Source: an uncultured Muribaculaceae bacterium
Lineage (GTDB): Bacteria; Bacillota_I; Bacilli_A; RF39; UBA660
Length of the DNA: 64,000 bases
Assembly (NCBI GenBank): GCA_964407685.1
Contig: CAYOWI010000001.1
Location: 34,169 to 98,168, forward strand
Reading direction: 5' to 3'
A program made the position numbers and the translations under genes. Below, piece by piece: positions 1 to 64,000 of this stretch. A model generated the notes under the pieces. That model was not told where the DNA came from and did not search any database. It was given only the letters and a program-made list of their open reading frames with translations. How positions within the stretch are numbered: the stretch's first letter is position 1; every line of letters starts with the position of its first letter.

Positions 1-1
1 G

Positions 2-1444
2 AGTAAAAAAGAAATAACAATTGATGATTTACTGGAAAATCTTAAGATCTATAATGAAGAGTCTATATCAAAAGTTCGTAAAGCTTATGATATGGCAAAT
101 ACACTTCATGCTGGTCAATTAAGACAAAGTGGTGAGGACTATATAATTCATCCGTTAAATGTGGCTTACATTCTATCAGGATTGAGGGCAGATTCTGATA
201 CTATATGTGCAGGGTTATTACATGATACTTTAGAAGATACAAACATCACTAAAGAAGAAATTGCAGAAAATTTTAATAGTGATGTAGCTAATTTAGTAGA
301 TGGAGTAACTAAAATAAGTAAGATGAATTTTTCATCTAAGCAAGATCAAAATCTTGCTAATACTAGAAAAATAATAACTGGTATAACAACTGATGTAAGA
401 ATAATATTAATTAAACTTGCTGATAGATTACATAACATGAGAACATTACAGTTTAAAAGTGAATTTAAACAAAAAGAAAATGCATTAGAAACGTTAGATA
501 TATTTGTTCCAATGGCTTATTATATAGGAGCATATAGAATAAAGCAGGAATTAGAAGATTTATCATTAAGATATTTAAAATCTGATATGTATAAAAAGAT
601 AAGTGAGAAAAAGTTAAGGATAGAAGAAGAAAGCAATCCTTGCTTAGCAGAAATGTTACAAACAATAAAAAATATGCTTAATGATGAGAATATACCTAAT
701 GAAATAAAGGTAAGAACCAAAAACATATATGGAATATATAAGAAGCTATCTGAGGGTGGAAAAATATCTGATATACATGATTTGTTAGCACTTAAAGTAA
801 TGGTGGATGAAGTAAACAACTGTTATCAAACATTAAGACTTGTCCACAGTAAATATAATCCTGTTAATGGAATGTTTAAAGACTATATTTGTAATCCTAA
901 AACAAATATGTATAGATCACTTCATACTACCGTGTTTGCACCAGATGATAGATTGGTTCAAACGCAAATAAGAACATTTGATATGGATAAAGTGGCATCT
1001 TTTGGATTATCAACCTATTGGGATATTGAAAAGGGTAATGCAAGAGAAGTTATGCAAAAGGATTTAAAAGATAAATATCAGTTTTTTAATTCATTAGTAG
1101 AAATGGATAAAGTTTTTGGAGATAATAAAGAATTTGTATTACAAGTAAAAAATGAGTTATTTGCAGATAAAATATATGTTTATACAACCAAAGGAGAAAT
1201 AATAGAATTACCAAGAGGTGCAACACCAATAGATTTTGCTTATAAAATACATACTGATGTAGGTAATACAATGGTATCAGCTATAGTAAATGATGAGTAT
1301 GTGGATATAGATAAACCACTTAAAAACAAAGATAGGGTGAGAATAATAACCGATGATTTATCATTTGGTCCAAGAGCGGACTGGGAAGATAAAGCAGTTA
1401 CAACATACGCCAAAAGAAGAATAAGGGAGTTTAATAGGAAGTAA
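2..1444 (+). CDS. RelA/SpoT-family (p)ppGpp synthetase/hydrolase, 5'-partial at the window edge, ends ~35 aa after the TGS domain
   Basis: HD hydrolase motif (HDTLEDT), synthetase region (RSLHTTVF), TGS domain (YVYTTKGEIIELPRGATPIDFAYKIHTDVG). The frame is open from position 2, so the gene starts outside the window. No helical linker or ACT/RRM C-terminal half follows. Confidence 0.8.
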   Translation, partial: SKKEITIDDLLENLKIYNEESISKVRKAYDMANTLHAGQLRQSGEDYIIHPLNVAYILSGLRADSDTICAGLLHDTLEDTNITKEEIAENFNSDVANLVDGVTKISKMNFSSKQDQNLANTRKIITGITTDVRIILIKLADRLHNMRTLQFKSEFKQKENALETLDIFVPMAYYIGAYRIKQELEDLSLRYLKSDMYKKISEKKLRIEEESNPCLAEMLQTIKNMLNDENIPNEIKVRTKNIYGIYKKLSEGGKISDIHDLLALKVMVDEVNNCYQTLRLVHSKYNPVNGMFKDYICNPKTNMYRSLHTTVFAPDDRLVQTQIRTFDMDKVASFGLSTYWDIEKGNAREVMQKDLKDKYQFFNSLVEMDKVFGDNKEFVLQVKNELFADKIYVYTTKGEIIELPRGATPIDFAYKIHTDVGNTMVSAIVNDEYVDIDKPLKNKDRVRIITDDLSFGPRADWEDKAVTTYAKRRIREFNRK

Positions 1445-1504
1445 GATGTGAGTTTATAGTGATCTCTTATAAAAAAACTAAATCTAATTAATAAGGAGGC
1501 TAAT

Positions 1505-1561
1505 ATGAGAAAATTAATGAGAAAATTCAATAGAAAATACGATATGTTATGTACAGCATAA
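1505..1561 (+). CDS. 18-aa small ORF (MRKLMRKFNRKYDMLCTA): candidate leader peptide or short precursor peptide
   Basis: ATG preceded by AAGGAGG at 7-nt spacing. Basic peptide ending in Cys-Thr-Ala. Sits immediately upstream of the YcaO/radical SAM operon. Confidence 0.35.
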   Translation: MRKLMRKFNRKYDMLCTA

Positions 1562-1585
1562 TAAATCTTATTTACTTGGATTTTA

Positions 1586-1626
1586 TGTCACAATAGTATA
1601 CTGTTTTTTAATATACTATTGTGACA
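1586..1626. promoter_or_regulatory. Perfect 15-bp inverted repeat TGTCACAATAGTATA-N11-TATACTATTGTGACA (operator or attenuator hairpin) in front of the operon
   Basis: Seen directly in the sequence between the small ORF and the GGGAGG ribosome-binding site of the 1648 gene. No T-run immediately follows the stem. Confidence 0.6.
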
Positions 1627-1647
1627 ATAATTAGGGAGGCTTAATAG

Positions 1648-3261
1648 ATGGGAAATATAAAAGGTAAAATATTACCAGAAGAAATGAAAAAAGATATAGA
1701 TGATATTTTAGAAAAGCAATTATTTAATGCAAATAGGTATTATGCAGAATCAAATTTTAATATTAATAATTTAATGCAAAAAGAATTAATTGAAAACCCA
1801 GTTATATTTTATAAGAGATTAGTAGAACGTTGGAATTGGCATAATTTTTATTATGAAAACTTGCTTGAACCTGCATATCAATCTATTATTAGAGATAATG
1901 TTAAGGAATTATCAATAAGTGAAATTGATAATTTAATCAAAATATATGAAACATCATGTTTGGTGGATGAAGCAACATTGGTGATGTCAGGATCTATTAA
2001 AAAACATTTAAATTACTATTTGGATAAAATATCTATTGAGGATGAAAATATATCCTACGACGATGCTAAAAATATGCTAATAACACCACCGATAGAAACT
2101 TATTTTGCCAGATATCAAATTGACCATTTATATTATATATATTTGTTAAAAAAGAAGGATGAAAATGTCTTGAAATTTAAAGATTATTTGAAAAATAAAT
2201 ATCATGCATCTGATGAAATTATTTTTCAAAATAGGTTTAGAAAGAAATTTCAAAATTATATGAATATACCAGAAAAAGATTTGTTAAATGAAATAAAATC
2301 ATATAAAATATCCGATTCATATAAAGTACAACATTTTTACTTTACACTTGAACACCCTGAGAGGGCTGCTATCAGAGATATTTTAATATATGATAATTTA
2401 TATGAAAAATTAATTGCTTCCAATCTGATTGGAATATCAGGATTTTTGCTAAGAAGTAAAATTTTAGAATATTTAAACGATAGTAAAATTTTACCAAATA
2501 AAGGGTATATTTATGAATATAGTAATGAGGTTGTTATAAAGTGTTTAAAACAGCTTAAATTAGAAAGGAAAAAATATATGGAAAAAGATGTTAAACCTTA
2601 TAAGCAAAAAGGGGATACATGTGCTATTGCTTGTATGATGATGGTTTTAGAATATTATAAATTGATGGAAAAGGCCAACTGGTATGATGAAAAAAGGTAT
2701 TATAAAAAATTTGGTTCTAAATTCATGCCAGGTACACCATTTTCAGCTATAGCTTATTATTTTTCAAAGAGTGGATTGGATACTACAATTTATCATTCAG
2801 ATGAAAACAGTTTCAATAATGATAAAGGTGCTTTAAGTGAAACGATTTTTAATCTAGCAATGGAAGAATATACCGATTATTTAAAACTTGCAAAGTTAAA
2901 GGGAACAAATATAATTTGTGGTAGTGATATTAACAGTGATATATTGCGAAAAAATTTAGAAAATGGAAATTTAGTTATAATTGCTGGAGAATTATCAGGT
3001 GGATATCATGCGATATTATTGTGTGGATATGATAATGATGAATTTATTGTTTGTGATCCTTTGTTTAAACAAAAACAAAGAAGAACTATTGAGGAAATTA
3101 ATAGTTTTATGAATACTAGTATTGGAAAATGGTTCATATCAGTGAGTGATGTAAAAGAAAAAAAACTTGATTTGGTTAATAGTTTAGGAGATTATAACAA
3201 TAAATCAACTGAATATTTAAATAATACTCACGAAAAGGGAGTAAACTATGTCAAAAAATGA
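1648..3261 (+). CDS. Protein with a C-terminal C39-like papain-fold Cys peptidase domain; ~320-aa N-terminal region of unknown function
   Basis: KQKGDTCAIACMMMVLEY matches the Q-x4-DCG-AC catalytic Cys motif of bacteriocin-processing C39 peptidases. A downstream His (GGYHAILLCGYD) is consistent. GGGAGG ribosome-binding site. Confidence 0.55.
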   Translation: MGNIKGKILPEEMKKDIDDILEKQLFNANRYYAESNFNINNLMQKELIENPVIFYKRLVERWNWHNFYYENLLEPAYQSIIRDNVKELSISEIDNLIKIYETSCLVDEATLVMSGSIKKHLNYYLDKISIEDENISYDDAKNMLITPPIETYFARYQIDHLYYIYLLKKKDENVLKFKDYLKNKYHASDEIIFQNRFRKKFQNYMNIPEKDLLNEIKSYKISDSYKVQHFYFTLEHPERAAIRDILIYDNLYEKLIASNLIGISGFLLRSKILEYLNDSKILPNKGYIYEYSNEVVIKCLKQLKLERKKYMEKDVKPYKQKGDTCAIACMMMVLEYYKLMEKANWYDEKRYYKKFGSKFMPGTPFSAIAYYFSKSGLDTTIYHSDENSFNNDKGALSETIFNLAMEEYTDYLKLAKLKGTNIICGSDINSDILRKNLENGNLVIIAGELSGGYHAILLCGYDNDEFIVCDPLFKQKQRRTIEEINSFMNTSIGKWFISVSDVKEKKLDLVNSLGDYNNKSTEYLNNTHEKGVNYVKK

Positions 3262-3565
3262 TTATTTATTTTATAGAAATTATATAAAATATAGAAAAAT
3301 CTCTAAAGAAAAAATATTGATTACAAGAACAAATAATTCATATTTAATTGGTCCAATTATAAATAATAAATTTGATGAGGAATCATTTTATAGGCGATTA
3401 ACATCTAATAGTATTTATTCACGAAGATATTATAAAAAAATGTTTAAATTAACTGCAAATAGTCTAATAAAAAAATATATGGATTATTTAAATAGTAATG
3501 AGGTATTAGAAGTATTTAAAAATGGTGACACAAAAATACACAAAATTATAAAAGTTCCAAAATAA
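3248..3565 (+). CDS. Small basic Tyr/Arg-rich hypothetical protein (105 aa)
   Basis: ORF overlaps the upstream stop by 14 nt (translational coupling). No recognisable domain. Confidence 0.4.
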   Translation: MSKNDYLFYRNYIKYRKISKEKILITRTNNSYLIGPIINNKFDEESFYRRLTSNSIYSRRYYKKMFKLTANSLIKKYMDYLNSNEVLEVFKNGDTKIHKIIKVPK

Positions 3566-3625
3566 TAATTAAAAATAGTTTTATTAAATGGTATTTTTAC
3601 GTGTAAACGAAGGGAACAAAATTTT

Positions 3626-4900
3626 ATGAAAAATAAATTGATTTTAGATAGAGATGAAATAATTAATATATTAGGTGATAAGTATGCAAGTTTATCTGAT
3701 ATATTTAGCGATAAATTTGGTATTGTAAATGCTATGTTAGAAAGACATGAACTGGATAAGTATAATCTTTATATGTATCAATGTTTGAGTGCTAATGTTA
3801 TGGAACTATTTGATTTAACTAGGGAAGTTTCAAGTGGTGGACTTGGAGTTCATGAGGATAAAAAAATCGCAATGATAAGCTGTTTAGCAGAAGCATTAGA
3901 AAGATATTGCATGTCTTTTATTCCTAGAGGCGATTTAATTACTTGTAGAAAAAGTGATTTGGATAAAAAATATGTTTTTCCGTCTTTTTTTACTTATAAT
4001 AAGGACCAATATTCTCAAAATAAAAAATTTTTGGATCCTAATAATGATATTATTGAATGGACGAAAATAGTTAGTCTAAATAATAAAAAAGAATTCAAAT
4101 ATTGGCCAGCAAGTTTAATATATTTGCCATATGAAATAAACTCTGTTGTAGCAGAAACTACATCTACTGGTATGGCAGCAGGCTTTGATATAAATGAATG
4201 TGTTGAAAGTGGATTAATGGAATTAATTGAAAGAGATAGTTTAATGATTAATTTTATGCAAAGGCTAAATCCCCCGGAAATTAATTTAGATACAATTGGC
4301 GGTAGAAATAAAGAACTTATTTCAAAGATAAAAAAAGAATATAATATAAAAATATATCAATTATATTCTGATATAGATGTACCAATTTATCTTTCTATAA
4401 TTTATAAAGAAAATAATAAAGATACACATTATGGTATTGGAGCTTGTGCAAATTTTGATTCCGATTACGCAATTAATAAGTCTTTAAAAGAATGCTTGTT
4501 TACATATTTTTATTCTTTGAATATATTGGATGCGAAGGTTGAAAATCCTAATGATATTAAAGCTTTGTATGAACATTTTTTATATTATCAAGGGAATAAT
4601 TTTAAGGATTTATTATTTGATAGTAAAATTATTAAATATGAAAGAAAAAAAACTTCGTTAAAAAAGGTGCTTGAAGATTTGAAATCTAAAAATATTGATG
4701 TATTTTATAAAGAATTAACAACAAGTGATATTAAAGCGACAAAAATAAAGGTGTTGAAGGTAATTGCTCCAGGGCTTATAGATATGCATAAAAGCCATAC
4801 ATTACCACGTTTAGGAGCTGAGAGATATTGGAGTGTTCCTAGAAAATTAAATTTAAATTATTTTAAAAAATTATTTGATAAACCGCATCCTTTTCCATAA
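3626..4900 (+). CDS. YcaO-domain protein, azoline-forming (cyclodehydratase) type
   Basis: SSGGLGVHEDKKIAMISCLAEALERYCMSF matches the YcaO ATP-binding/Ser-Gly and ExxER signature. The protein ends ...KPHPFP, the PxPxP C-terminal motif typical of azoline-forming YcaOs. Confidence 0.85.
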   Translation: MKNKLILDRDEIINILGDKYASLSDIFSDKFGIVNAMLERHELDKYNLYMYQCLSANVMELFDLTREVSSGGLGVHEDKKIAMISCLAEALERYCMSFIPRGDLITCRKSDLDKKYVFPSFFTYNKDQYSQNKKFLDPNNDIIEWTKIVSLNNKKEFKYWPASLIYLPYEINSVVAETTSTGMAAGFDINECVESGLMELIERDSLMINFMQRLNPPEINLDTIGGRNKELISKIKKEYNIKIYQLYSDIDVPIYLSIIYKENNKDTHYGIGACANFDSDYAINKSLKECLFTYFYSLNILDAKVENPNDIKALYEHFLYYQGNNFKDLLFDSKIIKYERKKTSLKKVLEDLKSKNIDVFYKELTTSDIKATKIKVLKVIAPGLIDMHKSHTLPRLGAERYWSVPRKLNLNYFKKLFDKPHPFP

Positions 4901-4921
4901 CTATTTGTGAGGTATTTAAAA

Positions 4922-5887
4922 ATGAAAAATAAAAAATTAGTAAATCTATTTGTTGAATTATTAAATATTATTGATAGAAGTCAAATAGATAAAATTAAAT
5001 TAGAAATTGATTTAAAAGATGATAATATTTATTCAATACTTGATAAAATTTGTTTACATTTTAATACATTATATAATTCTGGCTCGATAACTGTAGGGAA
5101 ATACAACATGATATTAAATGTTATTAATAAATATTATGATGAGCGGGATGATTATATTTATAATAGGATAGATTGGATTAATGAAGCATATCTAAATAAT
5201 CCCAAGATTACTTTAGAGAATCATCATCAGCAATTATTGTCATATTTTCAAAAAATAAATAATATTTTGGATAAATCTGGAATTGATTATTTTCATGCAA
5301 GTGGATTTATGGGTTATATATTATCAGGCAAAGAATTAGAAAGATATCATCATGATATTGATTTGTATATAAATGAAAGGTGTTTAAATAATTTAATTGA
5401 TATTTTTTTAAAAGAAGATTTTAATGTTATTCACACCCATGAAAAATGTAGAGAAAATTTATTTAGACATGGCTTTAAAATAGAAAGCAATAGTGTGGAT
5501 ATTCCTATATGGTTATCTTTTTATGAACTTCTTTCAGATGGTGCAATATACGTTAAAGAATACTATGAAGACAAAGACAAAAATTATATTACAAAAAGAA
5601 ATTATAATACATCATTATGTACATTATTGAGTTTGACTGAGGGTAATTATAATGGTACAAATTTTAAATCTATGAGTTTAGAGGCACTTTATTGTAGTAA
5701 AAATGGTAATCGAAAAAAAGATATTTATGATTGTAATGTTATAAAAGAATTAATAGATATAAATAAAGTTGAGACACTAAAACAAGAATTGATATCAGAG
5801 TGGGAAATACTAAATTATATACCAATTTCAATTATAGACGGAATTGATAAAATCGATTGCAGAAAGGAGTTGAAGTACTATAAATAA
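4922..5887 (+). CDS. Nucleotidyltransferase-fold protein (Lnu/LinB-like, Pol-beta superfamily)
   Basis: YFHASGFMGYILSGKELERYHHDIDLYI fits the hG[GS]-x(9-13)-DhD nucleotidyltransferase motif, as in lincosamide nucleotidyltransferases. GTGAGG ribosome-binding site 9 nt upstream of the ATG at 4922. Confidence 0.5.
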   Translation: MKNKKLVNLFVELLNIIDRSQIDKIKLEIDLKDDNIYSILDKICLHFNTLYNSGSITVGKYNMILNVINKYYDERDDYIYNRIDWINEAYLNNPKITLENHHQQLLSYFQKINNILDKSGIDYFHASGFMGYILSGKELERYHHDIDLYINERCLNNLIDIFLKEDFNVIHTHEKCRENLFRHGFKIESNSVDIPIWLSFYELLSDGAIYVKEYYEDKDKNYITKRNYNTSLCTLLSLTEGNYNGTNFKSMSLEALYCSKNGNRKKDIYDCNVIKELIDINKVETLKQELISEWEILNYIPISIIDGIDKIDCRKELKYYK

Positions 5888-5933
5888 ATTACCAAAAAAT
5901 GAATATAGAATTTCAATAACCTCATCATGCAAT

Positions 5934-6755
5934 ATGAAATGCACGTATTGTCATAATGAAGGTAATAAAAGGATTAGCAAATTAAGCATAGATGACATTA
6001 GATGTATTGTTGAAAATTCAAAAGGATTAAATCTAACTAATATGAGATTAACGGGCGGAGAACCACTAATACATCCTGATATTTATAAAATTTGTAAAAT
6101 GCTTTCAGAAGAATATAATCTTAAAGTAGGTATTAATACTAATTGTATTGAAATCGATAAAATTATTTACATGATAAAAAAGGGCTGGATTGATAGAGTA
6201 GTTGTAGGTTTAGACTATTTTGATGGTGTCGTATCTAAACAATCATCAGTAGGAAAAAGTTCAAAGGAAATTTTATCTAATATATTAAAAATAAAAAGAT
6301 TAGGTTGCAATGTTTCAATTTCAACTGTATATAATAATGATTATGATAATATATTTAAATTAGTTGATTGGTGTGTTAATAATAAAATAAGAATTAAAAT
6401 TATAGAATTAATAAAAAATGAAATACATAAAAAATCTGATTTAAATTATATAAAAATGAGAGATTCAATCATTAAAGATTATAAATTTAGGGTTAAGATT
6501 GATAAATTGGAAGAATATAATTGTTTTATAGAGAATTTCAATGTAGTATCTTTTTTTCCATCATTATGTAGATTAAGAAGATGTGATATATGTAAGAAAG
6601 TACATCTTAGAATTACAAGTGAAGGTAATATAAAGCAATGCATTCATTATGGAAAAAATGATAAAAGTGTAATAGGAAAAGATAGTAGAGTAAATATATT
6701 AGAAGAAATAAATCATGAGGTTGATTATCATTATGAGGTTAAAAATGAAGTATAA
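5934..6755 (+). CDS. Radical SAM enzyme with C-terminal Cys-rich auxiliary (SPASM/twitch or MoaA-like) region; start codon uncertain
   Basis: CNMKCTYC is a CxxxCxxC motif, GGEPL is an SAM-binding motif, and the C-terminus reads CRLRRCDICKKVHLRITSEGNIKQC. The first Cys of the cluster lies upstream of the first ATG (see findings). Confidence 0.8.
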   Translation: MKCTYCHNEGNKRISKLSIDDIRCIVENSKGLNLTNMRLTGGEPLIHPDIYKICKMLSEEYNLKVGINTNCIEIDKIIYMIKKGWIDRVVVGLDYFDGVVSKQSSVGKSSKEILSNILKIKRLGCNVSISTVYNNDYDNIFKLVDWCVNNKIRIKIIELIKNEIHKKSDLNYIKMRDSIIKDYKFRVKIDKLEEYNCFIENFNVVSFFPSLCRLRRCDICKKVHLRITSEGNIKQCIHYGKNDKSVIGKDSRVNILEEINHEVDYHYEVKNEV

Positions 6756-7104
6756 AATATTTTGTCATGGTTTTTTAAGAAATAAAAATAGAATTTTATA
6801 TTTAAAAAGAGGAAAAGATAAAATTTATCCATATAAATGGGATTTACCAGGAGGATTTTGTGAATCGAATGAGACGTTCCAAAATTGTATTGTGAGAGAG
6901 TTTAAGGAAGAAACTAATCTAGATATATCTGTTATAGATTTGATTGATTTAAAATGCCAAATTTATAATGATGAAATTATAATTGTTCTTTTATTTGATG
7001 TGAAGCTAGAATCCAAAAGAAATATTAATTTAAATTTTGAACATATAGATTATGAATATTCAGATTGTTTAAAAGGTAAAGACATTATATGGTATTTAAA
7101 ATAA
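6745..7104 (+). CDS. Nudix hydrolase
   Basis: Nudix box GGFCESNETFQNCIVREFKEETNL (GX5EX7REUXEEXGU). ATG at 6745 with a GAGG ribosome-binding site. 4-nt overlap with the radical SAM stop. Confidence 0.75.
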   Translation: MKYKIFCHGFLRNKNRILYLKRGKDKIYPYKWDLPGGFCESNETFQNCIVREFKEETNLDISVIDLIDLKCQIYNDEIIIVLLFDVKLESKRNINLNFEHIDYEYSDCLKGKDIIWYLK

Positions 7105-7120
7105 TTAGAGGAGGTATAAT

Positions 7121-7765
7121 TTGATTAATTATCAATTTAGTGGTATTAATCCTGAAAAGGGTTTTACAAAAAAGCAAGCTGATTGCTTAAAAAAAGATAT
7201 CAAAGACAATTCAAATATAGTTTTTATCGCTAGTATATTTAGTGATTACAAGAAGAATGATGAGTTATTTAAAAATTATATAGAATATTTTGAAAACAAC
7301 AATATTAAATTTAGAAAATCAAGTATTATTGATGATAGAATTTCTATTACTTTAGCCCATGAATTAATTAATGATGCTGATATAGTATTTTTACTTGGTG
7401 GAAATCCGGAAATGCAAATGAAATCAATTAATAAATATGATTTAAAGAAATATATAAAAAAAGTAAACATAGTAATAGGTGTAAGTGCCGGTTCCATGAA
7501 TCAGTCTAAAAGAGTTATGTATAAAGATGATTTTGAAAATTTTAAGATGAAGGATTATGAGGGATTAGGATTAGTGAAAATAAATATTTTTCCGCATGTA
7601 GATTTAAATAATAGTTCTATTATGAATGAGGTGACTGAAATAAGTAAATACATGGAGCTTATTTTATTACCTAATGATTCGTTTATAAGGGTATATAATA
7701 ACAATATAAAATTCTTTGGGAATTATTATTTAATCAAAAATAAAAATTTAAAAACAAATGTTTGA
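7121..7765 (+). CDS. Peptidase S51 family (dipeptidase E / cyanophycinase-like) protein
   Basis: GGNPEMQ and GVSAGSM (nucleophile Ser) motifs. TTG start with a GAGGAGG ribosome-binding site. Confidence 0.65.
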   Translation: MINYQFSGINPEKGFTKKQADCLKKDIKDNSNIVFIASIFSDYKKNDELFKNYIEYFENNNIKFRKSSIIDDRISITLAHELINDADIVFLLGGNPEMQMKSINKYDLKKYIKKVNIVIGVSAGSMNQSKRVMYKDDFENFKMKDYEGLGLVKINIFPHVDLNNSSIMNEVTEISKYMELILLPNDSFIRVYNNNIKFFGNYYLIKNKNLKTNV

Positions 7766-8047
7766 CAAAAAGAATAAAATATATTAGAATTGGTTTATAT
7801 TTTTAAATTGCTGATTTGGAGAAGTAAATATTAAAGAAACTTATAGAAAGTAACTGGCAGATGGAAAGTTATAGTGGATTAATATTGAATGGACCAATGA
7901 GAGTTTTTCTGAAATTATATTATAAAGAGTAGGTAAAATCGGAATTTCTATCCGTTATCAAATGAACATATATGATGGTATATGATTTTAATCTATTTTT
8001 AGGTGGCACAAGACTCTTGTCCTATTTTGGGTGGGCAGAGTCTTTTT
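7762..8047 (+). promoter_or_regulatory. Sigma-A promoter (TTGACA-17-TAGAAT) plus T-box riboswitch leader with Trp specifier, controlling trpS
   Basis: Specifier-like UGGA in the stem I region. T-box-like AGGTGGCACAAG. Terminator hairpin GACTCT...AGAGTC followed by TTTTT at 8012-8047. Confidence 0.7.
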
Positions 8048-8136
8048 ATATTTTAAGGAGTTGATAAGAATGTTTTTATTAACCAAACGATGGTATTTTG
8101 TATTTTTGTTTTAAAATAAAATAATTAGAAAAGAGA

Positions 8137-9138
8137 ATGAGTAAAATGAAAACAATGATTACAGGAGTTAGACCAACAGGTATTATAACTCTAGCAAATT
8201 ATATTGGGGGAATTAAAAAATTTGTCCAACAACAAAGGGATTATAATTCATTAATTTTTATAGCGGATATTCATGGCCTTACTACTTATATTAATCCGGA
8301 TGAAATACAAAATAATATCCTTGATATTACTGCCCTTTATTTAGCCTGTGGTATAGATTTATCTCACACCATTATTTTTCAACAAAGCGATGTTTTAGAA
8401 CATTGTAATTTAGGTTTTTTGATGGCATTTCAATGTGGTGTTGGTGAATTATCTAGAATGACCCAATATAAGTCAAAAAAGTCAGAACTGTCTAAAGCGA
8501 ATAAAGATATGGGATTATTCATATATCCAACATTAATGGCAGCGGATATTTTATTATATGATGCATCGGTTGTTCCGGTTGGCGTAGATCAAAGACAACA
8601 CATAGAAAAAACAAGAGATTTAGGTGAAAGATTTAATAAAGTTTATGGTAAAACATTTGTACTTCCAGAGTATCAAATTCCTAAAATAGGAGCTAAAATA
8701 AAGAATCTACAGAATCCTCAAATAAAGATGAGTAAATCTGCCCCGAAAGATGATAAGGGTACGATATTCATTTTAGATGATGTTGAAATAACAAAAAAGA
8801 AAATAATGATAGCAGTAACGGATAATGAAGGAAAGATTTATTTTGATGAAAAAAATAAGCCTGGCATATCAAATCTTTTATCTATTATAGCTGTTATAGA
8901 TAATTTGAGTATTGAAGAAGTTTCCTTAAAATATAAGGATTACACTTATAAGGAATTTAAAATAGAAGTTGCTGATAAAGTTGCAAAATTTATTTTGGAT
9001 ATTCAAGATAAATTTTATAGTTTCAGAAATGATGAAAGATATTTAAAAAAAGTATTAAATGATGGAGCAGCTAAAGCAAAAAAACTTGCAAGTAAAAAGA
9101 TGAACCAAGTTAAAAAGTTAGTTGGAATAAAAACATAA
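8137..9138 (+). CDS. trpS: Tryptophan--tRNA ligase
   Basis: Class I aaRS with KMSKS motif (KMSKSAPK) and TrpRS-like N-terminus. T-box with UGG specifier upstream. Confidence 0.9.
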   Translation: MSKMKTMITGVRPTGIITLANYIGGIKKFVQQQRDYNSLIFIADIHGLTTYINPDEIQNNILDITALYLACGIDLSHTIIFQQSDVLEHCNLGFLMAFQCGVGELSRMTQYKSKKSELSKANKDMGLFIYPTLMAADILLYDASVVPVGVDQRQHIEKTRDLGERFNKVYGKTFVLPEYQIPKIGAKIKNLQNPQIKMSKSAPKDDKGTIFILDDVEITKKKIMIAVTDNEGKIYFDEKNKPGISNLLSIIAVIDNLSIEEVSLKYKDYTYKEFKIEVADKVAKFILDIQDKFYSFRNDERYLKKVLNDGAAKAKKLASKKMNQVKKLVGIKT

Positions 9139-9279
9139 AGATTCGTTAAAATAAAAAATCTCACATAAAATATTTGACAAGGACTAAAATATTTGTTAAG
9201 GTTATAACAACAGTGAGTTTGAGAAAGAAATTATTTTTAATTTCAAGCCTCAAAGGGTGAAGAACCTACACGTACTATT

Positions 9280-9317
9280 GCACGGAGTCACTTTTATAGT
9301 GATAACGTGCTTTTTTG
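9280..9317 (+). terminator. Intrinsic terminator/attenuator hairpin inside the leader of the GNAT gene
   Basis: GCACGGAGTCACT-TTTAT-AGTGATAACGTGC followed by TTTTTTG. Lies downstream of a TTGACA promoter-like element and upstream of the GNAT ribosome-binding site. Confidence 0.5.
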
Positions 9318-9348
9318 TTTATCACTATTAGATAAGGAGGTGAATTTT

Positions 9349-9915
9349 ATGATACATAAGGGAACTAAGACTTTAGAAACAGCTAGGTTATTGCTTAGAA
9401 GATTTAAATTAGAAGATGCACAAAAAATGTACGATAATTGGGCTAGTAATCCAAACGTTTCTAAATATGTTACGTGGGATGCTCATAAAGATGTTAATGA
9501 AACCAAAGCTTTGTTAGAAGAGTGGGTTAAAAGATATGATAGTTTAGAGACTTATAAATGGGTTGCTGAACTAAAAGATACAAAAGAGATAATTGGTTCA
9601 ATAGACGTTGTATCAAAAACGTTTTTACCATATGGTGTCTGTGAGATAGGTTACTGTTATGGTGAGGACTTTTGGGGTAAAGGTTATGGTACAGAATGTT
9701 TAAAGGCGGTAATTAGATACTTATTTGAAGAATGTGATGCTGATGTTATATGCGCAGGACATTTATCACAAAATCCTGGTAGTGGTAAAGTAATGATAAA
9801 GAGTGGTTTAACTTATGAAGGAACTCAAAGAGGCAGGTTTATTGATTCTGATGGAATAAGAAATGATTTGCTAACATATTCTTTGACTAAAGAAGAGTAT
9901 AAAAAAATGAAATAA
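9349..9915 (+). CDS. GNAT family N-acetyltransferase (RimL/RimJ-like)
   Basis: RLLLRRF...ED N-terminal region and GNAT core (IGYCYGEDFWGKGYGTE). AAGGAGG ribosome-binding site. Confidence 0.75.
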   Translation: MIHKGTKTLETARLLLRRFKLEDAQKMYDNWASNPNVSKYVTWDAHKDVNETKALLEEWVKRYDSLETYKWVAELKDTKEIIGSIDVVSKTFLPYGVCEIGYCYGEDFWGKGYGTECLKAVIRYLFEECDADVICAGHLSQNPGSGKVMIKSGLTYEGTQRGRFIDSDGIRNDLLTYSLTKEEYKKMK

Positions 9916-9925
9916 GGTAATTATT

Positions 9926-10651
9926 ATGAAAATATTTTTAACTAGTGATTTATTAAATTATAAAAAAGTAAACAATAAACATATTCCTACTAAGATAAAC
10001 AATGATAATGGTATAGTAGATCAATTAAAAGAAAACTTAAAAGGCAATAGAGATATAGTATTTTTTGCCTCGTCTAAAAGTGATTACTCTAAAACCGATA
10101 ATTACGCTAATATCTTGTTTGAATCTTTGAAATTATCTGGTATTTCGTTTTATAATTACTATATTATAGATGATAGGTTTAAAGGTAGTATAAAAAGTAT
10201 AATAGATAAATGTGATATGGTATTTATTGCGGGTGGAGATACTTTAGAAGAAATGAAATTTTTTAATGATATAGAATTGAAAGATTTATTAAAAGGTTAC
10301 AATGGAGTTATTATGGGAATAAGTGCAGGAGCAATCAATTTGGCATATGATGTTTATAATAGTCCAGAATTTAAGGAAGATTTAGAAAAAGAATCAAAAT
10401 GGAAGGGTTTATGTTTAACTCATATTAATATAGAACCACACTTTGTGTATTCTGATAAAAGTTTTACTCAAAATGAAAAATTGCAAAGAAAAGAAGTCTT
10501 AAAGGAATCTTATAATAGGGTATTATATGGCCTTTTAGATGGAAGCCATATAACTGATATTGATGGAAGAGTGAATTTTTATGGTACTTGTTATAAAATA
10601 TCAAATGGAAAAATCACTTTGATATGTAAAAACAATAAAAGAAGTATATAG
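9926..10651 (+). CDS. Peptidase S51 family protein (paralogue of the protein at 7121-7765)
   Basis: IAGGDTLEEM and GISAGAINLA motifs, with the same architecture as 7121-7765. Confidence 0.6.
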   Translation: MKIFLTSDLLNYKKVNNKHIPTKINNDNGIVDQLKENLKGNRDIVFFASSKSDYSKTDNYANILFESLKLSGISFYNYYIIDDRFKGSIKSIIDKCDMVFIAGGDTLEEMKFFNDIELKDLLKGYNGVIMGISAGAINLAYDVYNSPEFKEDLEKESKWKGLCLTHINIEPHFVYSDKSFTQNEKLQRKEVLKESYNRVLYGLLDGSHITDIDGRVNFYGTCYKISNGKITLICKNNKRSI

Positions 10652-10744
10652 CTATTAATTATAGCCTATATATTTTTTTAAATTAAAGTGGAAATAAAAC
10701 ATAATTTATAGTATAATTGTATCGTATAGGAGGCGAATATAATA

Positions 10745-11212
10745 GTGCCAAAGATAAAGAAGTTCATAAAAAAATATAATAAACAGCTTAAAATAGGGAT
10801 AGTAATTTTGTTAGTATTAATAGTACTTTTAATACTTTATAAGTCTTTGTTTTATTCTAGTTCTGAAAAGGCTGCTTATGGTGTTAGATTAAGAGATATA
10901 AAAGAAAATGAATTTACCAGTAAAGAACAAAAGGAAGTAAAAGAAAAATCATCTTCCATTGATGGTGTTTCTTCACTTAAAATAACTGTTAAAGGAAGAC
11001 TTATAAAGTTTTTTGTTAGTTTTGATGCTGGTGTTAGTAATGGAGATATAAAAAATAAGTTTAATGAAATGGTAGGCTTTTTTAGTGAAAAGGTAAAGGG
11101 TTATTATGATATTACTTTTTATGCGATCCAAGATAAAGAAGGAAAAGAAACTTATCCTATAATTGGGTATAAACATAAAAGTAAAGAAGCAATGACTTTT
11201 GACGAACTTTAA
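10745..11212 (+). CDS. Membrane-anchored hypothetical protein
   Basis: GTG start after AGGAGG. N-terminal TM helix followed by a soluble domain. No recognised family. Confidence 0.45.
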   Translation: MPKIKKFIKKYNKQLKIGIVILLVLIVLLILYKSLFYSSSEKAAYGVRLRDIKENEFTSKEQKEVKEKSSSIDGVSSLKITVKGRLIKFFVSFDAGVSNGDIKNKFNEMVGFFSEKVKGYYDITFYAIQDKEGKETYPIIGYKHKSKEAMTFDEL

Positions 11213-11224
11213 GAGGTGGTAATA

Positions 11225-13288
11225 ATGAGAAAGAAAAAAAATAGTAAGTGGTTAGTTGGTCTTTTTATAACACTACTTGTTGTAGTGCTAATTATTCTCA
11301 TAAACTTTAGTAAGGGTTCAAAAGAAAATACCAAACTAAATTTAACCGAAAAAAAATGGATTGAGAATAATAAAAAAGATGTAATAAATGTTTCGATTGC
11401 AAATAACATACCGGGTTTTAGTAGTGAAGGAGAAGGGGTATTTTTTGACTATATTAAAAAATTAGAAGAAAAAACTGACTTATCTTTTAACTTGATTTCT
11501 TACGATGCTGATGAAGATACAACTACAAATGATTTATATTTTGAAGTTGTAAAAGGAGATTTAGTAAATAAATTATCTGATGATGATATGGTGTTTTTTA
11601 AAGACTATTATGTATTAGTAAGCAAAGATGAAGATAAAATAACTGATCCTGGTAACATAATAAATAAAAAAATAGGTGTATTAAGTAGTGATTTAGCACT
11701 TGTTAGTTATTTTATACCATCATCTAACGGAATATCATATACTTCGTATCAGAATTCTTCTGAAATAAAAAATGCGCTTACGAGTTCTAGTGTTGATTAT
11801 ATTGCCATTCCAAAAACTAGGTATTCATCATATATAATATCTAATTCATATCACGTTGTATACAACATGACTGAGTTAAAGGAAGCGTATGTATTAAAGA
11901 CTTCTAAAGATACAAATAAGAATTTATCCAGCATTGTTAGAAAAAACTTTATAGAGTATAAAAATGATACGTTACAGAACGTATATAATGAAACTTTAAT
12001 GGGATTATTGTTAGAGGAAAATAATATATCTGAAAAATCAAAAGCGGACTTTTTAAGTAAAAAATACGTTTTTGGATATTTAGAGAACGAACCATATACT
12101 AACACTATTAATAATAAACTAATTGGTCTTGATAGTACGTACATCAATTCGTTTAGTTCGTTAACTGGGGCATCCTTTACCATCAAAAAATATCGTTCTG
12201 TTAAAGATTTAGCTAACGATTTTAACAATGGTAAGGTTGATGTTGCACCTAATTATTATAATTATTCCAATTTAAAGGGAAATTATGCAAAAACTATTTC
12301 TCCATATGATGAAGAGTACGTCGTTTTAGTTTATAATACGAAAACTAATGTTGTTGTTAATTCAGTAAGGTCATTAAAAGATAAAAACGTCGTAACAACT
12401 AATAGTACTTTGGCTAGATTTTTGGAAAAAGAAGGAAAAGCTAAAGTAAAAGCATATGATAGAGTTAGTCAGTTAATTAAAAATATAAATAAAGATAGTT
12501 TAATTATATTAGACAAAAACGTTTATGAAATGTATAAAGATAGTGAGTTATCTAAGTACCGTGTAATTTATAACGATAAAGAAAACCTTGAATATGGTTA
12601 TATAATAAGAGATGTAAACGAAAATAGTACATTTAAAAAATTATTCATAACTTATATGGAAATGTCTAATTATAAACAGTTATATAATGTTGCATGGAAA
12701 GAGTTTAAGGTTGATTCTAAAGAAATAAGTTATACTTATTTATACATAATTGGAGCTTTAATACTAGGATTTATAGTATGGCTTTTTGCAAAGAAGAAAA
12801 TAAAGATTAAAAAGAAAGCAAAAAGAGAAGAAACAATTAGATATATAGATCCACTTACTTCTCTTAAAAATCGTAATTATTTAAATAAGAACTTTAAAAG
12901 ATGGGAAAATAATTCTATTTATCCTCAAGCAATAATAGTTATTAATTTAAATAATTTAAGACACGTAAATGATGTATATGGTCATGAAGAAGGAGATAAA
13001 TTAATTAGGTTAGCGGCTAATGTTTTAATAAAAAATCAGTTGGATCAAAGTGATATTATAAGAACCGATGGTAATGAGTATTTAATTTACATGGTTGGGT
13101 ATGAGAAAAATAAGGTTGTTACTTACATGAGAAAGTTATATAAAGAATTAGGGGAACTTCCTTATGGTTATGGAGCAACGCTTGGTTATAGTATGATAGA
13201 AGATGATATTAAAACGATTGATGATGCTATAAATGAAGCTGTTTTAGAAATAAGAGCAAATAAAGAAATGAATAATAAGGGTAAGTAG
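11225..13288 (+). CDS. Membrane sensor with periplasmic solute-binding-like region and C-terminal degenerate GGDEF domain
   Basis: N-terminal TM, ~480-aa extracytoplasmic region, second TM, then a GGDEF-like domain (RYIDPLTSLKNRNYL...). The signature is RTDGNEY instead of R[YF]GG[DE]EF. Confidence 0.7.
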   Translation: MRKKKNSKWLVGLFITLLVVVLIILINFSKGSKENTKLNLTEKKWIENNKKDVINVSIANNIPGFSSEGEGVFFDYIKKLEEKTDLSFNLISYDADEDTTTNDLYFEVVKGDLVNKLSDDDMVFFKDYYVLVSKDEDKITDPGNIINKKIGVLSSDLALVSYFIPSSNGISYTSYQNSSEIKNALTSSSVDYIAIPKTRYSSYIISNSYHVVYNMTELKEAYVLKTSKDTNKNLSSIVRKNFIEYKNDTLQNVYNETLMGLLLEENNISEKSKADFLSKKYVFGYLENEPYTNTINNKLIGLDSTYINSFSSLTGASFTIKKYRSVKDLANDFNNGKVDVAPNYYNYSNLKGNYAKTISPYDEEYVVLVYNTKTNVVVNSVRSLKDKNVVTTNSTLARFLEKEGKAKVKAYDRVSQLIKNINKDSLIILDKNVYEMYKDSELSKYRVIYNDKENLEYGYIIRDVNENSTFKKLFITYMEMSNYKQLYNVAWKEFKVDSKEISYTYLYIIGALILGFIVWLFAKKKIKIKKKAKREETIRYIDPLTSLKNRNYLNKNFKRWENNSIYPQAIIVINLNNLRHVNDVYGHEEGDKLIRLAANVLIKNQLDQSDIIRTDGNEYLIYMVGYEKNKVVTYMRKLYKELGELPYGYGATLGYSMIEDDIKTIDDAINEAVLEIRANKEMNNKGK

Positions 13289-13295
13289 GATAGTT

Positions 13296-14147
13296 ATGAA
13301 AAAAAGTAAAGAAAAAATAAAGGGTAGGATAACTGAAAACATAAGGTTAATGAGTACTCCGTTAATGTCTATACTGCCAGGACAAATATCCTTTTTCGTA
13401 ATATTATCTATTATTCCACTAGCTAGTATACTAGCTATGTTAATATCAAAGTTATCATTTAACTTTGATGCGGTAACTGATTTTGTTTCTCATTATTTGC
13501 CTAGTGGTGTAACAAACATGATACTACTTATTTTTGAACAACAAAAAGTTACAACGTTTGATTTATTCTTTATAATAATGGCGTTTTACTTGGCATCAAA
13601 GGCAACTCATTCGATAATTATTGCTTCAACCCAGATTTATAACGGAGAGCAAAAAGATTTTATTAGAACAAGAATTAAAGCCATTTTAATGCTTATAATA
13701 TTAGTTTTATTAGTAATAACGTTAGTTGGAGTTTTAACTATTGGTGGTAGGTTAGTAGATTATTTAAGCGTTGTAAACGGAAATATTCATCCAATTATTA
13801 ACTGGATATACTTGGTTTTAAAATGGCCTTTTATGTTTTTTATGGTTTTCTTTACAATAAAGGTAATTTATACTATTGCGCCAAATGTTAATATTCCTAG
13901 TAGTAGTGTTAATAAAGGAGCTTTATTAACGACGGTGGTATGGGTAGTATCTACTTATGGTTTTTCATTTTACGTAACAAATTTAGCAAACTATACTAAG
14001 TTTTATGGTAACCTTTCAAATCTTATTATCCTTATGATTTGGATTTACTGGTTATGTTATATATTTGTTTTTGGAATGACCATCAATGAATACAAACTTA
14101 ATAATAAGGAAAGCTTTTCTTTGAAAAAAGAAATAAATGGTGATTAA
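13296..14147 (+). CDS. YihY/BrkB (virulence factor BrkB / former RNase BN) family membrane protein
   Basis: Six-TM topology and family-typical N-terminus (LPGQISFFVILSIIPL). Confidence 0.7.
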   Translation: MKKSKEKIKGRITENIRLMSTPLMSILPGQISFFVILSIIPLASILAMLISKLSFNFDAVTDFVSHYLPSGVTNMILLIFEQQKVTTFDLFFIIMAFYLASKATHSIIIASTQIYNGEQKDFIRTRIKAILMLIILVLLVITLVGVLTIGGRLVDYLSVVNGNIHPIINWIYLVLKWPFMFFMVFFTIKVIYTIAPNVNIPSSSVNKGALLTTVVWVVSTYGFSFYVTNLANYTKFYGNLSNLIILMIWIYWLCYIFVFGMTINEYKLNNKESFSLKKEINGD

Positions 14148-15018
14148 TATGGGAAAAAAATTTGTTTTAACAGTTATAACTTTTTTGACATTAGTAATTT
14201 TTATGCCGATTAGCGTAAAAGCAGAAAATAGAGTTTATTTTGAAAAAGAGGAAATTAATATAGCGCCAGGCGAAACAAAAAAGATTAATATAATAGTAGA
14301 TTCTGATGAGGACTTTACTAAAGTTAATTTTAGTTTGATTACGACTTCTAATAATGTTAATTTTAAATCAGTTGACTTTGTGGATTCCTTCGTAAGAAAT
14401 AGTACGTCGTCAACTGGAAGTAATTATGAACTACAATCAAATGAACCTCAAAAATCAGGTACGGTAATAGGTAGCGTTACAATCGGTGCAAAAGATACAT
14501 CACAATTAGGTGAAGAAGGTTATATAAGGTTAATTAAAACGGCTATAACCTCTAGCAAATTAATTAATTTATCAAATGCACAGTTAAAGTTTACCGTTAG
14601 TAAAGATAAATCTAGTAATAATTATTTATCTAATTTATCCTCTAATATTACGGAGATTGATTTTAAAAAAGACGTTTTAGACTATAATGTTACCGTTGAT
14701 GAAAACATCGATAAATTCGATTTGATGGCGGTTGCAGAAGATTTATCCGCTAGTGTTAACATTTCAGATCAAACTTTGGATAAGGATGTTAATTTAATAA
14801 AGGTTACGGTTTTATCAGAAACGGGAAAGGAAAGAATATATAAAGTTACGGTAAATAAAAAAGGATCAGAAAAAAAGGATCCTAAAAAAGTTACAAAAAC
14901 TACAGAAGTTAAAAATAATAGTAAGGAAAGACCTGGTAAATCATCATGGATTATATTATTGGTATTTTTAAGTAGTGTTATAATATTAGATATTTTATAC
15001 ATAAAAAAGAAGCGATAA
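14137..15018 (+). CDS. Cell-surface protein: signal peptide, possible cohesin-like N-domain, cadherin-like beta-sandwich domain, C-terminal TM anchor
   Basis: Signal peptide. LSNLSSNITEIDFKKDVLDYNVTV...YKVTVNKK matches the cadherin-like beta-sandwich pattern. C-terminal TM plus KKKR. Paralogous in architecture to 52496-54016. Confidence 0.5.
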   Translation: MVINMGKKFVLTVITFLTLVIFMPISVKAENRVYFEKEEINIAPGETKKINIIVDSDEDFTKVNFSLITTSNNVNFKSVDFVDSFVRNSTSSTGSNYELQSNEPQKSGTVIGSVTIGAKDTSQLGEEGYIRLIKTAITSSKLINLSNAQLKFTVSKDKSSNNYLSNLSSNITEIDFKKDVLDYNVTVDENIDKFDLMAVAEDLSASVNISDQTLDKDVNLIKVTVLSETGKERIYKVTVNKKGSEKKDPKKVTKTTEVKNNSKERPGKSSWIILLVFLSSVIILDILYIKKKR

Positions 15019-15112
15019 TACTTCTTTTTCTTTTATAAATAATTAATAAAGTTGATATCTGTTATAGTAATTGAAACCTTTTTATGCTATAATGTTTTTA
15101 CGGGTGATTTAC

Positions 15113-16531
15113 ATGAAGAAATTATATAAAATTATTAAAATTGTTTTTAGTTTTCTTTTATTAGGCACATATTTATATCTATTATATTTATTAAATGATT
15201 TTGGTTTTTTTGCAAACAAAATGTTATTAACCATATTTTTAATTATAATTTTCTTTATGATATTTATTTTGTTTTGTATCTTTAAAATCAAACAGAAATT
15301 TTTAAAGGTACTACTATTTATAATTGGACTAATGGGAATTATATTTAATTTTATAGGTATATATTACTTGAACAGTACTATAAACTTTTTAGAAAATTTT
15401 GGTGATAATAAAGAAGAATACGATTATTACTATGTATTAGCTTTGAAAAAGAGTGGTTATAAAACGATAGATGATTTAGAAAATAAAAAGATAGGTCAAG
15501 TAGAGGGAATGGATTCTGAAGCCTTAAAAAAGATAAAAATTAAATATGATAAAAAAACGTATGAAAAAGTAGAATCATTACTAGATAATCTTAATAATGG
15601 TAATTTAGATGCCATTATTGTAAGTGATATTGAGGAGTATATTTTAGAAGAAGAAAACGAAGACTTTTCTAAAAAGGTGAAGGTTATTTTCACTATAAAG
15701 ATGAAAAAAGAAAACCAGGTTGAAAAATCTGTAAAAGATACATCAGAGGAAAGTTTTTCCGTATATATTAGTGGTATTGATACATCGGGAGCCATATCTA
15801 AGGTATCAAGAAGTGATGTTAATATAGTAGTTACGGTAAATCCTAAGACTAACCAAGTGTTATTAACTACTATTCCAAGAGATTACTATGTACAATTACA
15901 TGGTACTACTGGAAGAAAAGATAAACTAACGCATGCTGGTATATATGGAATTAATATGTCTATTACTACGATAGAGGATTTACTTGATATGGATATAAAT
16001 TATTATGCAAGGGTTAATTTTGATACGGTTGTTCATTTGGTAAATGAGCTTGGTGGAATTAGTATATATTCTGATAGAAACCTACATTTTTGCGATATTA
16101 AAGAAGGATATAATTATTTAATGGGAGATTGTGCTCTTAGGTTTGCAAGAGAAAGAAAATCGTATGAAACCGGAGATAGACACAGGGGAGAAAATCAAGA
16201 AGAAGTTATAAAGGCAATAATAAATAAGCTGCAAAACTCTAGTTCTTTACTAACAAAATATAATTCAATATTAAAAAATCTTGAGAATGATTTTCAAACT
16301 AATGCTTCGCAAGATGAAATAAAAAAACTTGTTAAATTACAGGTTAGTAGCATGCCAAAATGGACCGTTAAAACGTATAATTTAAATGGTAGCGATTCAC
16401 ATAATTATACTTATAGTGGGGGTAACAGAATGCTATATGTTATGGAACCTGATATGACAACGGTTAATAAAACAAAAGAAATTATAAAATCCGTATTAGA
16501 AGGAAAAACTTTTGAAGAAATTGGAATATAA
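15113..16531 (+). CDS. LCP (LytR-CpsA-Psr) family glycopolymer phosphotransferase with extended multi-TM N-terminus
   Basis: LCP core VTVNPKTNQVLLTTIPRDYYV...ARVNFDTVVHLVNELGGISI. Confidence 0.8.
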   Translation: MKKLYKIIKIVFSFLLLGTYLYLLYLLNDFGFFANKMLLTIFLIIIFFMIFILFCIFKIKQKFLKVLLFIIGLMGIIFNFIGIYYLNSTINFLENFGDNKEEYDYYYVLALKKSGYKTIDDLENKKIGQVEGMDSEALKKIKIKYDKKTYEKVESLLDNLNNGNLDAIIVSDIEEYILEEENEDFSKKVKVIFTIKMKKENQVEKSVKDTSEESFSVYISGIDTSGAISKVSRSDVNIVVTVNPKTNQVLLTTIPRDYYVQLHGTTGRKDKLTHAGIYGINMSITTIEDLLDMDINYYARVNFDTVVHLVNELGGISIYSDRNLHFCDIKEGYNYLMGDCALRFARERKSYETGDRHRGENQEEVIKAIINKLQNSSSLLTKYNSILKNLENDFQTNASQDEIKKLVKLQVSSMPKWTVKTYNLNGSDSHNYTYSGGNRMLYVMEPDMTTVNKTKEIIKSVLEGKTFEEIGI

Positions 16532-16543
16532 GGAGTTGTTTAA

Positions 16544-17218
16544 ATGGAAACTATAGATTTAAAAGAAATGCTAGATTATTTCAAATCTAAAATATCAATT
16601 ATTATTTTGATAACTGCGGTAGTTGGAGTGTTAGGATGTGTATATGGGCTTTTTATTCAAGTTCCTAAATATCAATCATCTAGTACAGTATTATTAATTG
16701 GTGGAGCCTCAAGTGATTCGGCCCTTACTTATAATGATGTTTCGTTAAATAAAAACTTAGTTAGTACTTATTCGGAAATAGTTAAAAGTAAAAGGGTGTT
16801 AAACCAAGTAATAGATAACCTAGGATTGGATTATAGTTATTCAAAGCTTTATTCAATGATAAGCGTATCATCGGTTACAAATACTGAGTTAATTAAAATA
16901 ACGGTAACCGATACTGATAAAACAAACGCAATGGATATAACAAATGAAACCACAAATGTATTTGCTAAGGAAATACCAGAGTTATATAACATATCAAACG
17001 TTAACATACTTGATGAAGCAGAAGAAGCATCTAATCCTTCAAACGTAAGTGTTACAAAGCAAGCTATATTATTTATTATGGTAGGGTTAGTATTAGGATT
17101 AGGCGTAGTATTTTTAATATATTACTTTGATAGAACAATTAAATCAGTAGAACAAGTTGAAACGAAATTAGGACTACCTGTTTTAGGTACCGTACAAGAG
17201 TATAAAGGGGGAAAATAA
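16544..17218 (+). CDS. Polysaccharide chain-length determinant / tyrosine-kinase modulator (CpsC/YwqC-like, Wzz)
   Basis: Two TM helices flanking an extracellular loop, with an N-terminus typical of CpsC. Followed directly by the kinase gene. Confidence 0.8.
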   Translation: METIDLKEMLDYFKSKISIIILITAVVGVLGCVYGLFIQVPKYQSSSTVLLIGGASSDSALTYNDVSLNKNLVSTYSEIVKSKRVLNQVIDNLGLDYSYSKLYSMISVSSVTNTELIKITVTDTDKTNAMDITNETTNVFAKEIPELYNISNVNILDEAEEASNPSNVSVTKQAILFIMVGLVLGLGVVFLIYYFDRTIKSVEQVETKLGLPVLGTVQEYKGGK

Positions 17219-17219
17219 A

Positions 17220-17894
17220 ATGAAAGATGAGTTAATAGTTAAAACAAGACCTAAATCAATAATTAGTGAAGATATTAGAACCATTCGTACTAACTTAGAA
17301 TTTTCACTATCAGATGATGATAAAAAGGTTATTATGATAACTTCATCTAACCCTTCAGAGGGTAAAAGCTTTATAAGTAGTAATTTAGCGGTTGCTTTTG
17401 CTCAAAATGATAAAAAAGTTTTACTTATAGACTGTGATTTAAGACTAGGAAGGACACATAAAATATTTGAACTTTCGAATAAAAAAGGGCTATCTAATTT
17501 AATAGCAAAATATGATGAAGAAGTGGTTTATGAAGATTATATACAAAAAACAGATATTAAAAATTTAATAGTTTTATCAAGAGGGGCAGTACCACCTAAT
17601 CCATCAGAGTTATTATCATCTAAGAAATTCAAAAGAATAATTAAGGATTTTGAAAAAATATTTGATTACATAATATTAGATAGTGTTCCTGTAAACGGAC
17701 TTCCTGATGCTTTGGTATTATCTAAAATGGCAGATAAAACAATTATAGTAAGTAAGTATGGTTCTACTGATATAAATAGCTTAGAGGATGCTAAAAAAGC
17801 CTTAGAAAACGTTAATGCAAGTATAGCAGGGGTAGTAATTAATAAGATTCCTAAAGCTAGAAGTAAATATGGGAATTATTATTATGGAGAATAA
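17220..17894 (+). CDS. BY-kinase (CpsD/YwqD-like protein tyrosine kinase)
   Basis: Walker A (SSNPSEGKS), Walker A' (LLIDCDLR), C-terminal Tyr cluster (YGNYYYGE). Confidence 0.85.
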   Translation: MKDELIVKTRPKSIISEDIRTIRTNLEFSLSDDDKKVIMITSSNPSEGKSFISSNLAVAFAQNDKKVLLIDCDLRLGRTHKIFELSNKKGLSNLIAKYDEEVVYEDYIQKTDIKNLIVLSRGAVPPNPSELLSSKKFKRIIKDFEKIFDYIILDSVPVNGLPDALVLSKMADKTIIVSKYGSTDINSLEDAKKALENVNASIAGVVINKIPKARSKYGNYYYGE

Positions 17895-17896
17895 TT

Positions 17897-18622
17897 ATGA
17901 TAGACATACATTCTCATATAATATATGGTATTGATGATGGCTGTAAAACGATTGATGAGTCTATAAATACAATTATAAACTTAAAAAAAATAGGCTTTGA
18001 TAAACTAATATTAACACCTCATTACATAAATGGGTCTAATTATAATAAAAATAATAAAGAAAAGAAAGAAAGATTAAACGTTTTAAAAGAAGAACTTTTA
18101 AAACGTAATATAGACACCTATTTATATTTAGGAAATGAAATATACGTAAATGATGAAATAGATGAATTAGTATTATCTAAAGAAGTAACCACGTTAAATA
18201 AATCTAGATATTTATTAATAGAATTTCCTTTGTATAATAAAGTAAATAATGTTTCTGATTATATCTATGAACTTCAAATAAAAGGTTATAAGATAATAAT
18301 TGCACATCCAGAAAGATATGAGTATTTTAAAGAAAATTATAAAGAAGTGGATAACTTATATGAAAGTGGTGTTTTATTTCAGTGTAACTACGGAAGCTTA
18401 ATTGGAAAATATGGAAAAGAATCTCAAAAACTAATAGAATACCTACTTAAAAATAATATGGTTACGTTTATGTCAACGGATATACATAGACCAGAATCTT
18501 CTATAATAGATAATTTTTCTATTATAAAAGAAAAAATAGAAAATTATATTGGAATAGATGGTTTTAAAAAGATATCACATGATAATGCTTTAAAAGTTAT
18601 AAACGATGAAACAATAGAGTAG
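17897..18622 (+). CDS. PHP-domain Mn-dependent protein-tyrosine phosphatase (CpsB/YwqE-like)
   Basis: MIDIHSHIIYGIDDG N-terminal His motif of CpsB phosphatases. Confidence 0.85.
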   Translation: MIDIHSHIIYGIDDGCKTIDESINTIINLKKIGFDKLILTPHYINGSNYNKNNKEKKERLNVLKEELLKRNIDTYLYLGNEIYVNDEIDELVLSKEVTTLNKSRYLLIEFPLYNKVNNVSDYIYELQIKGYKIIIAHPERYEYFKENYKEVDNLYESGVLFQCNYGSLIGKYGKESQKLIEYLLKNNMVTFMSTDIHRPESSIIDNFSIIKEKIENYIGIDGFKKISHDNALKVINDETIE

Positions 18623-18708
18623 CTATTGTTTTTTTAAGTATTAAGACAATAATTTACATTTTTTTTAATAAGAGTTCATATAATAGATGCTTAAAAAGGA
18701 GATATTAT

Positions 18709-19605
18709 ATGAACTACTATGATGAAATAAAAAAAGAACTAATAAACAATGAAGTATATAAAAAAGTAAAAGATTATTCTAAAAATAAAAGCGATTTAAA
18801 TACTTATTATAACGTTGGTAAACTATTAATAGAAGCACAAGGTGGATAGAAAAGAGCTAAATACGGGGATAATTTAATAAAACAGTATTCTAAAAAATTA
18901 ACCTGTGAATTAGGAAAAGGATATTCTGAACGAAATTTAAAAAATATGAGAAAGTTTTACTTATACCAAAAAGGGCAACCAGTGGTTGCCGATTTAACCT
19001 GGTCTCATTATATTATACTATTATCTATTGAAAACGAAGATGAATTAAGTTATTATATAACCCAAACTATAAATAGGAATTTAAGTAAGAGAAAATTACA
19101 GGAAATAATTAAATTAAAAGAATATCAAAGATTACCTATAAAAACCAAAGAAAAATTAATAAAACAAGAAAAAACAATTATAAGCGATTTTATAAAAAAT
19201 CCAATAATTATAAAAAATAAATATGATTATAAAGATATATCAAAGAAAATTCTAAAGCAATTAATAATAGAGGATTTAGATAACTTTTTATTAGAATTAG
19301 GGGAAGGTTTTACCTATGTTAAAAGTGAATATAAAATAAAAATAGGGAATAATTATAATTACATAGATTTACTTTTATATAATTTAAAATTTAATTGTTA
19401 TGTAGTAGTAGAATTAAAAGTTACGGAATTAAAAAAGGAACATATTGGTCAAATAGAAGTTTATATGAACTATATTGATAAAAATATAAAGGATATAAAT
19501 CAAAATAAAACAATAGGAGTGATAATATCTAAAAAAGATAATATGTTCATAATAGAATATGCATCAGATAAAAGAATATTTAATTCCATGTATGTTTTAA
19601 ATTAA
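18709..19605 (+). pseudogene. DUF1016/YhcG-like (PD-(D/E)XK nuclease-related) gene disrupted by an in-frame TAG; copy 1 of 4
   Basis: MNYYDEIKKELINNEVYKKVKDY... is interrupted by TAG at ~18849, then resumes as the 18946-19605 ORF. Paralogous to 61792-62802, 54131-54392 and 63931-64000. Confidence 0.6.
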
Positions 19606-19726
19606 TGTTCTTTTTTTATAAAAAATATAATAATTTATAATATAATACAAAAAAATAATAATAATAACAAAAATCGACATAATAATTATAGAGCTTCTAT
19701 TATAGTATACAACTTATAAAGAAAGG

Positions 19727-19858
19727 AATGATTATTATTAATAGTTTTTTAATATTTTTAATAGGTGTATTTGTGGGTGGATTATTTATGACGTTTGTAA
19801 TGTGTGCATTGCAAATAAGTAGAATAACAGAATATGAAGAAATATACAAAAAATAAGA
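19727..19858 (+). CDS. 43-aa single-TM small membrane protein
   Basis: MIIINSFLIFLIGVFVGGLFMTFVMCALQISRITEYEEIYKK. Followed by a near-perfect hairpin TCAATTATTAATTAAG...CTTAGTTAATAATTGA plus a T-run. Confidence 0.3.
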
Positions 19859-19930
19859 AGTGTATCAATTATTAATTAAGTTATTAATGCTTAGTTAATA
19901 ATTGATTTTTGTTTTGTAAAAAATTGGTAT

Positions 19931-19959
19931 TTGTTTTTAGAACATATATGTGATATAAT
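19931..19959 (+). promoter_or_regulatory. Sigma-A-type promoter with extended -10 (TTGTTT-17-TG-n-TATAAT) for the capD-like gene
   Basis: TGATATAAT at 19951-19959 and TTGTTT at 19931-19936. Confidence 0.45.
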
Positions 19960-19990
19960 TTTTAACGTTAAGTTTGAAACAGGTGAGATA

Positions 19991-21865
19991 ATGCAAAGGA
20001 TAAATAATGTAGCAAGTAAAAAAACAACAAAAATACTGGTATTTGTACTATTGGATTTATTAGCGTTAATACTATCTTCTGTAGTAGCGGTAGGCTTAAG
20101 GTTTGATTTTAGTAATATTCCTACTAATTATTTTAATAACTCATATCTTTATTTAGTATATGATTTTATAATAATGGTAATCATCTTTGTGTTTTTCAAG
20201 CTATATACTAGCATGTGGTCTTATGCTTCAATAATTGAATTAATAGATATAATATTTTCTTGCATTTGCTTTGAAAGTATAACTTATGCATATAAAGGTA
20301 TATTTGAAATAGCCATGCCAAGAAGCTATTATATAATACAATTATTACTTTTGGTTTTATTTGTGTGTATGTCTAGATTTTCTTTTAGATTTTTAAGATT
20401 TTTAGTAGTTAACGTAGAAAATAAAAGAAAAAATAATAATACTATGATAATTGGAGCAGGATCAGCGGCTAGGTTATTAATTAATGAAATTAATAATAAC
20501 CAAAAGGGATTTACTAATAAGATAAAGTGTATTATTGATGATAATAAAAATAAAAAAGGAACTTATATAAATGGTATTCCTGTTGTAGGTGATAGAAAAA
20601 GTATATTAAAGTATTGTAATAAATATAATATAAACGAAATTATTATAGCAATACCATCGGCATCTAAAGAAGTAATAGAAAAAATTTCTGATGAATGTTC
20701 AAAGACAAAATGTTCTATAAAAATATTACCTGCAATGACAGCATTTATGAATGATGATCAATCAAAAGAAATTTTTAATAAAATGAGACCATTGTCGTAT
20801 GAAGATTTTTTAGGTAGGGATCAAATAGTTGTTGATACAAAAGAAATAGAAAATTCGATTAAAGATAAAGTTATATTAGTAACAGGTGGTGGAGGTTCTA
20901 TTGGTAGTGAATTATGTAGACAAATAGCTAAATGTAATCCAAAGCAGTTAGTTATCTTTGACATATATGAAAATAATGCTTATGATATAGAGCAAGAATT
21001 AAAAAGAAATTATCCAAATTTAAATTTAAAAGCAATAATTGGTTCAGTAAGAGATTATGATAGGTTAGAAGACGTATTTAAAACTTATGAACCTGAATGT
21101 GTATTTCATGCGGCGGCACATAAACATGTACCTTTAATGGAAGTAAGCCCTAATGAGGCTATTAAAAATAACTGTTTAGGAACACTTAATGCAGCTAAAC
21201 TGGCAGATAAATATAAAGTTAAAAGGTTCGTCCTTATTTCAACGGATAAAGCTGTTAGACCTACTAATGTTATGGGTGCAACAAAAAGAATATGTGAAAT
21301 GATAATACAAACCTATGATAAAAAGTCTAAGAATACTGATTATGTTGCGGTAAGATTTGGTAACGTATTAGGAAGTAATGGATCAGTTATACCTCTTTTC
21401 TTAAAACAAATAGAAAATGGTGGCCCAGTTACCGTTACTCATAAAGAAATAACTAGATTCTTTATGACAATACCAGAAGCAGTAAGCTTAGTGCTTCAAG
21501 CTAGTGTTTATGCTTTAGGTGGAGAAATATTTGTTCTAGACATGGGCAAACCAGTTAAAATATATGATTTAGCTAAAAAGTTAATAAGGTATAAAGGTTT
21601 AGAACCAAATGTAGATATAAAAATAGAAGTAACAGGATTAAGACCTGGAGAAAAGTTATATGAAGAAATATTAATGGATGAAGAAGGTTTAAAAGAGACT
21701 CCTAACAAATTAATTCATATAGGTAAGCCAATTCGTTTTGATTCTAAAAAGTTTGAGAAGAAACTAGATGAACTAATAAAAGTGTCATATAAAAATGGTA
21801 GTGATATAAAAGAAAAGGTAGCAGAAATAGTTACAACTTATAAGATTGATAAGAAAAACATTTGA
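19991..21865 (+). CDS. Membrane-bound UDP-N-acetylglucosamine 4,6-dehydratase (CapD/WbpM/PglF-like)
   Basis: Four N-terminal TM helices and an SDR core with VTGGGGSIGSEL Rossmann motif. Typical CapD length. Confidence 0.85.
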   Translation: MQRINNVASKKTTKILVFVLLDLLALILSSVVAVGLRFDFSNIPTNYFNNSYLYLVYDFIIMVIIFVFFKLYTSMWSYASIIELIDIIFSCICFESITYAYKGIFEIAMPRSYYIIQLLLLVLFVCMSRFSFRFLRFLVVNVENKRKNNNTMIIGAGSAARLLINEINNNQKGFTNKIKCIIDDNKNKKGTYINGIPVVGDRKSILKYCNKYNINEIIIAIPSASKEVIEKISDECSKTKCSIKILPAMTAFMNDDQSKEIFNKMRPLSYEDFLGRDQIVVDTKEIENSIKDKVILVTGGGGSIGSELCRQIAKCNPKQLVIFDIYENNAYDIEQELKRNYPNLNLKAIIGSVRDYDRLEDVFKTYEPECVFHAAAHKHVPLMEVSPNEAIKNNCLGTLNAAKLADKYKVKRFVLISTDKAVRPTNVMGATKRICEMIIQTYDKKSKNTDYVAVRFGNVLGSNGSVIPLFLKQIENGGPVTVTHKEITRFFMTIPEAVSLVLQASVYALGGEIFVLDMGKPVKIYDLAKKLIRYKGLEPNVDIKIEVTGLRPGEKLYEEILMDEEGLKETPNKLIHIGKPIRFDSKKFEKKLDELIKVSYKNGSDIKEKVAEIVTTYKIDKKNI

Positions 21866-21960
21866 TTTACTTTTTAGGTAAATTAAATGTTTTATTTTTT
21901 AACTATTTATGATATAATTTAATTAACCAATTACGTTAATCAAAAAGAAAGGAGGAATAA

Positions 21961-22293
21961 ATGAAATTAACATATAAAAATGAAAAACTTAAAAATATTT
22001 GTGAAAATCCCAAATATAATAAGGAATTGGTTAAAAGATATGGAATAGAAGTTGCAAAAAAATTGCCACAAAGAATAAAAGAGTTAAAAGCTTTTAATTC
22101 ATTAAGCGATGTTCCAACTAATCCTCCTTTTAGGAGACATAAATTAAAAGGTGATAGAAAAAATTATTTTACAGTGAATATTACTGGGCAATATAGATTA
22201 ATTTTTAAGCAGAAAGAGAATAATTTAATAATAGAAGATTTAAAAGAAATAAAAGAAATAGAGATAATGGAGGTGTCTAAACATTATGAGTAA
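21961..22293 (+). CDS. higB: HigB-like toxin (RelE/ParE superfamily, killer protein)
   Basis: RRHKLKGDRKNYFTVNITGQYRLIF matches the HigB hkLkGdr...w.i.v...wRi.F core. Confidence 0.7.
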   Translation: MKLTYKNEKLKNICENPKYNKELVKRYGIEVAKKLPQRIKELKAFNSLSDVPTNPPFRRHKLKGDRKNYFTVNITGQYRLIFKQKENNLIIEDLKEIKEIEIMEVSKHYE

Positions 22294-22552
22294 ATTAGAT
22301 AAGTTTGAAGAATATGTAATAGCGCCGGGAGAAACAATTTTAGAATTACTAGAGACTAATTGTATGACGCAATTAGATCTTGCAGATAAAACCGGAATAA
22401 ATAAGAAAACAATAAATGAAATTATCAAAGGTAAAGCACCTATAACTACTTCAACAGCTTTAAAACTTGAATATGTATTTAATATACCTGCAAGTTTTTG
22501 GAATAATTTAGAAAGTAGCTATCGTGAATCGATAGAAAGAAAAAAGATATAG
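22286..22552 (+). CDS. higA: HigA-like antitoxin (XRE-family HTH)
   Basis: PGEILLE...TQLDLADKTGINKKTINEIIKGKAPIT HTH. 8-nt overlap with higB. Confidence 0.7.
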   Translation: MSKLDKFEEYVIAPGETILELLETNCMTQLDLADKTGINKKTINEIIKGKAPITTSTALKLEYVFNIPASFWNNLESSYRESIERKKI

Positions 22553-22602
22553 AATCAATTAAAGAAGATGAAAAATATTTAATTAATATACCATATGCCG
22601 AA

Positions 22603-23355
22603 ATGGCAAGGCGTAATTGGGACTGGATTGTAAAAACAAAAGATTCATATGAGAAAGTTATTAATTTAAGAAAATTTTTTTCTGTTGCTTCTCTTGGATT
22701 TGATACAGAATTAAAAAGAAAATTAGCTTTTAGAAAAAGTTATAATGAAAATTTTTCTTATGACTCATTATATTGCTGGCTAAGATATGGTGAAATTCAG
22801 TCTAATAAAGAGCAATATCCAAAATTTAATATTAAAAAATTAAAAGAAAATTTATGTAAAATTAGAGAACTTGCAAGTAAATCTTTTTTTAAGCAGTTTG
22901 AAAACATTAAAAAAAATCTAAAAGAATGTGGTATAGCATTAATATTTGAACCACATTTACCCAATACTTATGTTAATGGAGTATCATATAAAATAACGTA
23001 TGATAAAGCTATTATAATGATAAGTGATAGAGGTAAAAAAGATGATATTTTATGGTTTACTTTATTTCATGAAATTGCTCATTTAATTAAACATAGCAAA
23101 AAAGAAGTGTTTATAGATTTAGAAAATGGAGAATCTAATAATATGGAGATAGAAGCCGATGAATTTGCTAGAAATATTTTAATACCTGATAATATATATA
23201 ATAACTTTGTTCAAAGTAATGCTGTATATAATGAAAAATTAATTAAGGATTTTTCTATTGAAAATAATATTTCAACAGGAATTGTTGTGGGGCGATTACA
23301 AAAAGATGGAATAATAGGATGGAATCAATTTAATAATTTAATAACAAGGATTTAA
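22603..23355 (+). CDS. ImmA/IrrE-family (M78, DUF955) zinc metallopeptidase
   Basis: HEIAH zinc-binding HExxH motif in an ImmA-like context. Directly follows the XRE-HTH gene. Confidence 0.65.
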   Translation: MARRNWDWIVKTKDSYEKVINLRKFFSVASLGFDTELKRKLAFRKSYNENFSYDSLYCWLRYGEIQSNKEQYPKFNIKKLKENLCKIRELASKSFFKQFENIKKNLKECGIALIFEPHLPNTYVNGVSYKITYDKAIIMISDRGKKDDILWFTLFHEIAHLIKHSKKEVFIDLENGESNNMEIEADEFARNILIPDNIYNNFVQSNAVYNEKLIKDFSIENNISTGIVVGRLQKDGIIGWNQFNNLITRI

Positions 23356-23502
23356 AAAATAATCATTGTTTAATGTTGAATGAAGGTTATAAAAAATATT
23401 AACTAAATGAAATAGTTAATATTTTTTTGTAATTCATTGTGAAATTTAACGATTGGTAGTATAATAAATTCGTATTCTATATAAAAGGATGGAGTAAGTG
23501 AT

Positions 23503-24714
23503 ATGAGTAATAAAAAAAATATTCCTTTTTCACCACCGGATATATCTGAAAAAGAAATAGAAAATGTAATTGAATCTTTAAAGTCCGGGTGGATAACTAC
23601 CGGACCTAAAACAAAGGAATTTGAAAGAAGAATTTCACAATATTGTAACACTTCTAAGACTGCTTGTTTAAGCTCTAATACGGCCTGCCAAGAATTAACA
23701 TTAAGAATTTTAGGTGTGGGTCCAGGCGATGAAGTTATAACTTCGGCTTACACTTACACCGCAAGTGCAAGTGTAATTAATCATGTTGGTGCTAAAGTAG
23801 TACTTGTAGATACACAAAAAGATTCATATGAAATGGATTATGATGCTTTAGAGAAAGCTATCACAGATAAAACAAAAGTTATAATACCAGTTGATATAGC
23901 TGGAGTTATGTGTGATTATGATAAAATATTTGAAATAGTTAATAGAAAAAAGAGTTTATTTAAAGCTAGTAATGAAATCCAAGAAAAATATGGAAGAGTA
24001 ATTGTATGCGCTGATGGAGCTCATTCTTTTGGAGCAACATATAAAGGTAAAAAGTCGGGAAGTGTAGCTGATTTTACAAGCTTTTCATTTCATGCGGTTA
24101 AAAATTTAACAACTGCTGAAGGTGGCGCAGTAACATGGAAATCAGTAGATGGCTTGGACGATGAGTATATATATAAGCAATATATGTTGTATTCTTTACA
24201 CGGTCAATCAAAGGATGCTTTATCTAAAACAAAACTTGGTGCTTGGGAATATGATATTGTTTACCCAGCTTTTAAATGTAATATGACAGATATATCGGCA
24301 GCTATTGGATTAGCGCAATTAGATAGGTATGAAGATTTGTTAAAGAGAAGAAAAGAAATAATAGATTTATATAAAAAATTATTAAATAATGAAAAATTAG
24401 AAATAATAAATCATGAAAATGGTGATAGTATTTCTTCAAAACATTTAATGCTTACTAGGGTTAATAATATTAATGAACAAAAAAGAAATGAAATAATAAC
24501 GTTATTAGCAGAAAATGGAGTTTCTTCAAATGTACATTATAAACCACTTCCTATGCACACGGCATATAAAAATTTAGGATTTAACATTAAGGATTTTCCT
24601 AATGCATTTAATTTATATAAAAATGAAATAACTTTGCCACTTCATACTTTGCTATCAAATGAAGATATTGAGTATATTTGCGAAAAATACAATGAAATAT
24701 TAAAAGAAATATAG
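23503..24714 (+). CDS. DegT/DnrJ/EryC1/StrS-family PLP-dependent sugar aminotransferase
   Basis: N-terminal PFSPPDISEKEIE...SGWITTGPKTKEFE, with a Lys-containing region typical of sugar-nucleotide aminotransferases. Confidence 0.85.
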   Translation: MSNKKNIPFSPPDISEKEIENVIESLKSGWITTGPKTKEFERRISQYCNTSKTACLSSNTACQELTLRILGVGPGDEVITSAYTYTASASVINHVGAKVVLVDTQKDSYEMDYDALEKAITDKTKVIIPVDIAGVMCDYDKIFEIVNRKKSLFKASNEIQEKYGRVIVCADGAHSFGATYKGKKSGSVADFTSFSFHAVKNLTTAEGGAVTWKSVDGLDDEYIYKQYMLYSLHGQSKDALSKTKLGAWEYDIVYPAFKCNMTDISAAIGLAQLDRYEDLLKRRKEIIDLYKKLLNNEKLEIINHENGDSISSKHLMLTRVNNINEQKRNEIITLLAENGVSSNVHYKPLPMHTAYKNLGFNIKDFPNAFNLYKNEITLPLHTLLSNEDIEYICEKYNEILKEI

Positions 24715-24734
24715 TTTATAAGGTGTGATATTAT

Positions 24735-25427
24735 ATGAAAAGATGGAATGATATTCCAGATTTTATGAAGAATAAAGAAGTAAAAAAATATTATGATATA
24801 TTAAGTAGTAAAAAAATTGATTTATTTTTTAAAAGATTATTTGATGTTATAGCAAGTCTCTTAGGATTAATTATAGCATCACCAATTTTATTGGTATTAG
24901 CGATAGCTATAAAAATAGATTCAAAAGGGCCTGTTTTTTATAGACAAGAAAGAATAACTAGGTATGGAAAAAAATTTAAAATATTTAAATTTAGGACGAT
25001 GGTATGTAACGCAGATAAAATAGGAAGTTTAATTACGGTTGAAAATGATTCTAGAATTACTAAGGTAGGAAATTTAATTAGAAAATCAAGGTTAGATGAG
25101 TTTCCTCAATTAATAAATGTTTTAATTGGTGATATGACATTTGTTGGAACAAGGCCTGAAGTAGAAAAATATGTAAACAAATATGACGATAAGATGAAAG
25201 CCACTTTATTAATGAGAGCCGGCATTACATCTAATGCATCTATAGAGTATAGAAATGAAGATGAAGTTATAAATAAGTATTTAAAAAAAGGTGAAACAGT
25301 TGATGACATATATGTAAATAGGGTTTTACCTAAAAAGATGAAATATAATTTAGAAGATATTGAAAAGTTTAATATATTTAGGGAACTTAAGATATGCATC
25401 AATACTGTTATAGCAGTATTGAAATAG
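24735..25427 (+). CDS. Small bacterial sugar transferase (PglC/WbaP C-domain-like initiating phosphoglycosyltransferase)
   Basis: Single TM helix plus PVFYRQERITRYGKKFKIFKFRTM motif. Confidence 0.85.
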   Translation: MKRWNDIPDFMKNKEVKKYYDILSSKKIDLFFKRLFDVIASLLGLIIASPILLVLAIAIKIDSKGPVFYRQERITRYGKKFKIFKFRTMVCNADKIGSLITVENDSRITKVGNLIRKSRLDEFPQLINVLIGDMTFVGTRPEVEKYVNKYDDKMKATLLMRAGITSNASIEYRNEDEVINKYLKKGETVDDIYVNRVLPKKMKYNLEDIEKFNIFRELKICINTVIAVLK

Positions 25428-25443
25428 AAAAGGATGATTTATT

Positions 25444-26256
25444 ATGAAATATAGTGTTTTAATGACGGTATATAAAAACGATAATCCAAAATATTTTAAT
25501 CTGGCTTTGGAAAGCATGATAAATCAAACTTTAAAAGCAGATGAAATAATATTAGTAAAGGATGGCCCTATTACTAATGATTTGCAAAGCGTGATTGATA
25601 GAGCAAAGAAAAAATATAAAAAAATTATCGAAGTAAATTTGTCTAAAAATGTAGGATTAGGTCTTGCACTTAATGAAGGGCTGAAATTTTGTAAAAATGA
25701 ATTAGTTGCAAGAATGGATTCTGATGATATTTCAGAATTAGATAGATGTAAAAAGCAAATTAAATTATTTGAGAATGATAAAGATTTAGATATCGCAGGA
25801 TGTCCCGTTAAGGAATTTATTGATACAAAGGATAATGTTATTTCTTATAGAAATGTACCATTATCAAATGAAGCAATATATAAATATGCAAAAACTCGTG
25901 ACCCATTTAATCATCCAACTGTTATGTATAAAAAAAGTAAAGTTTTAAAAGTTGGTGGATATGGTGATTATAGAAAAAATCAAGATACAGATTTATGGAT
26001 TAAAATGTTAAATGATGGATGTAAATGTATAAATACTAAAGAATATTTATTAAATTTTAGATTCGATGAAGGAACTTATAAAAAAAGAAAAAGTTGGATT
26101 AATACTAAATTGTTAATAAGAATAAGGTGGAATGCTTATAAAATAGGTTTCACATCATTATCTGATTTTATTAAAATATTTATTATTCAATTAGGAATAT
26201 ATATAATGCCAGCAGGATTTCAAAAATTTATATATAAAAAAATATTAAGGAGATAG
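25444..26256 (+). CDS. Glycosyltransferase family 2
   Basis: YSVLMTVYKNDNPKYF...DGPITND and DSDD motifs. Confidence 0.75.
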   Translation: MKYSVLMTVYKNDNPKYFNLALESMINQTLKADEIILVKDGPITNDLQSVIDRAKKKYKKIIEVNLSKNVGLGLALNEGLKFCKNELVARMDSDDISELDRCKKQIKLFENDKDLDIAGCPVKEFIDTKDNVISYRNVPLSNEAIYKYAKTRDPFNHPTVMYKKSKVLKVGGYGDYRKNQDTDLWIKMLNDGCKCINTKEYLLNFRFDEGTYKKRKSWINTKLLIRIRWNAYKIGFTSLSDFIKIFIIQLGIYIMPAGFQKFIYKKILRR

Positions 26257-26259
26257 ATT

Positions 26260-27549
26260 ATGAGATTAGAACAATATATTAATAATTTTCTAAATAGGAT
26301 TCCTTTTTTTAAAAGAATTATTAAGAGGATGTATCAAATTGGAATGTATGCAATATCTCCAAAAATAAAGAGTGAAGGGAAAATAAAAAAAGTTTCACCA
26401 AACGATAAGGAACATGAATATTTTTTTGGATATTATGATAAGTCTCCATGGGATAAAGAAGATAGATATATTTTATGTTTAAGAGCTAATAATACATGGA
26501 AAGATGTTAATCCAAAAGAAAAAGCAGACATTATTATTATAGATACTAATAAATCTTATAGTGATAAAAGTAGAGTAAAAAAAATTGCTGAAACGTCTGC
26601 TTGGAATGTGCAACAAGGATGTATGTTGCAGTGGCTTGGGCCCGATTTTTCGAGCAAGATAATTTATAATGATTATAGAAATAAAAAATATGTTTCTGTT
26701 ATCTTAGAATTGTCTACGGGAAAAGAAAAGATAATTGATAAACCAATTTATTCTGTTTCAGAAGACGGAAAATTTGCATTAACGCTTGATTTTTCAAGAT
26801 TGTATAATTTGAGACCAGGATATGGTTATTATAATGAAGAAGAAAAAACTAAAAATATATTATTGCCTGATTCAACTGCTATATGGAAGATAGATTTACA
26901 TAAAAATAAAGTTGTACCATTATTAAAATATACAGATTTTGCAAATTTCAAACCAAGAAAAGAAATGCGAGAAAATGGAAGTATTCATAAAGTAAATCAT
27001 ATAATGTTATCCCCAAATGGAAAAAGGTTTATGGTGTTGTATAGGTGGTTTAATGGTCAAAGAAAATATACAAGATTGATTACTTGTGATATAAATGGAA
27101 AAAATATGTATTTATTAAGCGATGATAATATGGTTAGCCATTGCTTTTGGAAAAATGATAAAGAAATCTTAGCATTTGAAAATAAGAAAAAGACTGGACA
27201 TGGATATTATTTAATGGAGGATAGGACTAATAAATATAAGCATTGTTGGCCACAATTTTCGAATGATGGGCACCCAAGTTATTCACCAAAAAGAGATTTA
27301 GTTGTTACGGATTCATATCCAAATAGATTTAGAATACAGGAAATAAATATAATGAATGGTGATGAGAAAATAAAAAATAATACTACTATAGCAAAAGTTT
27401 TTTCACCATTTAAGTATGATAATGATACAAGATGTGATTTGCATCCTAGATGGAATCATAATGGTGATAAAATATGTTTTGACAGTGTTTTTGAAGGAAA
27501 AAGAGGATTATATATTGTTAAAGTAAGTGAGATGAATTCAAATGATTAA
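26260..27549 (+). CDS. Hypothetical protein (possibly beta-propeller fold), function unknown
   Basis: No motif recognised. Embedded in the glycosyltransferase operon with 3-nt spacing. Confidence 0.4.
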   Translation: MRLEQYINNFLNRIPFFKRIIKRMYQIGMYAISPKIKSEGKIKKVSPNDKEHEYFFGYYDKSPWDKEDRYILCLRANNTWKDVNPKEKADIIIIDTNKSYSDKSRVKKIAETSAWNVQQGCMLQWLGPDFSSKIIYNDYRNKKYVSVILELSTGKEKIIDKPIYSVSEDGKFALTLDFSRLYNLRPGYGYYNEEEKTKNILLPDSTAIWKIDLHKNKVVPLLKYTDFANFKPRKEMRENGSIHKVNHIMLSPNGKRFMVLYRWFNGQRKYTRLITCDINGKNMYLLSDDNMVSHCFWKNDKEILAFENKKKTGHGYYLMEDRTNKYKHCWPQFSNDGHPSYSPKRDLVVTDSYPNRFRIQEINIMNGDEKIKNNTTIAKVFSPFKYDNDTRCDLHPRWNHNGDKICFDSVFEGKRGLYIVKVSEMNSND

Positions 27550-28507
27550 ATATAGTATAATAACACCTAATTACAATGGATTCGATTTAATGGCTGATTA
27601 TTTTAAATCGCTGGAGAATCAAACATATAATGACTTTGAAGTTATTATTGTAGATGATTGTTCAACTGATGATTCATATAACAAACTTTTAGAATACAAA
27701 AAAAATAGTAAATTAAAGTTATATGTGTATAAAACAAATGTAAACTCTGGCCCAGGAGTTGCAAGAAATATTGGTATTAATAAATCAAACGGAGAGTATA
27801 TTACGTTTATAGATAATGATGACTGGGTAGAAAAAAAAATGCTAGAAGAAATTAATAATATAATTATAAAAAAAGAGTATGACTGTGTAATATATGATTA
27901 CTCTTTAGATTTTGAAAATAAAACAACTGACTCATCTTCTGTATATGGAGATTTTAATAAAAAATTAAAAAAAACTGATGCAATAAGATATATAAGAAAC
28001 CATTCAGTATGTAAGTTTTATAAAAATTCCATAATTAAGAAAAATAATTTATTATATCCAAAATTAAGAAGACATGAAGATATAGCTTTTGTAGGGAGTG
28101 TATTAACTAAATGTGAGTCTTTCTATTATTTAAAAAAATCTTTATATCATTATGTACAACGAAAAAAATCATTATCAAAAAGTACTTTCATTAATGAAAG
28201 TACTCTTGTTGATGCATATAATGTACTTAAAAAAAATTATTCAAAAAAATATGAAAAAGAATTAAAAGAAAAATCAATAATGGATTTGTTATATAATATG
28301 GTTTTATTAATGTGTAAAAATAATAGAAAAAATTCTGAGATAAGAAAATTTATTATAGATTTTGAAAAAGATAATCCTAATTGGAAAAAATATGACATAA
28401 ATAATTATATTGGAGTTTCAAAAAAGATATTTTTAAAATTAATACACTATAAATTTATTATTATTTTAAAAATATTATCTTTTATTCACACATTATTAGG
28501 AGGATAA
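27542..28507 (+). CDS. Glycosyltransferase family 2
   Basis: YSIITPNYNG...VIIVDDCSTDDS and FIDNDD motifs. Confidence 0.75.
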   Translation: MIKYSIITPNYNGFDLMADYFKSLENQTYNDFEVIIVDDCSTDDSYNKLLEYKKNSKLKLYVYKTNVNSGPGVARNIGINKSNGEYITFIDNDDWVEKKMLEEINNIIIKKEYDCVIYDYSLDFENKTTDSSSVYGDFNKKLKKTDAIRYIRNHSVCKFYKNSIIKKNNLLYPKLRRHEDIAFVGSVLTKCESFYYLKKSLYHYVQRKKSLSKSTFINESTLVDAYNVLKKNYSKKYEKELKEKSIMDLLYNMVLLMCKNNRKNSEIRKFIIDFEKDNPNWKKYDINNYIGVSKKIFLKLIHYKFIIILKILSFIHTLLGG

Positions 28508-28508
28508 T

Positions 28509-28997
28509 ATGAATATTATTAATAATTATCAGTATAGATTTAATTATAAAAATTATTTAAAAAAAAGATATAAGATTCAATTTTTAAAAAATAAAATTAT
28601 AAAATATTTTTTTTTAATATATTTAAGAAGAATTGAAAATAGTATGAATTCTAGCACTGGATTGGGATTAGGAACAAAAAAAAGTCCTTGTTGCTTTATA
28701 GGTACTAATTTAATGTTGCCACATCGATTAAATAATATAATAATTGCTAGAAATGTTGAAATTGGAAATAACGTAACAATTTATCATAATGTTACTATAG
28801 CGGAAGAAAATCCTAAAAAGAAAACTATAATACATGATAATGTAATAATTGGTGCTGGTACTGTTATTTTGAATAATGTAGAAATTGGTAGAGGCGCAGT
28901 TATAGGAGCTAATTCAGTAGTAACTAAAAATGTTGAAAAAAATTCTATTGTGGCGGGTAATCCAGCTAAAGTTATAAAGGAGAGAAAAGTAATATGA
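28509..28997 (+). CDS. Hexapeptide-repeat (LbH) sugar O-acetyltransferase
   Basis: Repeated [LIV]G-x4 hexads (IGNNVTIYHNVTIAEE...IGAGTVILNNVEIGRGAVIGANSVV). Confidence 0.7.
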   Translation: MNIINNYQYRFNYKNYLKKRYKIQFLKNKIIKYFFLIYLRRIENSMNSSTGLGLGTKKSPCCFIGTNLMLPHRLNNIIIARNVEIGNNVTIYHNVTIAEENPKKKTIIHDNVIIGAGTVILNNVEIGRGAVIGANSVVTKNVEKNSIVAGNPAKVIKERKVI

Positions 28998-30067
28998 AAA
29001 TATTATTTATAGGATATTTACATGGATTTGGAGGTGCTGAAAAACAAATGATTTTACTAGCTAATGAAATGGCTAATAGAAATCATGATGTTAATTTTAT
29101 ATCATTGTATAAAAATAATGAATGCTATGGTATAGATGAAAGAATTAAAAGAAAGTTTATTAAAGATAGGGGCTTTTCAATATTTAAAATATTAAATAGA
29201 TATATAGAATTAAGAAGTGAAATAAAAAAAATAAAACCAGATTTAATTATAAACTTTTGGTTTCAATCTGCTTATTTTACTGCTTTAATGCCTAAAAAAT
29301 ATACTGGAAAAATAATATATTCAGAAAGAGGAGATCCCGGAGATAAAGAGTATAATGGAATGCTTGGTTTTATAAGAAAAATAATTTTTCCTAAGATAGA
29401 TGGATTTATTTTTCAAACAACAGGAGCAAGAAGTTATTTTGGAAAGAAAATCATAAATAAAGGAATAATTATTCCAAATCCTGTTAGTGTTGAAAATATA
29501 AGTGTAGTGGATTTTAAAGATAGAAAAGATAAAATTGTATGTGTAGGTAGATTGCATGAACAAAAAAATTTATCATTAATTATAAAAGCATTTAATGATA
29601 TTAAAAATAAATATAAAAGTTATACATTACATATATATGGAGATGGGGAATTAAAAGAAGAACTTGATGATTTAATTGAAAATTTGAATGCAAAAAATCA
29701 AATCTTTTTAGAAGGTGCAAAGAAAGATGTTTTAAATTATATAAAAGATGCAAAATTGTTTGTTTTAAGTTCAAATTACGAGGGTATGCCAAATGCGTTA
29801 CTGGAGGCTATGTCAATTGGCATTCCGTGTATAACGACAAACTGGAGTCCTGGTGGAGCGTATGATATATTGTCAGATAAAAATAATGGATTAATAGTTC
29901 CAAAAAATGATAAAAAAGAGCTTTCAAAAGCTATAGCATATATGCTCGATAATACCGATTTTTCTAGAAAATGCAGCATTCAAACAATTAAGGAAAAAGA
30001 AAAATATTCGGCGCAAAAAATATATGATAAATGGGAAATATATTTTAAAGAAATAATAAAAAAATAA
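28994..30067 (+). CDS. Glycosyltransferase family 4
   Basis: GT-B fold, C-terminal EGMPNALLEAMSIGIPCITT (E-x7-E region). Confidence 0.8.
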   Translation: MKILFIGYLHGFGGAEKQMILLANEMANRNHDVNFISLYKNNECYGIDERIKRKFIKDRGFSIFKILNRYIELRSEIKKIKPDLIINFWFQSAYFTALMPKKYTGKIIYSERGDPGDKEYNGMLGFIRKIIFPKIDGFIFQTTGARSYFGKKIINKGIIIPNPVSVENISVVDFKDRKDKIVCVGRLHEQKNLSLIIKAFNDIKNKYKSYTLHIYGDGELKEELDDLIENLNAKNQIFLEGAKKDVLNYIKDAKLFVLSSNYEGMPNALLEAMSIGIPCITTNWSPGGAYDILSDKNNGLIVPKNDKKELSKAIAYMLDNTDFSRKCSIQTIKEKEKYSAQKIYDKWEIYFKEIIKK

Positions 30068-30086
30068 AAAATATTTGGAGGTTAAT

Positions 30087-31328
30087 ATGGAAAAAACATC
30101 AAAATTAAAGAATTATTTTTTATACTTGAATATTATTTCTTTAATATTAATATTAATTGCAGAGATATGTTTCTATACAATGAATAGCGCAATAATATAT
30201 AGAATAATGTCTTTTCTAGGTGTTATAATATCTTTTTTTGCTAATTTAAAAAAGAATAATTATAAGATTTCAAAATTTTCAATTTGGCTTACATTAATTT
30301 ATTTGATGTTTGTTATTTATGGAATGTTTTTTTTAAGAAAGGGATCATTTCAATTATATACAATAATATTTAGATATGTTGAAATTATTTCAATATATAA
30401 GTCGCTTAAATTCATTATTAGACAAAATCCAAAAAAAATATATATTCCATTCATAGTATCAGGTATTTTTTCTGCTATATATTTGTTTATAATGGAAGGA
30501 ATGAATTTTATTAATGGTAGTTCAAGAATTGGTGATACATTAAGTGGAAATGTTAATACTGTTGGTTTTAATATGGGAATTATTTCAGTTATAATTATGT
30601 GGTGGTATTGTAAAGAAAAGAAAATATATAAATTACTTTTATTTTTGTTATTTGCCTTTATTGTATTAGTTACTGGTTCTAAAAAAGCATTCATAATTCT
30701 TATATTTGATTTTATAATACTATTTTTGTGTTCTAAGAATAATATCAGTAAGCCAATTAAGTTATTGTTTGTTTCGTGTTTATTATTTTTTATTGTTTTT
30801 AATGTACCATATTTTTATAATATAATAGGTGTAAGATTGGAAAGTATGTTTGATGTGTTGATAGGTAATAATACATTATACTCGTATTCGACAGATGTAA
30901 GAGATATTATGATCAAAGAGGGATCTAACTTCTTTTTACAAAATCCAATATTTGGTGGTGGTTGGAATTATTTTTATTATAAAACATCTACTATTTATGA
31001 ATATTCTCATAATAATTATATTGAATTGCTGTGTAGTTTTGGAATTATAGGCTTTTTAATTTATTATTATAGATATTTTAAAAATTTATTTTTTACAATA
31101 AAAAGAATTAAGAATAAGAAAAATATAATTTATGATGAGGTAGTTGTGGCTTTTATACTAATTCTTATAGCATTAGCTATAGAGTACGGTGCAGTTATTT
31201 TTAGCGCACAATGTATTTGGTATTTACCTATAATTATTTCAACAGTGTTGATTGAAGATATTTCAAATAGAGAAAGGGATGGATTAAATGAGCAAATTAA
31301 AAACATTGATAAATATGTTGAAGCATGA
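30087..31328 (+). CDS. Wzy-type oligosaccharide repeat-unit polymerase / O-antigen-ligase-like membrane protein
   Basis: About 10-12 predicted TM helices with a large loop. Sits among glycosyltransferases. GGAGG ribosome-binding site. Confidence 0.55.
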   Translation: MEKTSKLKNYFLYLNIISLILILIAEICFYTMNSAIIYRIMSFLGVIISFFANLKKNNYKISKFSIWLTLIYLMFVIYGMFFLRKGSFQLYTIIFRYVEIISIYKSLKFIIRQNPKKIYIPFIVSGIFSAIYLFIMEGMNFINGSSRIGDTLSGNVNTVGFNMGIISVIIMWWYCKEKKIYKLLLFLLFAFIVLVTGSKKAFIILIFDFIILFLCSKNNISKPIKLLFVSCLLFFIVFNVPYFYNIIGVRLESMFDVLIGNNTLYSYSTDVRDIMIKEGSNFFLQNPIFGGGWNYFYYKTSTIYEYSHNNYIELLCSFGIIGFLIYYYRYFKNLFFTIKRIKNKKNIIYDEVVVAFILILIALAIEYGAVIFSAQCIWYLPIIISTVLIEDISNRERDGLNEQIKNIDKYVEA

Positions 31329-32232
31329 TAAGTCACAAATTAAAATAGCTTTATATAATAACATAGTGCATACAGGTATTACTAATTTTTTTAATGATGA
31401 AGCATATTTAAAGTTAACATATAAAATAAACTTTGGGAAGAGGTTAAACTTAGAAAATCCTACCTCATTTAATGAAAAATTACAGTGGCTAAAATTGTAT
31501 GATAAAAACGAAAAATATATAAATATGGTCGATAAAATTTTAGTTAAAAATTATGTGTCAGATAAATTAGGTAAGAATATAATAATTCCTACGCTAGGAA
31601 TATATGATAAATTTGAGGATATTGATTTTAAGTCTTTACCAAATAAATTTGTCATTAAGTGTAATCATGATTCTGGAAGTATAGTTATATGTAAAGATAA
31701 AAATAACTTTAATGTAAACAAAGCAAAAAAGATAATTACTAAAAAGTTAAAATATAAATCTTTTTATTGGGGAAGAGAATGGCCATATAAGAATGTAAAA
31801 CCAAAAATAATAATAGAAAAATATATGGAAGATAAAAAATATAGTACAATGCGAGATTATAAATTTTTTTGCTTTAATGGAGAACCAAAAATTATGTATA
31901 TTTCGGAGGGACTTGAAAATCATAATACTGCTTCTATGAGCTTTTTTGATATGGATTTTAAATTAATAAATTGTAAAAGAAAAGATTATAAACTATTAGA
32001 TTATACCCCAGAAAAACCTAAAACCTTTGAAAAAATGAAAGAGTTTGCAAGTATTTTATCAAAAGATATTCCACATGTAAGAGTTGATTTTTATGAAATT
32101 GATGGTAAATTATATTTTGGCGAATTAACATTTTTTACCTGTTCTGGCCTTATACCATTTGAATCTGAAGAATGGAATAAAATATTAGGCTCTTGGATAG
32201 ATTTAAGTTTGGTGGATAAAAATGAGAAGTAA
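31288..32232 (+). CDS. TupA-like ATP-grasp protein (amidoligase family seen in glycopolymer loci)
   Basis: NPTSFNEKLQWLKLYD and the overall ~310-aa pattern resemble the TupA-like ATP-grasp family (recalled, not searched). Confidence 0.5.
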   Translation: MSKLKTLINMLKHDKSQIKIALYNNIVHTGITNFFNDEAYLKLTYKINFGKRLNLENPTSFNEKLQWLKLYDKNEKYINMVDKILVKNYVSDKLGKNIIIPTLGIYDKFEDIDFKSLPNKFVIKCNHDSGSIVICKDKNNFNVNKAKKIITKKLKYKSFYWGREWPYKNVKPKIIIEKYMEDKKYSTMRDYKFFCFNGEPKIMYISEGLENHNTASMSFFDMDFKLINCKRKDYKLLDYTPEKPKTFEKMKEFASILSKDIPHVRVDFYEIDGKLYFGELTFFTCSGLIPFESEEWNKILGSWIDLSLVDKNEK

Positions 32233-33742
32233 AAAAGCTATTTATAACATTACAACTAATTTAATTTTACAGTTAGTTATAGTTGTTTATGGGTTTATAA
32301 TTCCTAAAATAATAATTCAATCTTTTGGATCTAGTGTGAATGGTTTGGTATCATCAATTACTCAGTTTTTAGCATATATAACTTTGCTTGAGTCTGGAGT
32401 AGGTCCTGTGGTAAAAGCAGCATTATATAAGCCAATAGCAAAAAAGGATAATAAAGGTATTTGTAATATACTTAAGTCATCTGAAAAGTTTTTTAAGACA
32501 ATATCTTATATTTTTATTGCATATTTAATAATACTTGCGATAGTGTACCCGCTATTAGTTACTAAAGAATTTGGATATTTATTTACATTTTCATTAGTAA
32601 TTATAATTTCAATTAGTACTTTTGCTGAGTATTATTTTGGAATGACATATAGGTTGTTTTTACAAGCAGATCAAAAAACATATGTTATTTCAATTATTCA
32701 AATTATTACTTATTTATTAAGTATTATTTCCATTGTTATGATGGCTAAATTTAATTTTTCTATTCATTTAATAAAATTAATAAGTGGATTAATTTTTGTT
32801 GGTAGACCATTATTCCAAAATATGTATGTTAAAAAAAAGTATAAGATTAATTTTAAAGATGCAGATAATAATTATAAGTTAAAACAAAAATGGGATGGTT
32901 TAGCTCAACATATAGCAGCGGTTATTCATAGTAATACAGATGTAACAATATTAACTATATTTTCTTCATTAGCAGAAGTTTCCGTATATACGATATACAT
33001 GCTTGTATTAAAAGGAATAAATTCTTTAATACAAGCGTTTACCGGCGGAATTGATGCTTCATTTGGGGATATGATTGCTAAAAATGAGCATGACAACCTT
33101 AATAAAAAATATAATATGTATGAGACGATATATTTAACTATTACTTCTATATTTTATATTTGTTCATTAGTATTAATAGTACCATTTATTAAAGTTTACA
33201 CAAAGGGAATTACTGATGCTAATTATATAAGACCTTTATTTGGATTTTTAATTACTATAAGCGAATTTATGTGGGCAATTAGATTGCCATATAGTTCTAT
33301 TACCTTAGCAGCAGGCCATTTTAAAGAAACTAGAAAGGGTGCTTGGATGGAAGCTATTATTAATATTGTAATATCAATTGTTTTAGTAAGTAAATATGGT
33401 ATAATTGGTGTTGCTATTGGAACGTTCATAGCCATGCTTATTAGGACAATAGAATTCGTATATCATACTAATAAATATATATTAAAAAGAAATATATTTA
33501 TTAGTGTAAAGAAAATTTTATTATGCGCTATAGAAACTACTTTAGTTTTATTTATAATCCACTTTATACCAAATATAAGTGGTGATACATATATTTCGTG
33601 GGGATTATATGCAATAATAGTATTTGCTATAACAGTGATTATTACATTAACTATTAATTCTATTTTATATAATAAAGATTTTAAACAATTACTAAATACG
33701 CTTAGTATATTTAGAAAGAAGGGTAATCATGCAAAAAATTAA
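32222..33742 (+). CDS. Wzx-type polysaccharide flippase (MOP superfamily)
   Basis: About 12-14 TM helices and polysaccharide-biosynthesis-protein-like organisation. Confidence 0.75.
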   Translation: MRSKKAIYNITTNLILQLVIVVYGFIIPKIIIQSFGSSVNGLVSSITQFLAYITLLESGVGPVVKAALYKPIAKKDNKGICNILKSSEKFFKTISYIFIAYLIILAIVYPLLVTKEFGYLFTFSLVIIISISTFAEYYFGMTYRLFLQADQKTYVISIIQIITYLLSIISIVMMAKFNFSIHLIKLISGLIFVGRPLFQNMYVKKKYKINFKDADNNYKLKQKWDGLAQHIAAVIHSNTDVTILTIFSSLAEVSVYTIYMLVLKGINSLIQAFTGGIDASFGDMIAKNEHDNLNKKYNMYETIYLTITSIFYICSLVLIVPFIKVYTKGITDANYIRPLFGFLITISEFMWAIRLPYSSITLAAGHFKETRKGAWMEAIINIVISIVLVSKYGIIGVAIGTFIAMLIRTIEFVYHTNKYILKRNIFISVKKILLCAIETTLVLFIIHFIPNISGDTYISWGLYAIIVFAITVIITLTINSILYNKDFKQLLNTLSIFRKKGNHAKN

Positions 33743-34778
33743 TTTAGAAGGTAAAACAATACTAGTAACAGGATCATCTGGATTTATAGGGGCTAATCTT
33801 TGTAAGAGATTACTTAATGAATTTAGTGATTGTAAAGTTATTGGATTAGATAATATGAATGATTATTATGATGTAAAAATAAAGGAATATAGATTAAATG
33901 AATTAAATACTTTTAGTAATTATACTTTTATAAAAGGTGATTTATCAGATAAATTTTTGGTAGATAGAATATTTAAAGAAAATAAACCTAGTGTTGTAGT
34001 TAATTTAGCAGCACAAGCTGGTGTTAGGTATTCTATTACTAATCCTGATGCTTATATAAGTTCTAATTTAATAGGTTTTTATAACATTTTGGAAGCTTGT
34101 CGTAATAATCCCGTTGAACATTTAGTATATGCTTCATCAAGTAGTGTCTATGGCTCTAATAAAAAAGTACCATATAGTACAGAAGATAAAGTAGATAATC
34201 CAGTTAGTTTATATGCTGCAACTAAAAAAAGTAATGAGTTAATGGCTCATGCTTATTCAAAATTATATAATATACCATCTACAGGTCTTAGATTCTTTAC
34301 TGTATATGGTCCTGCTGGAAGACCAGATATGGCTTATTTTGGTTTTACTAATAAGTTAATTAATGGTGAAAAGATAAAGATTTTTAACTATGGGAATTGT
34401 AAAAGAGACTTTACTTATATAGATGATATAGTAGAAGGAATAGTAAGAGTAATGCAAGGAGCTCCTGATAAAGTAACTGGAGAAGATGGACTTCCAATAC
34501 CACCATATAATGTATATAATATTGGAAATTCTAATCCAGAAAATTTACTTGATTTTGTAAATATACTACAAGAAGAATTAGTTAGTGTTGGTGTCTTACC
34601 TAAAGATTATGATTTTGAAGCTCATAAAGAATTAGTTGCTATGCAACCTGGTGATGTACCAGTAACTTTTGCTGATACTACTCCTTTAGAAAGAGATTAT
34701 GGTTTTAAGCCTAATACTTCGTTAAGAGATGGATTAAGATCGTTTGCAAAGTGGTATAAAGAATTTTATATGAATTAG
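33729..34778 (+). CDS. NAD-dependent UDP-glucuronate 4-epimerase (extended SDR; Cap1J/WbnF-like)
   Basis: TGSSGFIGANL, YASSSSVYG and YAATKKSNE (YxxxK) motifs. Confidence 0.8.
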   Translation: MQKINLEGKTILVTGSSGFIGANLCKRLLNEFSDCKVIGLDNMNDYYDVKIKEYRLNELNTFSNYTFIKGDLSDKFLVDRIFKENKPSVVVNLAAQAGVRYSITNPDAYISSNLIGFYNILEACRNNPVEHLVYASSSSVYGSNKKVPYSTEDKVDNPVSLYAATKKSNELMAHAYSKLYNIPSTGLRFFTVYGPAGRPDMAYFGFTNKLINGEKIKIFNYGNCKRDFTYIDDIVEGIVRVMQGAPDKVTGEDGLPIPPYNVYNIGNSNPENLLDFVNILQEELVSVGVLPKDYDFEAHKELVAMQPGDVPVTFADTTPLERDYGFKPNTSLRDGLRSFAKWYKEFYMN

Positions 34779-34800
34779 TGTCGATATTCGACACTTTTTT
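34778..34800 (+). terminator. Intrinsic terminator GTGTCGATATTCGACAC + T6
   Basis: Perfect 7-bp stem overlapping the epimerase stop codon, followed by a T-run. Confidence 0.7.
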
Positions 34801-34868
34801 AATTTTTCTTAATTGTTATATATCGCTTAATAGGTTATACGTTTAAATGAGGTAATGAAAAAAGGAAA
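34778..34868. repeat. Direct repeat copy A (terminator plus ~55 bp, including a remnant of a dinD 5' end)
   Basis: Aligns with 37943-38015 (cgacac-Tn-a[at]ttcttg-taatt[ga]ttatatatc[ga]cttaa[tg]aggt...tttaaatgagg). Confidence 0.55.
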
Positions 34869-34998
34869 AATAGAAAATAAAATATATAACTTAATTGTAT
34901 ATAAATTACTACTTAATAATATTAAACAAATAATAAGTTAAGTTTACTAACTGTAAGAATAATGCTATAATTATTTTGCAGTAAAAAAGGAGCGTATT

Positions 34999-36171
34999 AT
35001 GGAAAGTTTTAATGATAAGTTTAAGGAATTATATCATGTAAAAAATGAATTTGAAGCATTTTGTCCTTATAGGGTGTGTCCTGTAGGGGCTCATTCTGAT
35101 CATCAATATGGTCATGTTACTGGATTTGCAATAGATAAGGGTGTTCATGTTTTATATAATGTAAATGGTGATGATAAAGTATTTGTATCAAGCGCTAATT
35201 TTATCGGTACAGAAGAATTTAATATAAGTGAGTTAAAGGAAAAGAATGATTGCTGGGCTGATTATGTAATGGGAGCTTGTAAAGTCTTATATGATGAATA
35301 TAAAATAAAAAAAGGAATAACTGCTTTAATAGTAGGAACTATGCCAATAGGTGGTCTATCATCTTCTGCGGCAGTTATAATATCGTTTATGAAAGCTTTA
35401 TGCAAAGCCAATAATCTTTCTTTAACAAAAGAGCAAGTAATAAAACTGGCATTAAAGGTAGAAAATGATTTTATTGGAATAAGTGTTGGAACGCTAGATC
35501 AATCTTGTGAAATGTATTGTAAAAAGGATAATTTGTTATATTTAGATACTAAAGATGGAAGTTATGAATTAATACCACAAAGTAAAAATATGCCAGAGTA
35601 TGAAATATGTGTACTATTTAGTGGGGTTCAAAGAGCATTAGTGGGAAGTGCATTTAATATGCGTGTTGATGAATTAAAATCCGCGGCTTACGCTTTAATG
35701 GCTTTTTCTGATATGCCTTATGGAAAATTTAAAGATGCAAGATTAAGAGATGTTCCATACCAAGTTTATATGGAGCATAAAGATAAATTACCAACTAATT
35801 GGAGAAAAAGAGCTGAGCATTATTATACTGAAATGGATAGGGTAGAAAGAATGAAAGATGCATGGCAAAATGGTGATTTAAAGTTAGTTGGTCAGATAAT
35901 GTTTGAAAGTGGCGATAGTAGTATATACAATTATGAAACAGGTTCTGATGAATTAAAAACCTTAAGCGAAATATGTCATAATATAAAAGGGATTTATGGT
36001 GGTAGATTTAGTGGCGCAGGTTTTAAAGGTTGTTATGTTGCTATTATAGATCCTAAATATAAAGAGGATATAAAAAAACAGGCTACAGAAATGTATTTAA
36101 ATAAATATCCTCAGTATAAGGATAAATTTGAAGTTATCTTCTGTAAAACCGCAGATGGTTGTGAATTTTAA
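34999..36171 (+). CDS. GHMP-family sugar kinase, galactokinase-like
   Basis: Galactokinase-signature-like RVCPVGAHSDHQYG and GHMP motif PIGGLSSSAA. Confidence 0.7.
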   Translation: MESFNDKFKELYHVKNEFEAFCPYRVCPVGAHSDHQYGHVTGFAIDKGVHVLYNVNGDDKVFVSSANFIGTEEFNISELKEKNDCWADYVMGACKVLYDEYKIKKGITALIVGTMPIGGLSSSAAVIISFMKALCKANNLSLTKEQVIKLALKVENDFIGISVGTLDQSCEMYCKKDNLLYLDTKDGSYELIPQSKNMPEYEICVLFSGVQRALVGSAFNMRVDELKSAAYALMAFSDMPYGKFKDARLRDVPYQVYMEHKDKLPTNWRKRAEHYYTEMDRVERMKDAWQNGDLKLVGQIMFESGDSSIYNYETGSDELKTLSEICHNIKGIYGGRFSGAGFKGCYVAIIDPKYKEDIKKQATEMYLNKYPQYKDKFEVIFCKTADGCEF

Positions 36172-36207
36172 AAGAAAAAATATAGGATTTAGGAAAGGAT
36201 TTTAAAC

Positions 36208-37380
36208 ATGAAAATAGCAGTTGCAGGAACAGGATATGTAGGATTATCGTTAGCCACATTACTAAGTTTAGATAATGAAGTAGTAGCTCTTGATGTTATA
36301 CCTGACAAAGTTGAAAAAATAAATAATAGGATTAGTCCAATTAAAGATGAGTATATTGAAAAGTATTTCAAAGAAAAGAATTTAAATTTAAAGGCGACTT
36401 TAGATTATAAAGAAGCTTTTAAGGGTGCAAAATTCGTAATAATTAGTACACCAACTAATTATGATGATAAACTTAACTTTTTTGATACATCATCTGTTGA
36501 AGATATAATTACTAAAGTAAATGAAGTTTGTGATCCATCATTTACTACTATGGTTGTTAAATCAACAATCCCAGTTGGATTTATAGAAAGTATTAAGAAA
36601 AAATATAATATACAAAATATTTTATTTTCGCCTGAATTTTTAAGAGAAGGAAATGCATTGTATGATAATTTATATCCATCAAGAATAATTGTTGGAGAAA
36701 AAAGTAAACGTGCAGAGGAATTTGCAAATCTTCTTAAAGTATCTTGCAAGAAAAAAGATGTTGTTGTAAAGTTTATGAACTCTACAGAAGCTGAAGCAGT
36801 TAAATTATTTGCTAATACATATTTAGCTCTTAGGGTTTCATACTTTAATGAATTAGATACTTACGCTGAATTAAAAGGATTGAATACAAAAGATATTATT
36901 GATGGTGTTTGTTTAGATCCGAGAATAGGTACTCATTATAATAATCCATCTTTTGGATATGGAGGATATTGTTTGCCTAAGGATACAAAGCAATTGAAAG
37001 CTAATTATAAAGACGTTCCGGAAAATCTAATTAGTGCAATAGTCGCAAGTAATTCAACAAGAAAAGATCATATAGCAGAGGCAATTATTTTAAGGAATCC
37101 AAAAGTAGTAGGGATTTATAGACTTACCATGAAATCAGGTTCAGATAATTTTAGGGCTAGCGCTATTCAAGGTGTTATGAAGAGAATAAAGGCTAAAGGA
37201 ATTGAAGTGGTTATTTATGAACCAACTTTAGTTGATGATAACTTTTTCAATAGCAAAGTTATAAAAGATATTGATGAATTTAAAAACATTTGTGATGTAA
37301 TAATTGTAAATAGATATGATGAAGTATTAGATGATGTTAAACATAAGATATATACTAGAGATATATTTTTAAGAGATTAA
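36208..37380 (+). CDS. ugd: UDP-glucose 6-dehydrogenase
   Basis: [19 protein letters not shown] Rossmann motif and catalytic Cys region [10 protein letters not shown]. Confidence 0.9.
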
Positions 37381-37382
37381 TT

Positions 37383-37826
37383 ATGAAAAAAATAATTAAA
37401 TTAATATTAGTTATATTATGGATGGCTCTTATATTTATATTTTCTAATCAAAAAGCTGATGACTCAAGTAAATTAAGTGATGGATTAATAATTAAAGTAG
37501 CAAATGTATTTGTTGAAAATGATTTATCCACAGCAAAAAAAGAAGAAGTATTAGATAGATATACAACTATTGTTAGAAAAACAGCGCATTTTACTATATA
37601 TTTAATACTTGGTATATTAGTTATTAATTTGCTTATGGAATATAACATTAAACATATTATAATAATATCTTTAATAATATGTTTCTTATATAGTGCATCT
37701 GATGAATTTCATCAATTATTTGTTGATGGAAGAAGTGGCGAAGTAAGAGACGTATTAATAGATGCTACTGGATCATTAGTTGGTATATATGGTTATTATT
37801 TAATAAAAAGAAAATGTAAAAGTTGA
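37383..37826 (+). CDS. VanZ-family membrane protein
   Basis: Four TM helices, HFTIYLILG motif. Confidence 0.6.
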   Translation: MKKIIKLILVILWMALIFIFSNQKADDSSKLSDGLIIKVANVFVENDLSTAKKEEVLDRYTTIVRKTAHFTIYLILGILVINLLMEYNIKHIIIISLIICFLYSASDEFHQLFVDGRSGEVRDVLIDATGSLVGIYGYYLIKRKCKS

Positions 37827-37942
37827 AATATGTAAAAATTTATCATATTATAATAGTTAAAATATTACAAAAGGAATTAATCATTAATTAAGTGAAGGAT
37901 TAAGTCTATTTGAAAAATAGTATAAAGAGTTTTATATGAGAA

Positions 37943-37967
37943 AGTGTCGAATGTCGACACTTTTTTT
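37943..37967 (+). terminator. Intrinsic terminator AGTGTCGAATGTCGACACT + T7 (sequence-related to the 34778 terminator)
   Basis: Hairpin followed by a T-run. Forms part of direct repeat copy B (37943-38015). Confidence 0.7.
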
Positions 37968-38000
37968 ATATTCTTGTAATTATTATATATCACTTAAGAG

Positions 38001-38850
38001 GTGATGCATTTGAATGAAATAGAATTATGCAAAGAAAAATTATTTGAGGATATTAAACATATTGATAAAAATGGAAATGAATATTGGGAAGCAAGAGAAT
38101 TGCGAATTGTTTTGGATTATAAAGAATGGCGAAAGTTTGATGGTGTTATTAATAAAGCAAAAAATGCTTGCATTAATAGTAATATTAATGAAATAGATCA
38201 TTTTGTCGACGCCGACAAAACGATAAAAATGCCTAAAGGGGCTTCAAAATTAATTAATGATTATAAGTTGTCTAGATATGCTTGCTACCTGATTGCTCAA
38301 AATGGTGATAGTAGGAAAAAGGTTATTGCGCTTGCACAGACATATTTTGCGGTTCAAACTAGAAAATAAGAATTAGCGGAATTAGAATATGAGAATTTAA
38401 CCGAGGATGAAAAAAGGTTTTATCAAAGAAATTTAACTAGAAAAGGGAATTTTTCATTAAATCAAGCAGCAAAAAATGTAGGTGTTAAAAACTTTGATAG
38501 ATTTCATAATTATGGTTATAAAGGGCTTTATAATGGAGAAACCGCGAATGATATAGCTAAAAGAAAAAATTTAAGATATAGAGAAGACATTTTAGATAAT
38601 ATGGGAAGTGAAGAATTAGCGGCTAACCTTTTTCGTATTACTCAAACTGAGTCTAGGCTAAAGAAAGATAATATTAAGGGAGAAAACAATGCAAATCAAA
38701 CGCACTATAATATTGGAAAAAAATATTAGAGAAGTTATAAAAAAGAATGGTGGAATAATGCCAGAAGATTTACATACGCCTAAAAAGAGTTTAAAACAAA
38801 TAGAAAAAGAAAATAAAAAAGAACTTATAAATATTGATAAATATCTGTAA
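38001..38850 (+). pseudogene. dinD: DNA-damage-inducible protein D (DinD) homologue disrupted by an in-frame TAA and a frameshift in an A-run
   Basis: Collinear similarity to E. coli DinD from memory (EYWEARELR...DHFVD...LSRYACYLIAQNGD...QTYFAVQTRK | ELAELEYENL...HNYGYKGLYNG...SEELAANLFRITQTE). TAA at 38367 where DinD has Q. The frame shifts near 38720 within GGAAAAAAATAT. Confidence 0.7.
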
Positions 38851-38944
38851 AGAGGTATAAATTTTTTGTGTTCAAGTTGAAATTTACTTATAACTCTTTT
38901 CGTGCTATAATTATAATACTCTGATTTTATACTAGGAGGGTATT

Positions 38945-40996
38945 ATGAAAAAAGTCAAAGATAAAATTATAAATTTATTTGTTACTATAAAAAAAAGATT
39001 AAAAGAAATAAGTTTTGTTTTATATGTTAAAACGAACATATTATTTATTACCTTTGTTGTTATTAATCTACTTAATTCTTGGTTGCTAAGAATAGTAACT
39101 ATGGGTAATTATTTTAGTTTAAAGGCAATGATATCTGATCTAGCATTTATTTTAATCATTGGATCTTTTGCGTATTTAGTAAAACCGAAAAAGCAATTTA
39201 AAATTTTGATGCCACTTACCGTAATTATGTTTTTAATTTGCATTATAAACGCAATATATTATGAAAATTATGTTTCGTTTGCATCTTTTTCGTTATTATC
39301 AACGGCATCATTTTTAGGTGAAATGGATGGTTCAATAGTAACTGGATTAATAAAGTTTAAAGACTTATTGTTAATTTTTCCACTTATTGTTTTACCACTT
39401 GTACATGTTTATTTGAAAAAGAAAAAGTACTATGAAAAAGTTGAAAAAATAGAAAGAGGTAAAAAGAGGTTTTTAAATACTATTATTTTAGGAGCTTTAA
39501 CCATTTTTATAACGATTTCTCTTATGAAATCATCGGATTATAGTAGGCTTAAGAAACAGTGGAACAGAGAGTATTTAGTTGAAAGGTTTGGTATATATGT
39601 ATACCAGTTAAACGATGCCATAAAAAGTACTGAATCAAAGTTCACTAGTCTTTTCGGTTATGATAATGCTTCTAAAACAGCAAGGGAGTTTTATGAAGAA
39701 AAAAAGATAAATGATCCCGTTTTGAAAAATGAATATTCAAATGTTTTAGAGGGTAAGAATATCATTGTTATTCATGCTGAAAGTATAATGACACATGATA
39801 TGACGTTATCATTTAACAATGAGGAATTAACACCTAACTTAAATAGACTAGCAAGTGAGGGACTATTTTTCTCTAATTATTATCCACAAGTTAGCGTAGG
39901 TACCTCAAGTGATACAGAGTTTACCTTTAACACATCACTTCTTCCAGCTTCAACTGGTACGGTATTTGTTAATTATTGGGATAGAACGTACGAGTCAATG
40001 CCTAATATTTTAAGACAAAAAGGTTATTATACCGCTAGCATGCACGCTAATAATGCTTCTTTTTGGAACAGGAACGTAATGCATAAGACACTAGGGTATG
40101 ACAAATTCTATGCAAAAAGTAGCTTTGATTATTCTGATGATAGTAAAATACTAGGTATGGGACTTTCTGACAAAGAGTTCTTTAAACAGTCCATAGAAAA
40201 AATTAAAAATATTAAAAGCGAAAATCAAAATTATTATATAACAATGATTACCTTAACAAACCATACGCCTTGGGACGAGAAAGAAAAATACGGAGATTAT
40301 ACCGTGGATCATAAAACTACCATAACCGATGAAGCGGGTAATGTAACATCTGTTACTTATCCTTATATGGAAGGAAGGGAGTTAGGTGATTATTTCAAAG
40401 CCGTTCATTATGCTGATTCGGCAATTGGTGAGTTTATTAGCCAGTTAGATAATGAAGGACTGCTTGATAATACCGCCATTGTTATATATGGTGATCATGA
40501 TGCAAAAATATCTAAAAGTGAATATCGTTATTTTTATAACTATGATCTAGAAACTGGAGAAGTATATGATAAAGATGATGAAAGATACGTTGATGTTGAT
40601 TATTATAACTATGAATTAAATAGAAAAGTTCCGTTTATAATATGGACTAAAAATAGCAAGGGAAATAAGCTTTTAAATAAAAAAATTGATACGGTTATGG
40701 GAATGTATGATGCAATGCCAACACTTGCTAACATGCTTAATTTCGATTATGAGTATGCTTTAGGGCATGATATATTTAGTATGAATCAGAACATTGTAGT
40801 ATTTCCTAATGGTAACTGGGTAACGGATAAGATGTATTATAATGCGCAAAAAGAAGAGTATTTATTACTTAAAGATAGCGTTGTAAACGAAGATGAAATA
40901 GAAAATAATAAATCATACGCGAACAAACTATTAGAGGTTTCGGATTCAATAATAGTGTATGATTTGGAAGAAGGGCAGAAAAATGAAAAAGAGTAA
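38945..40996 (+). CDS. LTA synthase family protein (LtaS-like phosphoglycerol transferase; sulfatase fold)
   Basis: Five TM helices, then an extracellular sulfatase-like domain (ITMITLTNHTPWDE, VIYGDHD). Confidence 0.8.
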   Translation: MKKVKDKIINLFVTIKKRLKEISFVLYVKTNILFITFVVINLLNSWLLRIVTMGNYFSLKAMISDLAFILIIGSFAYLVKPKKQFKILMPLTVIMFLICIINAIYYENYVSFASFSLLSTASFLGEMDGSIVTGLIKFKDLLLIFPLIVLPLVHVYLKKKKYYEKVEKIERGKKRFLNTIILGALTIFITISLMKSSDYSRLKKQWNREYLVERFGIYVYQLNDAIKSTESKFTSLFGYDNASKTAREFYEEKKINDPVLKNEYSNVLEGKNIIVIHAESIMTHDMTLSFNNEELTPNLNRLASEGLFFSNYYPQVSVGTSSDTEFTFNTSLLPASTGTVFVNYWDRTYESMPNILRQKGYYTASMHANNASFWNRNVMHKTLGYDKFYAKSSFDYSDDSKILGMGLSDKEFFKQSIEKIKNIKSENQNYYITMITLTNHTPWDEKEKYGDYTVDHKTTITDEAGNVTSVTYPYMEGRELGDYFKAVHYADSAIGEFISQLDNEGLLDNTAIVIYGDHDAKISKSEYRYFYNYDLETGEVYDKDDERYVDVDYYNYELNRKVPFIIWTKNSKGNKLLNKKIDTVMGMYDAMPTLANMLNFDYEYALGHDIFSMNQNIVVFPNGNWVTDKMYYNAQKEEYLLLKDSVVNEDEIENNKSYANKLLEVSDSIIVYDLEEGQKNEKE

Positions 40997-41648
40997 AAAA
41001 ATATTAATATTTATAATTATTGTTTTTGTAGTTGCTATTTTTGGTTTTTTAGCATATTACTTTTTAAATTCTACTCCTTCTAAAACTGAAGTTAAGGTAA
41101 TAAAGAAAATAGACGGATATGGCTATAATTTAAATGAAAATGAAACGGATTTATACAAAGACGAATTTGATGAACTATCTAAAATACTTTCTAAAGATGA
41201 TGTTGATTATGAGGCATATGCTAAATCTATTGCAAAGTTATTCATCATAGATTTTTATACATTAAATAATAAATTATCTAAAAATGACATAGGTGGCACC
41301 GATTTTATTAAAGAGGATATGAGAGATAACTTTATTGATGAAGCTAGAAGTACGTTTTATAAATACTTAGAAGTTGATAGTAAAAATAGAAATCAGGATT
41401 TGCCAGAAGTAAGTGAGATAAAAGATGTTAGTTTAGAAAATACAAGTTTTGTAATTAAGGATACTAAAACAACTACTACATCTTCAAAAGTTAAATCTAA
41501 AACTGCAAATAAAAATGTAGGAACAACCGTTGATGCCTATAAAGTAACTATCACTTGGGATTATAAAGAAGACTTTGGTTATGAAAATAATGCTAATATG
41601 ATAATTATAAAAAAGGATAAAAAATTATACATAGTAGAGATGGACTAA
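40983..41648 (+). CDS. Membrane-anchored hypothetical protein
   Basis: N-terminal TM helix. No recognised domain. Confidence 0.45.
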   Translation: MKKSKKILIFIIIVFVVAIFGFLAYYFLNSTPSKTEVKVIKKIDGYGYNLNENETDLYKDEFDELSKILSKDDVDYEAYAKSIAKLFIIDFYTLNNKLSKNDIGGTDFIKEDMRDNFIDEARSTFYKYLEVDSKNRNQDLPEVSEIKDVSLENTSFVIKDTKTTTTSSKVKSKTANKNVGTTVDAYKVTITWDYKEDFGYENNANMIIIKKDKKLYIVEMD

Positions 41649-41733
41649 AAGGTTAGAAAATCTAACCTTTTTCTTTTACTCAAATATTATATATGTTATA
41701 ATTATGATGTAATAAAATACGAGGAGAGTAGTT

Positions 41734-43116
41734 ATGAAAAAGGAAAAAAATGTTTTATCTAGTATGTTTATGTATTTAACAATAATTGTTTTTAGCGTTA
41801 TATCACTGTTATTTTTGGTAAAAAATAATATTATATTATCAGTTTTAGCATTTATTATAGTTACGTTTATTTCTTTAAAAGTAGATATAAAAAAGTTTCC
41901 CATTATATTATTTATAACTAGTTTAGTAATTAGGTTAGTAATGATACTTTTATTTAATTTTCCTCAAGTATCTGATTTTGAAACTTTACTTAATGCCTCT
42001 AACAGTTTTACTAAGGGTGATTTTTCCTTTCAAAATGACGCCTATTTTAGTATGTGGGGATATCAAACTGGTTTTGTAATCTATCAGGGTATAATCTTGA
42101 AATTATTTAATAGCACTTTTGTTCTTAAATTATTAAATGCTATCTTTTCTTCAGGATTGTGCGTACTTATATACGTATTTGGTAAGAAACAAGTTTCTGA
42201 AAAAAGTGCTAAAATGGCTTCATTATTATATATGATTTTTCCTTTCTCACTATATTTAAACACGGTTTTAGCAAATCATCATCTATCTACATTTCTTATG
42301 TATATAGGAATATTTTTCCTACTTAAAAAAGATAAAAAAACAAAGGATTATGTATTAGCGGGGGTATTAATTAGCTTTGGAAACATAATAAGGCCAGAAG
42401 GTATAATAGTTGTTACAACATTTATTATATTTGAACTATTAAACTTAAAAAAAGATAGAGTTAAAATGGTATTAAAAAACATATCGGTATTTTTAGTCAT
42501 TTATTTCCTTGTTGGTACGTTTTCTTCATTTTTGGTTACTAAAACAGGAATAAATGAGCAAGGTTTAAAAAATAATAATCCAAAGTGGAAGTTTGTTTTA
42601 GGATTTAATCATGATTCATGTGGTTATTATGATGCATCTGATGAAAAATATTTAAATGATGAAGAAAAAGAAATAGAAGTTATAAAAGAAAGAGTGTTAG
42701 TTAACCCAATAAAAATGGGAAAACTAATGACTTGTAAAGTTAATAAGTTTTGGCTTCAAACTTCTTTATCTTCAAAGAACAAAATGTATACTGATAAAAC
42801 TTATCACATACTTGGCTTTGATATAAAGTTTACTGATATAGAAAACATTGTTGTTTCATTCAATACTATTCTTTATATAATTACTTTATTTATGTGTATG
42901 ATAGGGGTAATATTTAATCGAAAGAAGATAATTAAAGATAATTCATTTTTCTTCGTTATTATGATGATGGTTACCTTTGGTGTTTACTTACTTATTGAAA
43001 TACAACCTAGGTATGCATACTTTATTCATGTTAGTATATTTATATTATCAGCATATGGATATGACTTTGTATTAGATAAAATTAAAAATGTATTTAAAAA
43101 GAAATTAAAAAGATAA
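41734..43116 (+). CDS. GT-C-fold membrane glycosyltransferase (ArnT/PMT-like)
   Basis: About 11 TM helices with a periplasmic loop. Resembles 4-amino-arabinose/mannosyl transferases. Confidence 0.5.
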   Translation: MKKEKNVLSSMFMYLTIIVFSVISLLFLVKNNIILSVLAFIIVTFISLKVDIKKFPIILFITSLVIRLVMILLFNFPQVSDFETLLNASNSFTKGDFSFQNDAYFSMWGYQTGFVIYQGIILKLFNSTFVLKLLNAIFSSGLCVLIYVFGKKQVSEKSAKMASLLYMIFPFSLYLNTVLANHHLSTFLMYIGIFFLLKKDKKTKDYVLAGVLISFGNIIRPEGIIVVTTFIIFELLNLKKDRVKMVLKNISVFLVIYFLVGTFSSFLVTKTGINEQGLKNNNPKWKFVLGFNHDSCGYYDASDEKYLNDEEKEIEVIKERVLVNPIKMGKLMTCKVNKFWLQTSLSSKNKMYTDKTYHILGFDIKFTDIENIVVSFNTILYIITLFMCMIGVIFNRKKIIKDNSFFFVIMMMVTFGVYLLIEIQPRYAYFIHVSIFILSAYGYDFVLDKIKNVFKKKLKR

Positions 43117-43128
43117 GGAAGTGTTAAA

Positions 43129-44394
43129 ATGATAAAAAAAATTAATGTTTTTTTAGAGAAAAAGACTTTAACACTTTTTTATCTTTTTCTTTTTATACAA
43201 CCTATATTAGACTTACTTATATCCCTTTTTAATCATTATAATATATCATCTAGTATGGTTTTAGTTATTAGAACTTTGTTTTTAGGATACTTTTTATACT
43301 ACCTATTATTTATAAGAAAATGTAGTATAAAATACGTAATTGCATTATTTATTTATGCTGCTATCTTTATTTTAATAAACCTATTTAGTGGCGGAATAAG
43401 CGAGATATCATATGAGATAAAGTCGCTAATTAAAGTAATATATTTTCCTATAACACTTTTATTTGTTATGGAATTATTTAAAGATAATGATATTAAAAAG
43501 AAGTATTTATACATTATTTTACTTATTTACTTGTTACTTATTTTTGTGCCTGATATTTTAAATGTTGGTTTTGAAAGTTATTTGTATGATAAAGTAGGGA
43601 GTATTGGCCTTTTTTACTCTGCTAATGCAGTAGGCAACATAATAAGTATGCTTGCGCCACTTTTTATTTTCTACTTGTTAAAAAACGAAAAAATAATAAG
43701 TTTAATCTTATTTTTAGGCTTATATTTTTACGTACTTTTAATGATGGGTACTAAAGCACCTTTTTTAACTGCTATGATAATTGTTTTATATTTAATTATT
43801 TTACTTATAATTAAGCTTATTAAAGAAAAAAAATATAAGTGTATACTTATATTTGTAATTGCTTTTATACTAGGTGTAGGTATCATGATTAAAATATTTC
43901 CTGAAACATCATTTTATAAAAATTTAATCATCCATGCTAAAAACATGGGTGTTGAAAGTTTAAATGATATGTTAAATTTTAAAAAACTAGATGATTATAT
44001 TTTTAGTGGTAGACTCTCATTTCTTAAAGATTCTTTAAATATATTTATTAATAGGCCATTAGTGCAAAAATTATTTGGTATGGGATACATAGTAGGTGGA
44101 AAAGTTATAAAGACATCTGAAATGGATTACTTTGTTATGTTACTTCATCAAGGAATATTAGGATTTATTATTTTATATTATAAATATTTTAACAAAATAG
44201 CATGTATTTTTAAAAAATACGTAGAAAAATTTAAATCTAATTTTCTTAATTTAGAAAAAAGCGGTGTTTTAATAGCACTTATTATTTCCATATTAAATGC
44301 TTTATTGGTCGGACACGTACTTGATGTTCCATCAGTATCAATTTTTGTATCTATGATTATTGTTATAGCGTGTAAACAGTTAAAGGATATATAA
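43129..44394 (+). CDS. Second Wzy/O-antigen-ligase-like polytopic membrane protein
   Basis: About 10-12 TM helices. No soluble domain. Confidence 0.45.
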   Translation: MIKKINVFLEKKTLTLFYLFLFIQPILDLLISLFNHYNISSSMVLVIRTLFLGYFLYYLLFIRKCSIKYVIALFIYAAIFILINLFSGGISEISYEIKSLIKVIYFPITLLFVMELFKDNDIKKKYLYIILLIYLLLIFVPDILNVGFESYLYDKVGSIGLFYSANAVGNIISMLAPLFIFYLLKNEKIISLILFLGLYFYVLLMMGTKAPFLTAMIIVLYLIILLIIKLIKEKKYKCILIFVIAFILGVGIMIKIFPETSFYKNLIIHAKNMGVESLNDMLNFKKLDDYIFSGRLSFLKDSLNIFINRPLVQKLFGMGYIVGGKVIKTSEMDYFVMLLHQGILGFIILYYKYFNKIACIFKKYVEKFKSNFLNLEKSGVLIALIISILNALLVGHVLDVPSVSIFVSMIIVIACKQLKDI

Positions 44395-44409
44395 GGAGTA
44401 TTAAAGTGT

Positions 44410-46632
44410 ATGAAAAGATTAAAGAAGATATTAAAAAGTAATGCTTTTAAAGCTTTTTTCTTATCATTTTTATTAGGAACCATAATTATTTTACCTAATA
44501 TAATTAAAGGAAATGGAATATATAGCTTAATAGCAGACTTTAATGTTCAACAAATACCATTTAATAAAATAATAAATGAGTCCATAAAAGAAGGATCTAT
44601 TTTATGGTCTTGGTATAATGAACTAGGTAATAGTTTTATAGGTTCTTTTAGTTTTTATAATTTATTTAGTCCATTTAATATTATTGGTTATTTATTTCCG
44701 GCATCATGGTTTGAATATTTAATAGGTCCAATATTTATTTTAAAATATGCTGTGGCTGGTTTAACTTCTTATTTATTTTTAAAAAGATATGTTAAAAATA
44801 AGAATTATGCAATATTAGGCTCATTATTATATTCATTTTCAGGTTTTCAATTAACGAATATGATGTTTTATCATTTTCATGATGTAGTAGCGTTGTTTCC
44901 ACTTATTTTATATGCGCTTGATAAACTTGTATATGAAAATAAAAGATTCTTATTTTCTTTTACGGTATTCTTACTTGCCATAACAAACTTTTTCTTCTTT
45001 ATTGGTATAACCTTTTTTGTATGTTTATATTATATCGTAAAGATTATTTGTAAAAGTTACGAATTTAACTTAAAGACATTTTTTATAATTTTGTTTGAAT
45101 CTATTTTAGGAGTAGGTGTTGCAGGGATAGTACTTATGCCATCTATATTATTTACGATGACTAATCCAAGGGTTAGTTCTAATTGGACATTAGTTACAAG
45201 TTTAAGACATGCTACTAATAACTATTTAGAAATATTAAGAGGAGCACTTTTTCCTCCTGAAATAATGAGTTATAGAGCGATTATTACGGAGCATAATTAT
45301 CAAAGTATAGAACTTTATTTACCATTTGTAGGACTCATTTTAGGGACTGCTTACTTTTTAAAAAATCCAAAAAAGTGGGATAGTATTTTTATGCTATTAC
45401 TTGTTATAATAATGATTTTCCCAATTTTAAATAGTATGTTTTTTGCATTTACAATAACTTATTATGCTAGATGGTTTTATATGGCAATATTGATATTTTC
45501 ACTTACCTCTATAAAATGTTTAGAAGAAAATATAAAGTTTAAAAAAGCTATAATAATAAATGTTATTTTAGTATTGATATTTATAATTGGATGTTTTGTT
45601 TATACTAAGTTATTTAAAGAAGAACAGTTTTTCTATGATAAAAGCTATTTAATAACAATGGTGATATCCTACTTTATAAGTATTATTTCATTATTGATAA
45701 TAGATGGTTTTAAAAGTAGTGATAGAAAGTTAAAGATAATATATATCATGGTAATTATATGGGTATGTTTTTGGGGTAATTATGTAACTTATAAGTACAA
45801 AATGGCATCAGGTGTAAGTAATGCTGATTATAGGGAATACTTAAGTATAAGTCAAAAGGTTAATTTAGATAAAATAACTAGATTTAATAGTTCTCTAAGT
45901 TGTAATTATAACTTAGGCTTACTAACTAAAAACGGTGATATTAAGGCATTTAATTCTAATATTAGTGGGTCATTGTTTAAGTTTTATAGAAGTATTGGTT
46001 ATGATAGGGGAGTGTCAACAAATTTAGGCATAGATGATAAAAAGCTAAATGATTTTTTAGGAGCGGAATATATTTTGTCTTGTGGTAGCGATGATATTAG
46101 TTATTTAAACTATGAATTAAAAAAAGATTATGGTACGTTTAAACTATACTATAACGATAACTATAAAAAACAGGGATTTGCTGTGGATAAATATATATTA
46201 GATGAAGATTTTGATAAGTTAAATTATGACGAAAAAATAAATGTATTAAATAATAGTGTTGTGTTAAGTAAAAATCAAATAAATGAATATAAAAATTTAT
46301 TTAATAAAGAAACTATATATGACGAGTATGAATTTAGCTATGTAAATAATGGTATGAAATCTAAAATAGTTTCTAATAAAGAAGCACTTGCTATATATAC
46401 CGTTGCTTATGATAAAGGCTGGAGGGCTTACGTAAATGGTGAAAAGATAAAAATAGAAGAAGTAGATAATGGTTTTATGGCTATAAAAATAAATGAAGGA
46501 GAAAATAATATAGAATTTAAATATTTTCCTTCCGGACTACTTTTAGGTTTTATAATTTCGGGCATTTCATTGTTAATATTTATAATTTATGTTATTTTAT
46601 ATATGAAGGAAAGTAGGTGTAAGTGTGAATAA
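44410..46632 (+). CDS. YfhO-family membrane protein (glycosylates teichoic acids using C55-P-sugar donors)
   Basis: Long polytopic protein with a C-terminal extracellular domain and YfhO-like N-terminal region. Followed by a GtrB/CsbB-like gene. Confidence 0.75.
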   Translation: MKRLKKILKSNAFKAFFLSFLLGTIIILPNIIKGNGIYSLIADFNVQQIPFNKIINESIKEGSILWSWYNELGNSFIGSFSFYNLFSPFNIIGYLFPASWFEYLIGPIFILKYAVAGLTSYLFLKRYVKNKNYAILGSLLYSFSGFQLTNMMFYHFHDVVALFPLILYALDKLVYENKRFLFSFTVFLLAITNFFFFIGITFFVCLYYIVKIICKSYEFNLKTFFIILFESILGVGVAGIVLMPSILFTMTNPRVSSNWTLVTSLRHATNNYLEILRGALFPPEIMSYRAIITEHNYQSIELYLPFVGLILGTAYFLKNPKKWDSIFMLLLVIIMIFPILNSMFFAFTITYYARWFYMAILIFSLTSIKCLEENIKFKKAIIINVILVLIFIIGCFVYTKLFKEEQFFYDKSYLITMVISYFISIISLLIIDGFKSSDRKLKIIYIMVIIWVCFWGNYVTYKYKMASGVSNADYREYLSISQKVNLDKITRFNSSLSCNYNLGLLTKNGDIKAFNSNISGSLFKFYRSIGYDRGVSTNLGIDDKKLNDFLGAEYILSCGSDDISYLNYELKKDYGTFKLYYNDNYKKQGFAVDKYILDEDFDKLNYDEKINVLNNSVVLSKNQINEYKNLFNKETIYDEYEFSYVNNGMKSKIVSNKEALAIYTVAYDKGWRAYVNGEKIKIEEVDNGFMAIKINEGENNIEFKYFPSGLLLGFIISGISLLIFIIYVILYMKESRCKCE

Positions 46633-47584
46633 AACATTATACGTAGTCGTGCCATGTTATAACGAAGAAGAAGTATTAGAAGAAACAACAAAAAGATTAA
46701 AAGAAAAATTAAGTAAACTAATAAATGATAAAAAAATATCAAATAAAAGTAAGGTAATGTATGTAAATGACGGTTCAAAGGATAATACTTGGGAACTAAT
46801 AAAGAAAATAAATAAAAAAGAAAAGCTATTTACAGGAATAACTCTATCAAGAAATAGAGGACACCAAAATGCGTTATTAGCAGGTCTTATGACTGCTAAG
46901 ACTTACGCTGATGTAGTAATAAGTATGGATGCAGACTTGCAAGACGATATAAACGCTATAGATGAAATGATAGATAAATATAACGCAGGATGTGATATTG
47001 TTTATGGAGTTAGATCCTCAAGAAAAAAAGATACTTGGTTTAAAAAGACTACCGCACAAGGATTTTATAAGTTTATGAAGTTAATGGGAGTAGATGTAGT
47101 ATATAATCATGCGGATTATAGATTAACAAGTAAAAGAGTGTTAGATGAGTTTGAAAACTTCAAAGAAGTAAACTTATTCTTAAGAGGAATGTTTCCTTTG
47201 GTAGGTTATACGTCAGATGTTGTATATTATGAAAGAAATGAGAGATTTGCAGGGGAGTCAAAGTATCCATTAAAGAAAATGCTTAACTTTGCATGGGATG
47301 GAATAACATCATTTAGCGTAAGACCAATAAGAATGGTATTAAATGTAGGAATAATAATATTTGCGATAAGTTTATTAGTATTATTATATTGCTTAATAGT
47401 TAAATTACTGGGAAAAACAGTTGAGGGCTGGACCTTTATAGTAGGATCAATATGGTTAGTTTCAGGAGTACAAATGTTATCAATTGGAATAATTGGTGAA
47501 TACATAGGAAAGATATATAGTGAAACAAAAGCAAGACCTAGATTTATTATTTCTGAAAACTTAGAGGAACTAAAAAGGGATTAG
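46625..47584 (+). CDS. GtrB/CsbB-like GT2 (undecaprenyl-phosphate sugar synthase) with two C-terminal TM helices
   Basis: VVPCYNEE...YVNDGSKDNT, DADLQDD and two C-terminal TM helices. Confidence 0.8.
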   Translation: MNKTLYVVVPCYNEEEVLEETTKRLKEKLSKLINDKKISNKSKVMYVNDGSKDNTWELIKKINKKEKLFTGITLSRNRGHQNALLAGLMTAKTYADVVISMDADLQDDINAIDEMIDKYNAGCDIVYGVRSSRKKDTWFKKTTAQGFYKFMKLMGVDVVYNHADYRLTSKRVLDEFENFKEVNLFLRGMFPLVGYTSDVVYYERNERFAGESKYPLKKMLNFAWDGITSFSVRPIRMVLNVGIIIFAISLLVLLYCLIVKLLGKTVEGWTFIVGSIWLVSGVQMLSIGIIGEYIGKIYSETKARPRFIISENLEELKRD

Positions 47585-47594
47585 ATAAAATTAT

Positions 47595-48149
47595 TTATTT
47601 ATCTAATCCCTTTTCTTTATTAAATTTATCCCATATATAGTTTATCACTGATTCATGATTTGGATATAATCCGTCTTCATTAATTATTTTTCTATTATTT
47701 ACGTATTGGTTAAAAGTACTAATTATTTTGGCAGGATTACCTCCTACAACACTATTATCAGGAACATCTTTAGTTACTATAGAACCCGCTGCAATAATAA
47801 CGTTATTTCCAATTTTAACGTTTGGCAATATAGTTACGTTACATCCGATAAATACATTATTTCCAATCTTTATTGGTGCACAGTTATAATAAAATTTAAA
47901 ATCATAGTTCATTTTATTTAATACTTTATCAATTACATCATGTGTTACAAAGGTAACTCCAGATGCCACAACAACGTTATTTCCAAAACTAATTAATTTA
48001 GGTTCATCTGGTATTATCCTTGGTTGAAAAAAGAAGTTTTCACCTACATGTTTAAATATATTATTTTTAATTAGTATTTTAGTCCTTTTATTAGCGTTTG
48101 GTATTAAATACATTTTAAGTTTTGTACTATATTTCATGTTGTCCTCCAA
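47595..48149 (-). CDS. Maltose/galactoside O-acetyltransferase-like hexapeptide-repeat acetyltransferase
   Basis: [46 protein letters not shown]. Confidence 0.75.
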
Positions 48150-48313
48150 TATATTAATATTATAACATTTGTTTGATAAAAAATCATTTAATATGTTATT
48201 TTTTGTTTTTTTTAAGTGATTTCAAAAGATATGTAGAATAATAAAAATGAGAGAACCTAATAATGGGTAGTTACTTTCCATCTTTTTTAAAAGAATAAAA
48301 GGGTGGTGATATT

Positions 48314-48394
48314 ATGAAAAGGGAGAATAAGTTTCTTAAAGTAATAATCTTTCTTTTGATTTTAATAATAATCATACTAATATTTAAAATATAA
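48314..48394 (+). CDS. 26-aa hydrophobic peptide MKRENKFLKVIIFLLILIIIILIFKI (copy 1): candidate type I toxin-like or small membrane peptide
   Basis: Ribosome-binding site at 7-nt spacing. Charged N-terminus plus a single TM segment. Terminator immediately downstream. Confidence 0.4.
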   Translation: MKRENKFLKVIIFLLILIIIILIFKI

Positions 48395-48648
48395 AAGAAA
48401 AAGTACAACTACCCAAAGGGGGTATTGTACTTTTTCCTATTTTACAAATAGGAAAGTAACTAACCTTAAGTTAGGTTCTTTCACTAACTAAATTATACAA
48501 AAATATTTATTTTATGTAAATAAAAAGTTTAAATATTATATTTTTTTAAAGTGATTTTAAAAGATATGTAGAATAATAAAAATGAGAGAACCTAATAATG
48601 GGTAGTTACTTTCCATCTTTTTTAAAAGAATAAAAGGGTGGTGATATT

Positions 48649-48729
48649 ATGAAAAGGGAGAATAAGTTTCTTAAAGTAATAATCTTTCTTTTGATTTTAA
48701 TAATAATCATACTAATATTTAAAATATAA
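48649..48729 (+). CDS. 26-aa hydrophobic peptide (copy 2, identical peptide)
   Basis: Same as copy 1. Confidence 0.4.
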   Translation: MKRENKFLKVIIFLLILIIIILIFKI

Positions 48730-48864
48730 AAGAAAAAGTACAACTACCCAAAGGGGTTATTGTACTTTTTCCTATTTTGCAAATAGGAAAGCAACTAACC
48801 TTAAGTTAGGTTCTTTCATTAATTAAATTATACAAAAAATAAACTAATATGTAAATAATTACAA

Positions 48865-50490
48865 CTAATGTTTGTAAAATCCTTTTCCTATTTGTGTACT
48901 TTGGTATGGATTGTTTATTGAAAATGAAAATTCTTTGTCCATCTCTGGTTTTTTTAATTCCAAGTTTATTTTCATTGCATCAGTTATTTCTTTTAAACTT
49001 TCCTTATAATATTCGAAATAATAAATATTATTTATGTAATTATCATATCCTGATAGGTATAACCTTTGCGTTCCTATGAAATCATCATTATGGATGTTTT
49101 TTGAGTTAAAGATTATGTTTTTAAAAGTATCAAATCCTGTTATCATGGTATCTTTTTCAATGTTAGTATCAATGTTATCTCCGACTATATCTAATATGTC
49201 ATATATTTGAGATAAACTCTTAATACTTTTTAGTTTGTTCATAATTGCATTTACTATTTGTTGTTGATTTTGTCCCCTTATAAAATCATTACTATTATAA
49301 TTAGAGTATTTTTTTCCACAGTATGCTGGCCATGGATGACGATTTCTTGCGAAGGCTAAGGTTTGTTCACCATTTAAAGTCTGCATGCCTTTTTCTAAAT
49401 ATATAGTGTTATTACCAAATCTTCTTTTTGAATCACTTTCACAAAAAGCATATGGTATGTCAACTTCTATTCCACCTAGGGCGTTTACTAGTGATATTAC
49501 ACCTTGAAAGTTTATTTTAGCCCAATAATCAATTTCTATTCCGGTAAAATTAGTTATTGTATCCATTACGCAATCAGCACCATATAATGCAGCGGAATTT
49601 ATCTTATTTTTTGATTTGTTTTTGGTGCAAACAATTGGAACCCTGGTATCCCTTGGAATGCTAAGAATAGTAGCATTCATGGTGTTAGGATTAAAGGTAA
49701 TTAGCATTAACGTGTCACCGTTAAATGAGTTGCTTTTTGATAGGGAACTAGAACTTGAATCAACTCCCATAAGAAGAATAGTAAAAGGCTTATCTAAAGT
49801 TTTACCATTTTCAGTTTTTTTATTTGTGGTCTTCTTGCTTTTTTCTAAGATAACTTTTGTTTCACTGGCGATATTTTCAAAACCTTCTTCGTTTGCGAAT
49901 AAAGATACGTAAGAAGAACTAACAAACATTGCGTCTATTTTATTATTATATAAATCAGTTAACATTTCATTATAATTATCATAAGTTGCTAAATTTTCTT
50001 TATTAATGTTTTTTTCTTTTACCATTTCCATGGCAATGGTATAACCTTCTATGTTTGCTTTATCATTAATTATTCCTATTTTACCTTTTTGCAAGTTAGA
50101 AGCCAAGTTAAATGGTGATTCCTTTAAAACTATTAAACTAGTTGAATAGCCAGTTTCACTCTTGGTTATTTTTGATAGTGAATTACTTATTTTATTAATG
50201 TTAATTGAGATAAATAACTCTAACGTGATAAAAATAGCGATAATAATAAAATACCAAACGTAGCTTTTTGTCTTATTTTTTTTGATACATCTAAGACCAG
50301 TATAAGTAAATAAAACTAAAAGCAATGCCGTTAAAATAATTATTCCGTAAACTACGTAGGTCATAAAGCTCTTTGATGAATTATAATAATATATTTCATT
50401 TGTGAAATAAGCGCTTGAAGCGTAGTAAGCTATCAAAAATAAAAATACAAAAATAGACGCTTTCTTAAATTTCTTTTTTTTATTTTCCAA
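48865..50490 (-). CDS. LCP (LytR-CpsA-Psr) family protein, second copy
   Basis: N-terminal TM helices, then LCP core ILLMGVDSS...GDTLMLITFNPNTMNATILSIPRDT...AKINFQGVISLVNALGGIEVD. Confidence 0.8.
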   Translation of the reverse strand: MENKKKKFKKASIFVFLFLIAYYASSAYFTNEIYYYNSSKSFMTYVVYGIIILTALLLVLFTYTGLRCIKKNKTKSYVWYFIIIAIFITLELFISININKISNSLSKITKSETGYSTSLIVLKESPFNLASNLQKGKIGIINDKANIEGYTIAMEMVKEKNINKENLATYDNYNEMLTDLYNNKIDAMFVSSSYVSLFANEEGFENIASETKVILEKSKKTTNKKTENGKTLDKPFTILLMGVDSSSSSLSKSNSFNGDTLMLITFNPNTMNATILSIPRDTRVPIVCTKNKSKNKINSAALYGADCVMDTITNFTGIEIDYWAKINFQGVISLVNALGGIEVDIPYAFCESDSKRRFGNNTIYLEKGMQTLNGEQTLAFARNRHPWPAYCGKKYSNYNSNDFIRGQNQQQIVNAIMNKLKSIKSLSQIYDILDIVGDNIDTNIEKDTMITGFDTFKNIIFNSKNIHNDDFIGTQRLYLSGYDNYINNIYYFEYYKESLKEITDAMKINLELKKPEMDKEFSFSINNPYQSTQIGKGFYKH

Positions 50491-50710
50491 AATATCACCT
50501 CAAATACCTTGTAATTATACAACAAAATGCTACAAAAAACAACGCTGCTTCAAGTGGATGTTAAATATCTATTTATATGATGCTTTTAAAATAAAAGAAT
50601 ATTCTAAAATCTTTTGACGAAAGTTTACATATTTAAACAAAATTATATATTATATTTCATTATAGGACTAATTTCTATGTTATAATTAATTAAGAATAGG
50701 AGTTGGTCAT

Positions 50711-52486
50711 ATGAAGATATTTAGTAATAAAAAGAATCTATTACTTACTTTTACGATAGTTTTCTCATGCTTTATGATGTTACCAAAACTAAATGCTGCC
50801 TCATATGACGTATATACTGTAAAAAGCTCTATGGGTAAAAAGGATTGCCCGATAAGAACAGGTCCAGGAACTAATAAAGAAATTATTAAAAATGGAAATG
50901 ATAACGTTTATGTCTATGCGAATCAACAATTAGAATATATTAAAACAATGACAGGTCCAAATGGTGGTAAAAATGCCAATTGGTACGCGGTTAAATTTGA
51001 TTATGCTGCAAGGGAATATACTGGATATGTAGTAGAGGCTTGCGTTAATAAGACTACTTATTCGTATAATGATGATGATTCATTTGAGCAAAGTATAAAA
51101 GACTTTCCGGATAGTTATAAGCCGTATTTAAGGAAACTTCATGCTATTCATCCTAATTGGTCTTTTTCGATAGATAACACTAATCTTGATTGGAATGATT
51201 CGGTGACCGCAGAAAGCAGAATTAATCAAAGTGCTATTTCGCATCTTTATCCATCTTTGTTTTATAAAGATGAACAAAACCCTAATGGTATAGTAGTGGA
51301 TGGTACTAGTTGGTATGCCCCTTGTTATGATGCCGTGGGTTATTATTTAGATCCAAGAAATTTTTTAAATGAAAAGAATATATTTATGTTTGAAAGCTTA
51401 TTATATAATCCAGCACAAGATAATTCTGTACAAGGAATATTAAATGGCAGCTTCATGGCTAAAACATTTACGGAAAATGGTTATGATAAGACTTATTCTG
51501 AGGCTTTTATAGAAGCCGCTAAGGAGTCGGGCGTAAGTTCTACACACTTAGCATCACGTGCATTACAAGAAATGGGTGTAACAATGTCATCGGCAGCAAG
51601 CGGAACCGTTCCAGGTTATGAAGGATATTATAACTTTTATAACATTGGTGCATACTCTGGAGTAAACAATTATATAAACGGATTAGAATATGCAAAAAAA
51701 GAAGGATGGAATAGTATTCAAAAGGCAATAACCGGTGGGGCTAAGTTCATAAGCGATAAGTATGTTAACAATGGAAAAGATACTTTATATTTTCAAAAGT
51801 TTAACGTATCTTCAGATAGAAAAACCGCACCTTATACATACGAATATATGACTAACATAATGGCTCCATCATCTGAATCAGCAAGTATATATAATTCTTA
51901 TAAGAACAATGGAAAACTAAATGATGCTTACGCTTTTAAAATCCCAGTTTATAATAATATGACTGCTAACGCATATAAAGTGTCCAGAACGGATACCGTA
52001 GGGGGAAAAGAAGAGGATAATGGCGGTAATACCGAAAATAAACCAACTGAGCCAGAAACTCCAAAAGTAAGTGTTGAAACTAAAATCTCTAACGCTGGTT
52101 ATTTACTTTTGGACGGTTATTTAACAAAAATTAATATTGGTGAAGACATGAGTTTATTAAGACAAAAGTTAACTAATCAAGGGGCTTTAGTTGCAAGTTT
52201 AAATAGTTCATGGAATTCTAAAACGTCTGGTAAGGTTGCAACCGGAGATATAATAGAAGTAGATAAAACAAAAAGATATGAAGTAGTTGTTTATGGTGAT
52301 ATAGATGGTGATGCGGATGTATCAGTTGTAGATTTATTATATTTAAAAAAATATATATTAGGTGATATGAATTTAAATTCTGCTAATAAAAAAGCGGCAG
52401 ACATATCAAAAGATGGAAAAGTAGATGTTGTTGATCTATTACTATTAAAAAAACATATTTTAGGTGAGTATACCATTATTCAATAG
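50711..52486 (+). CDS. Secreted SH3b + GH73-like N-acetylglucosaminidase with C-terminal type I dockerin
   Basis: Signal peptide. SH3b-like segment (...NWYAVKFDY...GYVVEACV). Glucosaminidase-like GYYNFYNIGAY. Dockerin duplicated Ca-binding segments DIDGDADVSVVDLLYLKKYILG and DISKDGKVDVVDLLLLKKHILG. Confidence 0.6.
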   Translation: MKIFSNKKNLLLTFTIVFSCFMMLPKLNAASYDVYTVKSSMGKKDCPIRTGPGTNKEIIKNGNDNVYVYANQQLEYIKTMTGPNGGKNANWYAVKFDYAAREYTGYVVEACVNKTTYSYNDDDSFEQSIKDFPDSYKPYLRKLHAIHPNWSFSIDNTNLDWNDSVTAESRINQSAISHLYPSLFYKDEQNPNGIVVDGTSWYAPCYDAVGYYLDPRNFLNEKNIFMFESLLYNPAQDNSVQGILNGSFMAKTFTENGYDKTYSEAFIEAAKESGVSSTHLASRALQEMGVTMSSAASGTVPGYEGYYNFYNIGAYSGVNNYINGLEYAKKEGWNSIQKAITGGAKFISDKYVNNGKDTLYFQKFNVSSDRKTAPYTYEYMTNIMAPSSESASIYNSYKNNGKLNDAYAFKIPVYNNMTANAYKVSRTDTVGGKEEDNGGNTENKPTEPETPKVSVETKISNAGYLLLDGYLTKINIGEDMSLLRQKLTNQGALVASLNSSWNSKTSGKVATGDIIEVDKTKRYEVVVYGDIDGDADVSVVDLLYLKKYILGDMNLNSANKKAADISKDGKVDVVDLLLLKKHILGEYTIIQ

Positions 52487-52495
52487 GAGGATGAA

Positions 52496-54016
52496 ATGAA
52501 GAATAAAACTAAAAAAATATTAGTAGGAGCATTAGTTCTCTTTCTTGCTTTTATTATAAAACTGCCAAGTACTTTTGCAGCATGTAGCATTAGTGTATCA
52601 TCTACTAGTAACGTAGTGGTTGGAAATACTTTTAAAGTAACTACCACGGTTTCATCTGACGTTGGTTCTTGGTATTATGTGCTTGGTTATGATCCTTCAA
52701 AGGTACAACTTATAAGAGGCAACGTAAAAGTAGTTGGTGTAATAGGAGATAGTAAAACTAATACATATACTTTTAAGGCTTTAAAATCGGGAGTAGCTAC
52801 GTTTAGTACCACTAACGTATCACTTGCAAGTAACAGCACTAACGCTCAGTGCTCACCTAGTACTGGCAAGGCATCGGTTACGATGAAAACACAGGCTGAA
52901 ATAGAAGCTAGTTATAGTAAAAACAATAATTTAAGTTCACTTTCGGTAGAAGGAGCAGAGCTTTCACCGGCTTTTAATAAAGATGTTACCGAGTATTCTG
53001 CTAGCTTACCAGTTGATACTACAAAAGCTAAAGTGCTTGCAACAGCCGAAGATAAAACAGCTTCGATTTCGGGTGCTGGTGAAATAGATGTTGTAGATGG
53101 TATAAATAAGTTAGAAGTTACCGTTACCGCTCAACATGGAGAAAAAAAGACCTATGTAATAAATTTAACGGTTGAAGAACTTGACCCGATATCCGTAACA
53201 GTTAATAATAAGAAGTACACCATAGTAAGAAAGCCTGGGCAGATAGAAAATATTCCGGTTGGGTTTGTTGAAAGTAAGATAAATATACAAAATCAAGAGA
53301 TAACGGTATATAAAAGCGAAGTTACAAAATTAACGTTAGTAGCACTAAAGGATGAAGAAGGAAACATTGGTTTATTTATTTATAATCCATCAAATAAAAC
53401 GTTTAAAGAGTTTAAAGAAGTTAAAGCAAGTTCTGCAAACTTAATAGTGTTAAATGAAAAAAATGTTGATGTTCCAGATGACTTTGAAAGAACTACTTTT
53501 GATTATAATGAAATAAAAATAGAAGGATATAAGTTTAAAAAGGATAATGAAAATAGATACTTCTTAGTTTATGCTCAAAATCTTGAGAACGGAACAACTG
53601 GTTTTTACTTATATGATAGTAGGGAAGGTACTTTTCAAAAGTATTATAATAACATTGTTAATTTTAAAAATAATGCCATAAAAACAAGAGAATATATAAT
53701 AATTGGTTTTATAGTACTATTCGTATTTATGATGTTAATTAAGTTATTAAAATTATTTTCCTCAAAAGAGGCTAAAATAAGAAAATATGAAAATAAAATT
53801 AAAAAATTAAAAAATGAAACTTCAAAAGAAGATTATTATGACATTGATGAAGTATTAGTAAAGGAAGAACCAGTAATAAAAAAAGTCGAAGACGACGAAT
53901 ATGTTGTTCCTAAAAAAACAAGAAAACAGAAAATAAAGGAAATAGAAGAAGCTAAGAAAAAGCTTGATAAGACAAAACCGGCTTTTAGAAGAGTATCTTT
54001 AGAAGATGATGAGTAG
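52496..54016 (+). CDS. Membrane-anchored surface protein: signal peptide, cohesin-like N-domain, cadherin-like beta-sandwich, TM, K/E-rich cytoplasmic tail
   Basis: Cohesin-like pattern (VVVGNTFKVTTTVSS...YVLGYDPSKVQLIRG...YTFKALKSGVATFS). Cadherin-like beta-sandwich (LSSLSVEGAELSPAFNKDVTEYSASLPV...). TM IIIGFIVLFVFMMLIKLL. Confidence 0.45.
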   Translation: MKNKTKKILVGALVLFLAFIIKLPSTFAACSISVSSTSNVVVGNTFKVTTTVSSDVGSWYYVLGYDPSKVQLIRGNVKVVGVIGDSKTNTYTFKALKSGVATFSTTNVSLASNSTNAQCSPSTGKASVTMKTQAEIEASYSKNNNLSSLSVEGAELSPAFNKDVTEYSASLPVDTTKAKVLATAEDKTASISGAGEIDVVDGINKLEVTVTAQHGEKKTYVINLTVEELDPISVTVNNKKYTIVRKPGQIENIPVGFVESKINIQNQEITVYKSEVTKLTLVALKDEEGNIGLFIYNPSNKTFKEFKEVKASSANLIVLNEKNVDVPDDFERTTFDYNEIKIEGYKFKKDNENRYFLVYAQNLENGTTGFYLYDSREGTFQKYYNNIVNFKNNAIKTREYIIIGFIVLFVFMMLIKLLKLFSSKEAKIRKYENKIKKLKNETSKEDYYDIDEVLVKEEPVIKKVEDDEYVVPKKTRKQKIKEIEEAKKKLDKTKPAFRRVSLEDDE

Positions 54017-54042
54017 GAAACCAATTATTGGTTTCTTTTTTT
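54017..54042 (+). terminator. Intrinsic terminator GAAACCAATTATTGGTTTC + T7
   Basis: Perfect 8-bp stem and T-run directly after the stop codon. Confidence 0.65.
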
Positions 54043-54130
54043 CTACAATTTTTTTGAAAATAGTCTATACAATAAATGACCAAAAATAAAGGACAAATAT
54101 AAGAACTATTTTAATGAAATAAAAAATTTT

Positions 54131-54392
54131 ATGTAGATTTAGTTTTATTTAATTATAATTTAAACTCTTTTGTAATATTAGAATTAAAACTTGATAAAGC
54201 AAAATATAAAGATGTTCATCAAGTACTTTTATATCGTGATATAATTGATAAAACGATATAAAAAGATTTTCATAACAAAACTATTGCAATATTAGTATCA
54301 AAAGAAAACGATAAATTTATATTAGAATACGTAAGTGATATGGAAGTATTTTTATCTACTTATGAATTTTATAATACTATAAATAATATATA
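54131..54392 (+). pseudogene. C-terminal fragment of a DUF1016/YhcG-like gene (copy 2 of 4) with internal stops
   Basis: ...NKTIAILVSKENDKFILEYVSDMEVFLSTYEF aligns with the C-terminus of the 18709-19605 copy (NKTIGVIISKKDNMFIIEYASDKRIFNSMYVL). Confidence 0.45.
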
Positions 54393-54423
54393 ATTTATGC
54401 TATAATTTAATTAGGAGAATTTT

Positions 54424-54894
54424 ATGAAAAAAGTAATGTTTATATCAAGCATGGGTGGGCATTTGACCGAGCTTATGCAACTTAAGGGGATTTTTAAAGA
54501 TTATGATTATAAAATAGTGACGGAAAAACACAAATCTACGATTGGACTTAAGGCAAGGTATAAAAGTAAGATAGATTATCTTTTAACCGGAAATAAAGAT
54601 CATATGTTAAGATATTTATTTGTTATTCCGTATAACATTATTAAAAGTTTAATAATATTTTTAAAATTTAAACCAGATGTTATTGTTACAACGGGAGCTC
54701 ATACGTGCGTTGCTATGTGTTATATAGCAAAAATATTTAGAAAAAAAATAATATATATAGAATCATTTGCAAATATAGAAACAAAAACACTTACTGGAAG
54801 ATTGGTTTATCCGATAGCAGATGTATTTGTTGTACAGTGGCATTCGATGCTTAAGTTATATCCAAAAGCTAAGTATGAAGGGTGGATATTTTAA
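54424..54894 (+). CDS. Alg14-like glycosyltransferase membrane-anchoring subunit (Cps14F/PssD-like)
   Basis: About 150 aa, MFISSMGGHLTELMQL, with the typical pairing to a downstream Alg13-like gene. Confidence 0.7.
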   Translation: MKKVMFISSMGGHLTELMQLKGIFKDYDYKIVTEKHKSTIGLKARYKSKIDYLLTGNKDHMLRYLFVIPYNIIKSLIIFLKFKPDVIVTTGAHTCVAMCYIAKIFRKKIIYIESFANIETKTLTGRLVYPIADVFVVQWHSMLKLYPKAKYEGWIF

Positions 54895-55373
54895 TGATAT
54901 TGGTATTATTAGGAACGCAAGATAAACCATTTGAAAGGATTTTAAAGGCGGTAGAAAAAGAAATTGAAAAAGGTAATATAAAGGATAAGGTAATTGCACA
55001 AACTGGTTATACTTCTTTTGAAAATAAAATAATTAAGACGTTTGACTTTGCGCCAAAAGAAGAGATAGAAAGCCTAATTGAAAAGGCTAAAATAATAATT
55101 ACTCATGCTGGCGTAGGTAATATAACCGATTGTATTAGTAAGCAAAAAAAAGTAATAGTTGTACCAAGATTAAAGAAGTATGGTGAACATACTAATGATC
55201 ATCAATTACAAATAACAAAAGAATTTGCTATGAAAAATTATGTGTTACCACTTTATGATACTAAAAATTTAGCTAAGGTTTTAGAAAAAATCAATGGTTT
55301 TAAACCGGAAAAGTATGAATCTAATACAGAAAAATTTAAATTAAAAATAAAAGATTACATAGACAATATTTGA
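54894..55373 (+). CDS. Alg13-like GT28 C-terminal-domain glycosyltransferase (Cps14G/PssE-like)
   Basis: TAATG overlap with the upstream gene. LGTQDKPFERIL...ITHAGVGNI motif. Confidence 0.7.
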   Translation: MILVLLGTQDKPFERILKAVEKEIEKGNIKDKVIAQTGYTSFENKIIKTFDFAPKEEIESLIEKAKIIITHAGVGNITDCISKQKKVIVVPRLKKYGEHTNDHQLQITKEFAMKNYVLPLYDTKNLAKVLEKINGFKPEKYESNTEKFKLKIKDYIDNI

Positions 55374-55462
55374 TTTGTCTTTTTCTTTACATTTTTTTTA
55401 CCTATGATAGCCGATTTTTTGACGATTTATCTAGCTTTTAGTATAATTAAGTTGGTGATGAT

Positions 55463-56590
55463 ATGAAAAAAGTAACTATATTAGCTCTCCATTTAGGTTA
55501 TGGAGGAATAGAAAATGCTATAACAACGCTAGCTAATACCTTAGTTTCTAAATATAATGTTGAAATATTAAGCGTATACAGATTATATAATGAACCTGTA
55601 TATAAGTTAGATGAAAAGGTAAAAGTTAGTTATATATCTAATATTAAACCAAATAAAAAAGAAATGATGTATTATTTAAAAAAGAAAAATTTTAATATGT
55701 TTTTTAAAGGAATTGGTCATAGTATTAAAACTGGTTTTGTTAAATATATAAAGACACCAGCTGTTTTAAGAAAAATCAATACAGATGTTATTATTTCAAC
55801 TAGAACTGTTCATAATTTTTTAATATCGAAATTCGTAAGTAATGATATAAAAAAAATAGCGTGGGAGCATAATCATCATAATGATAAGAAAAAATATATT
55901 AATTCGCTTGTAAAGTCTTGTAAGAACGTTAATAACCTTGTTTTAGTCTCTAGTGAGTTATCCTTATTTTATAAAAAATATTTAGGAGATAAAGTAGTTT
56001 ATATTCCTAATTGTTTAGATAAAATGCCTAATAAACTATCTAAATTAGATTCTAAAAACTTAGTTGCGGTTGGAAGGCTGTCAAAAGAAAAAGGCTTTGA
56101 TGATTTGCTTAAGTTATTTAAAAAGATTAGTATAAAACATCCGGACTGGAAATTAAACATTGTTGGCGATGGCATGGAAAAAAATGACCTTCTTGATTTA
56201 GCTAAGGAATTAAAGCTTGGTGATAAAGTTGTTTTTCATGGATATCAAAATAAAGATTACATTAACAATCTTTTGCAAGAAAGTTCAATTTACGTAATGA
56301 CATCTCATACGGAAAGTTTTGGTCTTGTATTAATAGAAGCTATGAGTTATGGGGTTCCTTGTTTATCATACACCTCGGCACAAGGTGCTAATGAAATTAT
56401 CGATGATGGTCAAAATGGATATTTAATTAAAAATAGAAGTGAAGAAGAAATGATATCTAAAATAGAATTATTAATTGAAGATGATAAGTTAAGAAATAAG
56501 TTTGGAAAAAACGCCCGTGCTAAATCAAAGAATTATAGTAATGAAGTTATTTTAGAAAAATGGCAAAAATTAATAAATAAAAGAAAGTAG
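55463..56590 (+). CDS. Glycosyltransferase family 4
   Basis: GT-B fold. C-terminal ESFGLVLIEAMSYGVPCLSY. Confidence 0.8.
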   Translation: MKKVTILALHLGYGGIENAITTLANTLVSKYNVEILSVYRLYNEPVYKLDEKVKVSYISNIKPNKKEMMYYLKKKNFNMFFKGIGHSIKTGFVKYIKTPAVLRKINTDVIISTRTVHNFLISKFVSNDIKKIAWEHNHHNDKKKYINSLVKSCKNVNNLVLVSSELSLFYKKYLGDKVVYIPNCLDKMPNKLSKLDSKNLVAVGRLSKEKGFDDLLKLFKKISIKHPDWKLNIVGDGMEKNDLLDLAKELKLGDKVVFHGYQNKDYINNLLQESSIYVMTSHTESFGLVLIEAMSYGVPCLSYTSAQGANEIIDDGQNGYLIKNRSEEEMISKIELLIEDDKLRNKFGKNARAKSKNYSNEVILEKWQKLINKRK

Positions 56591-56599
56591 GAGAGTATT

Positions 56600-57493
56600 A
56601 TGCAATTATCAGTTATTGTTCCGATGTTTAATGAAGCATCTACTTTAGATGAGTTTTGTAAATCGGTTACCGAAGCTTTAAAAAAAGAAAAGATAACGTA
56701 TGAGTTAATCATGGTTGATGATGGTAGCAGTGATGATACAATGGAAAAACTAAAAAGCATCACCATGGAAAATAAAAATATTAAGGTAATTAGTTTTTCT
56801 AGAAACTTCGGAAAAGAATCAGCGATGCTAGCGGGATTAGAGCATGCTAGTGGTAAATACGTAGCAATAATGGACGCTGACTTGCAACATACACCAGAGG
56901 TTTTAATAAGTATGTATAATAAACTAATCCAAAATCCAGAGTATGACGTTGTTTCTTCTTATAAAGAATCGAGAAATACTGAAGCGCCTTTCAAGAGGAC
57001 TTTAACTTCAATTTTTTATAGAATAAATAACATGTTATCTGATGTTAAGCTTCTTCCAGGGGCTAGTGACTTTAGGGTGGTTAAATCATGTGTTAAGGAT
57101 GCTATTATTTCTATGCCGGAAAAAACAAGATTTTTAAAAGGAATTTTTTCTTGGGTAGGTTTTAATACAATATACGTTCCTTATACTCCAGAAAAAAGAA
57201 TGTATGGCTCTTCAAAATGGTCTATATTTAAGCTTATTAAGTATTCTTTAGGTGGAATTATATCATTTTCAACAAAACCAGTTAAGAGCGTTTTTGTAGT
57301 AGGGTTTTTATCTTTTATAATTTGTCTTACTAACTTTATATTAATGGGAAATTTATCCCATAGAACAATAATATTATTAATTGGCACTCTTTTATTATGT
57401 GTTGGTATAATAGCCCTTTACATATCAAGAATATACAGTAACATACTTAATAGACCATGTTATATAATAAAACAAAAAATCGGATTAAATTAA
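56600..57493 (+). CDS. GtrB/CsbB-like GT2 with C-terminal TM helices (second copy)
   Basis: VIVPMFNE...MVDDGSSDDT, DADLQH and two C-terminal TM helices. Confidence 0.8.
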   Translation: MQLSVIVPMFNEASTLDEFCKSVTEALKKEKITYELIMVDDGSSDDTMEKLKSITMENKNIKVISFSRNFGKESAMLAGLEHASGKYVAIMDADLQHTPEVLISMYNKLIQNPEYDVVSSYKESRNTEAPFKRTLTSIFYRINNMLSDVKLLPGASDFRVVKSCVKDAIISMPEKTRFLKGIFSWVGFNTIYVPYTPEKRMYGSSKWSIFKLIKYSLGGIISFSTKPVKSVFVVGFLSFIICLTNFILMGNLSHRTIILLIGTLLLCVGIIALYISRIYSNILNRPCYIIKQKIGLN

Positions 57494-57559
57494 TAAACAG
57501 CTAAATAGTATGGCTGTTTTTGTTTTTTTGTGTTATCATTGTTATAGTGTGGTGATTAT

Positions 57560-58690
57560 ATGAATGACAAGATAATTGTGGTATTAAAAATAGTTTTGTC
57601 GGTAATGTGTGTAACAAGTTTGTTTTTCCCAATTGTAAAATGGATAGCAAACCATGTTAACGCACTTGATTATCCTAACGAAAGAAAGGTTCATAAAAAA
57701 CCAATGCCTTTATTAGGCGGTCTTATGATGTTTTTTGGCTTTTTATTCGGGTACATGTTTTTTGCACCTCAAAACACTCAAATGCTTGCCATATTAATGG
57801 CTGGATTTATTGTTATTTTAACCGGTATGATTGATGATATAAAGCCTTTAAAGGCGAGGGAAAAGTTAATAGGACAAATAATAGCAGCGTTAATCGTAAC
57901 TTTTTATGGAAATATTTTGCTTAATGATATAACATTTTTTGGCTTTTACTTTGATTTTGGACCACTTGCTTACCCACTTACCATAGTATTTATAATTGCA
58001 CTTATGAACTGTATTAATTTTATTGATGGTTTAGATGGATTAGCTTGCGGTATTTCTACTATTTTTTTCGCAACTATAGGTGTTATTGCTTTTATTTTAC
58101 ATAACATAGGAAGTCTTGAGATAACCATTACGTTTATAATGCTTGGTGCATGTTTAGGATTCTTAATTTTTAATTTCAATCCCGCTAAAATATTTATGGG
58201 TGAAACTGGATCTATGTTTCTAGGCTTTATGATAGCGGTTGTTTGTTTAATGGGATTTAAGGCTGTTACTTTAACTTCGCTTGTTGTGCCAATGCTTATT
58301 TTAGCTATTCCAATACTTGATACTTTATTTGCAATAATTAGAAGGATAATTCATAAAAAACCTATTTATATTGCTGATAAACAGCACTTACATCACCAGT
58401 TATTAAATAAAAAATTTAGTCAAAAAACAACGGTTTTAATAATATATGCGGTAAGTATTTTGTTTTCTTTGGCATCAATATTTTATGTTTTAAAAGATAG
58501 AAAATATGGAATAATAATATATACCATTATAATGATTTTAATAACTTGGATAATATTATCTACTGATATATTAACTGATAAAGCTAAAATACACATAAAA
58601 ATGCCTAACGTAATAAAAAAACATACGAAAAAGAAAGCAACTGTTAAAAATGATAAACAAATAAAAAAAGACTATATAAATAAAAAATAG
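57560..58690 (+). CDS. MraY-family UDP-GlcNAc:undecaprenyl-phosphate GlcNAc-1-phosphate transferase (TagO/WecA-like)
   Basis: Polytopic protein. Motifs VHKKPMPLLGGL and NFIDGLDGLA. Confidence 0.85.
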   Translation: MNDKIIVVLKIVLSVMCVTSLFFPIVKWIANHVNALDYPNERKVHKKPMPLLGGLMMFFGFLFGYMFFAPQNTQMLAILMAGFIVILTGMIDDIKPLKAREKLIGQIIAALIVTFYGNILLNDITFFGFYFDFGPLAYPLTIVFIIALMNCINFIDGLDGLACGISTIFFATIGVIAFILHNIGSLEITITFIMLGACLGFLIFNFNPAKIFMGETGSMFLGFMIAVVCLMGFKAVTLTSLVVPMLILAIPILDTLFAIIRRIIHKKPIYIADKQHLHHQLLNKKFSQKTTVLIIYAVSILFSLASIFYVLKDRKYGIIIYTIIMILITWIILSTDILTDKAKIHIKMPNVIKKHTKKKATVKNDKQIKKDYINKK

Positions 58691-58764
58691 TATGGTCTTT
58701 TTTTAATAAAACCAAAATGATGAATATTTTATGTTTGATAGCTATTATATAAGTGTTATAGTTT

Positions 58765-58793
58765 TTGACTTTTTGAATAAAATATGGTATATT
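58765..58793 (+). promoter_or_regulatory. Near-consensus sigma-A promoter TTGACT-17-TATATT driving the ncRNA
   Basis: Seen in sequence. Predicted transcription start near 58800. Confidence 0.5.
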
Positions 58794-58799
58794 GTTTAG

Positions 58800-59400
58800 C
58801 CGTGGAGCAGTATTCTAGTTTGAATTGCACTATGAGGACGGGCCTAAAAATCCGTTAAAGAGCATACCTGTGAAACGTCTTGTGCTTGCTTCTTTCGCCC
58901 AGATTGGGGTGAGTGCTGGATATGAGTTTGCTGGGCTAGCTGTAATGGCATACAGATTATCAAGACCCATCAATACGCGGAGACTTAAGTGCGTGCAAGG
59001 CGTAGGACTTTGTACGGCTTGAGATTAAACCTACTATGTGGCTTGCGCTATGAGTAGTGTAGCTTGCCTTGAGTGAGGGTATTGGGAAGAAGGATCAGGT
59101 CTTTTCATCTAGGCATAGATTAAGGACTATTGCCTTCTGAAATTTCCCTTGCAAAAAAGAGCTAGTAGTGATTTGTTCATTTGAAGAAATTTCCTAGACT
59201 GTGACTTTCATGGAATTGCAGTGCGTACTAAGTGGTAATCAAGTAATGCTTGTCGCAAGGAAGCATGCCTTTTCTTAAATGGGAACGGCCGGATGGTAAC
59301 AGAAGGTGAAAAGGTGGGAAATCCAACTTGACCTAAGACGCAAAGTTTGTCATGAAAGATTCCACGCTATTTTAATTGTACTTATGTACAATCTTTTTTT
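58800..59400 (+). ncRNA. ~600-nt structured non-coding RNA candidate (OLE-like or ROOL-like large ornate RNA; class not confirmed)
   Basis: Local GC ~43% against ~27% background. No credible ORF. Own promoter and intrinsic terminator. Many locally self-complementary GC-rich segments. Followed by a 4-TM ~22 kDa protein gene. Confidence 0.55.
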
Positions 59401-59403
59401 TTT
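59374..59403 (+). terminator. Intrinsic terminator ATTGTAC-TTAT-GTACAAT + T10
   Basis: Seen in sequence at the 3' end of the GC-rich block. Confidence 0.6.
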
Positions 59404-59442
59404 GTGATATTATTATCTTATATGATAGTAGGAGGTAGGCAT

Positions 59443-60018
59443 ATGTACGATACCAATTCTAAAATAAAGTTTTATAGTTTAGGAAGTGAAAAAATAGACT
59501 TTTCTAAAATAACAAATAATGAGCAGTTAGATTCATCTAAGCCGGTAATAGCCTCTAAAGGTTTTAATAAGGCTTTAAAAAGTGTAATAGATAAAGATAT
59601 TGCGTTTTTATCAGATAAAGTAAAAAGTATAATTATGGAAATACAAAAAATTCTTGTTACAAATGGGTTCGTAGATGAAATGATAAGTGATAAGATAGAA
59701 AATATAGATGATATAGTAAACGAAGTGGAAGTTATTATAAGTAAAGTTATAATTGAAAAAGAAAGTATCAAGTTTAATTTATTTAGTACTAATAAAAAGC
59801 AGAAAAAACAAAGATATAAAAAATTAGAAGAATCAGTTGAAGCTTTATCAAGATATCAAACAGAACTAATTTCAATAAAAAATGAATATGATAAATTAGC
59901 GCAAAGAAAAATGGTTTTAAAAGATACCATATTTGATGATGATAATACTGAAACTACTAAAGAAGATCCTTTGGAGAGGACCATTAATTTTTACATGAGC
60001 AAGCAAAAAGAAATTTAA
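59443..60018 (+). CDS. Hypothetical soluble coiled-coil protein (191 aa)
   Basis: AGGAGG ribosome-binding site. K/E-rich helical sequence. No recognised domain. Confidence 0.5.
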   Translation: MYDTNSKIKFYSLGSEKIDFSKITNNEQLDSSKPVIASKGFNKALKSVIDKDIAFLSDKVKSIIMEIQKILVTNGFVDEMISDKIENIDDIVNEVEVIISKVIIEKESIKFNLFSTNKKQKKQRYKKLEESVEALSRYQTELISIKNEYDKLAQRKMVLKDTIFDDDNTETTKEDPLERTINFYMSKQKEI

Positions 60019-60047
60019 TATTTCTTTTATTTTCTACGGAGGTTTTG

Positions 60048-60641
60048 ATGAAGATTAAGTCTTTTAATGAAAAATATGAAAAAAAGGTAAAAAAAATAGA
60101 TAAAATTCCTAAGAAGTTTGTTGATTACAAATGGGTGGTAACAATAACGATTTGTGCTTTTTTTATATCATTATTATTTTCTAGTTTAACCGATGCTATG
60201 ATATCACACCTAAACGCTATCATTGGTATTGTTATAGTTTTTTTAATTATTATTGTAGGTGTTATGTTTGATATGATTGGTGTTGCCGTAACCGCCGCGT
60301 CTATAAAACCCTTTAACTCCATGGCATCTAAGAAAATAAGGGGAAGTAAAACCGCTATTTTTTTAATACGCAATGCTTCTCGGGTTTCGGCGTTTTGCAA
60401 TGATGTTGTAGGGGATGTATGTGGTATAATTTCTGGTTCGGTTGGAATTCTTATTTCATCAGAGATTGCTTTAGAATTTAACTTTAATACTGGATTTGTA
60501 AGTCTTATTTTAACCGCTCTTATCGCTGCTTTTACGATTGGTGGAAAAGCAATGGCAAAGAGTTATGCAATCAATAAAAGTGACGTAATAGTTTTTAGGT
60601 TTGCTAAGATAGTTAGTTTTTTTAAAGGGGAGGTAAAATAA
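60048..60641 (+). CDS. Four-TM small membrane protein (~22 kDa), candidate OapA-like ncRNA partner
   Basis: ACGGAGG ribosome-binding site. Four predicted TM helices. Lies immediately downstream of the ncRNA. Confidence 0.55.
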   Translation: MKIKSFNEKYEKKVKKIDKIPKKFVDYKWVVTITICAFFISLLFSSLTDAMISHLNAIIGIVIVFLIIIVGVMFDMIGVAVTAASIKPFNSMASKKIRGSKTAIFLIRNASRVSAFCNDVVGDVCGIISGSVGILISSEIALEFNFNTGFVSLILTALIAAFTIGGKAMAKSYAINKSDVIVFRFAKIVSFFKGEVK

Positions 60642-60643
60642 AA

Positions 60644-61642
60644 ATGAAAGTTTTGTTATATTCGGAAGGTCTAAAGACGATTGGAAAATCAGGACTTGGA
60701 AAAGCTATTAAACATCAAATGAAAGCGTTAGAATATGAAAAGATAAGTTATACTTTAAATCCTAATGATGATTATGATATTTTACATATTAATACTTATT
60801 TTCCAAAATCTTACTTTTTTGCGAAGAAAGCTAAAAAAATGGGTAAAAAAATAGTTTATCATGCACATTCTACAGAGGAAGATTATAAAAATGGTTTTAT
60901 CTTTGCAAAGCAAACGTCTAAATTATTTAAAAAATGGCTTATCAAATGTTATAGCTTAGGAGATGTAATAGTAACACCTACGCCATATTCAAAAAAACTT
61001 TTAAAAGGATATAAAGGTTTAGAAGATAAAACCATATATGATGTATCTAACGGTATTGAACTTGAGTTTTTTAAAAAGGATAAAAAGCTTGGAGAAAAGT
61101 TTCGTAAGACTTATGGATATACTAAAGATGATAAGGTTATATTTGGGATAGGGTTATATATAGAGAGAAAAGGAATTACCGACTTTGTAGAACTTGCAAA
61201 AAGATTACCACAATATAAATTTATATGGTTTGGTTATAGCCCTTTAGCTGCTACTACAAAAAAGGTTAGAAAAGCTGTGAATACAAAGTTAGATAATTTA
61301 ACGTTTGCAGGCTACGTAGAACCAGATGTAATAAAGGGGGCTATGAATGGTGGCGATTTATATCTTTTCCCAACGCTTGAGGAAACAGAGGGAATTCCTA
61401 TTATTGAAGCCTGTGCATGTAAAAAAGATGCTATTGTAAGAGATATCCCAATCTTTGATGATTGGCTTACCAACGAAGTAAACGTATATAAGGCAAAAGA
61501 CTTAGATGATTTTGAAAAAAAGATAAAAATGTTTTTTTCAGGTAAGCTTCCTAGTGTTGCAGAAAAATCTTATGAAGTTGCTAAAGAAAGAGACTTAAAG
61601 AAAATTGGCAAAAAATTAAAGAAAATATATGAGAGCTTATAA
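60644..61642 (+). CDS. Glycosyltransferase family 4 (possibly a glycolipid/diglucosyl-diacylglycerol-type synthase)
   Basis: GT-B fold. C-terminal EETEGIPIIEACACKK (E-x7-E-like). Confidence 0.65.
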   Translation: MKVLLYSEGLKTIGKSGLGKAIKHQMKALEYEKISYTLNPNDDYDILHINTYFPKSYFFAKKAKKMGKKIVYHAHSTEEDYKNGFIFAKQTSKLFKKWLIKCYSLGDVIVTPTPYSKKLLKGYKGLEDKTIYDVSNGIELEFFKKDKKLGEKFRKTYGYTKDDKVIFGIGLYIERKGITDFVELAKRLPQYKFIWFGYSPLAATTKKVRKAVNTKLDNLTFAGYVEPDVIKGAMNGGDLYLFPTLEETEGIPIIEACACKKDAIVRDIPIFDDWLTNEVNVYKAKDLDDFEKKIKMFFSGKLPSVAEKSYEVAKERDLKKIGKKLKKIYESL

Positions 61643-61666
61643 TACCCTATTTAGGGTACTTTTTTT
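61643..61666 (+). terminator. Intrinsic terminator TACCCTA-TTT-AGGGTA + T7
   Basis: Seen in sequence directly after the stop codon. Confidence 0.65.
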
Positions 61667-61791
61667 ATGCTTTAAGAGTGTTTTTAAGTAAAAATAGAAT
61701 AATTAAATAGGAGGTGGAAGAAAGGTATGATTTCAAATATTTATATTTAAATTATTAAAATACATGTTAATAATTTGGAAAGGGATTATTT

Positions 61792-62802
61792 ATGTTACAA
61801 AAAATTAATATGAAAATGATTGAAGAAATAAAAGATGTAATTACAAGTAGCAGAAATAAAATAGCTTATGAAGTAAATAATACGATGCTGCTAGCGTATT
61901 GGAATGTTGGTAGAATTATTGTGGAAAATGAACAAAATGGAAATATTAAAGCCGAATATGGCAAAAAAGTTTTAAAAGAGCTTTCAAAAGAATTACGGAA
62001 AATTTTAGGATCAGGTTTTTCAGTATCGAATCTTCAATATATGCGTAGATTTTATCTAAAATATCAAAAACAACAGACACTGTCTGTTAAATTGAGCTAG
62101 TCACATTATTGTGAGCTATTAAGCATTGAAAATGATGATGAAAGATGTTTTTATGAAAGGGAATGTATAAATTCTAACTGGAGTGTTAGGGAATTAAAAA
62201 GACAATTAGAAACATCATTATTTGAAAGATTATTATTATCTAATGGAAAAAATAATAAAAAGAAAATTTATGAATTATCAAAAGTTGGACAAACAATGGC
62301 AAAACCTAATGATATTTTAAAAGAACCATATGTTTTTTAATTTTTAGGTATTAAAGAAACTAAACCTATTCTTGAAAAAGACTTAGAAAGAAAATTAGTA
62401 AAACACATGGAAGAGTTTTTGTTAGAATTGGGTAAAGGGTTTATGTTTATTGGTATTCAGCAAAGAATAACTCTTGGAAATACTCATTATTATGTAGATA
62501 TGGTTTTTTATAATAAGATTTTAAAATGCTATGTTTTAATTGACTTAAAAATAGGAGGGATGAAACCAGAATATGCTGGTCAAATGAATATGTATTTAAA
62601 TTATTATACTGAAGAGATTAATGATGAATTTGATAATAAACCGATCGGTATTATACTTTGTAAAAGTAAAAAAGAAGTTGCTATGGAATATGCTTTAGGA
62701 GGATTATCAAATAACGTTTTTGCATCAACTTATACTTATTATATTCCAAATAAATATGAGTTAATTAAAGAAGTTGAGAAAGTTTTAAATGATAGTTATT
62801 AA
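61792..62802 (+). pseudogene. DUF1016/YhcG-like gene (copy 3 of 4) disrupted by in-frame TAG (62098) and TAA (62338)
   Basis: SVKLS*SHYCELLSIENDDE aligns with VADLTWSHYIILLSIENEDE of copy 1 (TGG to TAG at the W codon). C-terminal PD-(D/E)XK-like region YVLIDLKIGGMKPEYAGQMNMYLNYY. Confidence 0.6.
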
Positions 62803-63152
62803 ACCTTAGATGATTTGATATTTGAAATAAAAAAGTAAAAGATAATATTATCTCTTACAATTATTGTTTCTATTACAATTACAGTTACAGTTGTTATTAT
62901 TACAAAAACAAGAAAATATAGCGTTTATAACTATAAATAATAAAGCAAATGGTAATAGAATTATGCAAACTGGTATAAAAAATATAAATAGTATTAAAAA
63001 TATACACCACATAATTATTTCAACTCCTATTAAATTAGATGAAGCAAAAATAAACTTGACGATAATATAATACTATGTTTAATTAAATAAAATAAATATT
63101 CATAATTATTAAATATATGATATAATTTATTTAGTTGTTTGGAGGTATTATA

Positions 63153-63860
63153 ATGGATAATAAAATCCCAAAACACGTTGCTATAATAATGGATGGGAAC
63201 GGAAGATGGGCACAAAAAAGAGGTTTAAAACGTACTAGGGGCCATCAAAAAGGCGCAGAAGCTCTAAAAAAAATATCAGAGTACGTTTATGATAAAAATA
63301 TTAAAGTTTTAAGTGTTTTTGCGTTTTCTACTGAAAACTGGAAAAGAGATAAAGAGGAAGTTGATTATTTAATGGATCTTTTCATTAAAGCTTTTAAAGA
63401 AAACTTTGATGTAGTTAAGAAAAAAGGCGTTAAAGTTATTTTTTCGGGAGTTAAGGATAAATTAAGTGAAAAAGTAATAAACTCAATGAAAAGGATGACC
63501 GAAGAAACTAAAGATAATACTAATGGCATTTTTAACATATGTTTAAACTATGGTGGTCAAGATGAAATAATAAATGCTACTAAAAAAATTAGTAAAGACG
63601 TTAAAGATGGAATTATAGATTATAATGATATAAACCAAGATTTATTCAGTAAATACTTATTTAATGATTTGCCGCCAATTGATTTGCTTATTAGAACAAG
63701 TGGTGAATATAGAATTAGTAATTTTATGTTATGGCAAATGGCTTATGCGGAGCTTTATTTTACTGATATTTTATGGCCCGATTTTGATGAAAAGGAAATG
63801 GATAAGGCAATAGACTCTTATAATAAAAGAGATAGAAGGTTTGGAAGCGTTAAGAAATAG
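63153..63860 (+). CDS. uppS: Undecaprenyl-diphosphate synthase (isoprenyl transferase)
   Basis: HVAIIMDGNGRWA, FSTENWKR and the C-terminal RFG motif. GGAGG ribosome-binding site. Confidence 0.9.
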   Translation: MDNKIPKHVAIIMDGNGRWAQKRGLKRTRGHQKGAEALKKISEYVYDKNIKVLSVFAFSTENWKRDKEEVDYLMDLFIKAFKENFDVVKKKGVKVIFSGVKDKLSEKVINSMKRMTEETKDNTNGIFNICLNYGGQDEIINATKKISKDVKDGIIDYNDINQDLFSKYLFNDLPPIDLLIRTSGEYRISNFMLWQMAYAELYFTDILWPDFDEKEMDKAIDSYNKRDRRFGSVKK

Positions 63861-63878
63861 GAAACTATTTCTTTTTTT
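63854..63878 (+). terminator. Intrinsic terminator GAAATAG-GAAAC-TATTTC + T7
   Basis: Overlaps the uppS stop codon. Confidence 0.55.
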
Positions 63879-63930
63879 AGCGTGTTTTTAAAAGTTAAGA
63901 GGAATAATTATATTGGAAGGAGTAATTGAA

Positions 63931-64000
63931 ATGGATTACTATAACAATATAAAACAAGAACTAATAAATAACGAAACATATAAAAAAGTAAAAGATTATT
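63931..64000 (+). CDS. 5' end of a further DUF1016/YhcG-like gene (copy 4), truncated by the window edge
   Basis: MDYYNNIKQELINNETYKKVKDY... is almost identical to the N-terminus of the 18709 copy. Confidence 0.5.
   Translation, partial: MDYYNNIKQELINNETYKKVKDY

What the first reader, a model, noticed from the sequence alone, without database searches (positions are those of the whole stretch)
1491..7765. Undescribed YcaO-centred operon: C39-like peptidase, azoline-type YcaO (PxPxP), Lnu-like nucleotidyltransferase, SPASM/twitch radical SAM, Nudix, S51 peptidase
Seven ORFs are packed with overlaps or gaps of 60 nt or less, which suggests one transcript. The YcaO carries the ATP-binding signature and the C-terminal PxPxP motif associated with azoline-forming cyclodehydratases. 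None of the usual partner proteins (E1-like C protein, Ocin-ThiF, TfuA, FMN dehydrogenase) is present. Instead it is flanked by a C39-type Cys-peptidase-domain protein, a nucleotidyltransferase-fold enzyme, a radical SAM with a Cys-rich auxiliary domain, a Nudix hydrolase and an S51 peptidase. A short strongly translated ORF and an operator-like palindrome sit upstream. This gene combination does not correspond to any RiPP or other class I can name. It is a candidate for a new peptide- or nucleotide-modifying pathway.
Basis: partly seen in the sequence, partly recalled or inferred. Interest (0 to 1): 0.85.

Follow-up and report, generated by a model that had tools for sequence, protein, structure and literature searches.

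The report
Conserved YcaO cassette with tiny precursor peptide
This is a real, apparently undescribed peptide-modifying gene cassette of uncultured gut bacteria: an almost invariant 18-residue peptide ending in Cys-Thr-Ala, a ring-forming YcaO enzyme and a dedicated leader-type protease, with add-on nucleotide- or thiamine-handling genes whose role is unknown.

Summary

The conserved unit is smaller and differs from the seven-gene set. In about 50 related loci the core is an 18-codon ORF (1505-1561, MRKLMRKFNRKYDMLCTA), a hairpin, the C39 protein, an orphan 105-aa protein and YcaO. These loci come from gut RF39-like Bacilli, Clostridia and one Paceibacterota.

The peptide is under purifying selection. 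Position 16 is always Cys or Ser and position 17 always Thr or Cys, as expected for azoline formation.

The NTase is present in 32 of 40 loci and only in this cassette. It pairs either with a canonical ThiE (23 loci) or with the rSAM (7 loci). Nudix and S51 occur in only 3-4 loci and are fused in one.

The upstream palindrome is an RNA hairpin, not an operator.

No E1-like partner, dehydrogenase, exporter or immunity gene was found, and no publication.

Most likely this is a new variant of YcaO-dependent RiPP biosynthesis. The product and the role of the accessory genes remain unknown.

The parts
1493..1499 (+). Ribosome-binding site AAGGAGG of the precursor peptide gene
   Evidence: Read directly from the sequence. 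A GGAGG-type site precedes the peptide ORF in essentially all related loci.
1505..1561 (+). Precursor peptide gene: 18 codons plus stop, MRKLMRKFNRKYDMLCTA
   Evidence: Found in 40 of 41 loci with upstream context. There are 23 distinct DNA versions, with third-codon-position differences of 1531 against 641 and 561 at positions 1 and 2. Position 16 is only C or S and position 17 only T or C. In the Paceibacterota locus it sits between the C39 and 105-aa genes.
1586..1626 (+). 15-bp stem hairpin between the peptide gene and the enzyme genes: probable attenuator or transcript stabiliser
   Evidence: Folding 1555-1650, which contains the hairpin, gives MFE -24.1 kcal/mol, z = -3.8. A hairpin at the same place but with a different sequence occurs in nearly all loci, with U-rich tails in the Clostridia loci. 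No U-tract follows it in the window.
1648..3261 (+). 537-aa protein: all-helical N-terminal domain (aa 1-309, no solved relative) plus a C39-type papain-fold peptidase (aa about 310-525)
3248..3565 (+). 105-aa orphan protein, always between the peptidase and YcaO: candidate YcaO partner or leader-binding subunit
   Evidence: No Pfam, NCBIfam, PADLOC or PDB relative. Only 29 representatives among 1.84 billion proteins, all standalone and about 105-113 aa. Found in 40 of 41 loci by tblastn, and in the 41st by clustering. Invariant G35, P36 and R50.
3626..4900 (+). YcaO (424 aa), SagD-like, with C-terminal PHPFP
   Evidence: PF02624 E 2.4e-43. TIGR03604 scores 193.5 bits, below the cutoff of 219. 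Closest solved relatives are the cyanobactin heterocyclases MusD, TruD and LynD. EALER, ELIERD and PHPFP are invariant.
4907..5887 (+). LnuA/ANT(2'')-fold nucleotidyltransferase with an N-terminal helical extension
5880..6755 (+). MoaA-like radical SAM with a MoaA-type auxiliary Cys triad. The start codon is uncertain: the first ATG (5934) lies inside the CX3CX2C motif
   Evidence: PF04055. Best NCBIfam hit is MoaA at 95 bits, against a cutoff of 284-325. Profile vs PDB: MoaA 1tv7 E 7e-20, with the C-terminal CxxC...C aligned. TGA at 5871-5873 replaces the TGG of the nearest relative. Present in 7 of 40 loci, always with the NTase. In L031 and L032 it lies inside the core.
6715..7104 (+). MutT-type Nudix hydrolase (the likely start is ATG 6745)
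   Evidence: PF00293 E 9e-15. Present in 4 of 40 loci. Fused to S51 in L014.
7121..7765 (+). S51 (PepE-like) serine peptidase, the last gene of the operon
   Evidence: PF03575 E 3e-15. Present in 3 of 40 loci. Fused to Nudix in L014. A T-box leader follows at 7802-8027.

Best explanation
The locus is a ribosomal-peptide (RiPP-type) modification cassette.

Proposed steps:
1. The strongly initiated 18-codon gene supplies the substrate, MRKLMRKFNRKYDMLCTA.
2. The hairpin behind it probably raises the ratio of peptide message to enzyme message.
3. The SagD-like YcaO uses ATP to activate the backbone amides in front of residues 16 and 17. The Cys16 and Thr17 side chains then close onto them, giving a thiazoline and a methyloxazoline at the C-terminus.
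4. Substrate recognition is probably provided by the orphan 105-aa protein and/or the new helical domain of the 537-aa protein. Both would bind the conserved basic amphipathic N-terminal part of the peptide.
5. The C39-type papain domain then removes that leader.
6. The LnuA-fold nucleotidyltransferase is a cassette-specific accessory. It most likely O-nucleotidylates the product or an intermediate. It works with one of two alternative modules: a canonical ThiE, or (as in this window) a MoaA-like radical SAM, sometimes with a Nudix-S51 hydrolase.

Shown here: gene content, folds, conservation, and the pattern of variation in the peptide.
Inferred: the chemistry, the order of steps, the roles of the 105-aa protein, the helical domain and all accessory genes, and the identity and function of the product.
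For: Peptide:
- Present in 40 of 41 loci and under purifying selection.
- Its last three residues vary only as [C/S][T/C][A/G/V/S].
- It stays with the cassette when gene order changes (L034) and across phyla.

YcaO:
- Pfam E 2.4e-43. The closest models are SagD-type cyclodehydratases and the closest structures are the heterocyclases MusD, TruD and LynD.
- The C-terminal PHPFP is invariant.

Peptidase:

Cassette:
- C39, the 105-aa protein and YcaO co-occur in all loci with context.
- The hairpin is conserved in structure, not in sequence.

NTase:
- Found only beside this YcaO.
- ThiE and the rSAM never occur without it and never occur together.
- NTase+rSAM lie inside the core in L031 and L032.
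- NTase+ThiE travel with the core in three unrelated genomic contexts.
Against: - No recognisable E1-like or Ocin-ThiF partner or RRE. The motif resemblance of the 105-aa protein to TruD 186-218 is not significant (hhalign E 0.16). An exhaustive search links it to no longer protein.
- YcaO scores below the SagD-family cutoff (193.5 vs 219).
- The peptide has no double-glycine site of the kind C39 peptidases cut.
- The N-terminal 'leader' is more conserved than the enzymes, which is atypical for leaders.
- There is no exporter, immunity gene or dehydrogenase.
- L043 has Cys at position 17, which argues against an obligatory Thr-OH nucleotidylation.
- A canonical ThiE has no obvious role in peptide tailoring.
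- In this window the rSAM has lost its canonical start, so that step may be impaired here.
- There are no expression or mass-spectrometry data.
Confidence: 0.62

Rival explanations
1. The chemistry is the same but the biological role is different. The cassette makes an intracellular, peptide-derived small molecule from the C-terminal Cys-Thr-Ala. This would be a cofactor-like compound or a thiamine-related metabolite or antimetabolite, in the manner of PQQ or mycofactocin, not a secreted bacteriocin. The NTase with ThiE, or with the MoaA-like enzyme, would couple it to thiamine or nucleotide metabolism. Alternatively the ThiE is a resistant target copy.
For: - The peptide is nearly invariant across Bacilli, Clostridia and a Paceibacterota.
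- The position beside relA is stable in RF39-like genomes of about 1.2-1.5 Mb.
- No exporter or immunity gene is conserved.
- ThiE passes the curated thiE cutoff, overlaps the NTase gene and moves with the cassette.
- The other accessory genes are cofactor- or nucleotide-type enzymes: MoaA-like rSAM, Nudix, an HD-domain protein, and a CMP-kinase/AAA_28 protein.
- NF006530 shows that Nudix and ThiE-like domains are naturally fused elsewhere.
Against: - No TPP riboswitch in seven ThiE-bearing loci.
- Eight of 40 loci have the core alone, and seven have no ThiE.
- The Cys16-to-Ser variant (L030) means sulfur is not essential.
- By my own reasoning on the ring atoms, a thiazoline made from X-Cys does not have the substitution pattern of the thiamine thiazole.
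- I could not check whether these genomes have a second thiE, or thiD and thiM.
Confidence: 0.2
2. The 18-codon ORF is a regulatory leader peptide (translation-coupled attenuation through the hairpin). YcaO modifies some other protein encoded elsewhere, as YcaO enzymes do for McrA and for a ribosomal protein.
For: - The ORF is upstream of the operon and is followed by a hairpin. In some loci the hairpin begins right at the stop codon.
- The whole peptide is unusually conserved, basic N-terminal part included.
- YcaO enzymes acting on proteins are documented (PMC5589413 and PMC13063428, by title and abstract).
Against: - Variation at the last three residues is confined to cyclisable residues plus one small residue.
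- In L034 the ORF lies between C39 and the 105-aa gene, not at the 5' end of the operon.
- The YcaO is SagD/heterocyclase-like with PxPxP, and no TfuA is present.
- A leader-type peptidase is strictly co-conserved.
Confidence: 0.08
3. The locus is a nucleotide-modifying or anti-phage system. The MoaA/viperin-like radical SAM, NTase and Nudix would make or destroy a modified nucleotide, and the YcaO genes would be unrelated neighbours.
For: - Weak PADLOC hits of the rSAM to pVip (E 3e-12) and of the Nudix to PDC-S07 (E 4e-17).
- The rSAM is closest to the nucleotide-using MoaA.
- In L036 a CMP-kinase-like protein follows the NTase.
Against: - rSAM and Nudix are present in only 7 and 4 of 40 loci, while the NTase is never found away from the YcaO core.
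- NTase+rSAM are inserted inside the core in L031 and L032.
- The chromosomal position is syntenic and stable, and is not a defence island.
- The pVip scores are at the level of generic radical SAM similarity.
Confidence: 0.05

Closest known systems
Linear azol(in)e peptide / TOMM synthetases (SagBCD, McbBCD)
   Same: A D-type YcaO with a C-terminal PxPxP. A small ribosomal precursor with Cys/Ser/Thr at the modified positions. A precursor gene at the head of the operon.
   Different: No detectable E1-like C protein and no FMN dehydrogenase. Only two modifiable residues. An 18-aa, almost invariant precursor. A soluble C39-type peptidase with a new helical domain. No exporter or immunity gene. 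YcaO scores below the SagD-family cutoff.
Cyanobactin heterocyclases (TruD, LynD, MusD)
   Same: They are the closest solved YcaO domains, and they produce azolines that are not necessarily oxidised.
   Different: In those enzymes the YcaO is fused to an RRE and an E1-like domain. Here the YcaO is 424 aa, standalone, and preceded by an orphan 105-aa protein. A local motif resembles TruD 186-218, but not significantly.
Double-glycine leader peptidases of PCAT/AMS exporters (LahT, PCAT1, ComA)
   Same: Best structural match to residues about 310-525. The catalytic Gln, Cys, His and Asp are conserved.
   Different: Not fused to an ABC transporter. The substrate has no Gly-Gly site. It carries a 310-residue helical domain with no solved relative.
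Microcin C operon (mccA-F)
   Same: An extremely short precursor gene followed by a hairpin (from my own knowledge of the mcc operon). A nucleotide-transferring enzyme. In relatives, serine peptidases of the MccF (S66) or S51 type next to the cluster.
   Different: No MccB-type E1 adenylyltransferase. The C-terminus is Ala, not Asn. YcaO is the core enzyme. No exporter.
Peptide-derived cofactors (PQQ, mycofactocin)
   Same: A short, highly conserved precursor whose C-terminal residues are the business end. A dedicated peptidase. A small accessory protein of about 100 aa. No exporter. Vertical inheritance.
   Different: The core enzyme is a YcaO, not a radical SAM. No PqqD-type RRE was detected by sequence. 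No product is known.
LnuA / ANT(2'')-Ia antibiotic O-nucleotidyltransferases
   Different: About 120 extra N-terminal helical residues. Only marginal sequence similarity. Embedded in a biosynthetic cassette and coupled to ThiE or a radical SAM.

Membership tests
Azoline-forming (TOMM/LAP, SagD-type) YcaO cyclodehydratase | YcaO ATP/Mg-binding domain | tested here: met
   PF02624 E 2.4e-43, covering profile positions 6-324 of 325. EALER and ELIERD are invariant.
Azoline-forming (TOMM/LAP, SagD-type) YcaO cyclodehydratase | C-terminal PxPxP motif | tested here: met
   PHPFP at residues 420-424, the extreme C-terminus, invariant in 23 homologs.
Azoline-forming (TOMM/LAP, SagD-type) YcaO cyclodehydratase | Score above the curated SagD-family cutoff (TIGR03604) | tested here: not met
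   193.5 bits against a cutoff of 219.25. It is nevertheless the best-scoring model by far.
Azoline-forming (TOMM/LAP, SagD-type) YcaO cyclodehydratase | E1-like C protein or Ocin-ThiF-like partner with an RRE | tested here: inconclusive
   No such Pfam or NCBIfam hit in any cassette protein. The 105-aa protein is a candidate, but hhalign to the TruD segment gives E 0.16 and an exhaustive phmmer search finds only standalone orphans.
Azoline-forming (TOMM/LAP, SagD-type) YcaO cyclodehydratase | Adjacent precursor with Cys/Ser/Thr at the modified sites | tested here: met
   18-aa peptide. Position 16 is C or S and position 17 is T or C in all 40 loci.
Azoline-forming (TOMM/LAP, SagD-type) YcaO cyclodehydratase | ATP-dependent loss of water from the precursor | not testable with these tools
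   Needs expression and mass spectrometry.
Thioamide-forming YcaO (TfuA-dependent) | Adjacent TfuA | tested here: not met
   No TfuA hit in the window proteins, and no further conserved gene family in 50 loci.
C39 bacteriocin-processing peptidase | Papain fold with catalytic Gln/Cys/His/Asp | tested here: met
C39 bacteriocin-processing peptidase | Double-glycine cleavage site in the substrate, and fusion to an ABC exporter | tested here: not met
   The peptide contains no Gly-Gly, Gly-Ala or Gly-Ser. The protein has no ABC or transmembrane domain hit.
MoaA (GTP 3',8-cyclase) | Curated equivalog score | tested here: not met
   95.3 and 93.7 bits against cutoffs of 325 and 284.
MoaA (GTP 3',8-cyclase) | N-terminal CX3CX2C and a C-terminal three-Cys auxiliary cluster | tested here: met
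   CNMKCTYC is present only when read from upstream of ATG 5934. The C-terminal CxxC...C aligns with MoaA 1tv7.
SPASM-domain radical SAM | SPASM domain (PF13186 / TIGR04085) | tested here: not met
   No SPASM model among the Pfam hits. NCBIfam hits to SPASM enzymes cover only the radical SAM core.
LnuA / ANT(2'') nucleotidyltransferases | Fold and catalytic acidic motif | tested here: met
LnuA / ANT(2'') nucleotidyltransferases | Nucleotidyl transfer to a hydroxyl of a small molecule | not testable with these tools
   Needs an enzyme assay.
Microcin C-type peptidyl-nucleotides | MccB-type E1 adenylyltransferase and a C-terminal Asn | tested here: not met
   No ThiF/E1 hit. The C-terminus is Ala, Gly, Val or Ser.
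ThiE (relatives only, not in this window) | Curated thiE equivalog-domain score | tested here: met
   188-212 bits against a cutoff of 145 for three loci. Profile vs PDB 1xi3 E 5e-51. No ThiE in the 64-kb window.

The most novel reading that the evidence does not exclude
The cassette does not make a bacteriocin. It converts the C-terminal Cys-Thr-Ala of an invariant 18-mer into an azoline small molecule that stays in the cell and is joined to thiamine or nucleotide chemistry by the dedicated NTase plus ThiE (or the MoaA-like enzyme). That would be a ribosomally derived cofactor or thiamine-related metabolite or antimetabolite, kept by genome-reduced gut and candidate-phyla bacteria.
Probability: 0.2. 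Interest if true: 0.9.

Novelty: new variant of a known kind. Interest (0 to 1): 0.7.

Why it matters
RF39-like Bacilli are common and uncultured members of human and animal gut communities, and their genomes are very small. A 5-6 kb cassette kept at one chromosomal position across that group, and shared with Clostridia and a Paceibacterota, is likely to matter to their biology.

For RiPP enzymology the cassette offers several things:
- A YcaO that appears to work without any recognisable E1-like or RRE partner.
- A new 310-residue helical domain on a soluble leader-type peptidase.
- An orphan 105-aa subunit.
- One of the shortest and most conserved precursors known.

Finding a canonical ThiE, or alternatively a MoaA-like radical SAM, tied to a cassette-specific LnuA-fold nucleotidyltransferase is not explained by any known RiPP tailoring logic. 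It could point to new chemistry linking ribosomal peptides with vitamin or nucleotide metabolism.

The system is small enough (four to six genes) to be reconstituted directly.

Tried and rejected
- Genetic code 4 as the reason for the in-frame TGA in the radical SAM. Rejected: TGA ends 4 of 48 long ORFs and long ORFs cover 84% of the window.
- The 105-aa protein as a vestigial E1-like domain. The motif GP...[C/D]xx[C/S]...R lines up with TruD 186-218, and the Paceibacterota homolog has CxxC. However, hhalign gives E 0.16, profile searches of PDB, Pfam and NCBIfam find nothing, and exhaustive phmmer finds only standalone orphans. Left open.
- A concatenated query meant to collect homologs of both the 105-aa protein and the NTase returned only NTase homologs. 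As a result the 105-aa protein could not be modelled with an alignment.
- TPP riboswitch control of the ThiE-bearing cassettes: none in seven loci.
- Operator reading of the palindrome. Rejected because the stems differ in sequence between loci.
- Defence-system reading: only generic PADLOC hits.
- The peptide as a source of the thiamine thiazole. Rejected on ring-substitution grounds (my own reasoning) and because of the Cys-to-Ser variant.
- Sequence-profile searches of the NTase against PDB found nothing. Only the structure comparison identified it.
- The AFDB fold library was unavailable.
- Exact look-up of the window's own YcaO found no contig on record.
- Seven literature searches and two papers searched by term gave no description of this cassette.

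Full report
**Observation**

The window is AT-rich (about 25% GC) and uses the standard bacterial code. They overlap or are at most 60 nt apart, and no terminator-like site was found on the + strand inside the cluster.

Each domain call was tested:

| Gene | Result |
|---|---|
| 1648-3261 | Peptidase_C39_2, E 2e-8 |
| 3626-4900 | YcaO, E 2.4e-43; best NCBIfam model SagD-type at 193.5 bits (cutoff 219); C-terminal PHPFP invariant in 23 homologs |
| 5880/5934-6755 | Radical SAM; closest to MoaA by NCBIfam (95 bits, far below cutoff) and by PDB profile search (1tv7, E 7e-20, C-terminal Cys triad aligned); no SPASM family among the Pfam hits |
| 6715-7104 | Nudix, E 9e-15 |
| 7121-7765 | S51, E 3e-15 |

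One correction concerns the radical SAM. Its first ATG (5934) lies inside the CX3CX2C motif. The motif CNMKCTYC, preceded by the family-typical LPKNEYRISI, is read only from upstream in the same frame. There the window has TGA (5871-5873) where the nearest relative has TGG. In this organism the enzyme must start at a rare codon (ATA 5880 lies 10 nt after a GGAG), depend on read-through, or be impaired.

**What is conserved**

The YcaO has more than 120 relatives at 60-88% identity. One scan of species-representative genomes gave 35 loci. A metagenome scan seeded with the NTase gave 19 more, and contig look-ups added others. After removing duplicates there are 50 distinct versions of the family.

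| Loci with context | Feature | Count |
|---|---|---|
| 41 with at least 2.3 kb upstream | C39 protein | 41 |
| | 105-aa protein | 40 by tblastn; the 41st by clustering |
| 40 with at least 2.3 kb downstream | NTase | 32 |
| | NTase + ThiE | 23 |
| | NTase + radical SAM | 7 |
| | NTase alone | 2 |
| | Core only | 8 |
| | Nudix | 4 |
| | S51 | 3 |

ThiE and the radical SAM never occur without the NTase and never occur together.

The hosts are mostly uncultured gut Bacilli of the RF39 type ('Mycoplasma sp. CAG:472' and 'CAG:776'). There are also several Clostridia and one Candidatus Paceibacterota. Two Bacteroidota YcaOs at 38-44% identity lack the partners and belong to another family.

**The peptide**

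Forty of the 41 loci with upstream context carry it. The exception, L038, is a deletion junction that joins relA to the middle of the C39 gene.

The consensus is M[RK]KL[MLF][RK]KF[NED][RK]K[YFLM]D[ML][LMI]CT[A]. The 23 distinct DNA versions differ mainly at third codon positions (1531 differences against 641 and 561), so the ORF is selected as a protein.

All variation in the last three residues stays within a narrow set:
- Position 16 is Cys, or Ser in L030.
- Position 17 is Thr, or Cys in L043.
- Position 18 is Ala, Gly, Val or Ser.

Two adjacent positions restricted to Cys/Ser/Thr are what a cyclodehydratase substrate should look like. In the Paceibacterota locus the peptide gene (MKFIKKFDKKYDLLCTA) lies between the C39 and 105-aa genes instead of at the head of the operon. 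That is hard to reconcile with a purely regulatory leader ORF.

**The palindrome**

The palindrome at 1586-1626 forms a 15-bp stem; folding 1555-1650, which contains it, gives -24.1 kcal/mol, z = -3.8. A hairpin occupies the same position in almost every locus, but with unrelated stem sequences. In the Clostridia loci a U-rich tail follows it. This is the signature of an RNA element, most simply a partial terminator or a stabiliser of the peptide transcript, as is common in RiPP operons. It is not the signature of an operator.

**The proteins of the core**

*The 105-aa protein* has no hit in Pfam, NCBIfam, PADLOC or PDB. It has only 29 representatives among 1.84 billion proteins, all standalone. 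Its invariant GP...R segment aligns, in the register I expected, with the Zn-site segment of the E1-like domain of TruD, and the Paceibacterota homolog even has CxxC there. The score is not significant, however. Whether it is the missing YcaO partner remains open.

No dehydrogenase, TfuA, exporter or immunity gene is conserved with the cassette.

**The accessory genes**

All 18 NTase homologs recovered with flanking sequence lie beside the YcaO core, out of 19 metagenome loci. In L031 and L032 the NTase and radical SAM are inserted between the C39 and 105-aa genes. These genes therefore belong to the cassette.

In most relatives the gene after the NTase overlaps it and is a canonical thiamine-phosphate synthase (TIGR00693 at 188-212 bits against a cutoff of 145; PDB 1xi3, E 5e-51). 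This NTase-ThiE pair accompanies the core in RF39 genomes and in two unrelated Clostridia contexts, so it is not a chance neighbour. No TPP riboswitch is present.

Nudix and S51 are fused into one protein in L014, which links them to each other. They occur in only three or four loci. The window also has a second S51 paralog at 9926-10651, so their membership in the pathway is the weakest.

Other lineages place the following genes next to the cassette:
- an S66 (LdcA/MccF-type) peptidase
- an alpha/beta hydrolase
- an HD-domain protein
- a CMP-kinase/AAA_28 protein

**Interpretation**

The best-supported reading is a YcaO-dependent RiPP-type pathway:
1. The 18-mer is made in excess.
2. YcaO converts Cys16 and Thr17 to azolines.
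3. The orphan 105-aa protein and/or the helical domain provide leader recognition.
4. The C39 domain removes the leader.
5. The LnuA-fold enzyme nucleotidylates the product or an intermediate.

The chemistry is inferred, not shown.

Several features do not fit an ordinary bacteriocin:
- The near-invariance of the whole peptide.
- The stable chromosomal position in very small genomes.
- The absence of export and immunity genes.
- The presence of a true ThiE.

These keep open a more unusual reading, in which the product is an intracellular cofactor-like or thiamine-related compound, or ThiE is a resistant target copy. I put that at about 0.2. A regulatory-uORF reading and a nucleotide-defence reading are possible but poorly supported.

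**Novelty**

Searches of the held literature found no description of this cassette. They covered the peptide sequence, YcaO with RF39, ThiE, C39 or NTase, and term searches within the 2015 TOMM survey and the 2021 standalone-YcaO study.

The cassette belongs to a known kind, YcaO-dependent peptide modification, but departs from every described subclass in partner proteins, precursor and accessory genes. I therefore rate it a new variant of a known kind, with interest 0.7.

Noticed in passing
window 58786-59381 (+): A full-length OLE (ornate large extremophilic) RNA: 374 bits against a gathering score of 50, E 2.5e-106. It is flanked upstream by a family-4 glycosyltransferase. Downstream is a 204-aa ORF with no Pfam hit, followed by a weak CNNM-like membrane protein.
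   Followed up: partly
window 5871-5873: An in-frame TGA lies in the N-terminal extension of the radical SAM, where the closest relative (L006) has TGG (Trp). It removes the canonical upstream start, and the first ATG (5934) lies inside the Fe-S motif. The gene may rely on ATA 5880 or on read-through, or it may be decaying.
   Followed up: yes
window 7802-8027 (+): A T-box leader upstream of trpS scores 76 bits (E 1e-15), below Rfam's gathering score of 93, so the default search missed it. A promoter-like TTGACA-17-TAGAAT sits at 7762-7790.
   Followed up: partly
window 92-1444 (+): The RelA/SpoT homolog is short (450 aa in the window; 478-501 aa in relatives). It has HD, RelA_SpoT and TGS domains only. 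It lies directly upstream of the cassette in nearly all RF39-type loci.
   Followed up: no
window 9307-10651 (+): A GNAT acetyltransferase (PF13302) is followed by a second S51 peptidase paralog, about 30% identical to the one in the cassette. S51 genes are therefore not unique to the cassette in this genome.
   Followed up: partly
L014 13126-14163: A single 346-aa protein fuses the Nudix and S51 domains that are separate genes in the window.
   Followed up: yes
L034 7854-11278 (Candidatus Paceibacterota MAG): The full core is present in a candidate-phyla-radiation genome: C39, the peptide MKFIKKFDKKYDLLCTA at 9567-9620, the 105-aa protein (here with CxxC) and YcaO, followed by an alpha/beta hydrolase. 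This implies transfer of the cassette between phyla.
   Followed up: partly
L038 about 8250-8420: relA is joined directly to the middle of the C39 gene, with the peptide gene missing. This is either a real deletion of the 5' part of the cassette or an assembly chimera.
   Followed up: no
L037 and L040 (Flavobacteriaceae, Roseivirgaceae): Distant YcaO relatives (38-44% identity) lack the C39 and 105-aa partners. They are followed instead by an APH-type kinase, which suggests a different and probably also uncharacterised YcaO system.
   Followed up: no
NCBIfam NF006530, matched by window 6715-7104 and by ThiE of L003, L009 and L033: The best NCBIfam hit of the window's Nudix is a family that naturally fuses a MutT-type Nudix to a ThiE-like domain. 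The ThiE proteins of the sister cassettes hit the other half of the same model. This hints that the Nudix and ThiE modules may serve related roles.
   Followed up: no

Follow-up and report, generated by a model that had tools for sequence, protein, structure and literature searches.

The window (the whole stretch of DNA that was analysed, 64 kb in length) contains an 18-codon gene between a RelA/SpoT homologue and a set of enzyme genes that includes a YcaO homologue. The features of this locus are the following.

92-1444, + strand: RelA/SpoT homologue (relA) with HD, synthetase and TGS domains, truncated after the TGS domain (Pfam, synteny)
1450-1480, + strand: H-type pseudoknot, preQ1-I-like, GAGTTTATAGTGATCTC-TTAT-AAAAAAA-CTA, between relA and the small ORF
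1450-1452 and 1464-1466, + strand: P1 of the pseudoknot, GAG with CTC, with compensatory changes
1457-1459 and 1478-1480, + strand: P2 of the pseudoknot, TAG with CTA, with compensatory changes
1471-1477, + strand: A-rich tail of the pseudoknot, the loop of which reads TTTA-TAG-TGAT
1493-1499, + strand: Shine-Dalgarno sequence AAGGAGG of the 18-codon ORF, followed by the 5-nt spacer CTAAT and the ATG at 1505
1505-1561, + strand: 18-codon gene for MRKLMRKFNRKYDMLCTA, a putative precursor or substrate peptide, with the stop codon TAA at 1559-1561
1586-1626, + strand: intercistronic RNA hairpin with a perfect 15-bp stem and an 11-nt loop (inverted-repeat search, folding)
1633-1639, + strand: Shine-Dalgarno sequence AGGGAGG of the first enzyme gene, 7 nt after the hairpin, a spacing that is alike in most loci
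1648-3261, + strand: 537-aa protein, a helical domain with a C39-like cysteine peptidase (Pfam, model, alignment)
3248-3565, + strand: p105, 105 aa, without a known domain, overlapping the preceding gene by 14 nt
3626-4900, + strand: YcaO of the SagD-like, azoline-forming type, with the C-terminus PHPFP (Pfam, NCBIfam, structure comparison)
4907-5887, + strand: p326, 326 aa, a helical N-domain with a nucleotidyltransferase fold and an HHDxD motif (model; no Pfam match)
about 5880-6755, + strand: MoaA-like radical SAM enzyme, in a subset of loci
6715-7104, + strand: Nudix hydrolase, in the same subset of loci as the radical SAM gene
7121-7765, + strand: S51 peptidase
8137-9138, + strand: TrpRS
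9307-9915, + strand: RimL-type GNAT

The RelA/SpoT homologue is the upstream neighbor of the ORF in most loci. In the window, no terminator-like site was called between positions 1000 and 2000, and relA and the small ORF are not separated by one. The genes downstream of the ORF lie on one strand and are tightly packed. In the original prediction the ORF was placed immediately upstream of a YcaO operon; the operon is indeed present, but its first gene codes for the 537-aa C39-like protein and the YcaO gene comes third. The core that recurs in nearly all loci consists of the peptide, the 537-aa protein, p105, the YcaO and p326. The radical SAM and Nudix genes are restricted to some of the loci, and in one locus (L002) the cluster stops after p326. 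The CxxxCxxC motif of the MoaA-like enzyme is complete only when translation starts 5′ of the first ATG.

The YcaO matches Pfam family PF02624 with an E-value of 2e-43 and aligns end to end with the SagD family model TIGR03604, at 193.5 bits, which is below the curated cutoff of 219.25. Its nearest solved structures are MusD, LynD and TruD, and the C-terminal PHPFP is found in all 36 homologues. A PxPxP motif at the C-terminus goes with azoline-forming YcaOs (PMC12338566), and on these alignments an assignment to the azoline-forming type is supported.

The model of the 537-aa protein (pLDDT 92) consists of two parts. The C-terminal part superposes on the C39 domains of ComA and PCAT1, and its peptidase residues (Cys325, His454 and Asp470) are invariant. 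Residues 1-300 are all-helical and have no match in the PDB. This helical domain forms a family with 77 representatives, either alone or fused to the C39-like domain, and in one case fused to PPDK_N and PEP-utilizer domains; it would fit a substrate-binding module. The model of p326 (pLDDT 91) matches the nucleotidyltransferase folds of LnuA and ANT(2'')-Ia, and one p326 homologue carries PF14907. The p105 protein is confined to the YcaO/peptide gene set and has no detectable relatives outside it. NCBIfam contains no model for the 537-aa protein, p105 or p326, and profile searches of the three against PDB sequences returned nothing credible.

Several proteins that might be expected next to a YcaO, a point that the original prediction had missed, were looked for in the operon. 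No E1-like, Ocin-ThiF-like or RRE partner was matched by Pfam or NCBIfam among the scanned operon proteins, and neither was a ThiF domain. Among the scanned proteins there was likewise no exporter, transporter or immunity gene and, by Pfam, no TfuA-type thioamidation partner. An FMN-dependent dehydrogenase domain of the SagB type was not found among the operon proteins either, so that any product would be an azoline or a compound of another kind.

Conservation of the 18-codon gene

Homologues of the 537-aa protein fall into 141 clusters, nearly all from uncultured 'Bacilli', 'Mycoplasma sp. CAG', Tenericutes and Clostridia MAGs. A scan for these homologues with one genome per species gave 61 loci. 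In the species-level genomes, each of the 29 loci with a full-length 537-aa homologue carries the 18-codon ORF with a strong Shine-Dalgarno sequence just 5′ of it, and at least 10 further copies of the ORF were found on metagenome contigs. Among a total of 183 loci, the counts of which are not independent events because the loci are related by descent, 39 hold the N-terminal part of the 537-aa gene; in 38 of these 39 the 18-codon ORF lies upstream. An ORF without the 537-aa gene and its gene set was observed in none of the 183. In all homologous loci a GGAGG-type Shine-Dalgarno sequence is placed 5-9 nt 5′ of the start codon. The near-perfect ribosome-binding site that had been predicted for the window is confirmed, but its spacer of seven nucleotides is to be read as five.

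The 39th locus (L030, from a Paceibacterota MAG) contains a 17-residue version of the peptide, MKFIKKFDKKYDLLCTA. Here the peptide gene is flanked by the C39-like gene and the p105 gene. It has its own promoter (TTGACT-N17-TATACT) and is followed by a 3′ hairpin and then a T-run, TTTTATTT. The peptide sequence has been kept while its place in the cluster has changed, which argues that the gene is not a mere leader.

The variation among the copies is of the coding type. The 30 distinct DNA versions of the ORF encode 20 distinct peptides, in all of which K7, F8, K11, D13 and C16 are unchanged while their codons vary (TTT/TTC, GAT/GAC, TGT/TGC). Thr17 is present in 29 of the 30 DNA versions, the lone exception being Cys, and the last residue is Ala, Ser, Val or Gly. 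The remaining substitutions are exchanges of R/K or M/L/I/F. Compared to the window, the DNA identity of the ORF is 85% overall (90% at codon positions 1 and 2, 72% at position 3), and that of the flanks is 31% in the 40 nt 3′ of the stop codon and 42% upstream. The length of 18 codons (once 17) and the Cys-Thr tail are kept across Bacilli, Clostridia and Paceibacterota MAGs. The tail and the linkage of peptide and YcaO are also kept where relA is absent (L007, L015, L018, L027, L030 and L031).

The small ORF had originally been noticed in the window sequence, and the homologous loci bear it out as a real gene. It is beyond chance, a case that rests on its conservation and not on the 64-kb window alone. 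By the same comparisons, it is a conserved coding gene that always travels with the YcaO gene set of uncultured gut bacteria. No NCBIfam model matched the 18-aa peptide (queried with XX padding), and near-identical DNA was not found in plasmids. A search of the literature gave no match to the peptide sequence, the sequence of the pseudoknot motif or the combination of genes, and the TOMM survey of 2015 is silent on these taxa.

The peptide as a candidate YcaO substrate

Two roles had been suggested for the peptide in the original prediction: a substrate or precursor for the YcaO, and a regulatory leader peptide. The former is supported by the strict co-occurrence, the coding-type conservation, the invariant Cys16 and the azoline-type YcaO. 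Because every YcaO homologue ends in PxPxP, the comparative data indicate that the peptide is most likely a dedicated YcaO substrate and not a regulatory leader. The window peptide has the tail D-M-L-Cys-Thr-Ala, and among the Cys, Ser and Thr residues of the predicted core Cys16 is invariant and Thr17 nearly so. The peptide contains no GG, GA or GS site for a C39 peptidase; 19 of the 20 variants are without any Gly, and a GG pair never occurs. At 18 residues, it is also shorter than the leader-plus-core precursors known for azoline-forming YcaOs.

The fuller reading, which we regard as probable, is that the ORF is a translated gene for a dedicated substrate of the YcaO set, and that the palindrome is an RNA stem-loop which makes the substrate message exceed the enzyme message. 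That the ORF is translated, that each of the reactions takes place and that the hairpin affects the transcripts are predictions here. Transcription would enter from relA or from the pseudoknot-containing leader, and the strong ribosome-binding site would yield abundant peptide. The basic N-terminal two thirds, M-R/K-R/K-L-x-R/K-K-F-N-R/K-K-Y, would serve as the recognition part and the tail D-[M/L]-[L/I/M]-C-T-[A] as the modified part. With ATP, the PxPxP-type YcaO would cyclodehydrate Cys16 and/or Thr17 to an azoline. Subsequently, the LnuA/ANT-like nucleotidyltransferase may put a nucleotide on a hydroxyl group, and in some loci the MoaA-like radical SAM enzyme and the Nudix hydrolase may elaborate the product further. 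The C39-like cysteine peptidase domain would trim the peptide.

Some of these characteristics are shared with the TOMM/LAP systems (SagBCD, McbBCD, LynD/TruD/MusD). In both cases a co-oriented small ORF with Cys/Thr near its C-terminus lies beside a SagD-like YcaO with a C-terminal PxPxP, and the cluster contains a leader-type cysteine peptidase. Unlike in those systems, the YcaO here is below the TIGR03604 cutoff (193 vs 219 bits) and neither an E1-like/RRE partner nor an FMN dehydrogenase is detected. The usual partners are replaced by the nucleotidyltransferase, the helical domain of unknown function and p105, and the peptide, only 18 residues long, contains a single Cys and a single Thr and is near-invariant across phyla.

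Stand-alone YcaOs of the bottromycin type offer a background for the comparison with partnerless enzymes (PMC12338566). By description, they resemble the present YcaO in that no fused or detectable E1-like partner is present and in that a few residues, which could act as a follower here, come after a Cys close to the C-terminus. The bottromycin precursor itself differs, as it has a long follower peptide and no leader.

A short conserved precursor that comes first in a compact operon without an exporter is also typical of PqqA in the PQQ pathway and of MftA in the mycofactocin pathway. The present gene set shares these traits and, in part of the loci, a radical SAM enzyme. However, no PqqD-like recognition element and no SPASM radical SAM enzyme of the PqqE or MftC type were detected here; the radical SAM enzyme is MoaA-like and optional.

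The pathway is an undescribed and atypical YcaO family. We argue that it does not make a standard azoline antibiotic, because the usual partners were not detected, an exporter is lacking and the "core" is near-invariant across phyla, unlike that of antibiotic RiPPs. Should the peptide prove to be the substrate, YcaO precursors would gain a very short and unusually conserved member, handled by the helical domain, p105, the C39-like fusion and the LnuA-like nucleotidyltransferase instead of by known leader-recognition proteins. The rules for mining YcaO pathways would widen accordingly. Such peptides are shorter than the usual length at which gene callers report ORFs, and the hosts are uncultured small-genome gut bacteria with an almost unknown chemistry.

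More tentatively, and with no more than a modest chance of being right, the peptide could be not an antibiotic precursor but the scaffold from which the cell makes a conserved small product for itself, e.g. a thiazoline-bearing and possibly nucleotidylated C-terminal fragment that serves as cofactor or signal. This is suggested by the near-invariance across Bacilli, Clostridia and the Paceibacterota MAG, by a core cluster without an exporter or immunity gene, and by the location of most loci directly after a truncated RelA/SpoT gene and behind a preQ1-I-like pseudoknot. If so, it would represent a new pathway to a peptide-derived metabolite with a non-canonical, RRE-free recognition of the substrate.

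It is unlikely that the peptide is instead a functional small protein (as a subunit of the enzymes or of the truncated RelA homologue, or as a regulator of either) and that the YcaO acts on another protein. Some YcaOs do act on proteins, as in the thioamidation of McrA, and the conservation of the peptide is unusual for a RiPP core. In favor of the same idea are the lack of a detected recognition-element partner and exporter, a similarity of residues 2-11 of the peptide to the C-terminal end of the neighboring RelA homologue (...KRKIKEFNKK) and a weak match of the YcaO to TIGR03266. The enzyme is nearest to peptide heterocyclases, though, and carries the PxPxP; a TfuA-type partner is not seen among the scanned proteins. 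Moreover, the Cys-Thr tail and the YcaO linkage persist where the supposed RelA partner is absent.

The option of a regulatory leader peptide, in which the ORF is a uORF whose translation, together with the hairpin, attenuates or couples the expression of the enzymes and whose peptide is functionless, fares less well and is decidedly improbable. The ORF is admittedly very short and lies just 5′ of the hairpin and the operon. In some loci (L001, L002, L011 and L142) the stop codon and the hairpin are 0-12 nt apart, a distance that a terminating ribosome could span. There is also a precedent in microcin C, where a terminator is controlled by the binding of ribosomes to the tiny mccA ORF (PMC4231749). 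However, the amino acids are conserved along the entire peptide with synonymous drift, runs of regulatory codons are absent, and the hairpin begins anywhere from 0 to about 27 nt after the stop codon, depending on the locus. A conserved alternative pairing was not seen by eye. The L030 copy, between two enzyme genes and with its own promoter and terminator-like hairpin, and the Cys-Thr tail and near-constant length that are kept across the three groups of MAGs, also speak against a leader.

The hairpin between peptide and enzyme genes

In the reading of the peptide as a substrate, the palindrome downstream of its gene would separate the substrate message from the enzyme message. Both numbers given for it in the original prediction, perfect arms of 15 bp and a separation of 11 nt, were borne out: the arms TGTCACAATAGTATA (1586-1600) and TATACTATTGTGACA (1612-1626) are 100% complementary. 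The 86 nt after the stop codon fold with -24.1 kcal/mol (z -5.7), and none of 200 dinucleotide shuffles was as stable. Only three perfect inverted repeats of at least 15 nt within 40 nt exist in the window. The arm sequence has no second copy there and is not a dispersed repeat.

A stem-loop is found 3′ of the ORF in all 33 distinct downstream regions, with stems of 8-22 bp, and in 88% of cases it ranks among the most stable 5% of the 50-nt windows of its own locus. About 5 nt separate its end from the next ribosome-binding site in most Bacilli-type loci. The palindrome is conserved in its pairing but not in its stem sequence, which is unrelated between distant loci. When the folding of the 33 regions was optimised independently for each strand, the sense strand was more stable in 23 and the antisense strand in 6 (Wilcoxon p = 7e-4), and the G.U pairs numbered 58 in sense and 11 in antisense. 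Given that the stem sequence changes from locus to locus and that the sense strand folds more stably, the palindrome probably acts as RNA, the second of the two functions that had been proposed for it.

It is very doubtful that the hairpin is a full terminator of the relA-peptide transcript and that the enzyme genes are expressed from their own promoter. TTTAT follows the stem in many loci, and the L030 hairpin is followed by TTTTATTT. The stem ends about 5-7 nt before the next Shine-Dalgarno sequence, however, which leaves no room for a promoter, and the genes are all on the same strand and closely packed. Across loci, the 8 nt after the stem contain 0-5 T, mostly 2-3 (in the underlying helix parse the rows of the window, L024 and L031 are unreliable). 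An intrinsic terminator would have at least five U in these 8 nt; the window has no such U-tract and no terminator call, and most hairpins are likewise without one.

The least credible explanation is the first function proposed, a DNA operator at which a dimeric repressor would control entry to the operon: the perfect 15-bp dyad of the window is unusually long and lies just 5′ of the first enzyme gene, but an operator would be strand-symmetric and conserved in sequence, whereas here unrelated stems of varying length keep only their pairing, G.U wobbles accumulate on a more stable sense strand, no conserved regulator gene belongs to the cluster, and the site is 3′ of the peptide gene within the transcription unit.

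The RNA stem-loop between the substrate and enzyme genes would instead lower the read-through and/or protect the 3′ end of the short peptide message; its mode of action may be termination, pausing or 3′-end protection. The closest analogy is again provided by microcin C, where the intergenic terminator between mccA and mccB sets the ratio of the two messages, with the substrate far in excess (PMC4231749). By this analogy, we infer that the hairpin determines how much peptide message there is relative to enzyme message, the net effect being more of the former, as for mccA-mccB.

The resemblance extends to the tiny substrate gene with its strong ribosome-binding site, the intergenic hairpin before the enzyme genes and a cluster that encodes a nucleotide-transferring enzyme (in microcin C, the mccA heptapeptide is converted into a peptide-nucleotide product). 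There are clear differences as well. No adenylyltransferase of the MccB/ThiF type and no C-terminal Asn are present here, the transferase has a Pol-beta/LnuA-like fold, the hairpin is usually without a U-tract, and a YcaO is present.

The upstream pseudoknot

The pseudoknot motif between relA and the ORF is kept in at least 18 loci. Loci without relA upstream do not contain it and have an ordinary promoter (TTGACx-N17-TAtAAT) instead. In several loci an intrinsic terminator precedes the pseudoknot, and the stretch between the two holds no sigma-70 promoter. In the window, a relaxed structural descriptor finds it as a single copy, the P1 of which has a U.U mismatch.

The pairing between loop and tail is maintained by seven triplet pairs: UAG/CUA, AAG/CUU, GAG/CUC, CAG/CUG, UGG/CCA, ACG/CGU and UCG/CGA. 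The base pair that adjoins GAG/CTC covaries as well (U-A, C-G, U.G). On an N-padded alignment of fixed length and register, the covariation score was 0.169 compared to 0.083 in shuffles; it was reached by none of 500 shuffles and was above all slid controls.

The structure resembles the preQ1-I riboswitch (RF00522): both are H-type pseudoknots in which P1 is short, L1 is rich in U, P2 consists of the 3 bp UAG/CUA, and L3 is A-rich and closes with ...AAAAAACUA. In all three types of preQ1-I, the base that directly precedes the 3′ strand of P1 is a specificity cytosine (UC or AC) (PMC11625349). Here, by contrast, the base at this position is U, A, G or C, L2 reads GNGAN, and the Rfam score is 10.2 bits against a gathering threshold of 39. 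The genes that follow have no relation to queuosine, and an expression platform is not apparent. A true preQ1 riboswitch was rejected on the score, the variable specificity C and the lack of queuosine genes.

Other candidates were also discarded. A sigma-70 promoter would have poor hexamers and a spacing that varies by 3 nt, and a T7-like promoter (TATAGGGAG) would leave the covariation of loop and tail unexplained. In a CsrA site the GGA should be conserved, which it is not; a TRAP site was considered and dropped. The stem is followed by an A-run and not by the U-run of an intrinsic terminator. A phage origin was dismissed on account of only 2 motif matches in 2.9 million viral contigs.

A pattern scan of metagenomes returned at least 120 stretches with the motif; among the matches listed, about 12 precede the peptide. 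The others listed lie upstream of very different genes, always with the motif a short way 5′ of a strong ribosome-binding site. These genes encode DNA methylases, arginine deiminase, HisRS, a PLP decarboxylase, methyltransferases, RHH-like and pilin-like proteins and other small peptides, including Cys-rich small ORFs. The pseudoknot could function as a riboswitch for a global signal, as a stabiliser of the mRNA 5′ end or as an element for processing or ribosome loading, and a guanine-type signal might be its ligand. It stands before many unrelated genes of the same lineages and is a separate candidate for a new class of structured RNA.

The pseudoknot upstream of the peptide gene

The gene of the putative YcaO substrate peptide is preceded by a structured RNA motif, which has no entry in Rfam:

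1450-1480, + strand: preQ1-I-like H-type pseudoknot, comprising GAGUUUAUAGNGANCUC, a linker, A6-9 and CUA

Both helices (P1 and P2) are supported by compensatory changes. Among the matches listed, copies of the motif can also be observed in at least L001-L026, L051 and L062-L181 (homologous or motif-bearing loci), where it precedes many unrelated genes in metagenomes of gut Bacilli and Clostridia. P2 is broken in a single pseudoknot, that of L026. This locus and two others (L022 and L023) look like decayed copies: L022 has no peptide gene and its 537-aa gene lacks residues 1-137, and the truncated RelA/SpoT homologue (relA) is fragmented in L023 and L026.

Further Cys-rich small ORFs (e.g. MKKETTKAVKPTISVVKANSSSFACASGTCHCSA, MENEKELEEVESVSCGTCNVN, MMKKIKKVKAASYCCESANE) are found directly 3' of the same pseudoknot in L108, L131, L153, L168 and L179, as well as in L144 and L101, and these may represent additional peptide precursors. 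A different arrangement is seen in L110 (2740-2830) and related loci (including L072, L106, L118 and L121). There, an intrinsic terminator, with a conserved GTAACCAT element on its 5' side, is followed by the pseudoknot, a tiny ORF (e.g. MIFKKMKIP) and then a protein of about 200 aa with a membrane anchor.

The relA tail and the radical SAM start codon

The C-terminus of the relA homologue (...AK(R/K)(R/K)I(R/K)EFN(R/K)K; 1405-1444 in the window) is similar to residues 2-11 of the peptide (RKLMRKFNRK; 1508-1537), a likeness that is seen in at least 20 loci. It could stem from a duplication of the relA 3' end, from a common partner or from AT-rich composition.

In the radical SAM gene the first ATG falls within the CxxxCxxC motif itself, both in the window (5871-5940, + strand) and in L014 (about 12150-12190). 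The frame is open 5' of this ATG (..INKLPKNEYRISITSSCNMKCTYC), yet it offers no ATG, GTG or TTG. In both loci, translation probably starts at an ATA or ATT located 3' of AAAGGAG. The radical SAM genes of L027 and L051 have ordinary start codons.

Relatives of the 537-aa protein and genes after the cluster

In some 30 loci (L028, L032-L061), which have neither YcaO nor the peptide, C39-like proteins occur on their own; they are about 200 aa long, and their homology is limited to the C-terminal domain of the 537-aa protein. The helical N-domain recurs in P0240 (850 aa), where it is joined to PPDK_N and PEP-utilizer domains and the C39-like peptidase is absent. On the 3' side of the cluster lies the following gene set:

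7121-10651, + strand: S51 (PepE-like) peptidase, TrpRS, RimL-type GNAT and a second S51 peptidase

In L052 (1194-3483) an S51 peptidase and TrpRS are again grouped together with a short C39-like protein, in this case without YcaO. The Rfam scan of the window gave no T-box at the gathering threshold. The S51 peptidase/TrpRS/GNAT set brings to mind the genes that confer immunity to aminoacyl-nucleotide inhibitors.

Other elements in the window

Two more elements were recorded:

47573-47614: perfect 17-bp inverted repeat with an 8-nt loop (AAAAGGGATTAGATAAA / TTTATCTAATCCCTTTT)
58786-59381, + strand: full-length OLE (ornate large extremophilic) RNA (Rfam, 374 bits)

An inverted-repeat scan of the window returned no longer perfect repeat than the former, and the OLE RNA is the sole Rfam match above the gathering threshold within the window.

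Follow-up and report, generated by a model that had tools for sequence, protein, structure and literature searches.

A tandemly duplicated small-peptide cassette resembling a type I toxin-antitoxin module at the edge of a wall-glycopolymer locus

The 64,000-nucleotide stretch of DNA that was analysed (the window) carries a tandemly duplicated cassette of about 335 bp, each unit of which, judging from its sequence, probably forms a self-sufficient pair of genes of the type I toxin-antitoxin class, representing a sporadically distributed new family that is built like the par system yet stands outside it. The sequence anatomy of the cassette, its conservation and covariation, and its patchy distribution were established directly. 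We collected relatives via the neighbouring LCP gene and compared three cassette types, i.e., those of the window and of the related loci L002 and L008. The known set thus amounts to three cassette types at one genomic site, which keeps the covariation counts low. Where MAFFT aligned window-type with L008-type units, the register was lost in places, and the covariation table obtained from that alignment was left unused.

Tandem Repeats Finder reported a single array at 48206-48838 with a period of 335, 1.9 copies, 97% matches and no indels. A repeat search with pairwise alignment gave the two units, and comparison with cassette-free relatives delimited the inserted segment between the promoter of the hexapeptide-transferase gene and the stop codon of the LCP gene.

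48171-48864, no strand assigned: whole inserted segment with two units
48198-48532: unit 1
48533-48867: unit 2
47595-48149, minus strand: hexapeptide acyltransferase gene
48865-50490, minus strand: LCP gene

The surrounding locus is a wall-glycopolymer locus, encoding YfhO, a GT2 glycosyltransferase, an O-antigen-ligase-like protein, LCP and the acyltransferase. Each 335-bp unit encodes a 26-aa peptide behind a strong ribosome-binding site and also contains a terminator and inverted arms of 31/32 nt, and the long-range complementarity within a unit is far above that of dinucleotide shuffles (z = -5.9, 0/300). An earlier sequence-only reading had already described these elements, the tandem duplication of about 335 bp and the flanking acyltransferase and LCP genes on either side; all of these were borne out, with 1.9 copies at 97% identity across 48198-48867. 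The same reading also took the duplication as an exact and recent amplification, of which the duplication stands but the exactness does not. Whereas 48224-48421 are identical to the corresponding part of unit 2, five differences lie in 48422-48488, and the spacer at 48504-48531 has diverged. All unit 1/unit 2 differences in the core fall within the antisense-RNA half of the unit. Tandem copies in both lineages share this pattern, having identical mRNA halves and diverged terminator and antisense halves, which would fit the specificity of cognate pairs. We consider it unlikely that the duplication is an assembly artefact, as the earlier reading had allowed for, because a related MAG has an independent two-unit array at the same site and because the short-read contigs from seven other samples break at the repeat edge, 34-72 nt beyond the LCP stop codon.

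The plus strand of each unit contains the peptide gene with its predicted promoter, a hairpin over the ribosome-binding site and the small ORF.

48211-48239, plus strand: predicted peptide-mRNA promoter of unit 1 (TTTAAG-17-TAGAAT, read from the sequence)
48546-48574, plus strand: predicted peptide-mRNA promoter of unit 2 (TTTAAA-18-TAGAAT, 9/12, listed as 48545-48574)
48278-48306, plus strand: hairpin sequestering the ribosome-binding site in unit 1, in which CCAUCUUUUU pairs with AAAAGGGUGG
48613-48641, plus strand: hairpin sequestering the ribosome-binding site in unit 2, identical to unit 1
48314-48394, plus strand: small ORF 1 of 26 aa, MKRENKFLKVIIFLLILIIIILIFKI (ORF translation)
48649-48729, plus strand: small ORF 2, same 26-aa peptide (ORF translation)

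The promoter of the peptide mRNA is the weaker of the two predicted for each unit, and L002 has TTGAGT-16-TATAAT (10/12) at the equivalent position. A canonical extended -10, as proposed earlier, could not be recognised: in TGTAGAAT the TG abuts the -10 hexamer without forming TGn, and the promoter scan marks the TG as absent. The ribosome-binding site AAAGGGTGGTGAT is located 7 nt 5' of the ATG. Its hairpin is predicted for each of the three cassette types, with energies between -8.8 and -9.2 kcal/mol; it is weaker on the opposite strand, and shows a compensatory deletion of one pair in L002 (CCAC/GGUGG).

The small ORF is the sole conserved reading frame of the cassette, and the homologous units in relatives do keep it as a coding sequence. 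Between the window and L002, it differs by five synonymous and three conservative codon changes (3/0/6 by codon position), and an in-frame indel of 3 nt distinguishes the two ORFs of L008. A 45-aa ORF on the antisense strand was rejected as a gene, as it is not kept in L008. The peptides comprise 26-29 residues, including a hydrophobic run of 15-17 residues and one predicted transmembrane helix; the L008 peptide differs in sequence (MKIKFEIKFPSKLIIILLLIIVLVIMYV). Their charges are N-terminal, they end in ...LIFKI, ...LIFEI and ...VIMYV, and a charged C-terminal region is absent from the peptides of the cassette types compared. The predicted distance from the stop codon to the terminator stem is only 0-2 nt. 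In none of the related loci (e.g., L008) does the small ORF have a gene call; its 81 nt are below the usual minimum lengths of gene callers. The resemblance to type I toxins that had been noted earlier thus extends to the self-contained unit, the charged head with one transmembrane helix, the conserved ORF and the hidden ribosome-binding site, but not to the charged C-terminal tail, which is listed as typical of such toxins (PMC6563280).

The second half of each unit holds a bidirectional terminator and, on the minus strand, a predicted antisense RNA with its own promoter.

48397-48436, both strands: intrinsic terminator of unit 1, bidirectional, with U-tracts in either orientation (-20.9 kcal/mol)
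48732-48771, both strands: bidirectional terminator of unit 2, with a single base of the loop region changed relative to unit 1
48492-48520, minus strand: predicted antisense-RNA promoter of unit 1 (TTTACA-17-TATAAT, 11/12)
48827-48855, minus strand: predicted antisense-RNA promoter of unit 2 (TTTACA-17-TATAAT, 11/12), 10 nt past the LCP stop codon
48388-48485, minus strand: predicted antisense small RNA of unit 1, about 95 nt (fold -33 kcal/mol, z = -4.95; 51 perfect base pairs predicted with the mRNA of this unit)
48433-48455, minus strand: hairpin 2 of the predicted antisense RNA of unit 1 (inverted repeat and fold)
48768-48790, minus strand: hairpin 2 of unit 2, one loop base different from unit 1 (A/G), inverted-repeat pair I7

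The minus-strand promoter, which does not appear in the sequence-only reading, is the best promoter match of the region and the top match in all three cassette types. Its position is kept in L002 (TTTACA-17-TATAAT) and L008 (TTGATA-18-TATAAT), in every case 6-9 nt ahead of the arm. In L008, the terminator stems of the two units show covariation, and the loop of hairpin 2 is variable, being flipped between strains of the L002 species. When the predicted antisense RNA was cofolded with the mRNA, a single intermolecular helix of 44-51 perfect base pairs formed at the mRNA 3' end, with a gain of -30 to -41 kcal/mol. The predicted overlap is confined to the shared terminator, stop codon included. 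Complementarity outside this overlap was not above shuffled controls (p = 0.04-0.13) and not conserved in position; a block of the translation start of the par type is therefore not evident.

As the minus-strand promoter faces the hexapeptide-transferase gene and a terminator follows about 90 nt downstream of the promoter, the minus-strand RNA could also be imagined as a terminator-bearing leader (attenuator) of that gene, the small ORF being incidental. However, the transferase keeps its own promoter TGTTATAAT beside its ribosome-binding site in cassette-free and cassette-bearing genomes alike, an alternative antiterminator pairing was not seen, and the ORF, ribosome-binding site and overlying hairpin on the plus strand are conserved, which leaves the attenuator with hardly any likelihood.

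Both predicted RNAs begin close to one of the inverted arms, the left (L) and the right (R).

48249-48279, plus strand: left arm (L) of unit 1, inverted counterpart of R
48451-48482, minus strand: right arm (R) of unit 1 (motif match and fold)
48584-48614, plus strand: left arm of unit 2, identical to unit 1
48786-48817, minus strand: right arm of unit 2, with one substitution relative to unit 1 that creates an A.C mismatch with L

The arm motif had no matches in 100 shuffles of the window. L and R match only over their outer 12 + 12 bp, whereas the central 7-8 nt are mismatched and the most divergent. Each arm is a quasi-palindrome that folds on its own best in the sense of its own promoter, as seen for L with -5.4 to -9.8 kcal/mol in the plus sense and -0.3 to -4.4 kcal/mol in the minus sense. 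By this modelling, the peptide mRNA would open with L as a stem-loop, which starts 0-4 nt from the predicted start site (about 4 nt after it in unit 1), and the antisense RNA would likewise open with R, taken in the minus-strand sense. Because the arms are inverted in the DNA and the promoters converge, the two predicted RNAs start with the same sequence and not with complementary ones. The earlier suggestion that the arms could encode a complementary antisense RNA did not hold up as worded; the predicted antisense RNA comes from the separate minus-strand promoter. Between the window and L002, L and R carry parallel substitutions (C>T and A>G) that keep the pairs.

Imperfect 31/32-bp inverted repeats around a short segment, with promoters just outside, in a cell-surface polysaccharide locus would also be expected of an invertible DNA switch, in which the arms are recombination sites and a 171-bp flip puts the ORF behind the stronger promoter; the quasi-palindromic nature of each arm points the same way. 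We regard such a switch as very improbable. At the level of assemblies, all nine independent units from eight assemblies, namely the two of the window, those of L002-L006 and the two of L008, have one and the same orientation, and the arm centre, where a crossover needs identity, is the most divergent part. Inversion would not gate transcription because the terminator is symmetric. Moreover, the strand-specific pattern of G.U pairs described below points to RNA, and no recombinase was found among the ten neighbouring proteins scanned.

In the type I toxin-antitoxin-like module that we favour, the transcription of both RNAs, their pairing and any toxicity of the peptide are inferred. The weaker plus-strand promoter would produce an mRNA of about 195 nt with the L stem-loop at its 5' end and the ribosome-binding site held in a local hairpin; it would encode the 26-residue peptide with its charged head and single transmembrane helix, and its putative intrinsic terminator begins 2 nt past the stop codon. 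The near-consensus promoter on the minus strand would give an RNA of about 95 nt, consisting of the R stem-loop (the mirror of L), the second hairpin and the shared bidirectional terminator. Over 44-51 nt, which take in the stop codon and the terminator, the RNAs would match each other as perfect complements, because the same bidirectional terminator ends both. Contact between the terminator loops could then proceed to a long duplex of mRNA and antisense RNA, leading either to double-strand-specific cleavage of the mRNA or to an mRNA that is held closed and untranslated. Peptide synthesis would presumably take place only once the antisense RNA declines, and the 5' stem-loops may shield both RNAs from 5' decay. 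The parallel evolution of L and R counts against the type I reading, as the model alone does not explain it. The missing charged C-terminal tail, the shortness of the overlap, the lack of significant complementarity beyond it and the small number of cassette types, all from one site, weigh against this reading as well.

One variant of the type I model would account for these substitutions by pairing L with R in a read-through plus-strand RNA, where a 5'-3' helix of about 28 bp locks the mRNA in a hok-like fold-back and the antisense RNA, a perfect complement of R, competes with L for R. The L-R duplex amounts to -30 to -38 kcal/mol and is 5-8 kcal/mol stronger on the plus than on the minus strand, because the non-Watson-Crick pairs are G.U on the plus strand, and the read-through plus-strand RNA folds 13-24 kcal/mol better than the minus-strand RNA. 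The parallel C>T and A>G changes preserve the pairs, and a ribosome terminating at the stop codon, 0-2 nt from the terminator stem, could suppress termination. Nevertheless, we find this variant rather unlikely: R lies downstream of a good plus-strand terminator, with no second terminator after R; the arms also form hairpins singly, most stably in the orientation transcribed from the respective promoter, which would account for the G.U bias of L; and in unit 2 the L-R helix carries a tolerated A.C mismatch. A more speculative extension, which we hold to be doubtful to a somewhat greater degree, makes the mirror design itself the mechanism. The antisense RNA would mimic the mRNA leader; a ribosome at the stop codon would suppress the terminator, the mRNA would extend into R and the 5'-3' helix of about 28 bp would lock, while the small RNA, as the complement of R, would compete with the leader for R and for any factor binding the shared 5' stem-loop. 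Such a translation-coupled lock-and-decoy circuit is undescribed for type I systems.

The toxin mRNAs of hok/sok and aapA1/IsoA1 are locked by a 5'-3' fold-back. Similarly, L and R of the cassette could form a long 5'-3' helix that encloses the ORF and renders the message inert; unlike in these systems, the 3' partner lies beyond the terminator and the antisense RNA overlaps the 3' and not the 5' end. Among enterobacterial type I toxins, ShoB and Ibs have 19-26 residues with a polar head, are hydrophobic up to the C-terminus and have no charged tail. The cassette peptide is alike in length and in the polar-head/hydrophobic layout, but it belongs to another host phylum, has no sequence similarity and is combined with another antisense geometry. 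Ibs/Sib loci are also often tandemly duplicated, with cognate-specific antisense RNAs.

A close parallel in layout is the par system (Fst/RNA I-RNA II of Enterococcus faecalis pAD1; Fst/Ldr family), in which convergent promoters share a bidirectional terminator, a 5' stem-loop covers the ribosome-binding site and the 5' end is sequestered by a helix (PMC7472228). Like par, the cassette has convergent promoters, a shared bidirectional intrinsic terminator with complementary terminator stem-loops, and a stem-loop over the Shine-Dalgarno sequence of the mRNA. The L hairpin, close to a start site that is itself predicted, may correspond to the par helix that sequesters the extreme 5' end. The sizes are also par-like: the hydrophobic peptide has about 30 residues, the mRNA some 200 nt, and the antisense RNA is short. 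In par, however, the direct repeats DRa/DRb give the two RNAs complementary 5' regions, by which the start site is blocked, whereas the cassette repeats are inverted and the 5' regions are same-sense. In contrast to Fst, the peptide has no PXXXG, carries its charges at the N-terminus and not in a C-terminal tail, and shows no Pfam/Rfam similarity.

The 3'-overlap systems of Bacillus subtilis have overlaps of about 75-120 nt or more, beside which that of the cassette is short. In these systems (txpA/RatA, bsrG/SR4, bsrE/SR5 and yonT/SR6; PMC5848175, PMC6563280), as predicted for the cassette, the overlap of toxin mRNA and antisense RNA is at the 3' end of the message, and the expected outcome is likewise duplex-dependent mRNA degradation by RNase III. 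The cassette differs in that only the terminator (44-51 nt) overlaps, and there is no sequence relationship. Moreover, the Bacillus toxins have 28-60 residues, charged C-termini and a mostly prophage location, whereas the cassette resides in a wall-polysaccharide locus.

Among the relatives, the cassette is present at LCP identities of 96%, 84% and 79% and absent at 82%, 80%, 77%, 72% and 62%. The relative with 84% LCP identity has one unit, and L008, at 79%, has two units of very different sequence in the same layout. Cassette-free gaps span 40-57 bp (117 bp in L020) and hold just the LCP terminator hairpin, and in a relative with 75% LCP identity a Holin_LLH gene takes the place of the cassette. 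LCP-based scans recovered four loci in genomes and 23 in metagenomes, with no new cassettes among them. The module is an accessory element that borders a variable locus for cell-wall glycopolymer, and it is duplicated in two lineages.

Such a position leads to another explanation, in which the same anatomy serves a benign small membrane protein, e.g., a modulator of the adjacent cell-envelope enzymes, tuned by a cis-antisense RNA and not a toxin. The location within the wall-glycopolymer locus, the lack of the charged C-terminal tail that type I toxins usually have, and the presence of another small membrane protein (Holin_LLH) at the same site in a relative all speak for it. On the other hand, the cassette is dispensable for the locus, because close relatives with the same flanking genes lack it. 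Furthermore, the hidden ribosome-binding site, the strong antisense and weak sense promoters, the tandem duplication and the patchy spread make up the usual signature of type I modules (compare PMC7472228 and PMC6563280). On balance, we consider a benign peptide a less probable, though realistic, explanation than the type I toxin-antitoxin-like module.

Inverted repeats, patchy distribution and tandem duplication are also what one would find in a MITE with the arms as terminal repeats, and spread of this kind had been suggested from the sequence. Yet the arms are internal, as both promoters lie outside them but still within the insert 48171-48864, and neither a target-site duplication nor flanking direct repeats were found at the insert borders. 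The cassette was found at a single genomic site, and our searches returned no extra copies elsewhere in the 64-kb window, in 49 related loci, in viral contigs or in an exact 20-mer scan of metagenomes. The MITE is already largely refuted, and we give it next to no probability.

In the wider databases neither the peptides nor the RNAs matched a known family, which counts against the type I reading. The peptides gave only noise in Pfam at E <= 10 and no PADLOC family, and the Rfam toxin/antitoxin RNA families gave no match at E <= 10. Chance matches in Rfam to terminator-like models (plastid 3'UTR, SurA) were far under the gathering scores and were dismissed, as were three short AT-rich chance matches from BLAST of one unit against phages; BLAST of one unit against plasmids gave no match. 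Neither did tblastn of the peptides against plasmids and phages, possibly owing to the low-complexity filter. Exact look-ups of the LCP translation of the window, of P0001 and of the antisense 45-aa ORF returned no record. The exact 20-mer of the terminator had 0 matches in the metagenome and viral collections, and the family-wide gapped pattern had 0 in viral contigs and, among the loci, found the known cassettes only.

Almost no type I toxin-antitoxin families are known from uncultured Firmicutes of the human gut, and the cassette, if confirmed, would be a new one. Annotation misses it, as its ORF goes uncalled and it has no family in Pfam, PADLOC or Rfam. Judging from this anatomy, a layout of the par type can come about when the leader is duplicated in inverted instead of direct orientation. 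The cassette would offer a compact natural system for asking what role identical 5' stem-loops play on a sense/antisense pair, and it is also suited to asking how tandem cassette copies keep their cognate specificity. Finally, the boundary position and the interchange with a holin-family gene hint that such modules may mark or stabilise recombination hot spots in surface-polysaccharide loci.

Tandem Repeats Finder detected a single array at 48206-48838 with a period of 335, 1.9 copies, and 97% matches, and its two units (48198-48532 and 48533-48867) align without gaps. The tandem duplication of about 335 bp proposed in the sequence-only reading thus holds, but the copies are not exact: the units show no difference in 48224-48421, comprising the promoter-proximal leader and the ORF, five differences in 48422-48488, and then a diverged spacer. 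Each unit contains the ORF, ribosome-binding site, terminator, and imperfect inverted repeats described by that reading; its extended -10 (TGTAGAAT) is not canonical according to the promoter scan. The within-unit long-range complementarity is well above that of dinucleotide shuffles (z = -5.9), and the arm motif never occurs in shuffled window sequence. When non-coding DNA was scanned for short hydrophobic ORFs preceded by a ribosome-binding site, only these cassettes emerged in the 64-kb window. The element is real, well-organised, and unannotated.

Features of the two units
48314-48394 and 48649-48729, plus strand: small ORF of 26 codons, MKRENKFLKVIIFLLILIIIILIFKI (ORF reading)
One per unit, plus strand: ribosome-binding site AAAGGGTGGTGAT, ATG 7 nt downstream
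48397-48436 and 48732-48771, both strands: strong hairpin with a U-tract on both strands (terminator)
48249-48279 (left arm, L) and 48451-48482 (right arm, R), second pair 335 nt further on: imperfect inverted arms
48520..48492 and 48855..48827, minus strand: promoter of the predicted antisense RNA, TTTACA-17-TATAAT, 11/12 (promoter scan)
48455..48433, minus strand: hairpin 2 of the predicted antisense RNA

The best promoter match of the region, overlooked in the sequence-only reading, is the minus-strand TTTACA-17-TATAAT, which is directed into the cassette. Its predicted start lies 2-3 nt ahead of R, from where the predicted transcript would proceed through R and hairpin 2 and stop at the ORF transcript's own terminator hairpin. 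Because a U-tract follows this hairpin in both directions, the two predicted RNAs would end at one hairpin. The plus-strand promoter is weaker (TTTAAG/TTTAAA-17/18-TAGAAT). The strong minus promoter, the weaker plus promoter, and the two-way terminator therefore suggest convergent transcription units sharing a bidirectional terminator. The predicted antisense RNA of ~95 nt folds at -33 kcal/mol, far better than shuffles (z = -4.95). Its perfect complementarity to the predicted mRNA would span 44-51 nt and take in the stop codon, with a predicted energy gain of -30 to -41 kcal/mol.

Since the DNA carries the arms in inverted orientation between converging promoters, the two predicted RNAs would begin with nearly equal stretches of ~31 nt. 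The earlier suggestion that the arms encode a complementary antisense RNA is not supported, as the 5' ends of both RNAs would be same-sense and not complementary there. Each arm is a quasi-palindrome that folds most stably when read from its own promoter (L: plus strand -5 to -10 kcal/mol, minus strand -0.3 to -4; R transcript: minus strand -6 to -10 kcal/mol, plus strand -3 to -8). These modeled, strand-biased folds fit a 5'-terminal stem-loop on each predicted RNA. A helix of ~28 bp between L and R could form as well (-30 to -38 kcal/mol); its non-Watson-Crick pairs are G·U on the plus strand, which makes it 5-8 kcal/mol stronger there. This helix would require read-through, since R lies past the plus-strand terminator. 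Between the window and L002, a related locus with the same cassette type, two parallel substitutions each affect both arms. They could reflect two homologous protective hairpins being kept alike, a 5'-3' lock in a read-through mRNA, or gene conversion. Base pairing of the enterococcal par type, between the 5' part of the antisense RNA and the start region of the mRNA, was unsupported (p = 0.04-0.13, position not conserved).

We fetched homologous sites via relatives of the LCP protein, of which many are on record; the source assemblies are MAGs from human and other guts and carry the labels "uncultured Clostridium sp." or "Bacilli bacterium".

The site between LCP and the acyltransferase gene in related assemblies (L002-L037), with LCP identity to the window
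LCP 84% (L002-L006, L012): one unit, same cassette type as the window
LCP 79% (L008): two tandem 391-bp units, 90% alike; sequence very different from the window, layout equal
LCP 82% (L016-L019), 77% (L007), 72% (L011 and L023-L037), 62% (L013): cassette absent; 40-57 bp with the LCP terminator hairpin
LCP 80% (L020): cassette absent; gap of 117 bp
LCP 75% (L021, L022): 103-aa Holin_LLH gene, oriented like the small ORF

From this presence and absence, the cassette is an accessory insert, occupying 48171-48864 in the window. Two-unit arrays occur in two lineages (window and L008), which disfavours an assembly artefact; contigs of seven further samples break off 34-72 nt past the LCP stop, the behaviour that a repeat would cause. 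L008 retains the part order of the window, namely promoter, arm, ribosome-binding-site hairpin, ORF, bidirectional terminator, hairpin, arm, and strong opposing promoter, with an ORF of 28/29 aa (MKIKFEIKFPSKLIIILLLIIVLVIMYV). Just outside its left arm lies a promoter-like TAGACA-18-TAAAAT (10/12; L008:5917-5946 and L008:6308-6337, plus strand), which faces outward in the direction of the acyltransferase gene. The LCP terminator hairpin marks the end of the Holin_LLH gene (PF09682, E = 7e-16; L021:4642-4953 and L022:4642-4953, minus strand). In cassette-free genomes (L007:5600-5650, L016:4600-4640), the LCP stop codon lies inside a 12-bp-stem hairpin, AAAAGGAACTTA-N7-TAAGTTCCTTTT. Its left half is missing in cassette-bearing genomes (window 48865-48890), so LCP lacks its own terminator ahead of the cassette.

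Between the window and L002, the nine differing positions in the 81-nt ORF comprise five synonymous and three conservative codon changes, with codon position 2 unchanged throughout, and a single in-frame indel of 3 nt separates the ORFs of the L008 units. The ribosome-binding-site hairpin is found in all three cassette types (-8.8 to -9.2 kcal/mol; much weaker on the other strand), and in L002 it has lost one base per stem side (CCAUC/GGGUGG to CCAC/GGUGG). Two compensatory pairs in the terminator stem distinguish the L008 units, and the antisense promoter reaches 11/12 in every type, always positioned 6-9 nt ahead of the arm. In the tandem units of both lineages, leader and ORF are identical and the antisense-RNA half (terminator, hairpin 2, R) has diverged. 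The hairpin 2 loop is flipped among strains of one species (CCTATTGGTTAATAGG vs CCTATTAACCAATAGG; L002:5700-5715 vs L003-L006; window 48437-48452), a small hairpin-loop inversion polymorphism. The opposite strand holds a 45-aa ORF that is not retained in L008 and was rejected as a gene for that reason.

Further cassette copies were found neither in the window nor in 49 related loci, viral contigs, or an exact-20-mer metagenome scan. The MITE-like spread considered earlier was rejected on this search, with the arms internal to the insert and no target-site duplication. An invertible switch was likewise discarded, given a single orientation in 9/9 units and an arm centre that is the most divergent part, as was a leader of the transferase gene, whose own promoter is present whether or not the cassette is.

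Beyond the acyltransferase (window 41734-47584; L007, L016, L017, L020), close relatives vary in their genes: a GT2 glycosyltransferase plus YfhO in some, an O-antigen-ligase-like gene of variable orientation in others. This puts the cassette at the border of a variable cell-wall glycopolymer locus. The acyltransferase and LCP (47595-50490) are the only minus-strand ORFs of at least 120 aa in the 64-kb window, and the small ORFs lie on its majority strand. Two proteins encoded next to LCP are conserved in all relatives, one of 591 aa with a type I dockerin domain at its C-terminus (50711-52486) and one of 506 aa with a cadherin-like domain (52496-54016).

Taken together, we lean towards a module resembling type I toxin-antitoxin systems. 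Its mRNA, self-closed and weakly transcribed, would yield the membrane peptide, and a strongly transcribed antisense RNA would pair with the mRNA 3' end via the common terminator; the duplex would be cut by a double-strand-specific RNase or kept as an inactive complex. The main rival, which we consider rather improbable, leaves this anatomy unchanged and takes the peptide for a small, harmless membrane protein. Its polar head and the hydrophobic stretch reaching the C-terminus make the peptide reminiscent of ShoB and Ibs. The overlap is much shorter than in Bacillus 3'-overlap systems. The mode of action expected for the toxin-antitoxin-like module resembles that of these systems (PMC5848175; PMC6563280). 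Among known systems, enterococcal par (Fst/RNA II) comes nearest in layout, combining convergent promoters with a common bidirectional terminator, a ribosome-binding-site stem-loop, and a 5'-end-sequestering helix (PMC7472228). Three differences place the cassette outside the par family: its repeats are inverted where those of par are direct, its peptide has neither the Fst motif nor a charged C-terminal tail, and it has no similarity to Pfam or Rfam families. Its unusual feature is that both predicted RNAs would carry the same 5' module, and the cassette most likely represents a new family of a kind of system already known.

Follow-up and report, generated by a model that had tools for sequence, protein, structure and literature searches.

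A conserved gene pair of gut Bacilli that probably leashes a dockerin-bearing peptidoglycan hydrolase to the membrane of its producer

In the window analyzed here (the whole stretch of DNA, 64 kb in length), a gene for a secreted GH73-type glucosaminidase ending in a dockerin (gene 1) directly precedes a gene for a single-pass membrane protein with an N-terminal domain of a cohesin-related family (gene 2). This pair is conserved, and it probably leashes the enzyme to the producer's own membrane. The reading of the locus as a dockerin-hydrolase/cohesin-like stalk operon that holds the enzyme at the membrane for local cleavage of the wall is given a probability of about 0.6. Under this reading, the gene 1 product would be an N-acetylglucosaminidase that cuts the glycan strands of peptidoglycan and ends in a Ca-binding module, whereas the gene 2 product would be a type-I membrane protein with a three-domain extracellular stalk that carries the cohesin-family domain at its membrane-distal tip. 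The dockerin would physically bind the stalk tip, presumably in a Ca-dependent manner; so tethered, the hydrolase would stay at a distance from the membrane that the stalk determines, and would neither spread through the wall nor escape from it. Its cleavage would then be limited to the inner, recently synthesized wall, beside the synthesis and LCP-ligation machinery encoded nearby, and would serve the growth or separation of the producer's own wall.

Layout of the operon and domains of the two proteins

The two open reading frames lie exactly where the original prediction placed them and are separated by 9 nt (Table 1). The Shine-Dalgarno sequence of gene 2 overlaps the stop codon of gene 1 (TAG, 52484-52486), which suggests translational coupling, and the hairpin that follows gene 2 is the sole terminator-like site within 50300-54600. 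The promoter-like site, located in the divergent intergenic region common to gene 1 and the LCP (LytR-CpsA-Psr) gene, is a consensus match only, such sites showing no enrichment over shuffled sequences in this AT-rich region. Overall, the two genes look like a bicistronic operon, co-transcribed and translationally coupled. The LCP gene adjoins the pair in most of the related loci, and the genes of the neighborhood include those for LtaS, YfhO, O-antigen-ligase-like, LCP, Alg14/Alg13-like, GT4, GT2 and TagO/WecA-like proteins. Judging from these assignments, the pair sits inside a wall-glycopolymer locus, next to a wall-polymer ligase gene as originally predicted.

Table 1. Coordinates of the gene pair, its domains and signals, and related genes in the window
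Feature	Coordinates	Strand	Basis
Second cadherin-like membrane protein	14137..15018	+	PF12733, 27.8 bits (cutoff 24.2)
LCP wall-polymer ligase gene, divergent	48865..50490	-	PF03816, E=6e-41
Promoter-like site, 5' of gene 1	50624..50653	+	consensus scan, 10/12 hexamer matches
Gene 1, secreted GH73-type peptidoglycan N-acetylglucosaminidase with C-terminal dockerin, 591 aa	50711..52486	+	ORF, Pfam, PDB/NCBIfam homology
Gene 1: signal peptide, residues 1-29, MKIFSNKKNLLLTFTIVFSCFMMLPKLNA followed by AS	50711..50797	+	read from sequence
Gene 1: SH3b-like N-terminal domain, residues ~30-125, weakly supported	50798..51085	+	SH3_3 match
Gene 1: GH73 glucosaminidase catalytic core, residues ~126-420	51086..51970	+	alignment to SagB 6fxp, profile vs PDB
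Gene 1: small module before dockerin, residues ~455-520	52073..52270	+	kept in close clade, phmmer matches
Gene 1: dockerin, two Ca-binding loop + helix repeats (residues 530-553, 564-587)	52292..52471	+	PF00404
Shine-Dalgarno AGGAGG of gene 2	52485..52490	+	sequence read directly
Gene 2, single-pass membrane protein with cohesin-like N-domain, 506 aa	52496..54016	+	ORF, AlphaFold2 model
Gene 2: membrane-distal N-domain, residues ~29-131, compact beta-sandwich	52580..52888	+	family HMM, E=2e-40
Gene 2: cadherin-like beta-sandwich, residues 146-225	52931..53170	+	PF12733
Gene 2: third beta-rich extracellular domain, residues ~233-383	53192..53644	+	AlphaFold2 strands, pLDDT 85-93
Gene 2: transmembrane helix, residues 400-421, YIIIGFIVLFVFMMLIKLLKLF	53693..53758	+	sequence
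Gene 2: Lys/Glu-rich cytoplasmic tail, residues 422-506	53759..54013	+	composition
Terminator-like hairpin and T-run, directly 3' of gene 2	54015..54047	+	

The catalytic core of the gene 1 protein aligns with solved GH73 glucosaminidases (SagB, 6fxp, E=7e-19; AtlE, 4pi7, 1e-16; Atl, 6fxo, 4e-15), and the family profile of the core matches Atl 6fxo at E=2.5e-32. The NCBIfam SagB model yields E=3e-23, under its equivalog cutoff, and Pfam PF01832 gives no match to the protein at E<=1. The catalytic Glu287 is part of the motif LQEMG, aligned with LLETG of SagB 6fxp; Q286 and E287 are invariant across the 52 orthologues, and the glutamate at this position is the general acid of GH73. By homology to S. 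aureus SagB, AtlE and Atl, the assignment of the protein to GH73 is confirmed, as predicted. The domain that precedes the core was predicted to be SH3b-like, and here the results diverge: SH3_3 (PF08239) on the window copy stays under the cutoff (E=0.1, 13.2 bits against 27), whereas matches at E<=1 are found in 7 of the 15 close orthologues (best 8e-4) and strong ones in 8 of the 52 aligned orthologues (best 5e-21, counted regardless of position). The profile of this region has no match in the PDB, and the domain is SH3b-like at best. The small module between the core and the dockerin has no Pfam or PDB match.

At the C-terminus, Pfam Dockerin_1 (PF00404) matches residues 528-584 over the full extent of the model (HMM 1-57 of 57) with E=1.5e-13 and a score of 51.1 bits (cutoff 22.9). 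Dockerins are recognized by two tandem segments of ~22 residues, in which a helix follows a Ca-binding loop that has Asp/Asn/Ser at positions 1, 3, 5 and 12, and gene 1 encodes two such repeats of 24 residues, DIDGDADVSVVDLLYLKKYILG at 530 and DISKDGKVDVVDLLLLKKHILG at 564, in which the loop and the helix read DIDGDADVSVVD-LLYLKKYILG and DISKDGKVDVVD-LLLLKKHILG, respectively. Both loops are kept in the consensus of the orthologues, all 52 of which match PF00404, and comparison with the dockerins in the PDB gives E-values to 1e-6 for the window sequence alone and to 6e-13 with the family profile.

The gene 2 protein consists of a signal peptide, an N-domain of ~100 aa, a cadherin-like domain, a third beta-domain, a transmembrane helix and a charged tail, in that order (AlphaFold2 model with a mean pLDDT of 79.5). 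The cadherin-like domain is recognized by PF12733 (E=1.3e-7; score 32.4 bits, cutoff 24.2). The third domain is kept in 53 of 53 loci and has no Pfam or PDB match. The transmembrane segment falls in a long helix (385-442) of the model, and the 85-aa tail contains 21 K, 14 E, 8 D and 4 R. The C-terminal RRVSLEDD motif of the tail is conserved in the close clade; among the gene 2 partners of the distant clade, no homology to the tail was detected, and many of these proteins end shortly past the transmembrane segment. The dockerin, the cadherin-like domain, the membrane helix and the Lys/Glu-rich tail were all anticipated by the original prediction, as were the signal peptides of the two proteins, both of which were read from sequence.

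Relation of the N-domain family to cohesins and co-divergence of the N-domain with the dockerin

The claim that the N-domain is cohesin-like stands at the family level but not for the window copy. Pfam Cohesin (PF00963) has no match at E<=1 either to the full gene 2 protein or to the isolated N-domain, an outcome that the original prediction had named in advance as refuting; among the other models proposed with it, PF00404 and PF12733 matched their targets, whereas PF01832 and PF08239 did not reach significance on the gene 1 protein. The window N-domain is nevertheless a clear member of its family (Table 1), and 75 of the 82 members of this family match PF00963 at E<=0.1, with 52 of them at E<=4e-5, which is about threshold level; in the same comparison, the BatD and chagasin models match 17 and 5 members, respectively. 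Individual members exceed the PF00963 cutoff of 24.1 bits (28.5, 31.6 and 30.8 bits), and the best ones cover positions 1-113 of the 139 in the model. When the family profile is compared with the PDB, cohesins account for 21 of the best 23 matches, with 3l8q at the top (3e-6). At the level of the family, these comparisons point to a divergent member of a cohesin-related group, with a length of ~100 aa compared with ~140 aa in canonical cohesins, and the window copy apparently escapes Pfam because it is so diverged.

The strongest alternative is that the two proteins act jointly on the wall with no contact between the dockerin and the N-domain. The N-domain would then be an Ig-like domain of a generic (BatD or chagasin) type that serves as a spacer or binds a ligand, and the dockerin would bind, for example, a wall polysaccharide, a different domain of the gene 2 protein or a cohesin encoded elsewhere in the genome, or would be simply a Ca-stabilized module. 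This alternative is unlikely, although several observations speak for it in addition to the failure of the window copy with PF00963. A Foldseek search with the confident AlphaFold2 model of the N-domain (pLDDT 92.6, 9 strands) returned generic Ig-like folds, with no cohesin among the 50 matches listed, and some members of the family obtain higher scores with the BatD or chagasin models than with Cohesin, passing those thresholds instead. Furthermore, dockerins accompanied by few or no recognizable cohesins are present in many non-cellulolytic microbes (PMC4081043). Two further points count against the leash reading: the profile of the close clade alone yields only insignificant Ig-like similarities, and the N-domain is shorter than canonical cohesins. 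The balance is shifted towards contact by the cohesin signal of the family, which far exceeds that of BatD and chagasin, by the almost exclusive presence of cohesins among the PDB matches of its profile, by the persistence of the gene adjacency even where the N-domain scores as chagasin-like, and by the divergence of the dockerin, which goes along with that of the N-domain but with that of neither other extracellular domain of the partner.

Conservation of the pair extends to every species-level genome that could be tested, all from poorly known gut Bacilli that are for the most part uncultured, and to at least some Clostridia. In 52 of the 52 GTDB species loci for which upstream DNA is available, a GH73 ORF ending in a dockerin directly precedes the N-domain ORF, with a gap of 8-25 nt, and the adjacency holds down to 34-40% identity. 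The same gene pair is present on one higher-GC Firmicute contig, and in three of three further metagenome contigs, a dockerin-ending gene lies directly upstream of the N-domain gene; GH73 is seen in two of these, and the third is truncated before the catalytic region. The 52 species and the four contigs are all the related loci that could be tested for adjacency. Within the window, the dockerin and the N-domain each occur once, which also speaks for the pairing, but the window covers 64 kb of the genome, and other cohesins or dockerins may lie elsewhere in it.

The dockerin and the N-domain co-diverge specifically. The partial Mantel correlation between their distances, controlled for those of GH73, the cadherin-like domain and the third domain, is 0.56, a value reached by none of 5000 permutations, and rises to 0.78 within the close clade, compared with -0.05 between the dockerin and the cadherin-like domain and 0.08 between the dockerin and the third domain. 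This signal is less specific than it appears, given that the divergence of the N-domain follows GH73 as well (r=0.62) and that, in the distant clade, the dockerin correlates also with the cadherin-like domain (0.30).

Relation to known systems and the proposed role of the pair

The window dockerin, with its duplicated Ca-loop and helix, matches the cellulosomal type I dockerins, and the N-domain family matches their cohesins (Xyn10B dockerin/CipA cohesin of C. thermocellum, 1ohz; C. cellulolyticum, 2vn5). The differences are many: a single enzyme is matched by a partner with one cohesin-like domain, and there is no scaffoldin with several; the cargo hydrolyzes peptidoglycan, not plant polysaccharides; a transmembrane helix followed by a cytoplasmic tail takes the place of SLH domains or a sortase signal as the anchor; and the cohesin-like domain is more compact. 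A cellulosome was rejected, with one cohesin-like domain and one dockerin in the whole window and a peptidoglycan-directed cargo; no plant-cell-wall-degrading enzymes are encoded among the neighboring genes examined. Pairing of a cohesin and a dockerin beyond plant-biomass degradation in a gut Firmicute is exemplified by Clostridium perfringens NagJ (2jh2/2ozn/2o4e), the cohesin of which is among the PDB matches of the N-domain family profile (E~0.03). The C. perfringens complexes, which are non-cellulosomal and formed by glycoside-hydrolase toxins, reportedly join secreted enzymes that degrade host glycans to one another (Adams et al. 2008 PNAS), whereas the proposed partner in the window pair is a membrane anchor and the substrate would be the cell's own wall.

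The best characterized homologue of the window enzyme, SagB, carries its own N-terminal membrane anchor. In S. aureus, this GH73 glucosaminidase is held at the membrane and its active site is positioned by a partner, SpdC, an 8-TM CAAX-protease-like protein (Schaefer et al., bioRxiv 10.1101/2020.05.21.109470). In contrast, the window hydrolase is secreted with a cleavable-type signal peptide, its partner is a single-pass protein with a long extracellular stalk and no CAAX-protease domain, and the proposed contact is that of a dockerin with a cohesin. A release complex of the SagB-SpdC type was rejected, the hydrolase having no transmembrane anchor of its own and the partner not being polytopic and CAAX-protease-like; the proposed leash would be functionally analogous to SagB-SpdC, with non-homologous partners.

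A precedent for a lone cohesin and a lone dockerin linked to GH73 is noted in Ruminococcus bicirculans, a non-cellulolytic gut Firmicute, in the account given by Ze et al. 2015 (PMC4611034), which cites Wegmann et al. 2014. The module described there is very probably of the same kind as the window pair, although the window lineage belongs to uncultured, low-GC (26%) Bacilli and its cohesin is too diverged for Pfam.

Peptidoglycan-acting catalytic modules fused to dockerins, as in gene 1, are also present in ruminococcal and rumen cellulosome systems (PMC6403190; PMC6487960), that is, in organisms with many cohesins and dockerins, where they are read as weapons of competition, unlike the one-to-one conserved operon in a wall-biosynthesis locus considered here. 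The window pair could likewise be an offensive surface weapon, a minimal 'lyticome' that displays the hydrolase for lysing neighbors or harvesting their peptidoglycan instead of remodeling the producer's wall. The interpretation of dockerin-bearing lysozymes and D-Ala-D-Ala carboxypeptidases from rumen metagenomes as means of attack or defense (PMC6487960), the 'lyticome' concept itself, which was proposed for dockerin-bearing cell-wall hydrolases (PMC6403190), and the gut habitat of the hosts are compatible with such a role. It is nonetheless quite improbable: as judged from the model, a stalk of ~3 domains on the cytoplasmic membrane would keep the enzyme inside or below the wall of its producer and not beyond it, the pair lies, in nearly all species, within the locus for the cell's own wall polymers and beside LCP ligases, strict conservation of a single-copy pair across many species is typical of housekeeping functions, and the closest characterized relatives (SagB, AtlE and Atl) act on their own wall.

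A prophage or phage-derived lysis cassette (an endolysin-like GH73 enzyme with an accessory membrane protein) is disfavored as extremely improbable: tblastn finds homologues in 'Bacteriophage sp.' GenBank records from fecal viromes and weak GH73 matches in Staphylococcus phages, but the former records are UNVERIFIED, unannotated short contigs, one of which contains a glycosyltransferase-like ORF and ORFs that read as ClpC-like and RadA-like from their N-terminal sequences and so is a bacterial chromosome fragment, the latter matches cover the GH73 core only (31% identity), the hydrolase carries a Sec signal peptide, and the locus is syntenic in 52 species with wall-biosynthesis neighbors and no phage genes among those examined.

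How peptidoglycan hydrolases are controlled in space is a central question of wall growth, and the existing solutions include membrane anchors (as in SagB-SpdC), activators of the FtsEX type and repeats that bind the wall. Should the dockerin really pair with the N-domain, a cohesin-dockerin leash would be a further, modular solution encoded in a compact operon, the 'orphan' single cohesin-dockerin pairs of non-cellulolytic gut bacteria would acquire a physiological role, and the recognizable cohesin family would extend to a compact form missed by the standard domain models. A more elaborate version of the leash reading is tentative and, on balance, doubtful: a one-to-one cohesin-dockerin leash might act as a ruler that holds the SagB-like glucosaminidase at a fixed height over the membrane, where it would trim or release nascent glycan strands in concert with LCP attachment, the charged tail might couple it to a cytoplasmic factor in this clade, and the whole might be a widespread Firmicute housekeeping module of wall growth. 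If true, this would make cohesin-dockerin pairing part of housekeeping cell-wall growth and not only of nutrient acquisition.

The second cadherin-like membrane protein

The original prediction also counted the N-domain of the 14137-15018 product among the possible dockerin partners, and a role of this protein as a second scaffold finds no support: none of the 31 members of its N-domain family matches Cohesin, the profile of this N-domain has no cohesin match in the PDB, its hhalign comparison with the cohesin-like family gives a probability of 3%, and no second dockerin was found in the window, with no dockerin partner near 14137. The predicted resemblance in build and location is borne out. 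The protein combines the cadherin-like domain with two hydrophobic stretches, a leader at the N-terminus and a segment at the C-terminus (both read from sequence), and therefore has an architecture similar to that of the gene 2 protein, and its gene adjoins the second LCP gene of the window (15071-16531).

A gene pair within a wall-glycopolymer locus

In the very AT-rich window (GC content of 26%), the gene for a dockerin-bearing wall hydrolase of the GH73 type is followed, after 9 nt, by the gene for a membrane-anchored partner, whose ribosome-binding site (AGGAGG) overlaps the TAG stop codon of the hydrolase gene. A promoter-like site and the sole terminator-like hairpin in 50300-54600, located directly 3' of the partner gene and accompanied by a T-run, are consensus matches only. 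Together, these features point to a bicistronic operon with probable translational coupling (see the table).

Features of the hydrolase/partner locus and of the second LCP locus (window coordinates; residues numbered in the partner protein)
Feature	Position	Strand	Description
GGDEF protein gene	11216-13288		690 aa
Second cadherin-like single-pass membrane protein gene	14137-15018		
Second LCP gene	15071-16531		immediately after 14137-15018
Three ORFs	16544-18622		
LCP ligase gene	48865-50490	-	divergent from the hydrolase/partner pair
Promoter-like site	50624-50653		
Hydrolase ORF	50711-52486	+	591 aa
Pre-dockerin module	52073-52270		~70 residues
Partner RBS	52485-52490		
Partner ORF	52496-54016	+	506 aa
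Partner signal peptide	N-terminus	+	
Partner N-domain	residues ~29-131 (52580-52888)	+	
Partner short helix	between N-domain and cadherin-like domain	+	
Partner cadherin-like beta-sandwich	residues 146-225	+	PF12733, 32.4 bits
Partner third beta-rich domain	residues ~233-383 (53192-53644)	+	no known family
Partner TM helix	residues 400-421	+	
Partner tail	53759-54013	+	85 residues, 55% charged
Terminator-like hairpin	54015-54037		

The pair sits within a long wall-glycopolymer locus that includes, upstream, genes for an LtaS-type enzyme, a PMT_2 glycosyltransferase, an O-antigen-ligase-like protein, YfhO, a GT2, an acetyltransferase and an LCP (LytR-CpsA-Psr) wall-polymer ligase and, downstream, those for Alg14-like and Alg13-like proteins, a GT4, a GT2 and a TagO/WecA-like initiating transferase. 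Scanning one genome per GTDB species yielded 53 related loci, from uncultured gut Bacilli, Clostridium sp. CAG:594, Candidatus Aphodocola, Acholeplasma sp. CAG:878 and Erysipelotrichaceae MAGs, among which a close and a distant clade are distinguished. The ORF for the GH73-dockerin protein ends 8-25 nt before the ORF that encodes the partner's membrane-distal domain (hereafter N-domain) in all 52 loci with upstream DNA, and Pfam Dockerin matches each of these 52 adjacent hydrolases. Three further metagenome contigs have a dockerin-ending gene directly upstream of an N-domain gene, with the N-domain of one scoring best as chagasin-like. The LCP gene adjoins the pair, on either side, in most related loci; in several distant-clade genomes (loci L048, L051, L053 and L055), it directly follows the partner gene, in the same orientation, instead of lying divergently upstream, so that the three-gene association is kept with a changed order. 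In the Clostridium sp. CAG:594-like contigs of loci L001-L003, a DUF1016/YhcG-type nuclease-like gene that is absent from the window lies between the partner and the Alg14-like genes (~7650-8630).

A phage origin of the pair is rejected. Two GenBank records from a faecal virome, labelled 'UNVERIFIED: Bacteriophage sp.', MT836697.1 (locus L057) and MT839502.1, both carry the pair but are bacterial chromosome fragments; the label is therefore misleading, given that the same bacterial gene pair is present in both. L057 is a higher-GC Firmicute fragment with the gene order of the other loci; two of its ORFs read as ClpC-like and RadA-like, along with a glycosyltransferase-like one.

Dockerin, N-domain and stalk

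The predicted C-terminal dockerin of the hydrolase is unambiguous, with a PF00404 match of 51.1 bits (cutoff 22.9, E=1.5e-13) that covers the full HMM, and two near-identical units of a calcium-binding loop and a helix at residues 530 and 564. The predicted glucosaminidase core was likewise recovered, although the Pfam PF01832 model has no match in the hydrolase: in a search of PDB sequences, the central stretch of ~300 residues shows homology to GH73 N-acetylglucosaminidases of solved structure, namely SagB (6fxp/6u0o, E~1e-18), AtlE (4pi7, E=1e-16) and the Atl glucosaminidase domain (6fxo, E=4e-15). An orthologue profile reaches E=2.5e-32 against the PDB and also matches the C. perfringens enzyme 5wqw. 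The NCBIfam SagB model matches the hydrolase at 3e-23, below its equivalog cutoff, and Glu287 (LQEMG), invariant in 52 orthologues, aligns with the glutamate of the SagB motif LLETG. The SH3b-like domain proposed for the hydrolase survives as a weak likeness of the N-terminal ~95 residues, detected in 7 of 15 close orthologues (best E=8e-4), but the window copy itself reaches just E=0.1; clear SH3_3 matches, counted wherever they occur in the sequence, are found in 8 of the 52 aligned hydrolases. The conserved module immediately preceding the dockerin has no Pfam or PDB match and might play an X-module-like role beside it. In distant-clade hydrolases, the GH73 core is followed by a cadherin-like domain; at three of these loci, the module was still detected, placed between that domain and the dockerin.

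The cohesin-like character predicted for the N-domain holds at the level of the family but does not extend to the individual window copy, which has no Pfam Cohesin match at E<=1. Searches with the partner itself gave insignificant Ig matches only against PDB sequences, a profile of full-length close-clade partners performed no better than the single sequence, and Foldseek returned uninformative multi-Ig matches for the full-length model and mostly antibodies for the N-domain model, with no cohesin among the 50 matches listed. The cohesin relationship surfaced only with a broad N-domain profile. An exhaustive HMMER search delineated an N-domain family of 174 representative clusters (E<=0.001), to which the window copy belongs at E=2e-40; among the 150 matches listed, the domain is almost always N-terminal, at the same position in proteins of similar size. 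In an alignment of 82 members, 75 match Pfam Cohesin at E<=0.1, and at E<=4e-5, approximately the Pfam gathering level, Cohesin is matched by 52 members, compared with 17 for BatD and 5 for chagasin-type Ig. Individual members exceed the Pfam Cohesin cutoff, covering up to HMM positions 1-113 of 139. Against all PDB sequences, 21 of the top 23 matches of the broad profile are cohesins, among them ScaB (3l8q, E=3e-6), the non-cellulosomal NagJ cohesin and several more between 5e-4 and 1e-2. We read the N-domain as a divergent and compact offshoot of the cohesins, a placement established by sequence at the family level and unconfirmed at the fold level.

The rest of the partner is organized as predicted, with a cadherin-like domain, a TM helix and a charged cytoplasmic tail. 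An AlphaFold2 model based on 43 homologues has a confident beads-on-a-string shape (pLDDT ~85-93 across the three extracellular domains). The third extracellular domain (~150 aa, all-beta) matches no known family, contains two similar ...LV...G..G.Y.Y....TF..Y segments and is kept in all 53 loci. Two cysteines are invariant in the close-clade N-domain: C119 and C30, the latter coming immediately behind the predicted point of signal-peptide cleavage. In more distant members of the family, both are missing or other cysteine pairs are present, and the two look like a clade-specific disulphide. The alternative, a lipoprotein with FAAC (residues 27-30) as a poor lipobox, is unlikely because Cys30 co-occurs with the invariant Cys119, and in the close clade only.

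Pairing and putative tethering

[quoted passage not shown] Across 51 species, dockerin and N-domain distances are correlated after GH73, cadherin-like and third-domain distances are regressed out (partial Mantel r=0.56, a value that none of 5000 permutations attained), with r=0.78 within the close clade; the Mantel values for the dockerin are -0.05 with the cadherin-like domain and 0.08 with the third domain. This co-divergence is supportive rather than decisive because N-domain divergence follows that of GH73 as well (r=0.62) and the distant clade additionally shows a correlation of the dockerin with the cadherin-like domain (0.30).

SagB, the best-characterised homologue of the hydrolase, forms a complex with a membrane protein and acts at the membrane; this binding partner places the SagB active site and governs how long the products are (bioRxiv 10.1101/2020.05.21.109470). 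Given this precedent, we propose that the dockerin would dock onto the tip of the partner stalk, so that the secreted hydrolase would stay on the producer's membrane, at the height of the stalk, and would act on the inner, newly made wall. This mechanism is plausible, if unproven, with a probability of about 0.6. As for the original prediction of a wall hydrolase tethered to a membrane scaffold, the genes are real, adjacent and set in a wall locus, and the observation of the pair stands as confirmed; its interpretation has partial support.

The partner tail suggests a lineage-specific cytoplasmic interaction, and its nearly invariant terminal motif in the close clade, ...RRVSLEDD, hints at cytoplasmic coupling. 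No homology to the tail was detected in the partners of the distant clade, many of them ending a short distance past the TM segment; the tail is therefore not required for the core mechanism.

Cohesin-dockerin pairs outside cellulosomes are well documented. Ze et al. (2015, PMC4611034), citing Wegmann et al. 2014, mention one cohesin and one dockerin linked to a GH73 enzyme in Ruminococcus bicirculans. Dockerin-bearing lysozymes and the 'lyticome' concept have been discussed earlier (PMC6487960, PMC6403190); in the open-access literature, we found neither a functional study of such a GH73 dockerin/cohesin pair nor an account of its conservation, in these Bacilli, as an operon that includes a single-cohesin stalk spanning the membrane.

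The second cadherin-like membrane protein

The 14137 protein, predicted to be a similar protein beside the other LCP gene, does share that position and the overall plan of the partner (leader, beta-rich N-domain of ~130 aa, cadherin-like domain, TM), but not the cohesin signal. On present evidence, its N-domain is rejected as a second cohesin: 0 of 31 family members match Pfam Cohesin, its profile retrieves no cohesin from the PDB, and hhalign gives a probability of 3% for a relationship with the cohesin-like family. No relatives of this domain were detected outside its own small family and no second dockerin was found in the 64-kb window; the protein is not counted as part of the hydrolase/partner system. 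Three ORFs follow the second LCP gene. The first envelope gene cluster is closely preceded by the gene for a membrane protein that has a long extracellular part and ends in a GGDEF diguanylate-cyclase domain (E=4e-16).
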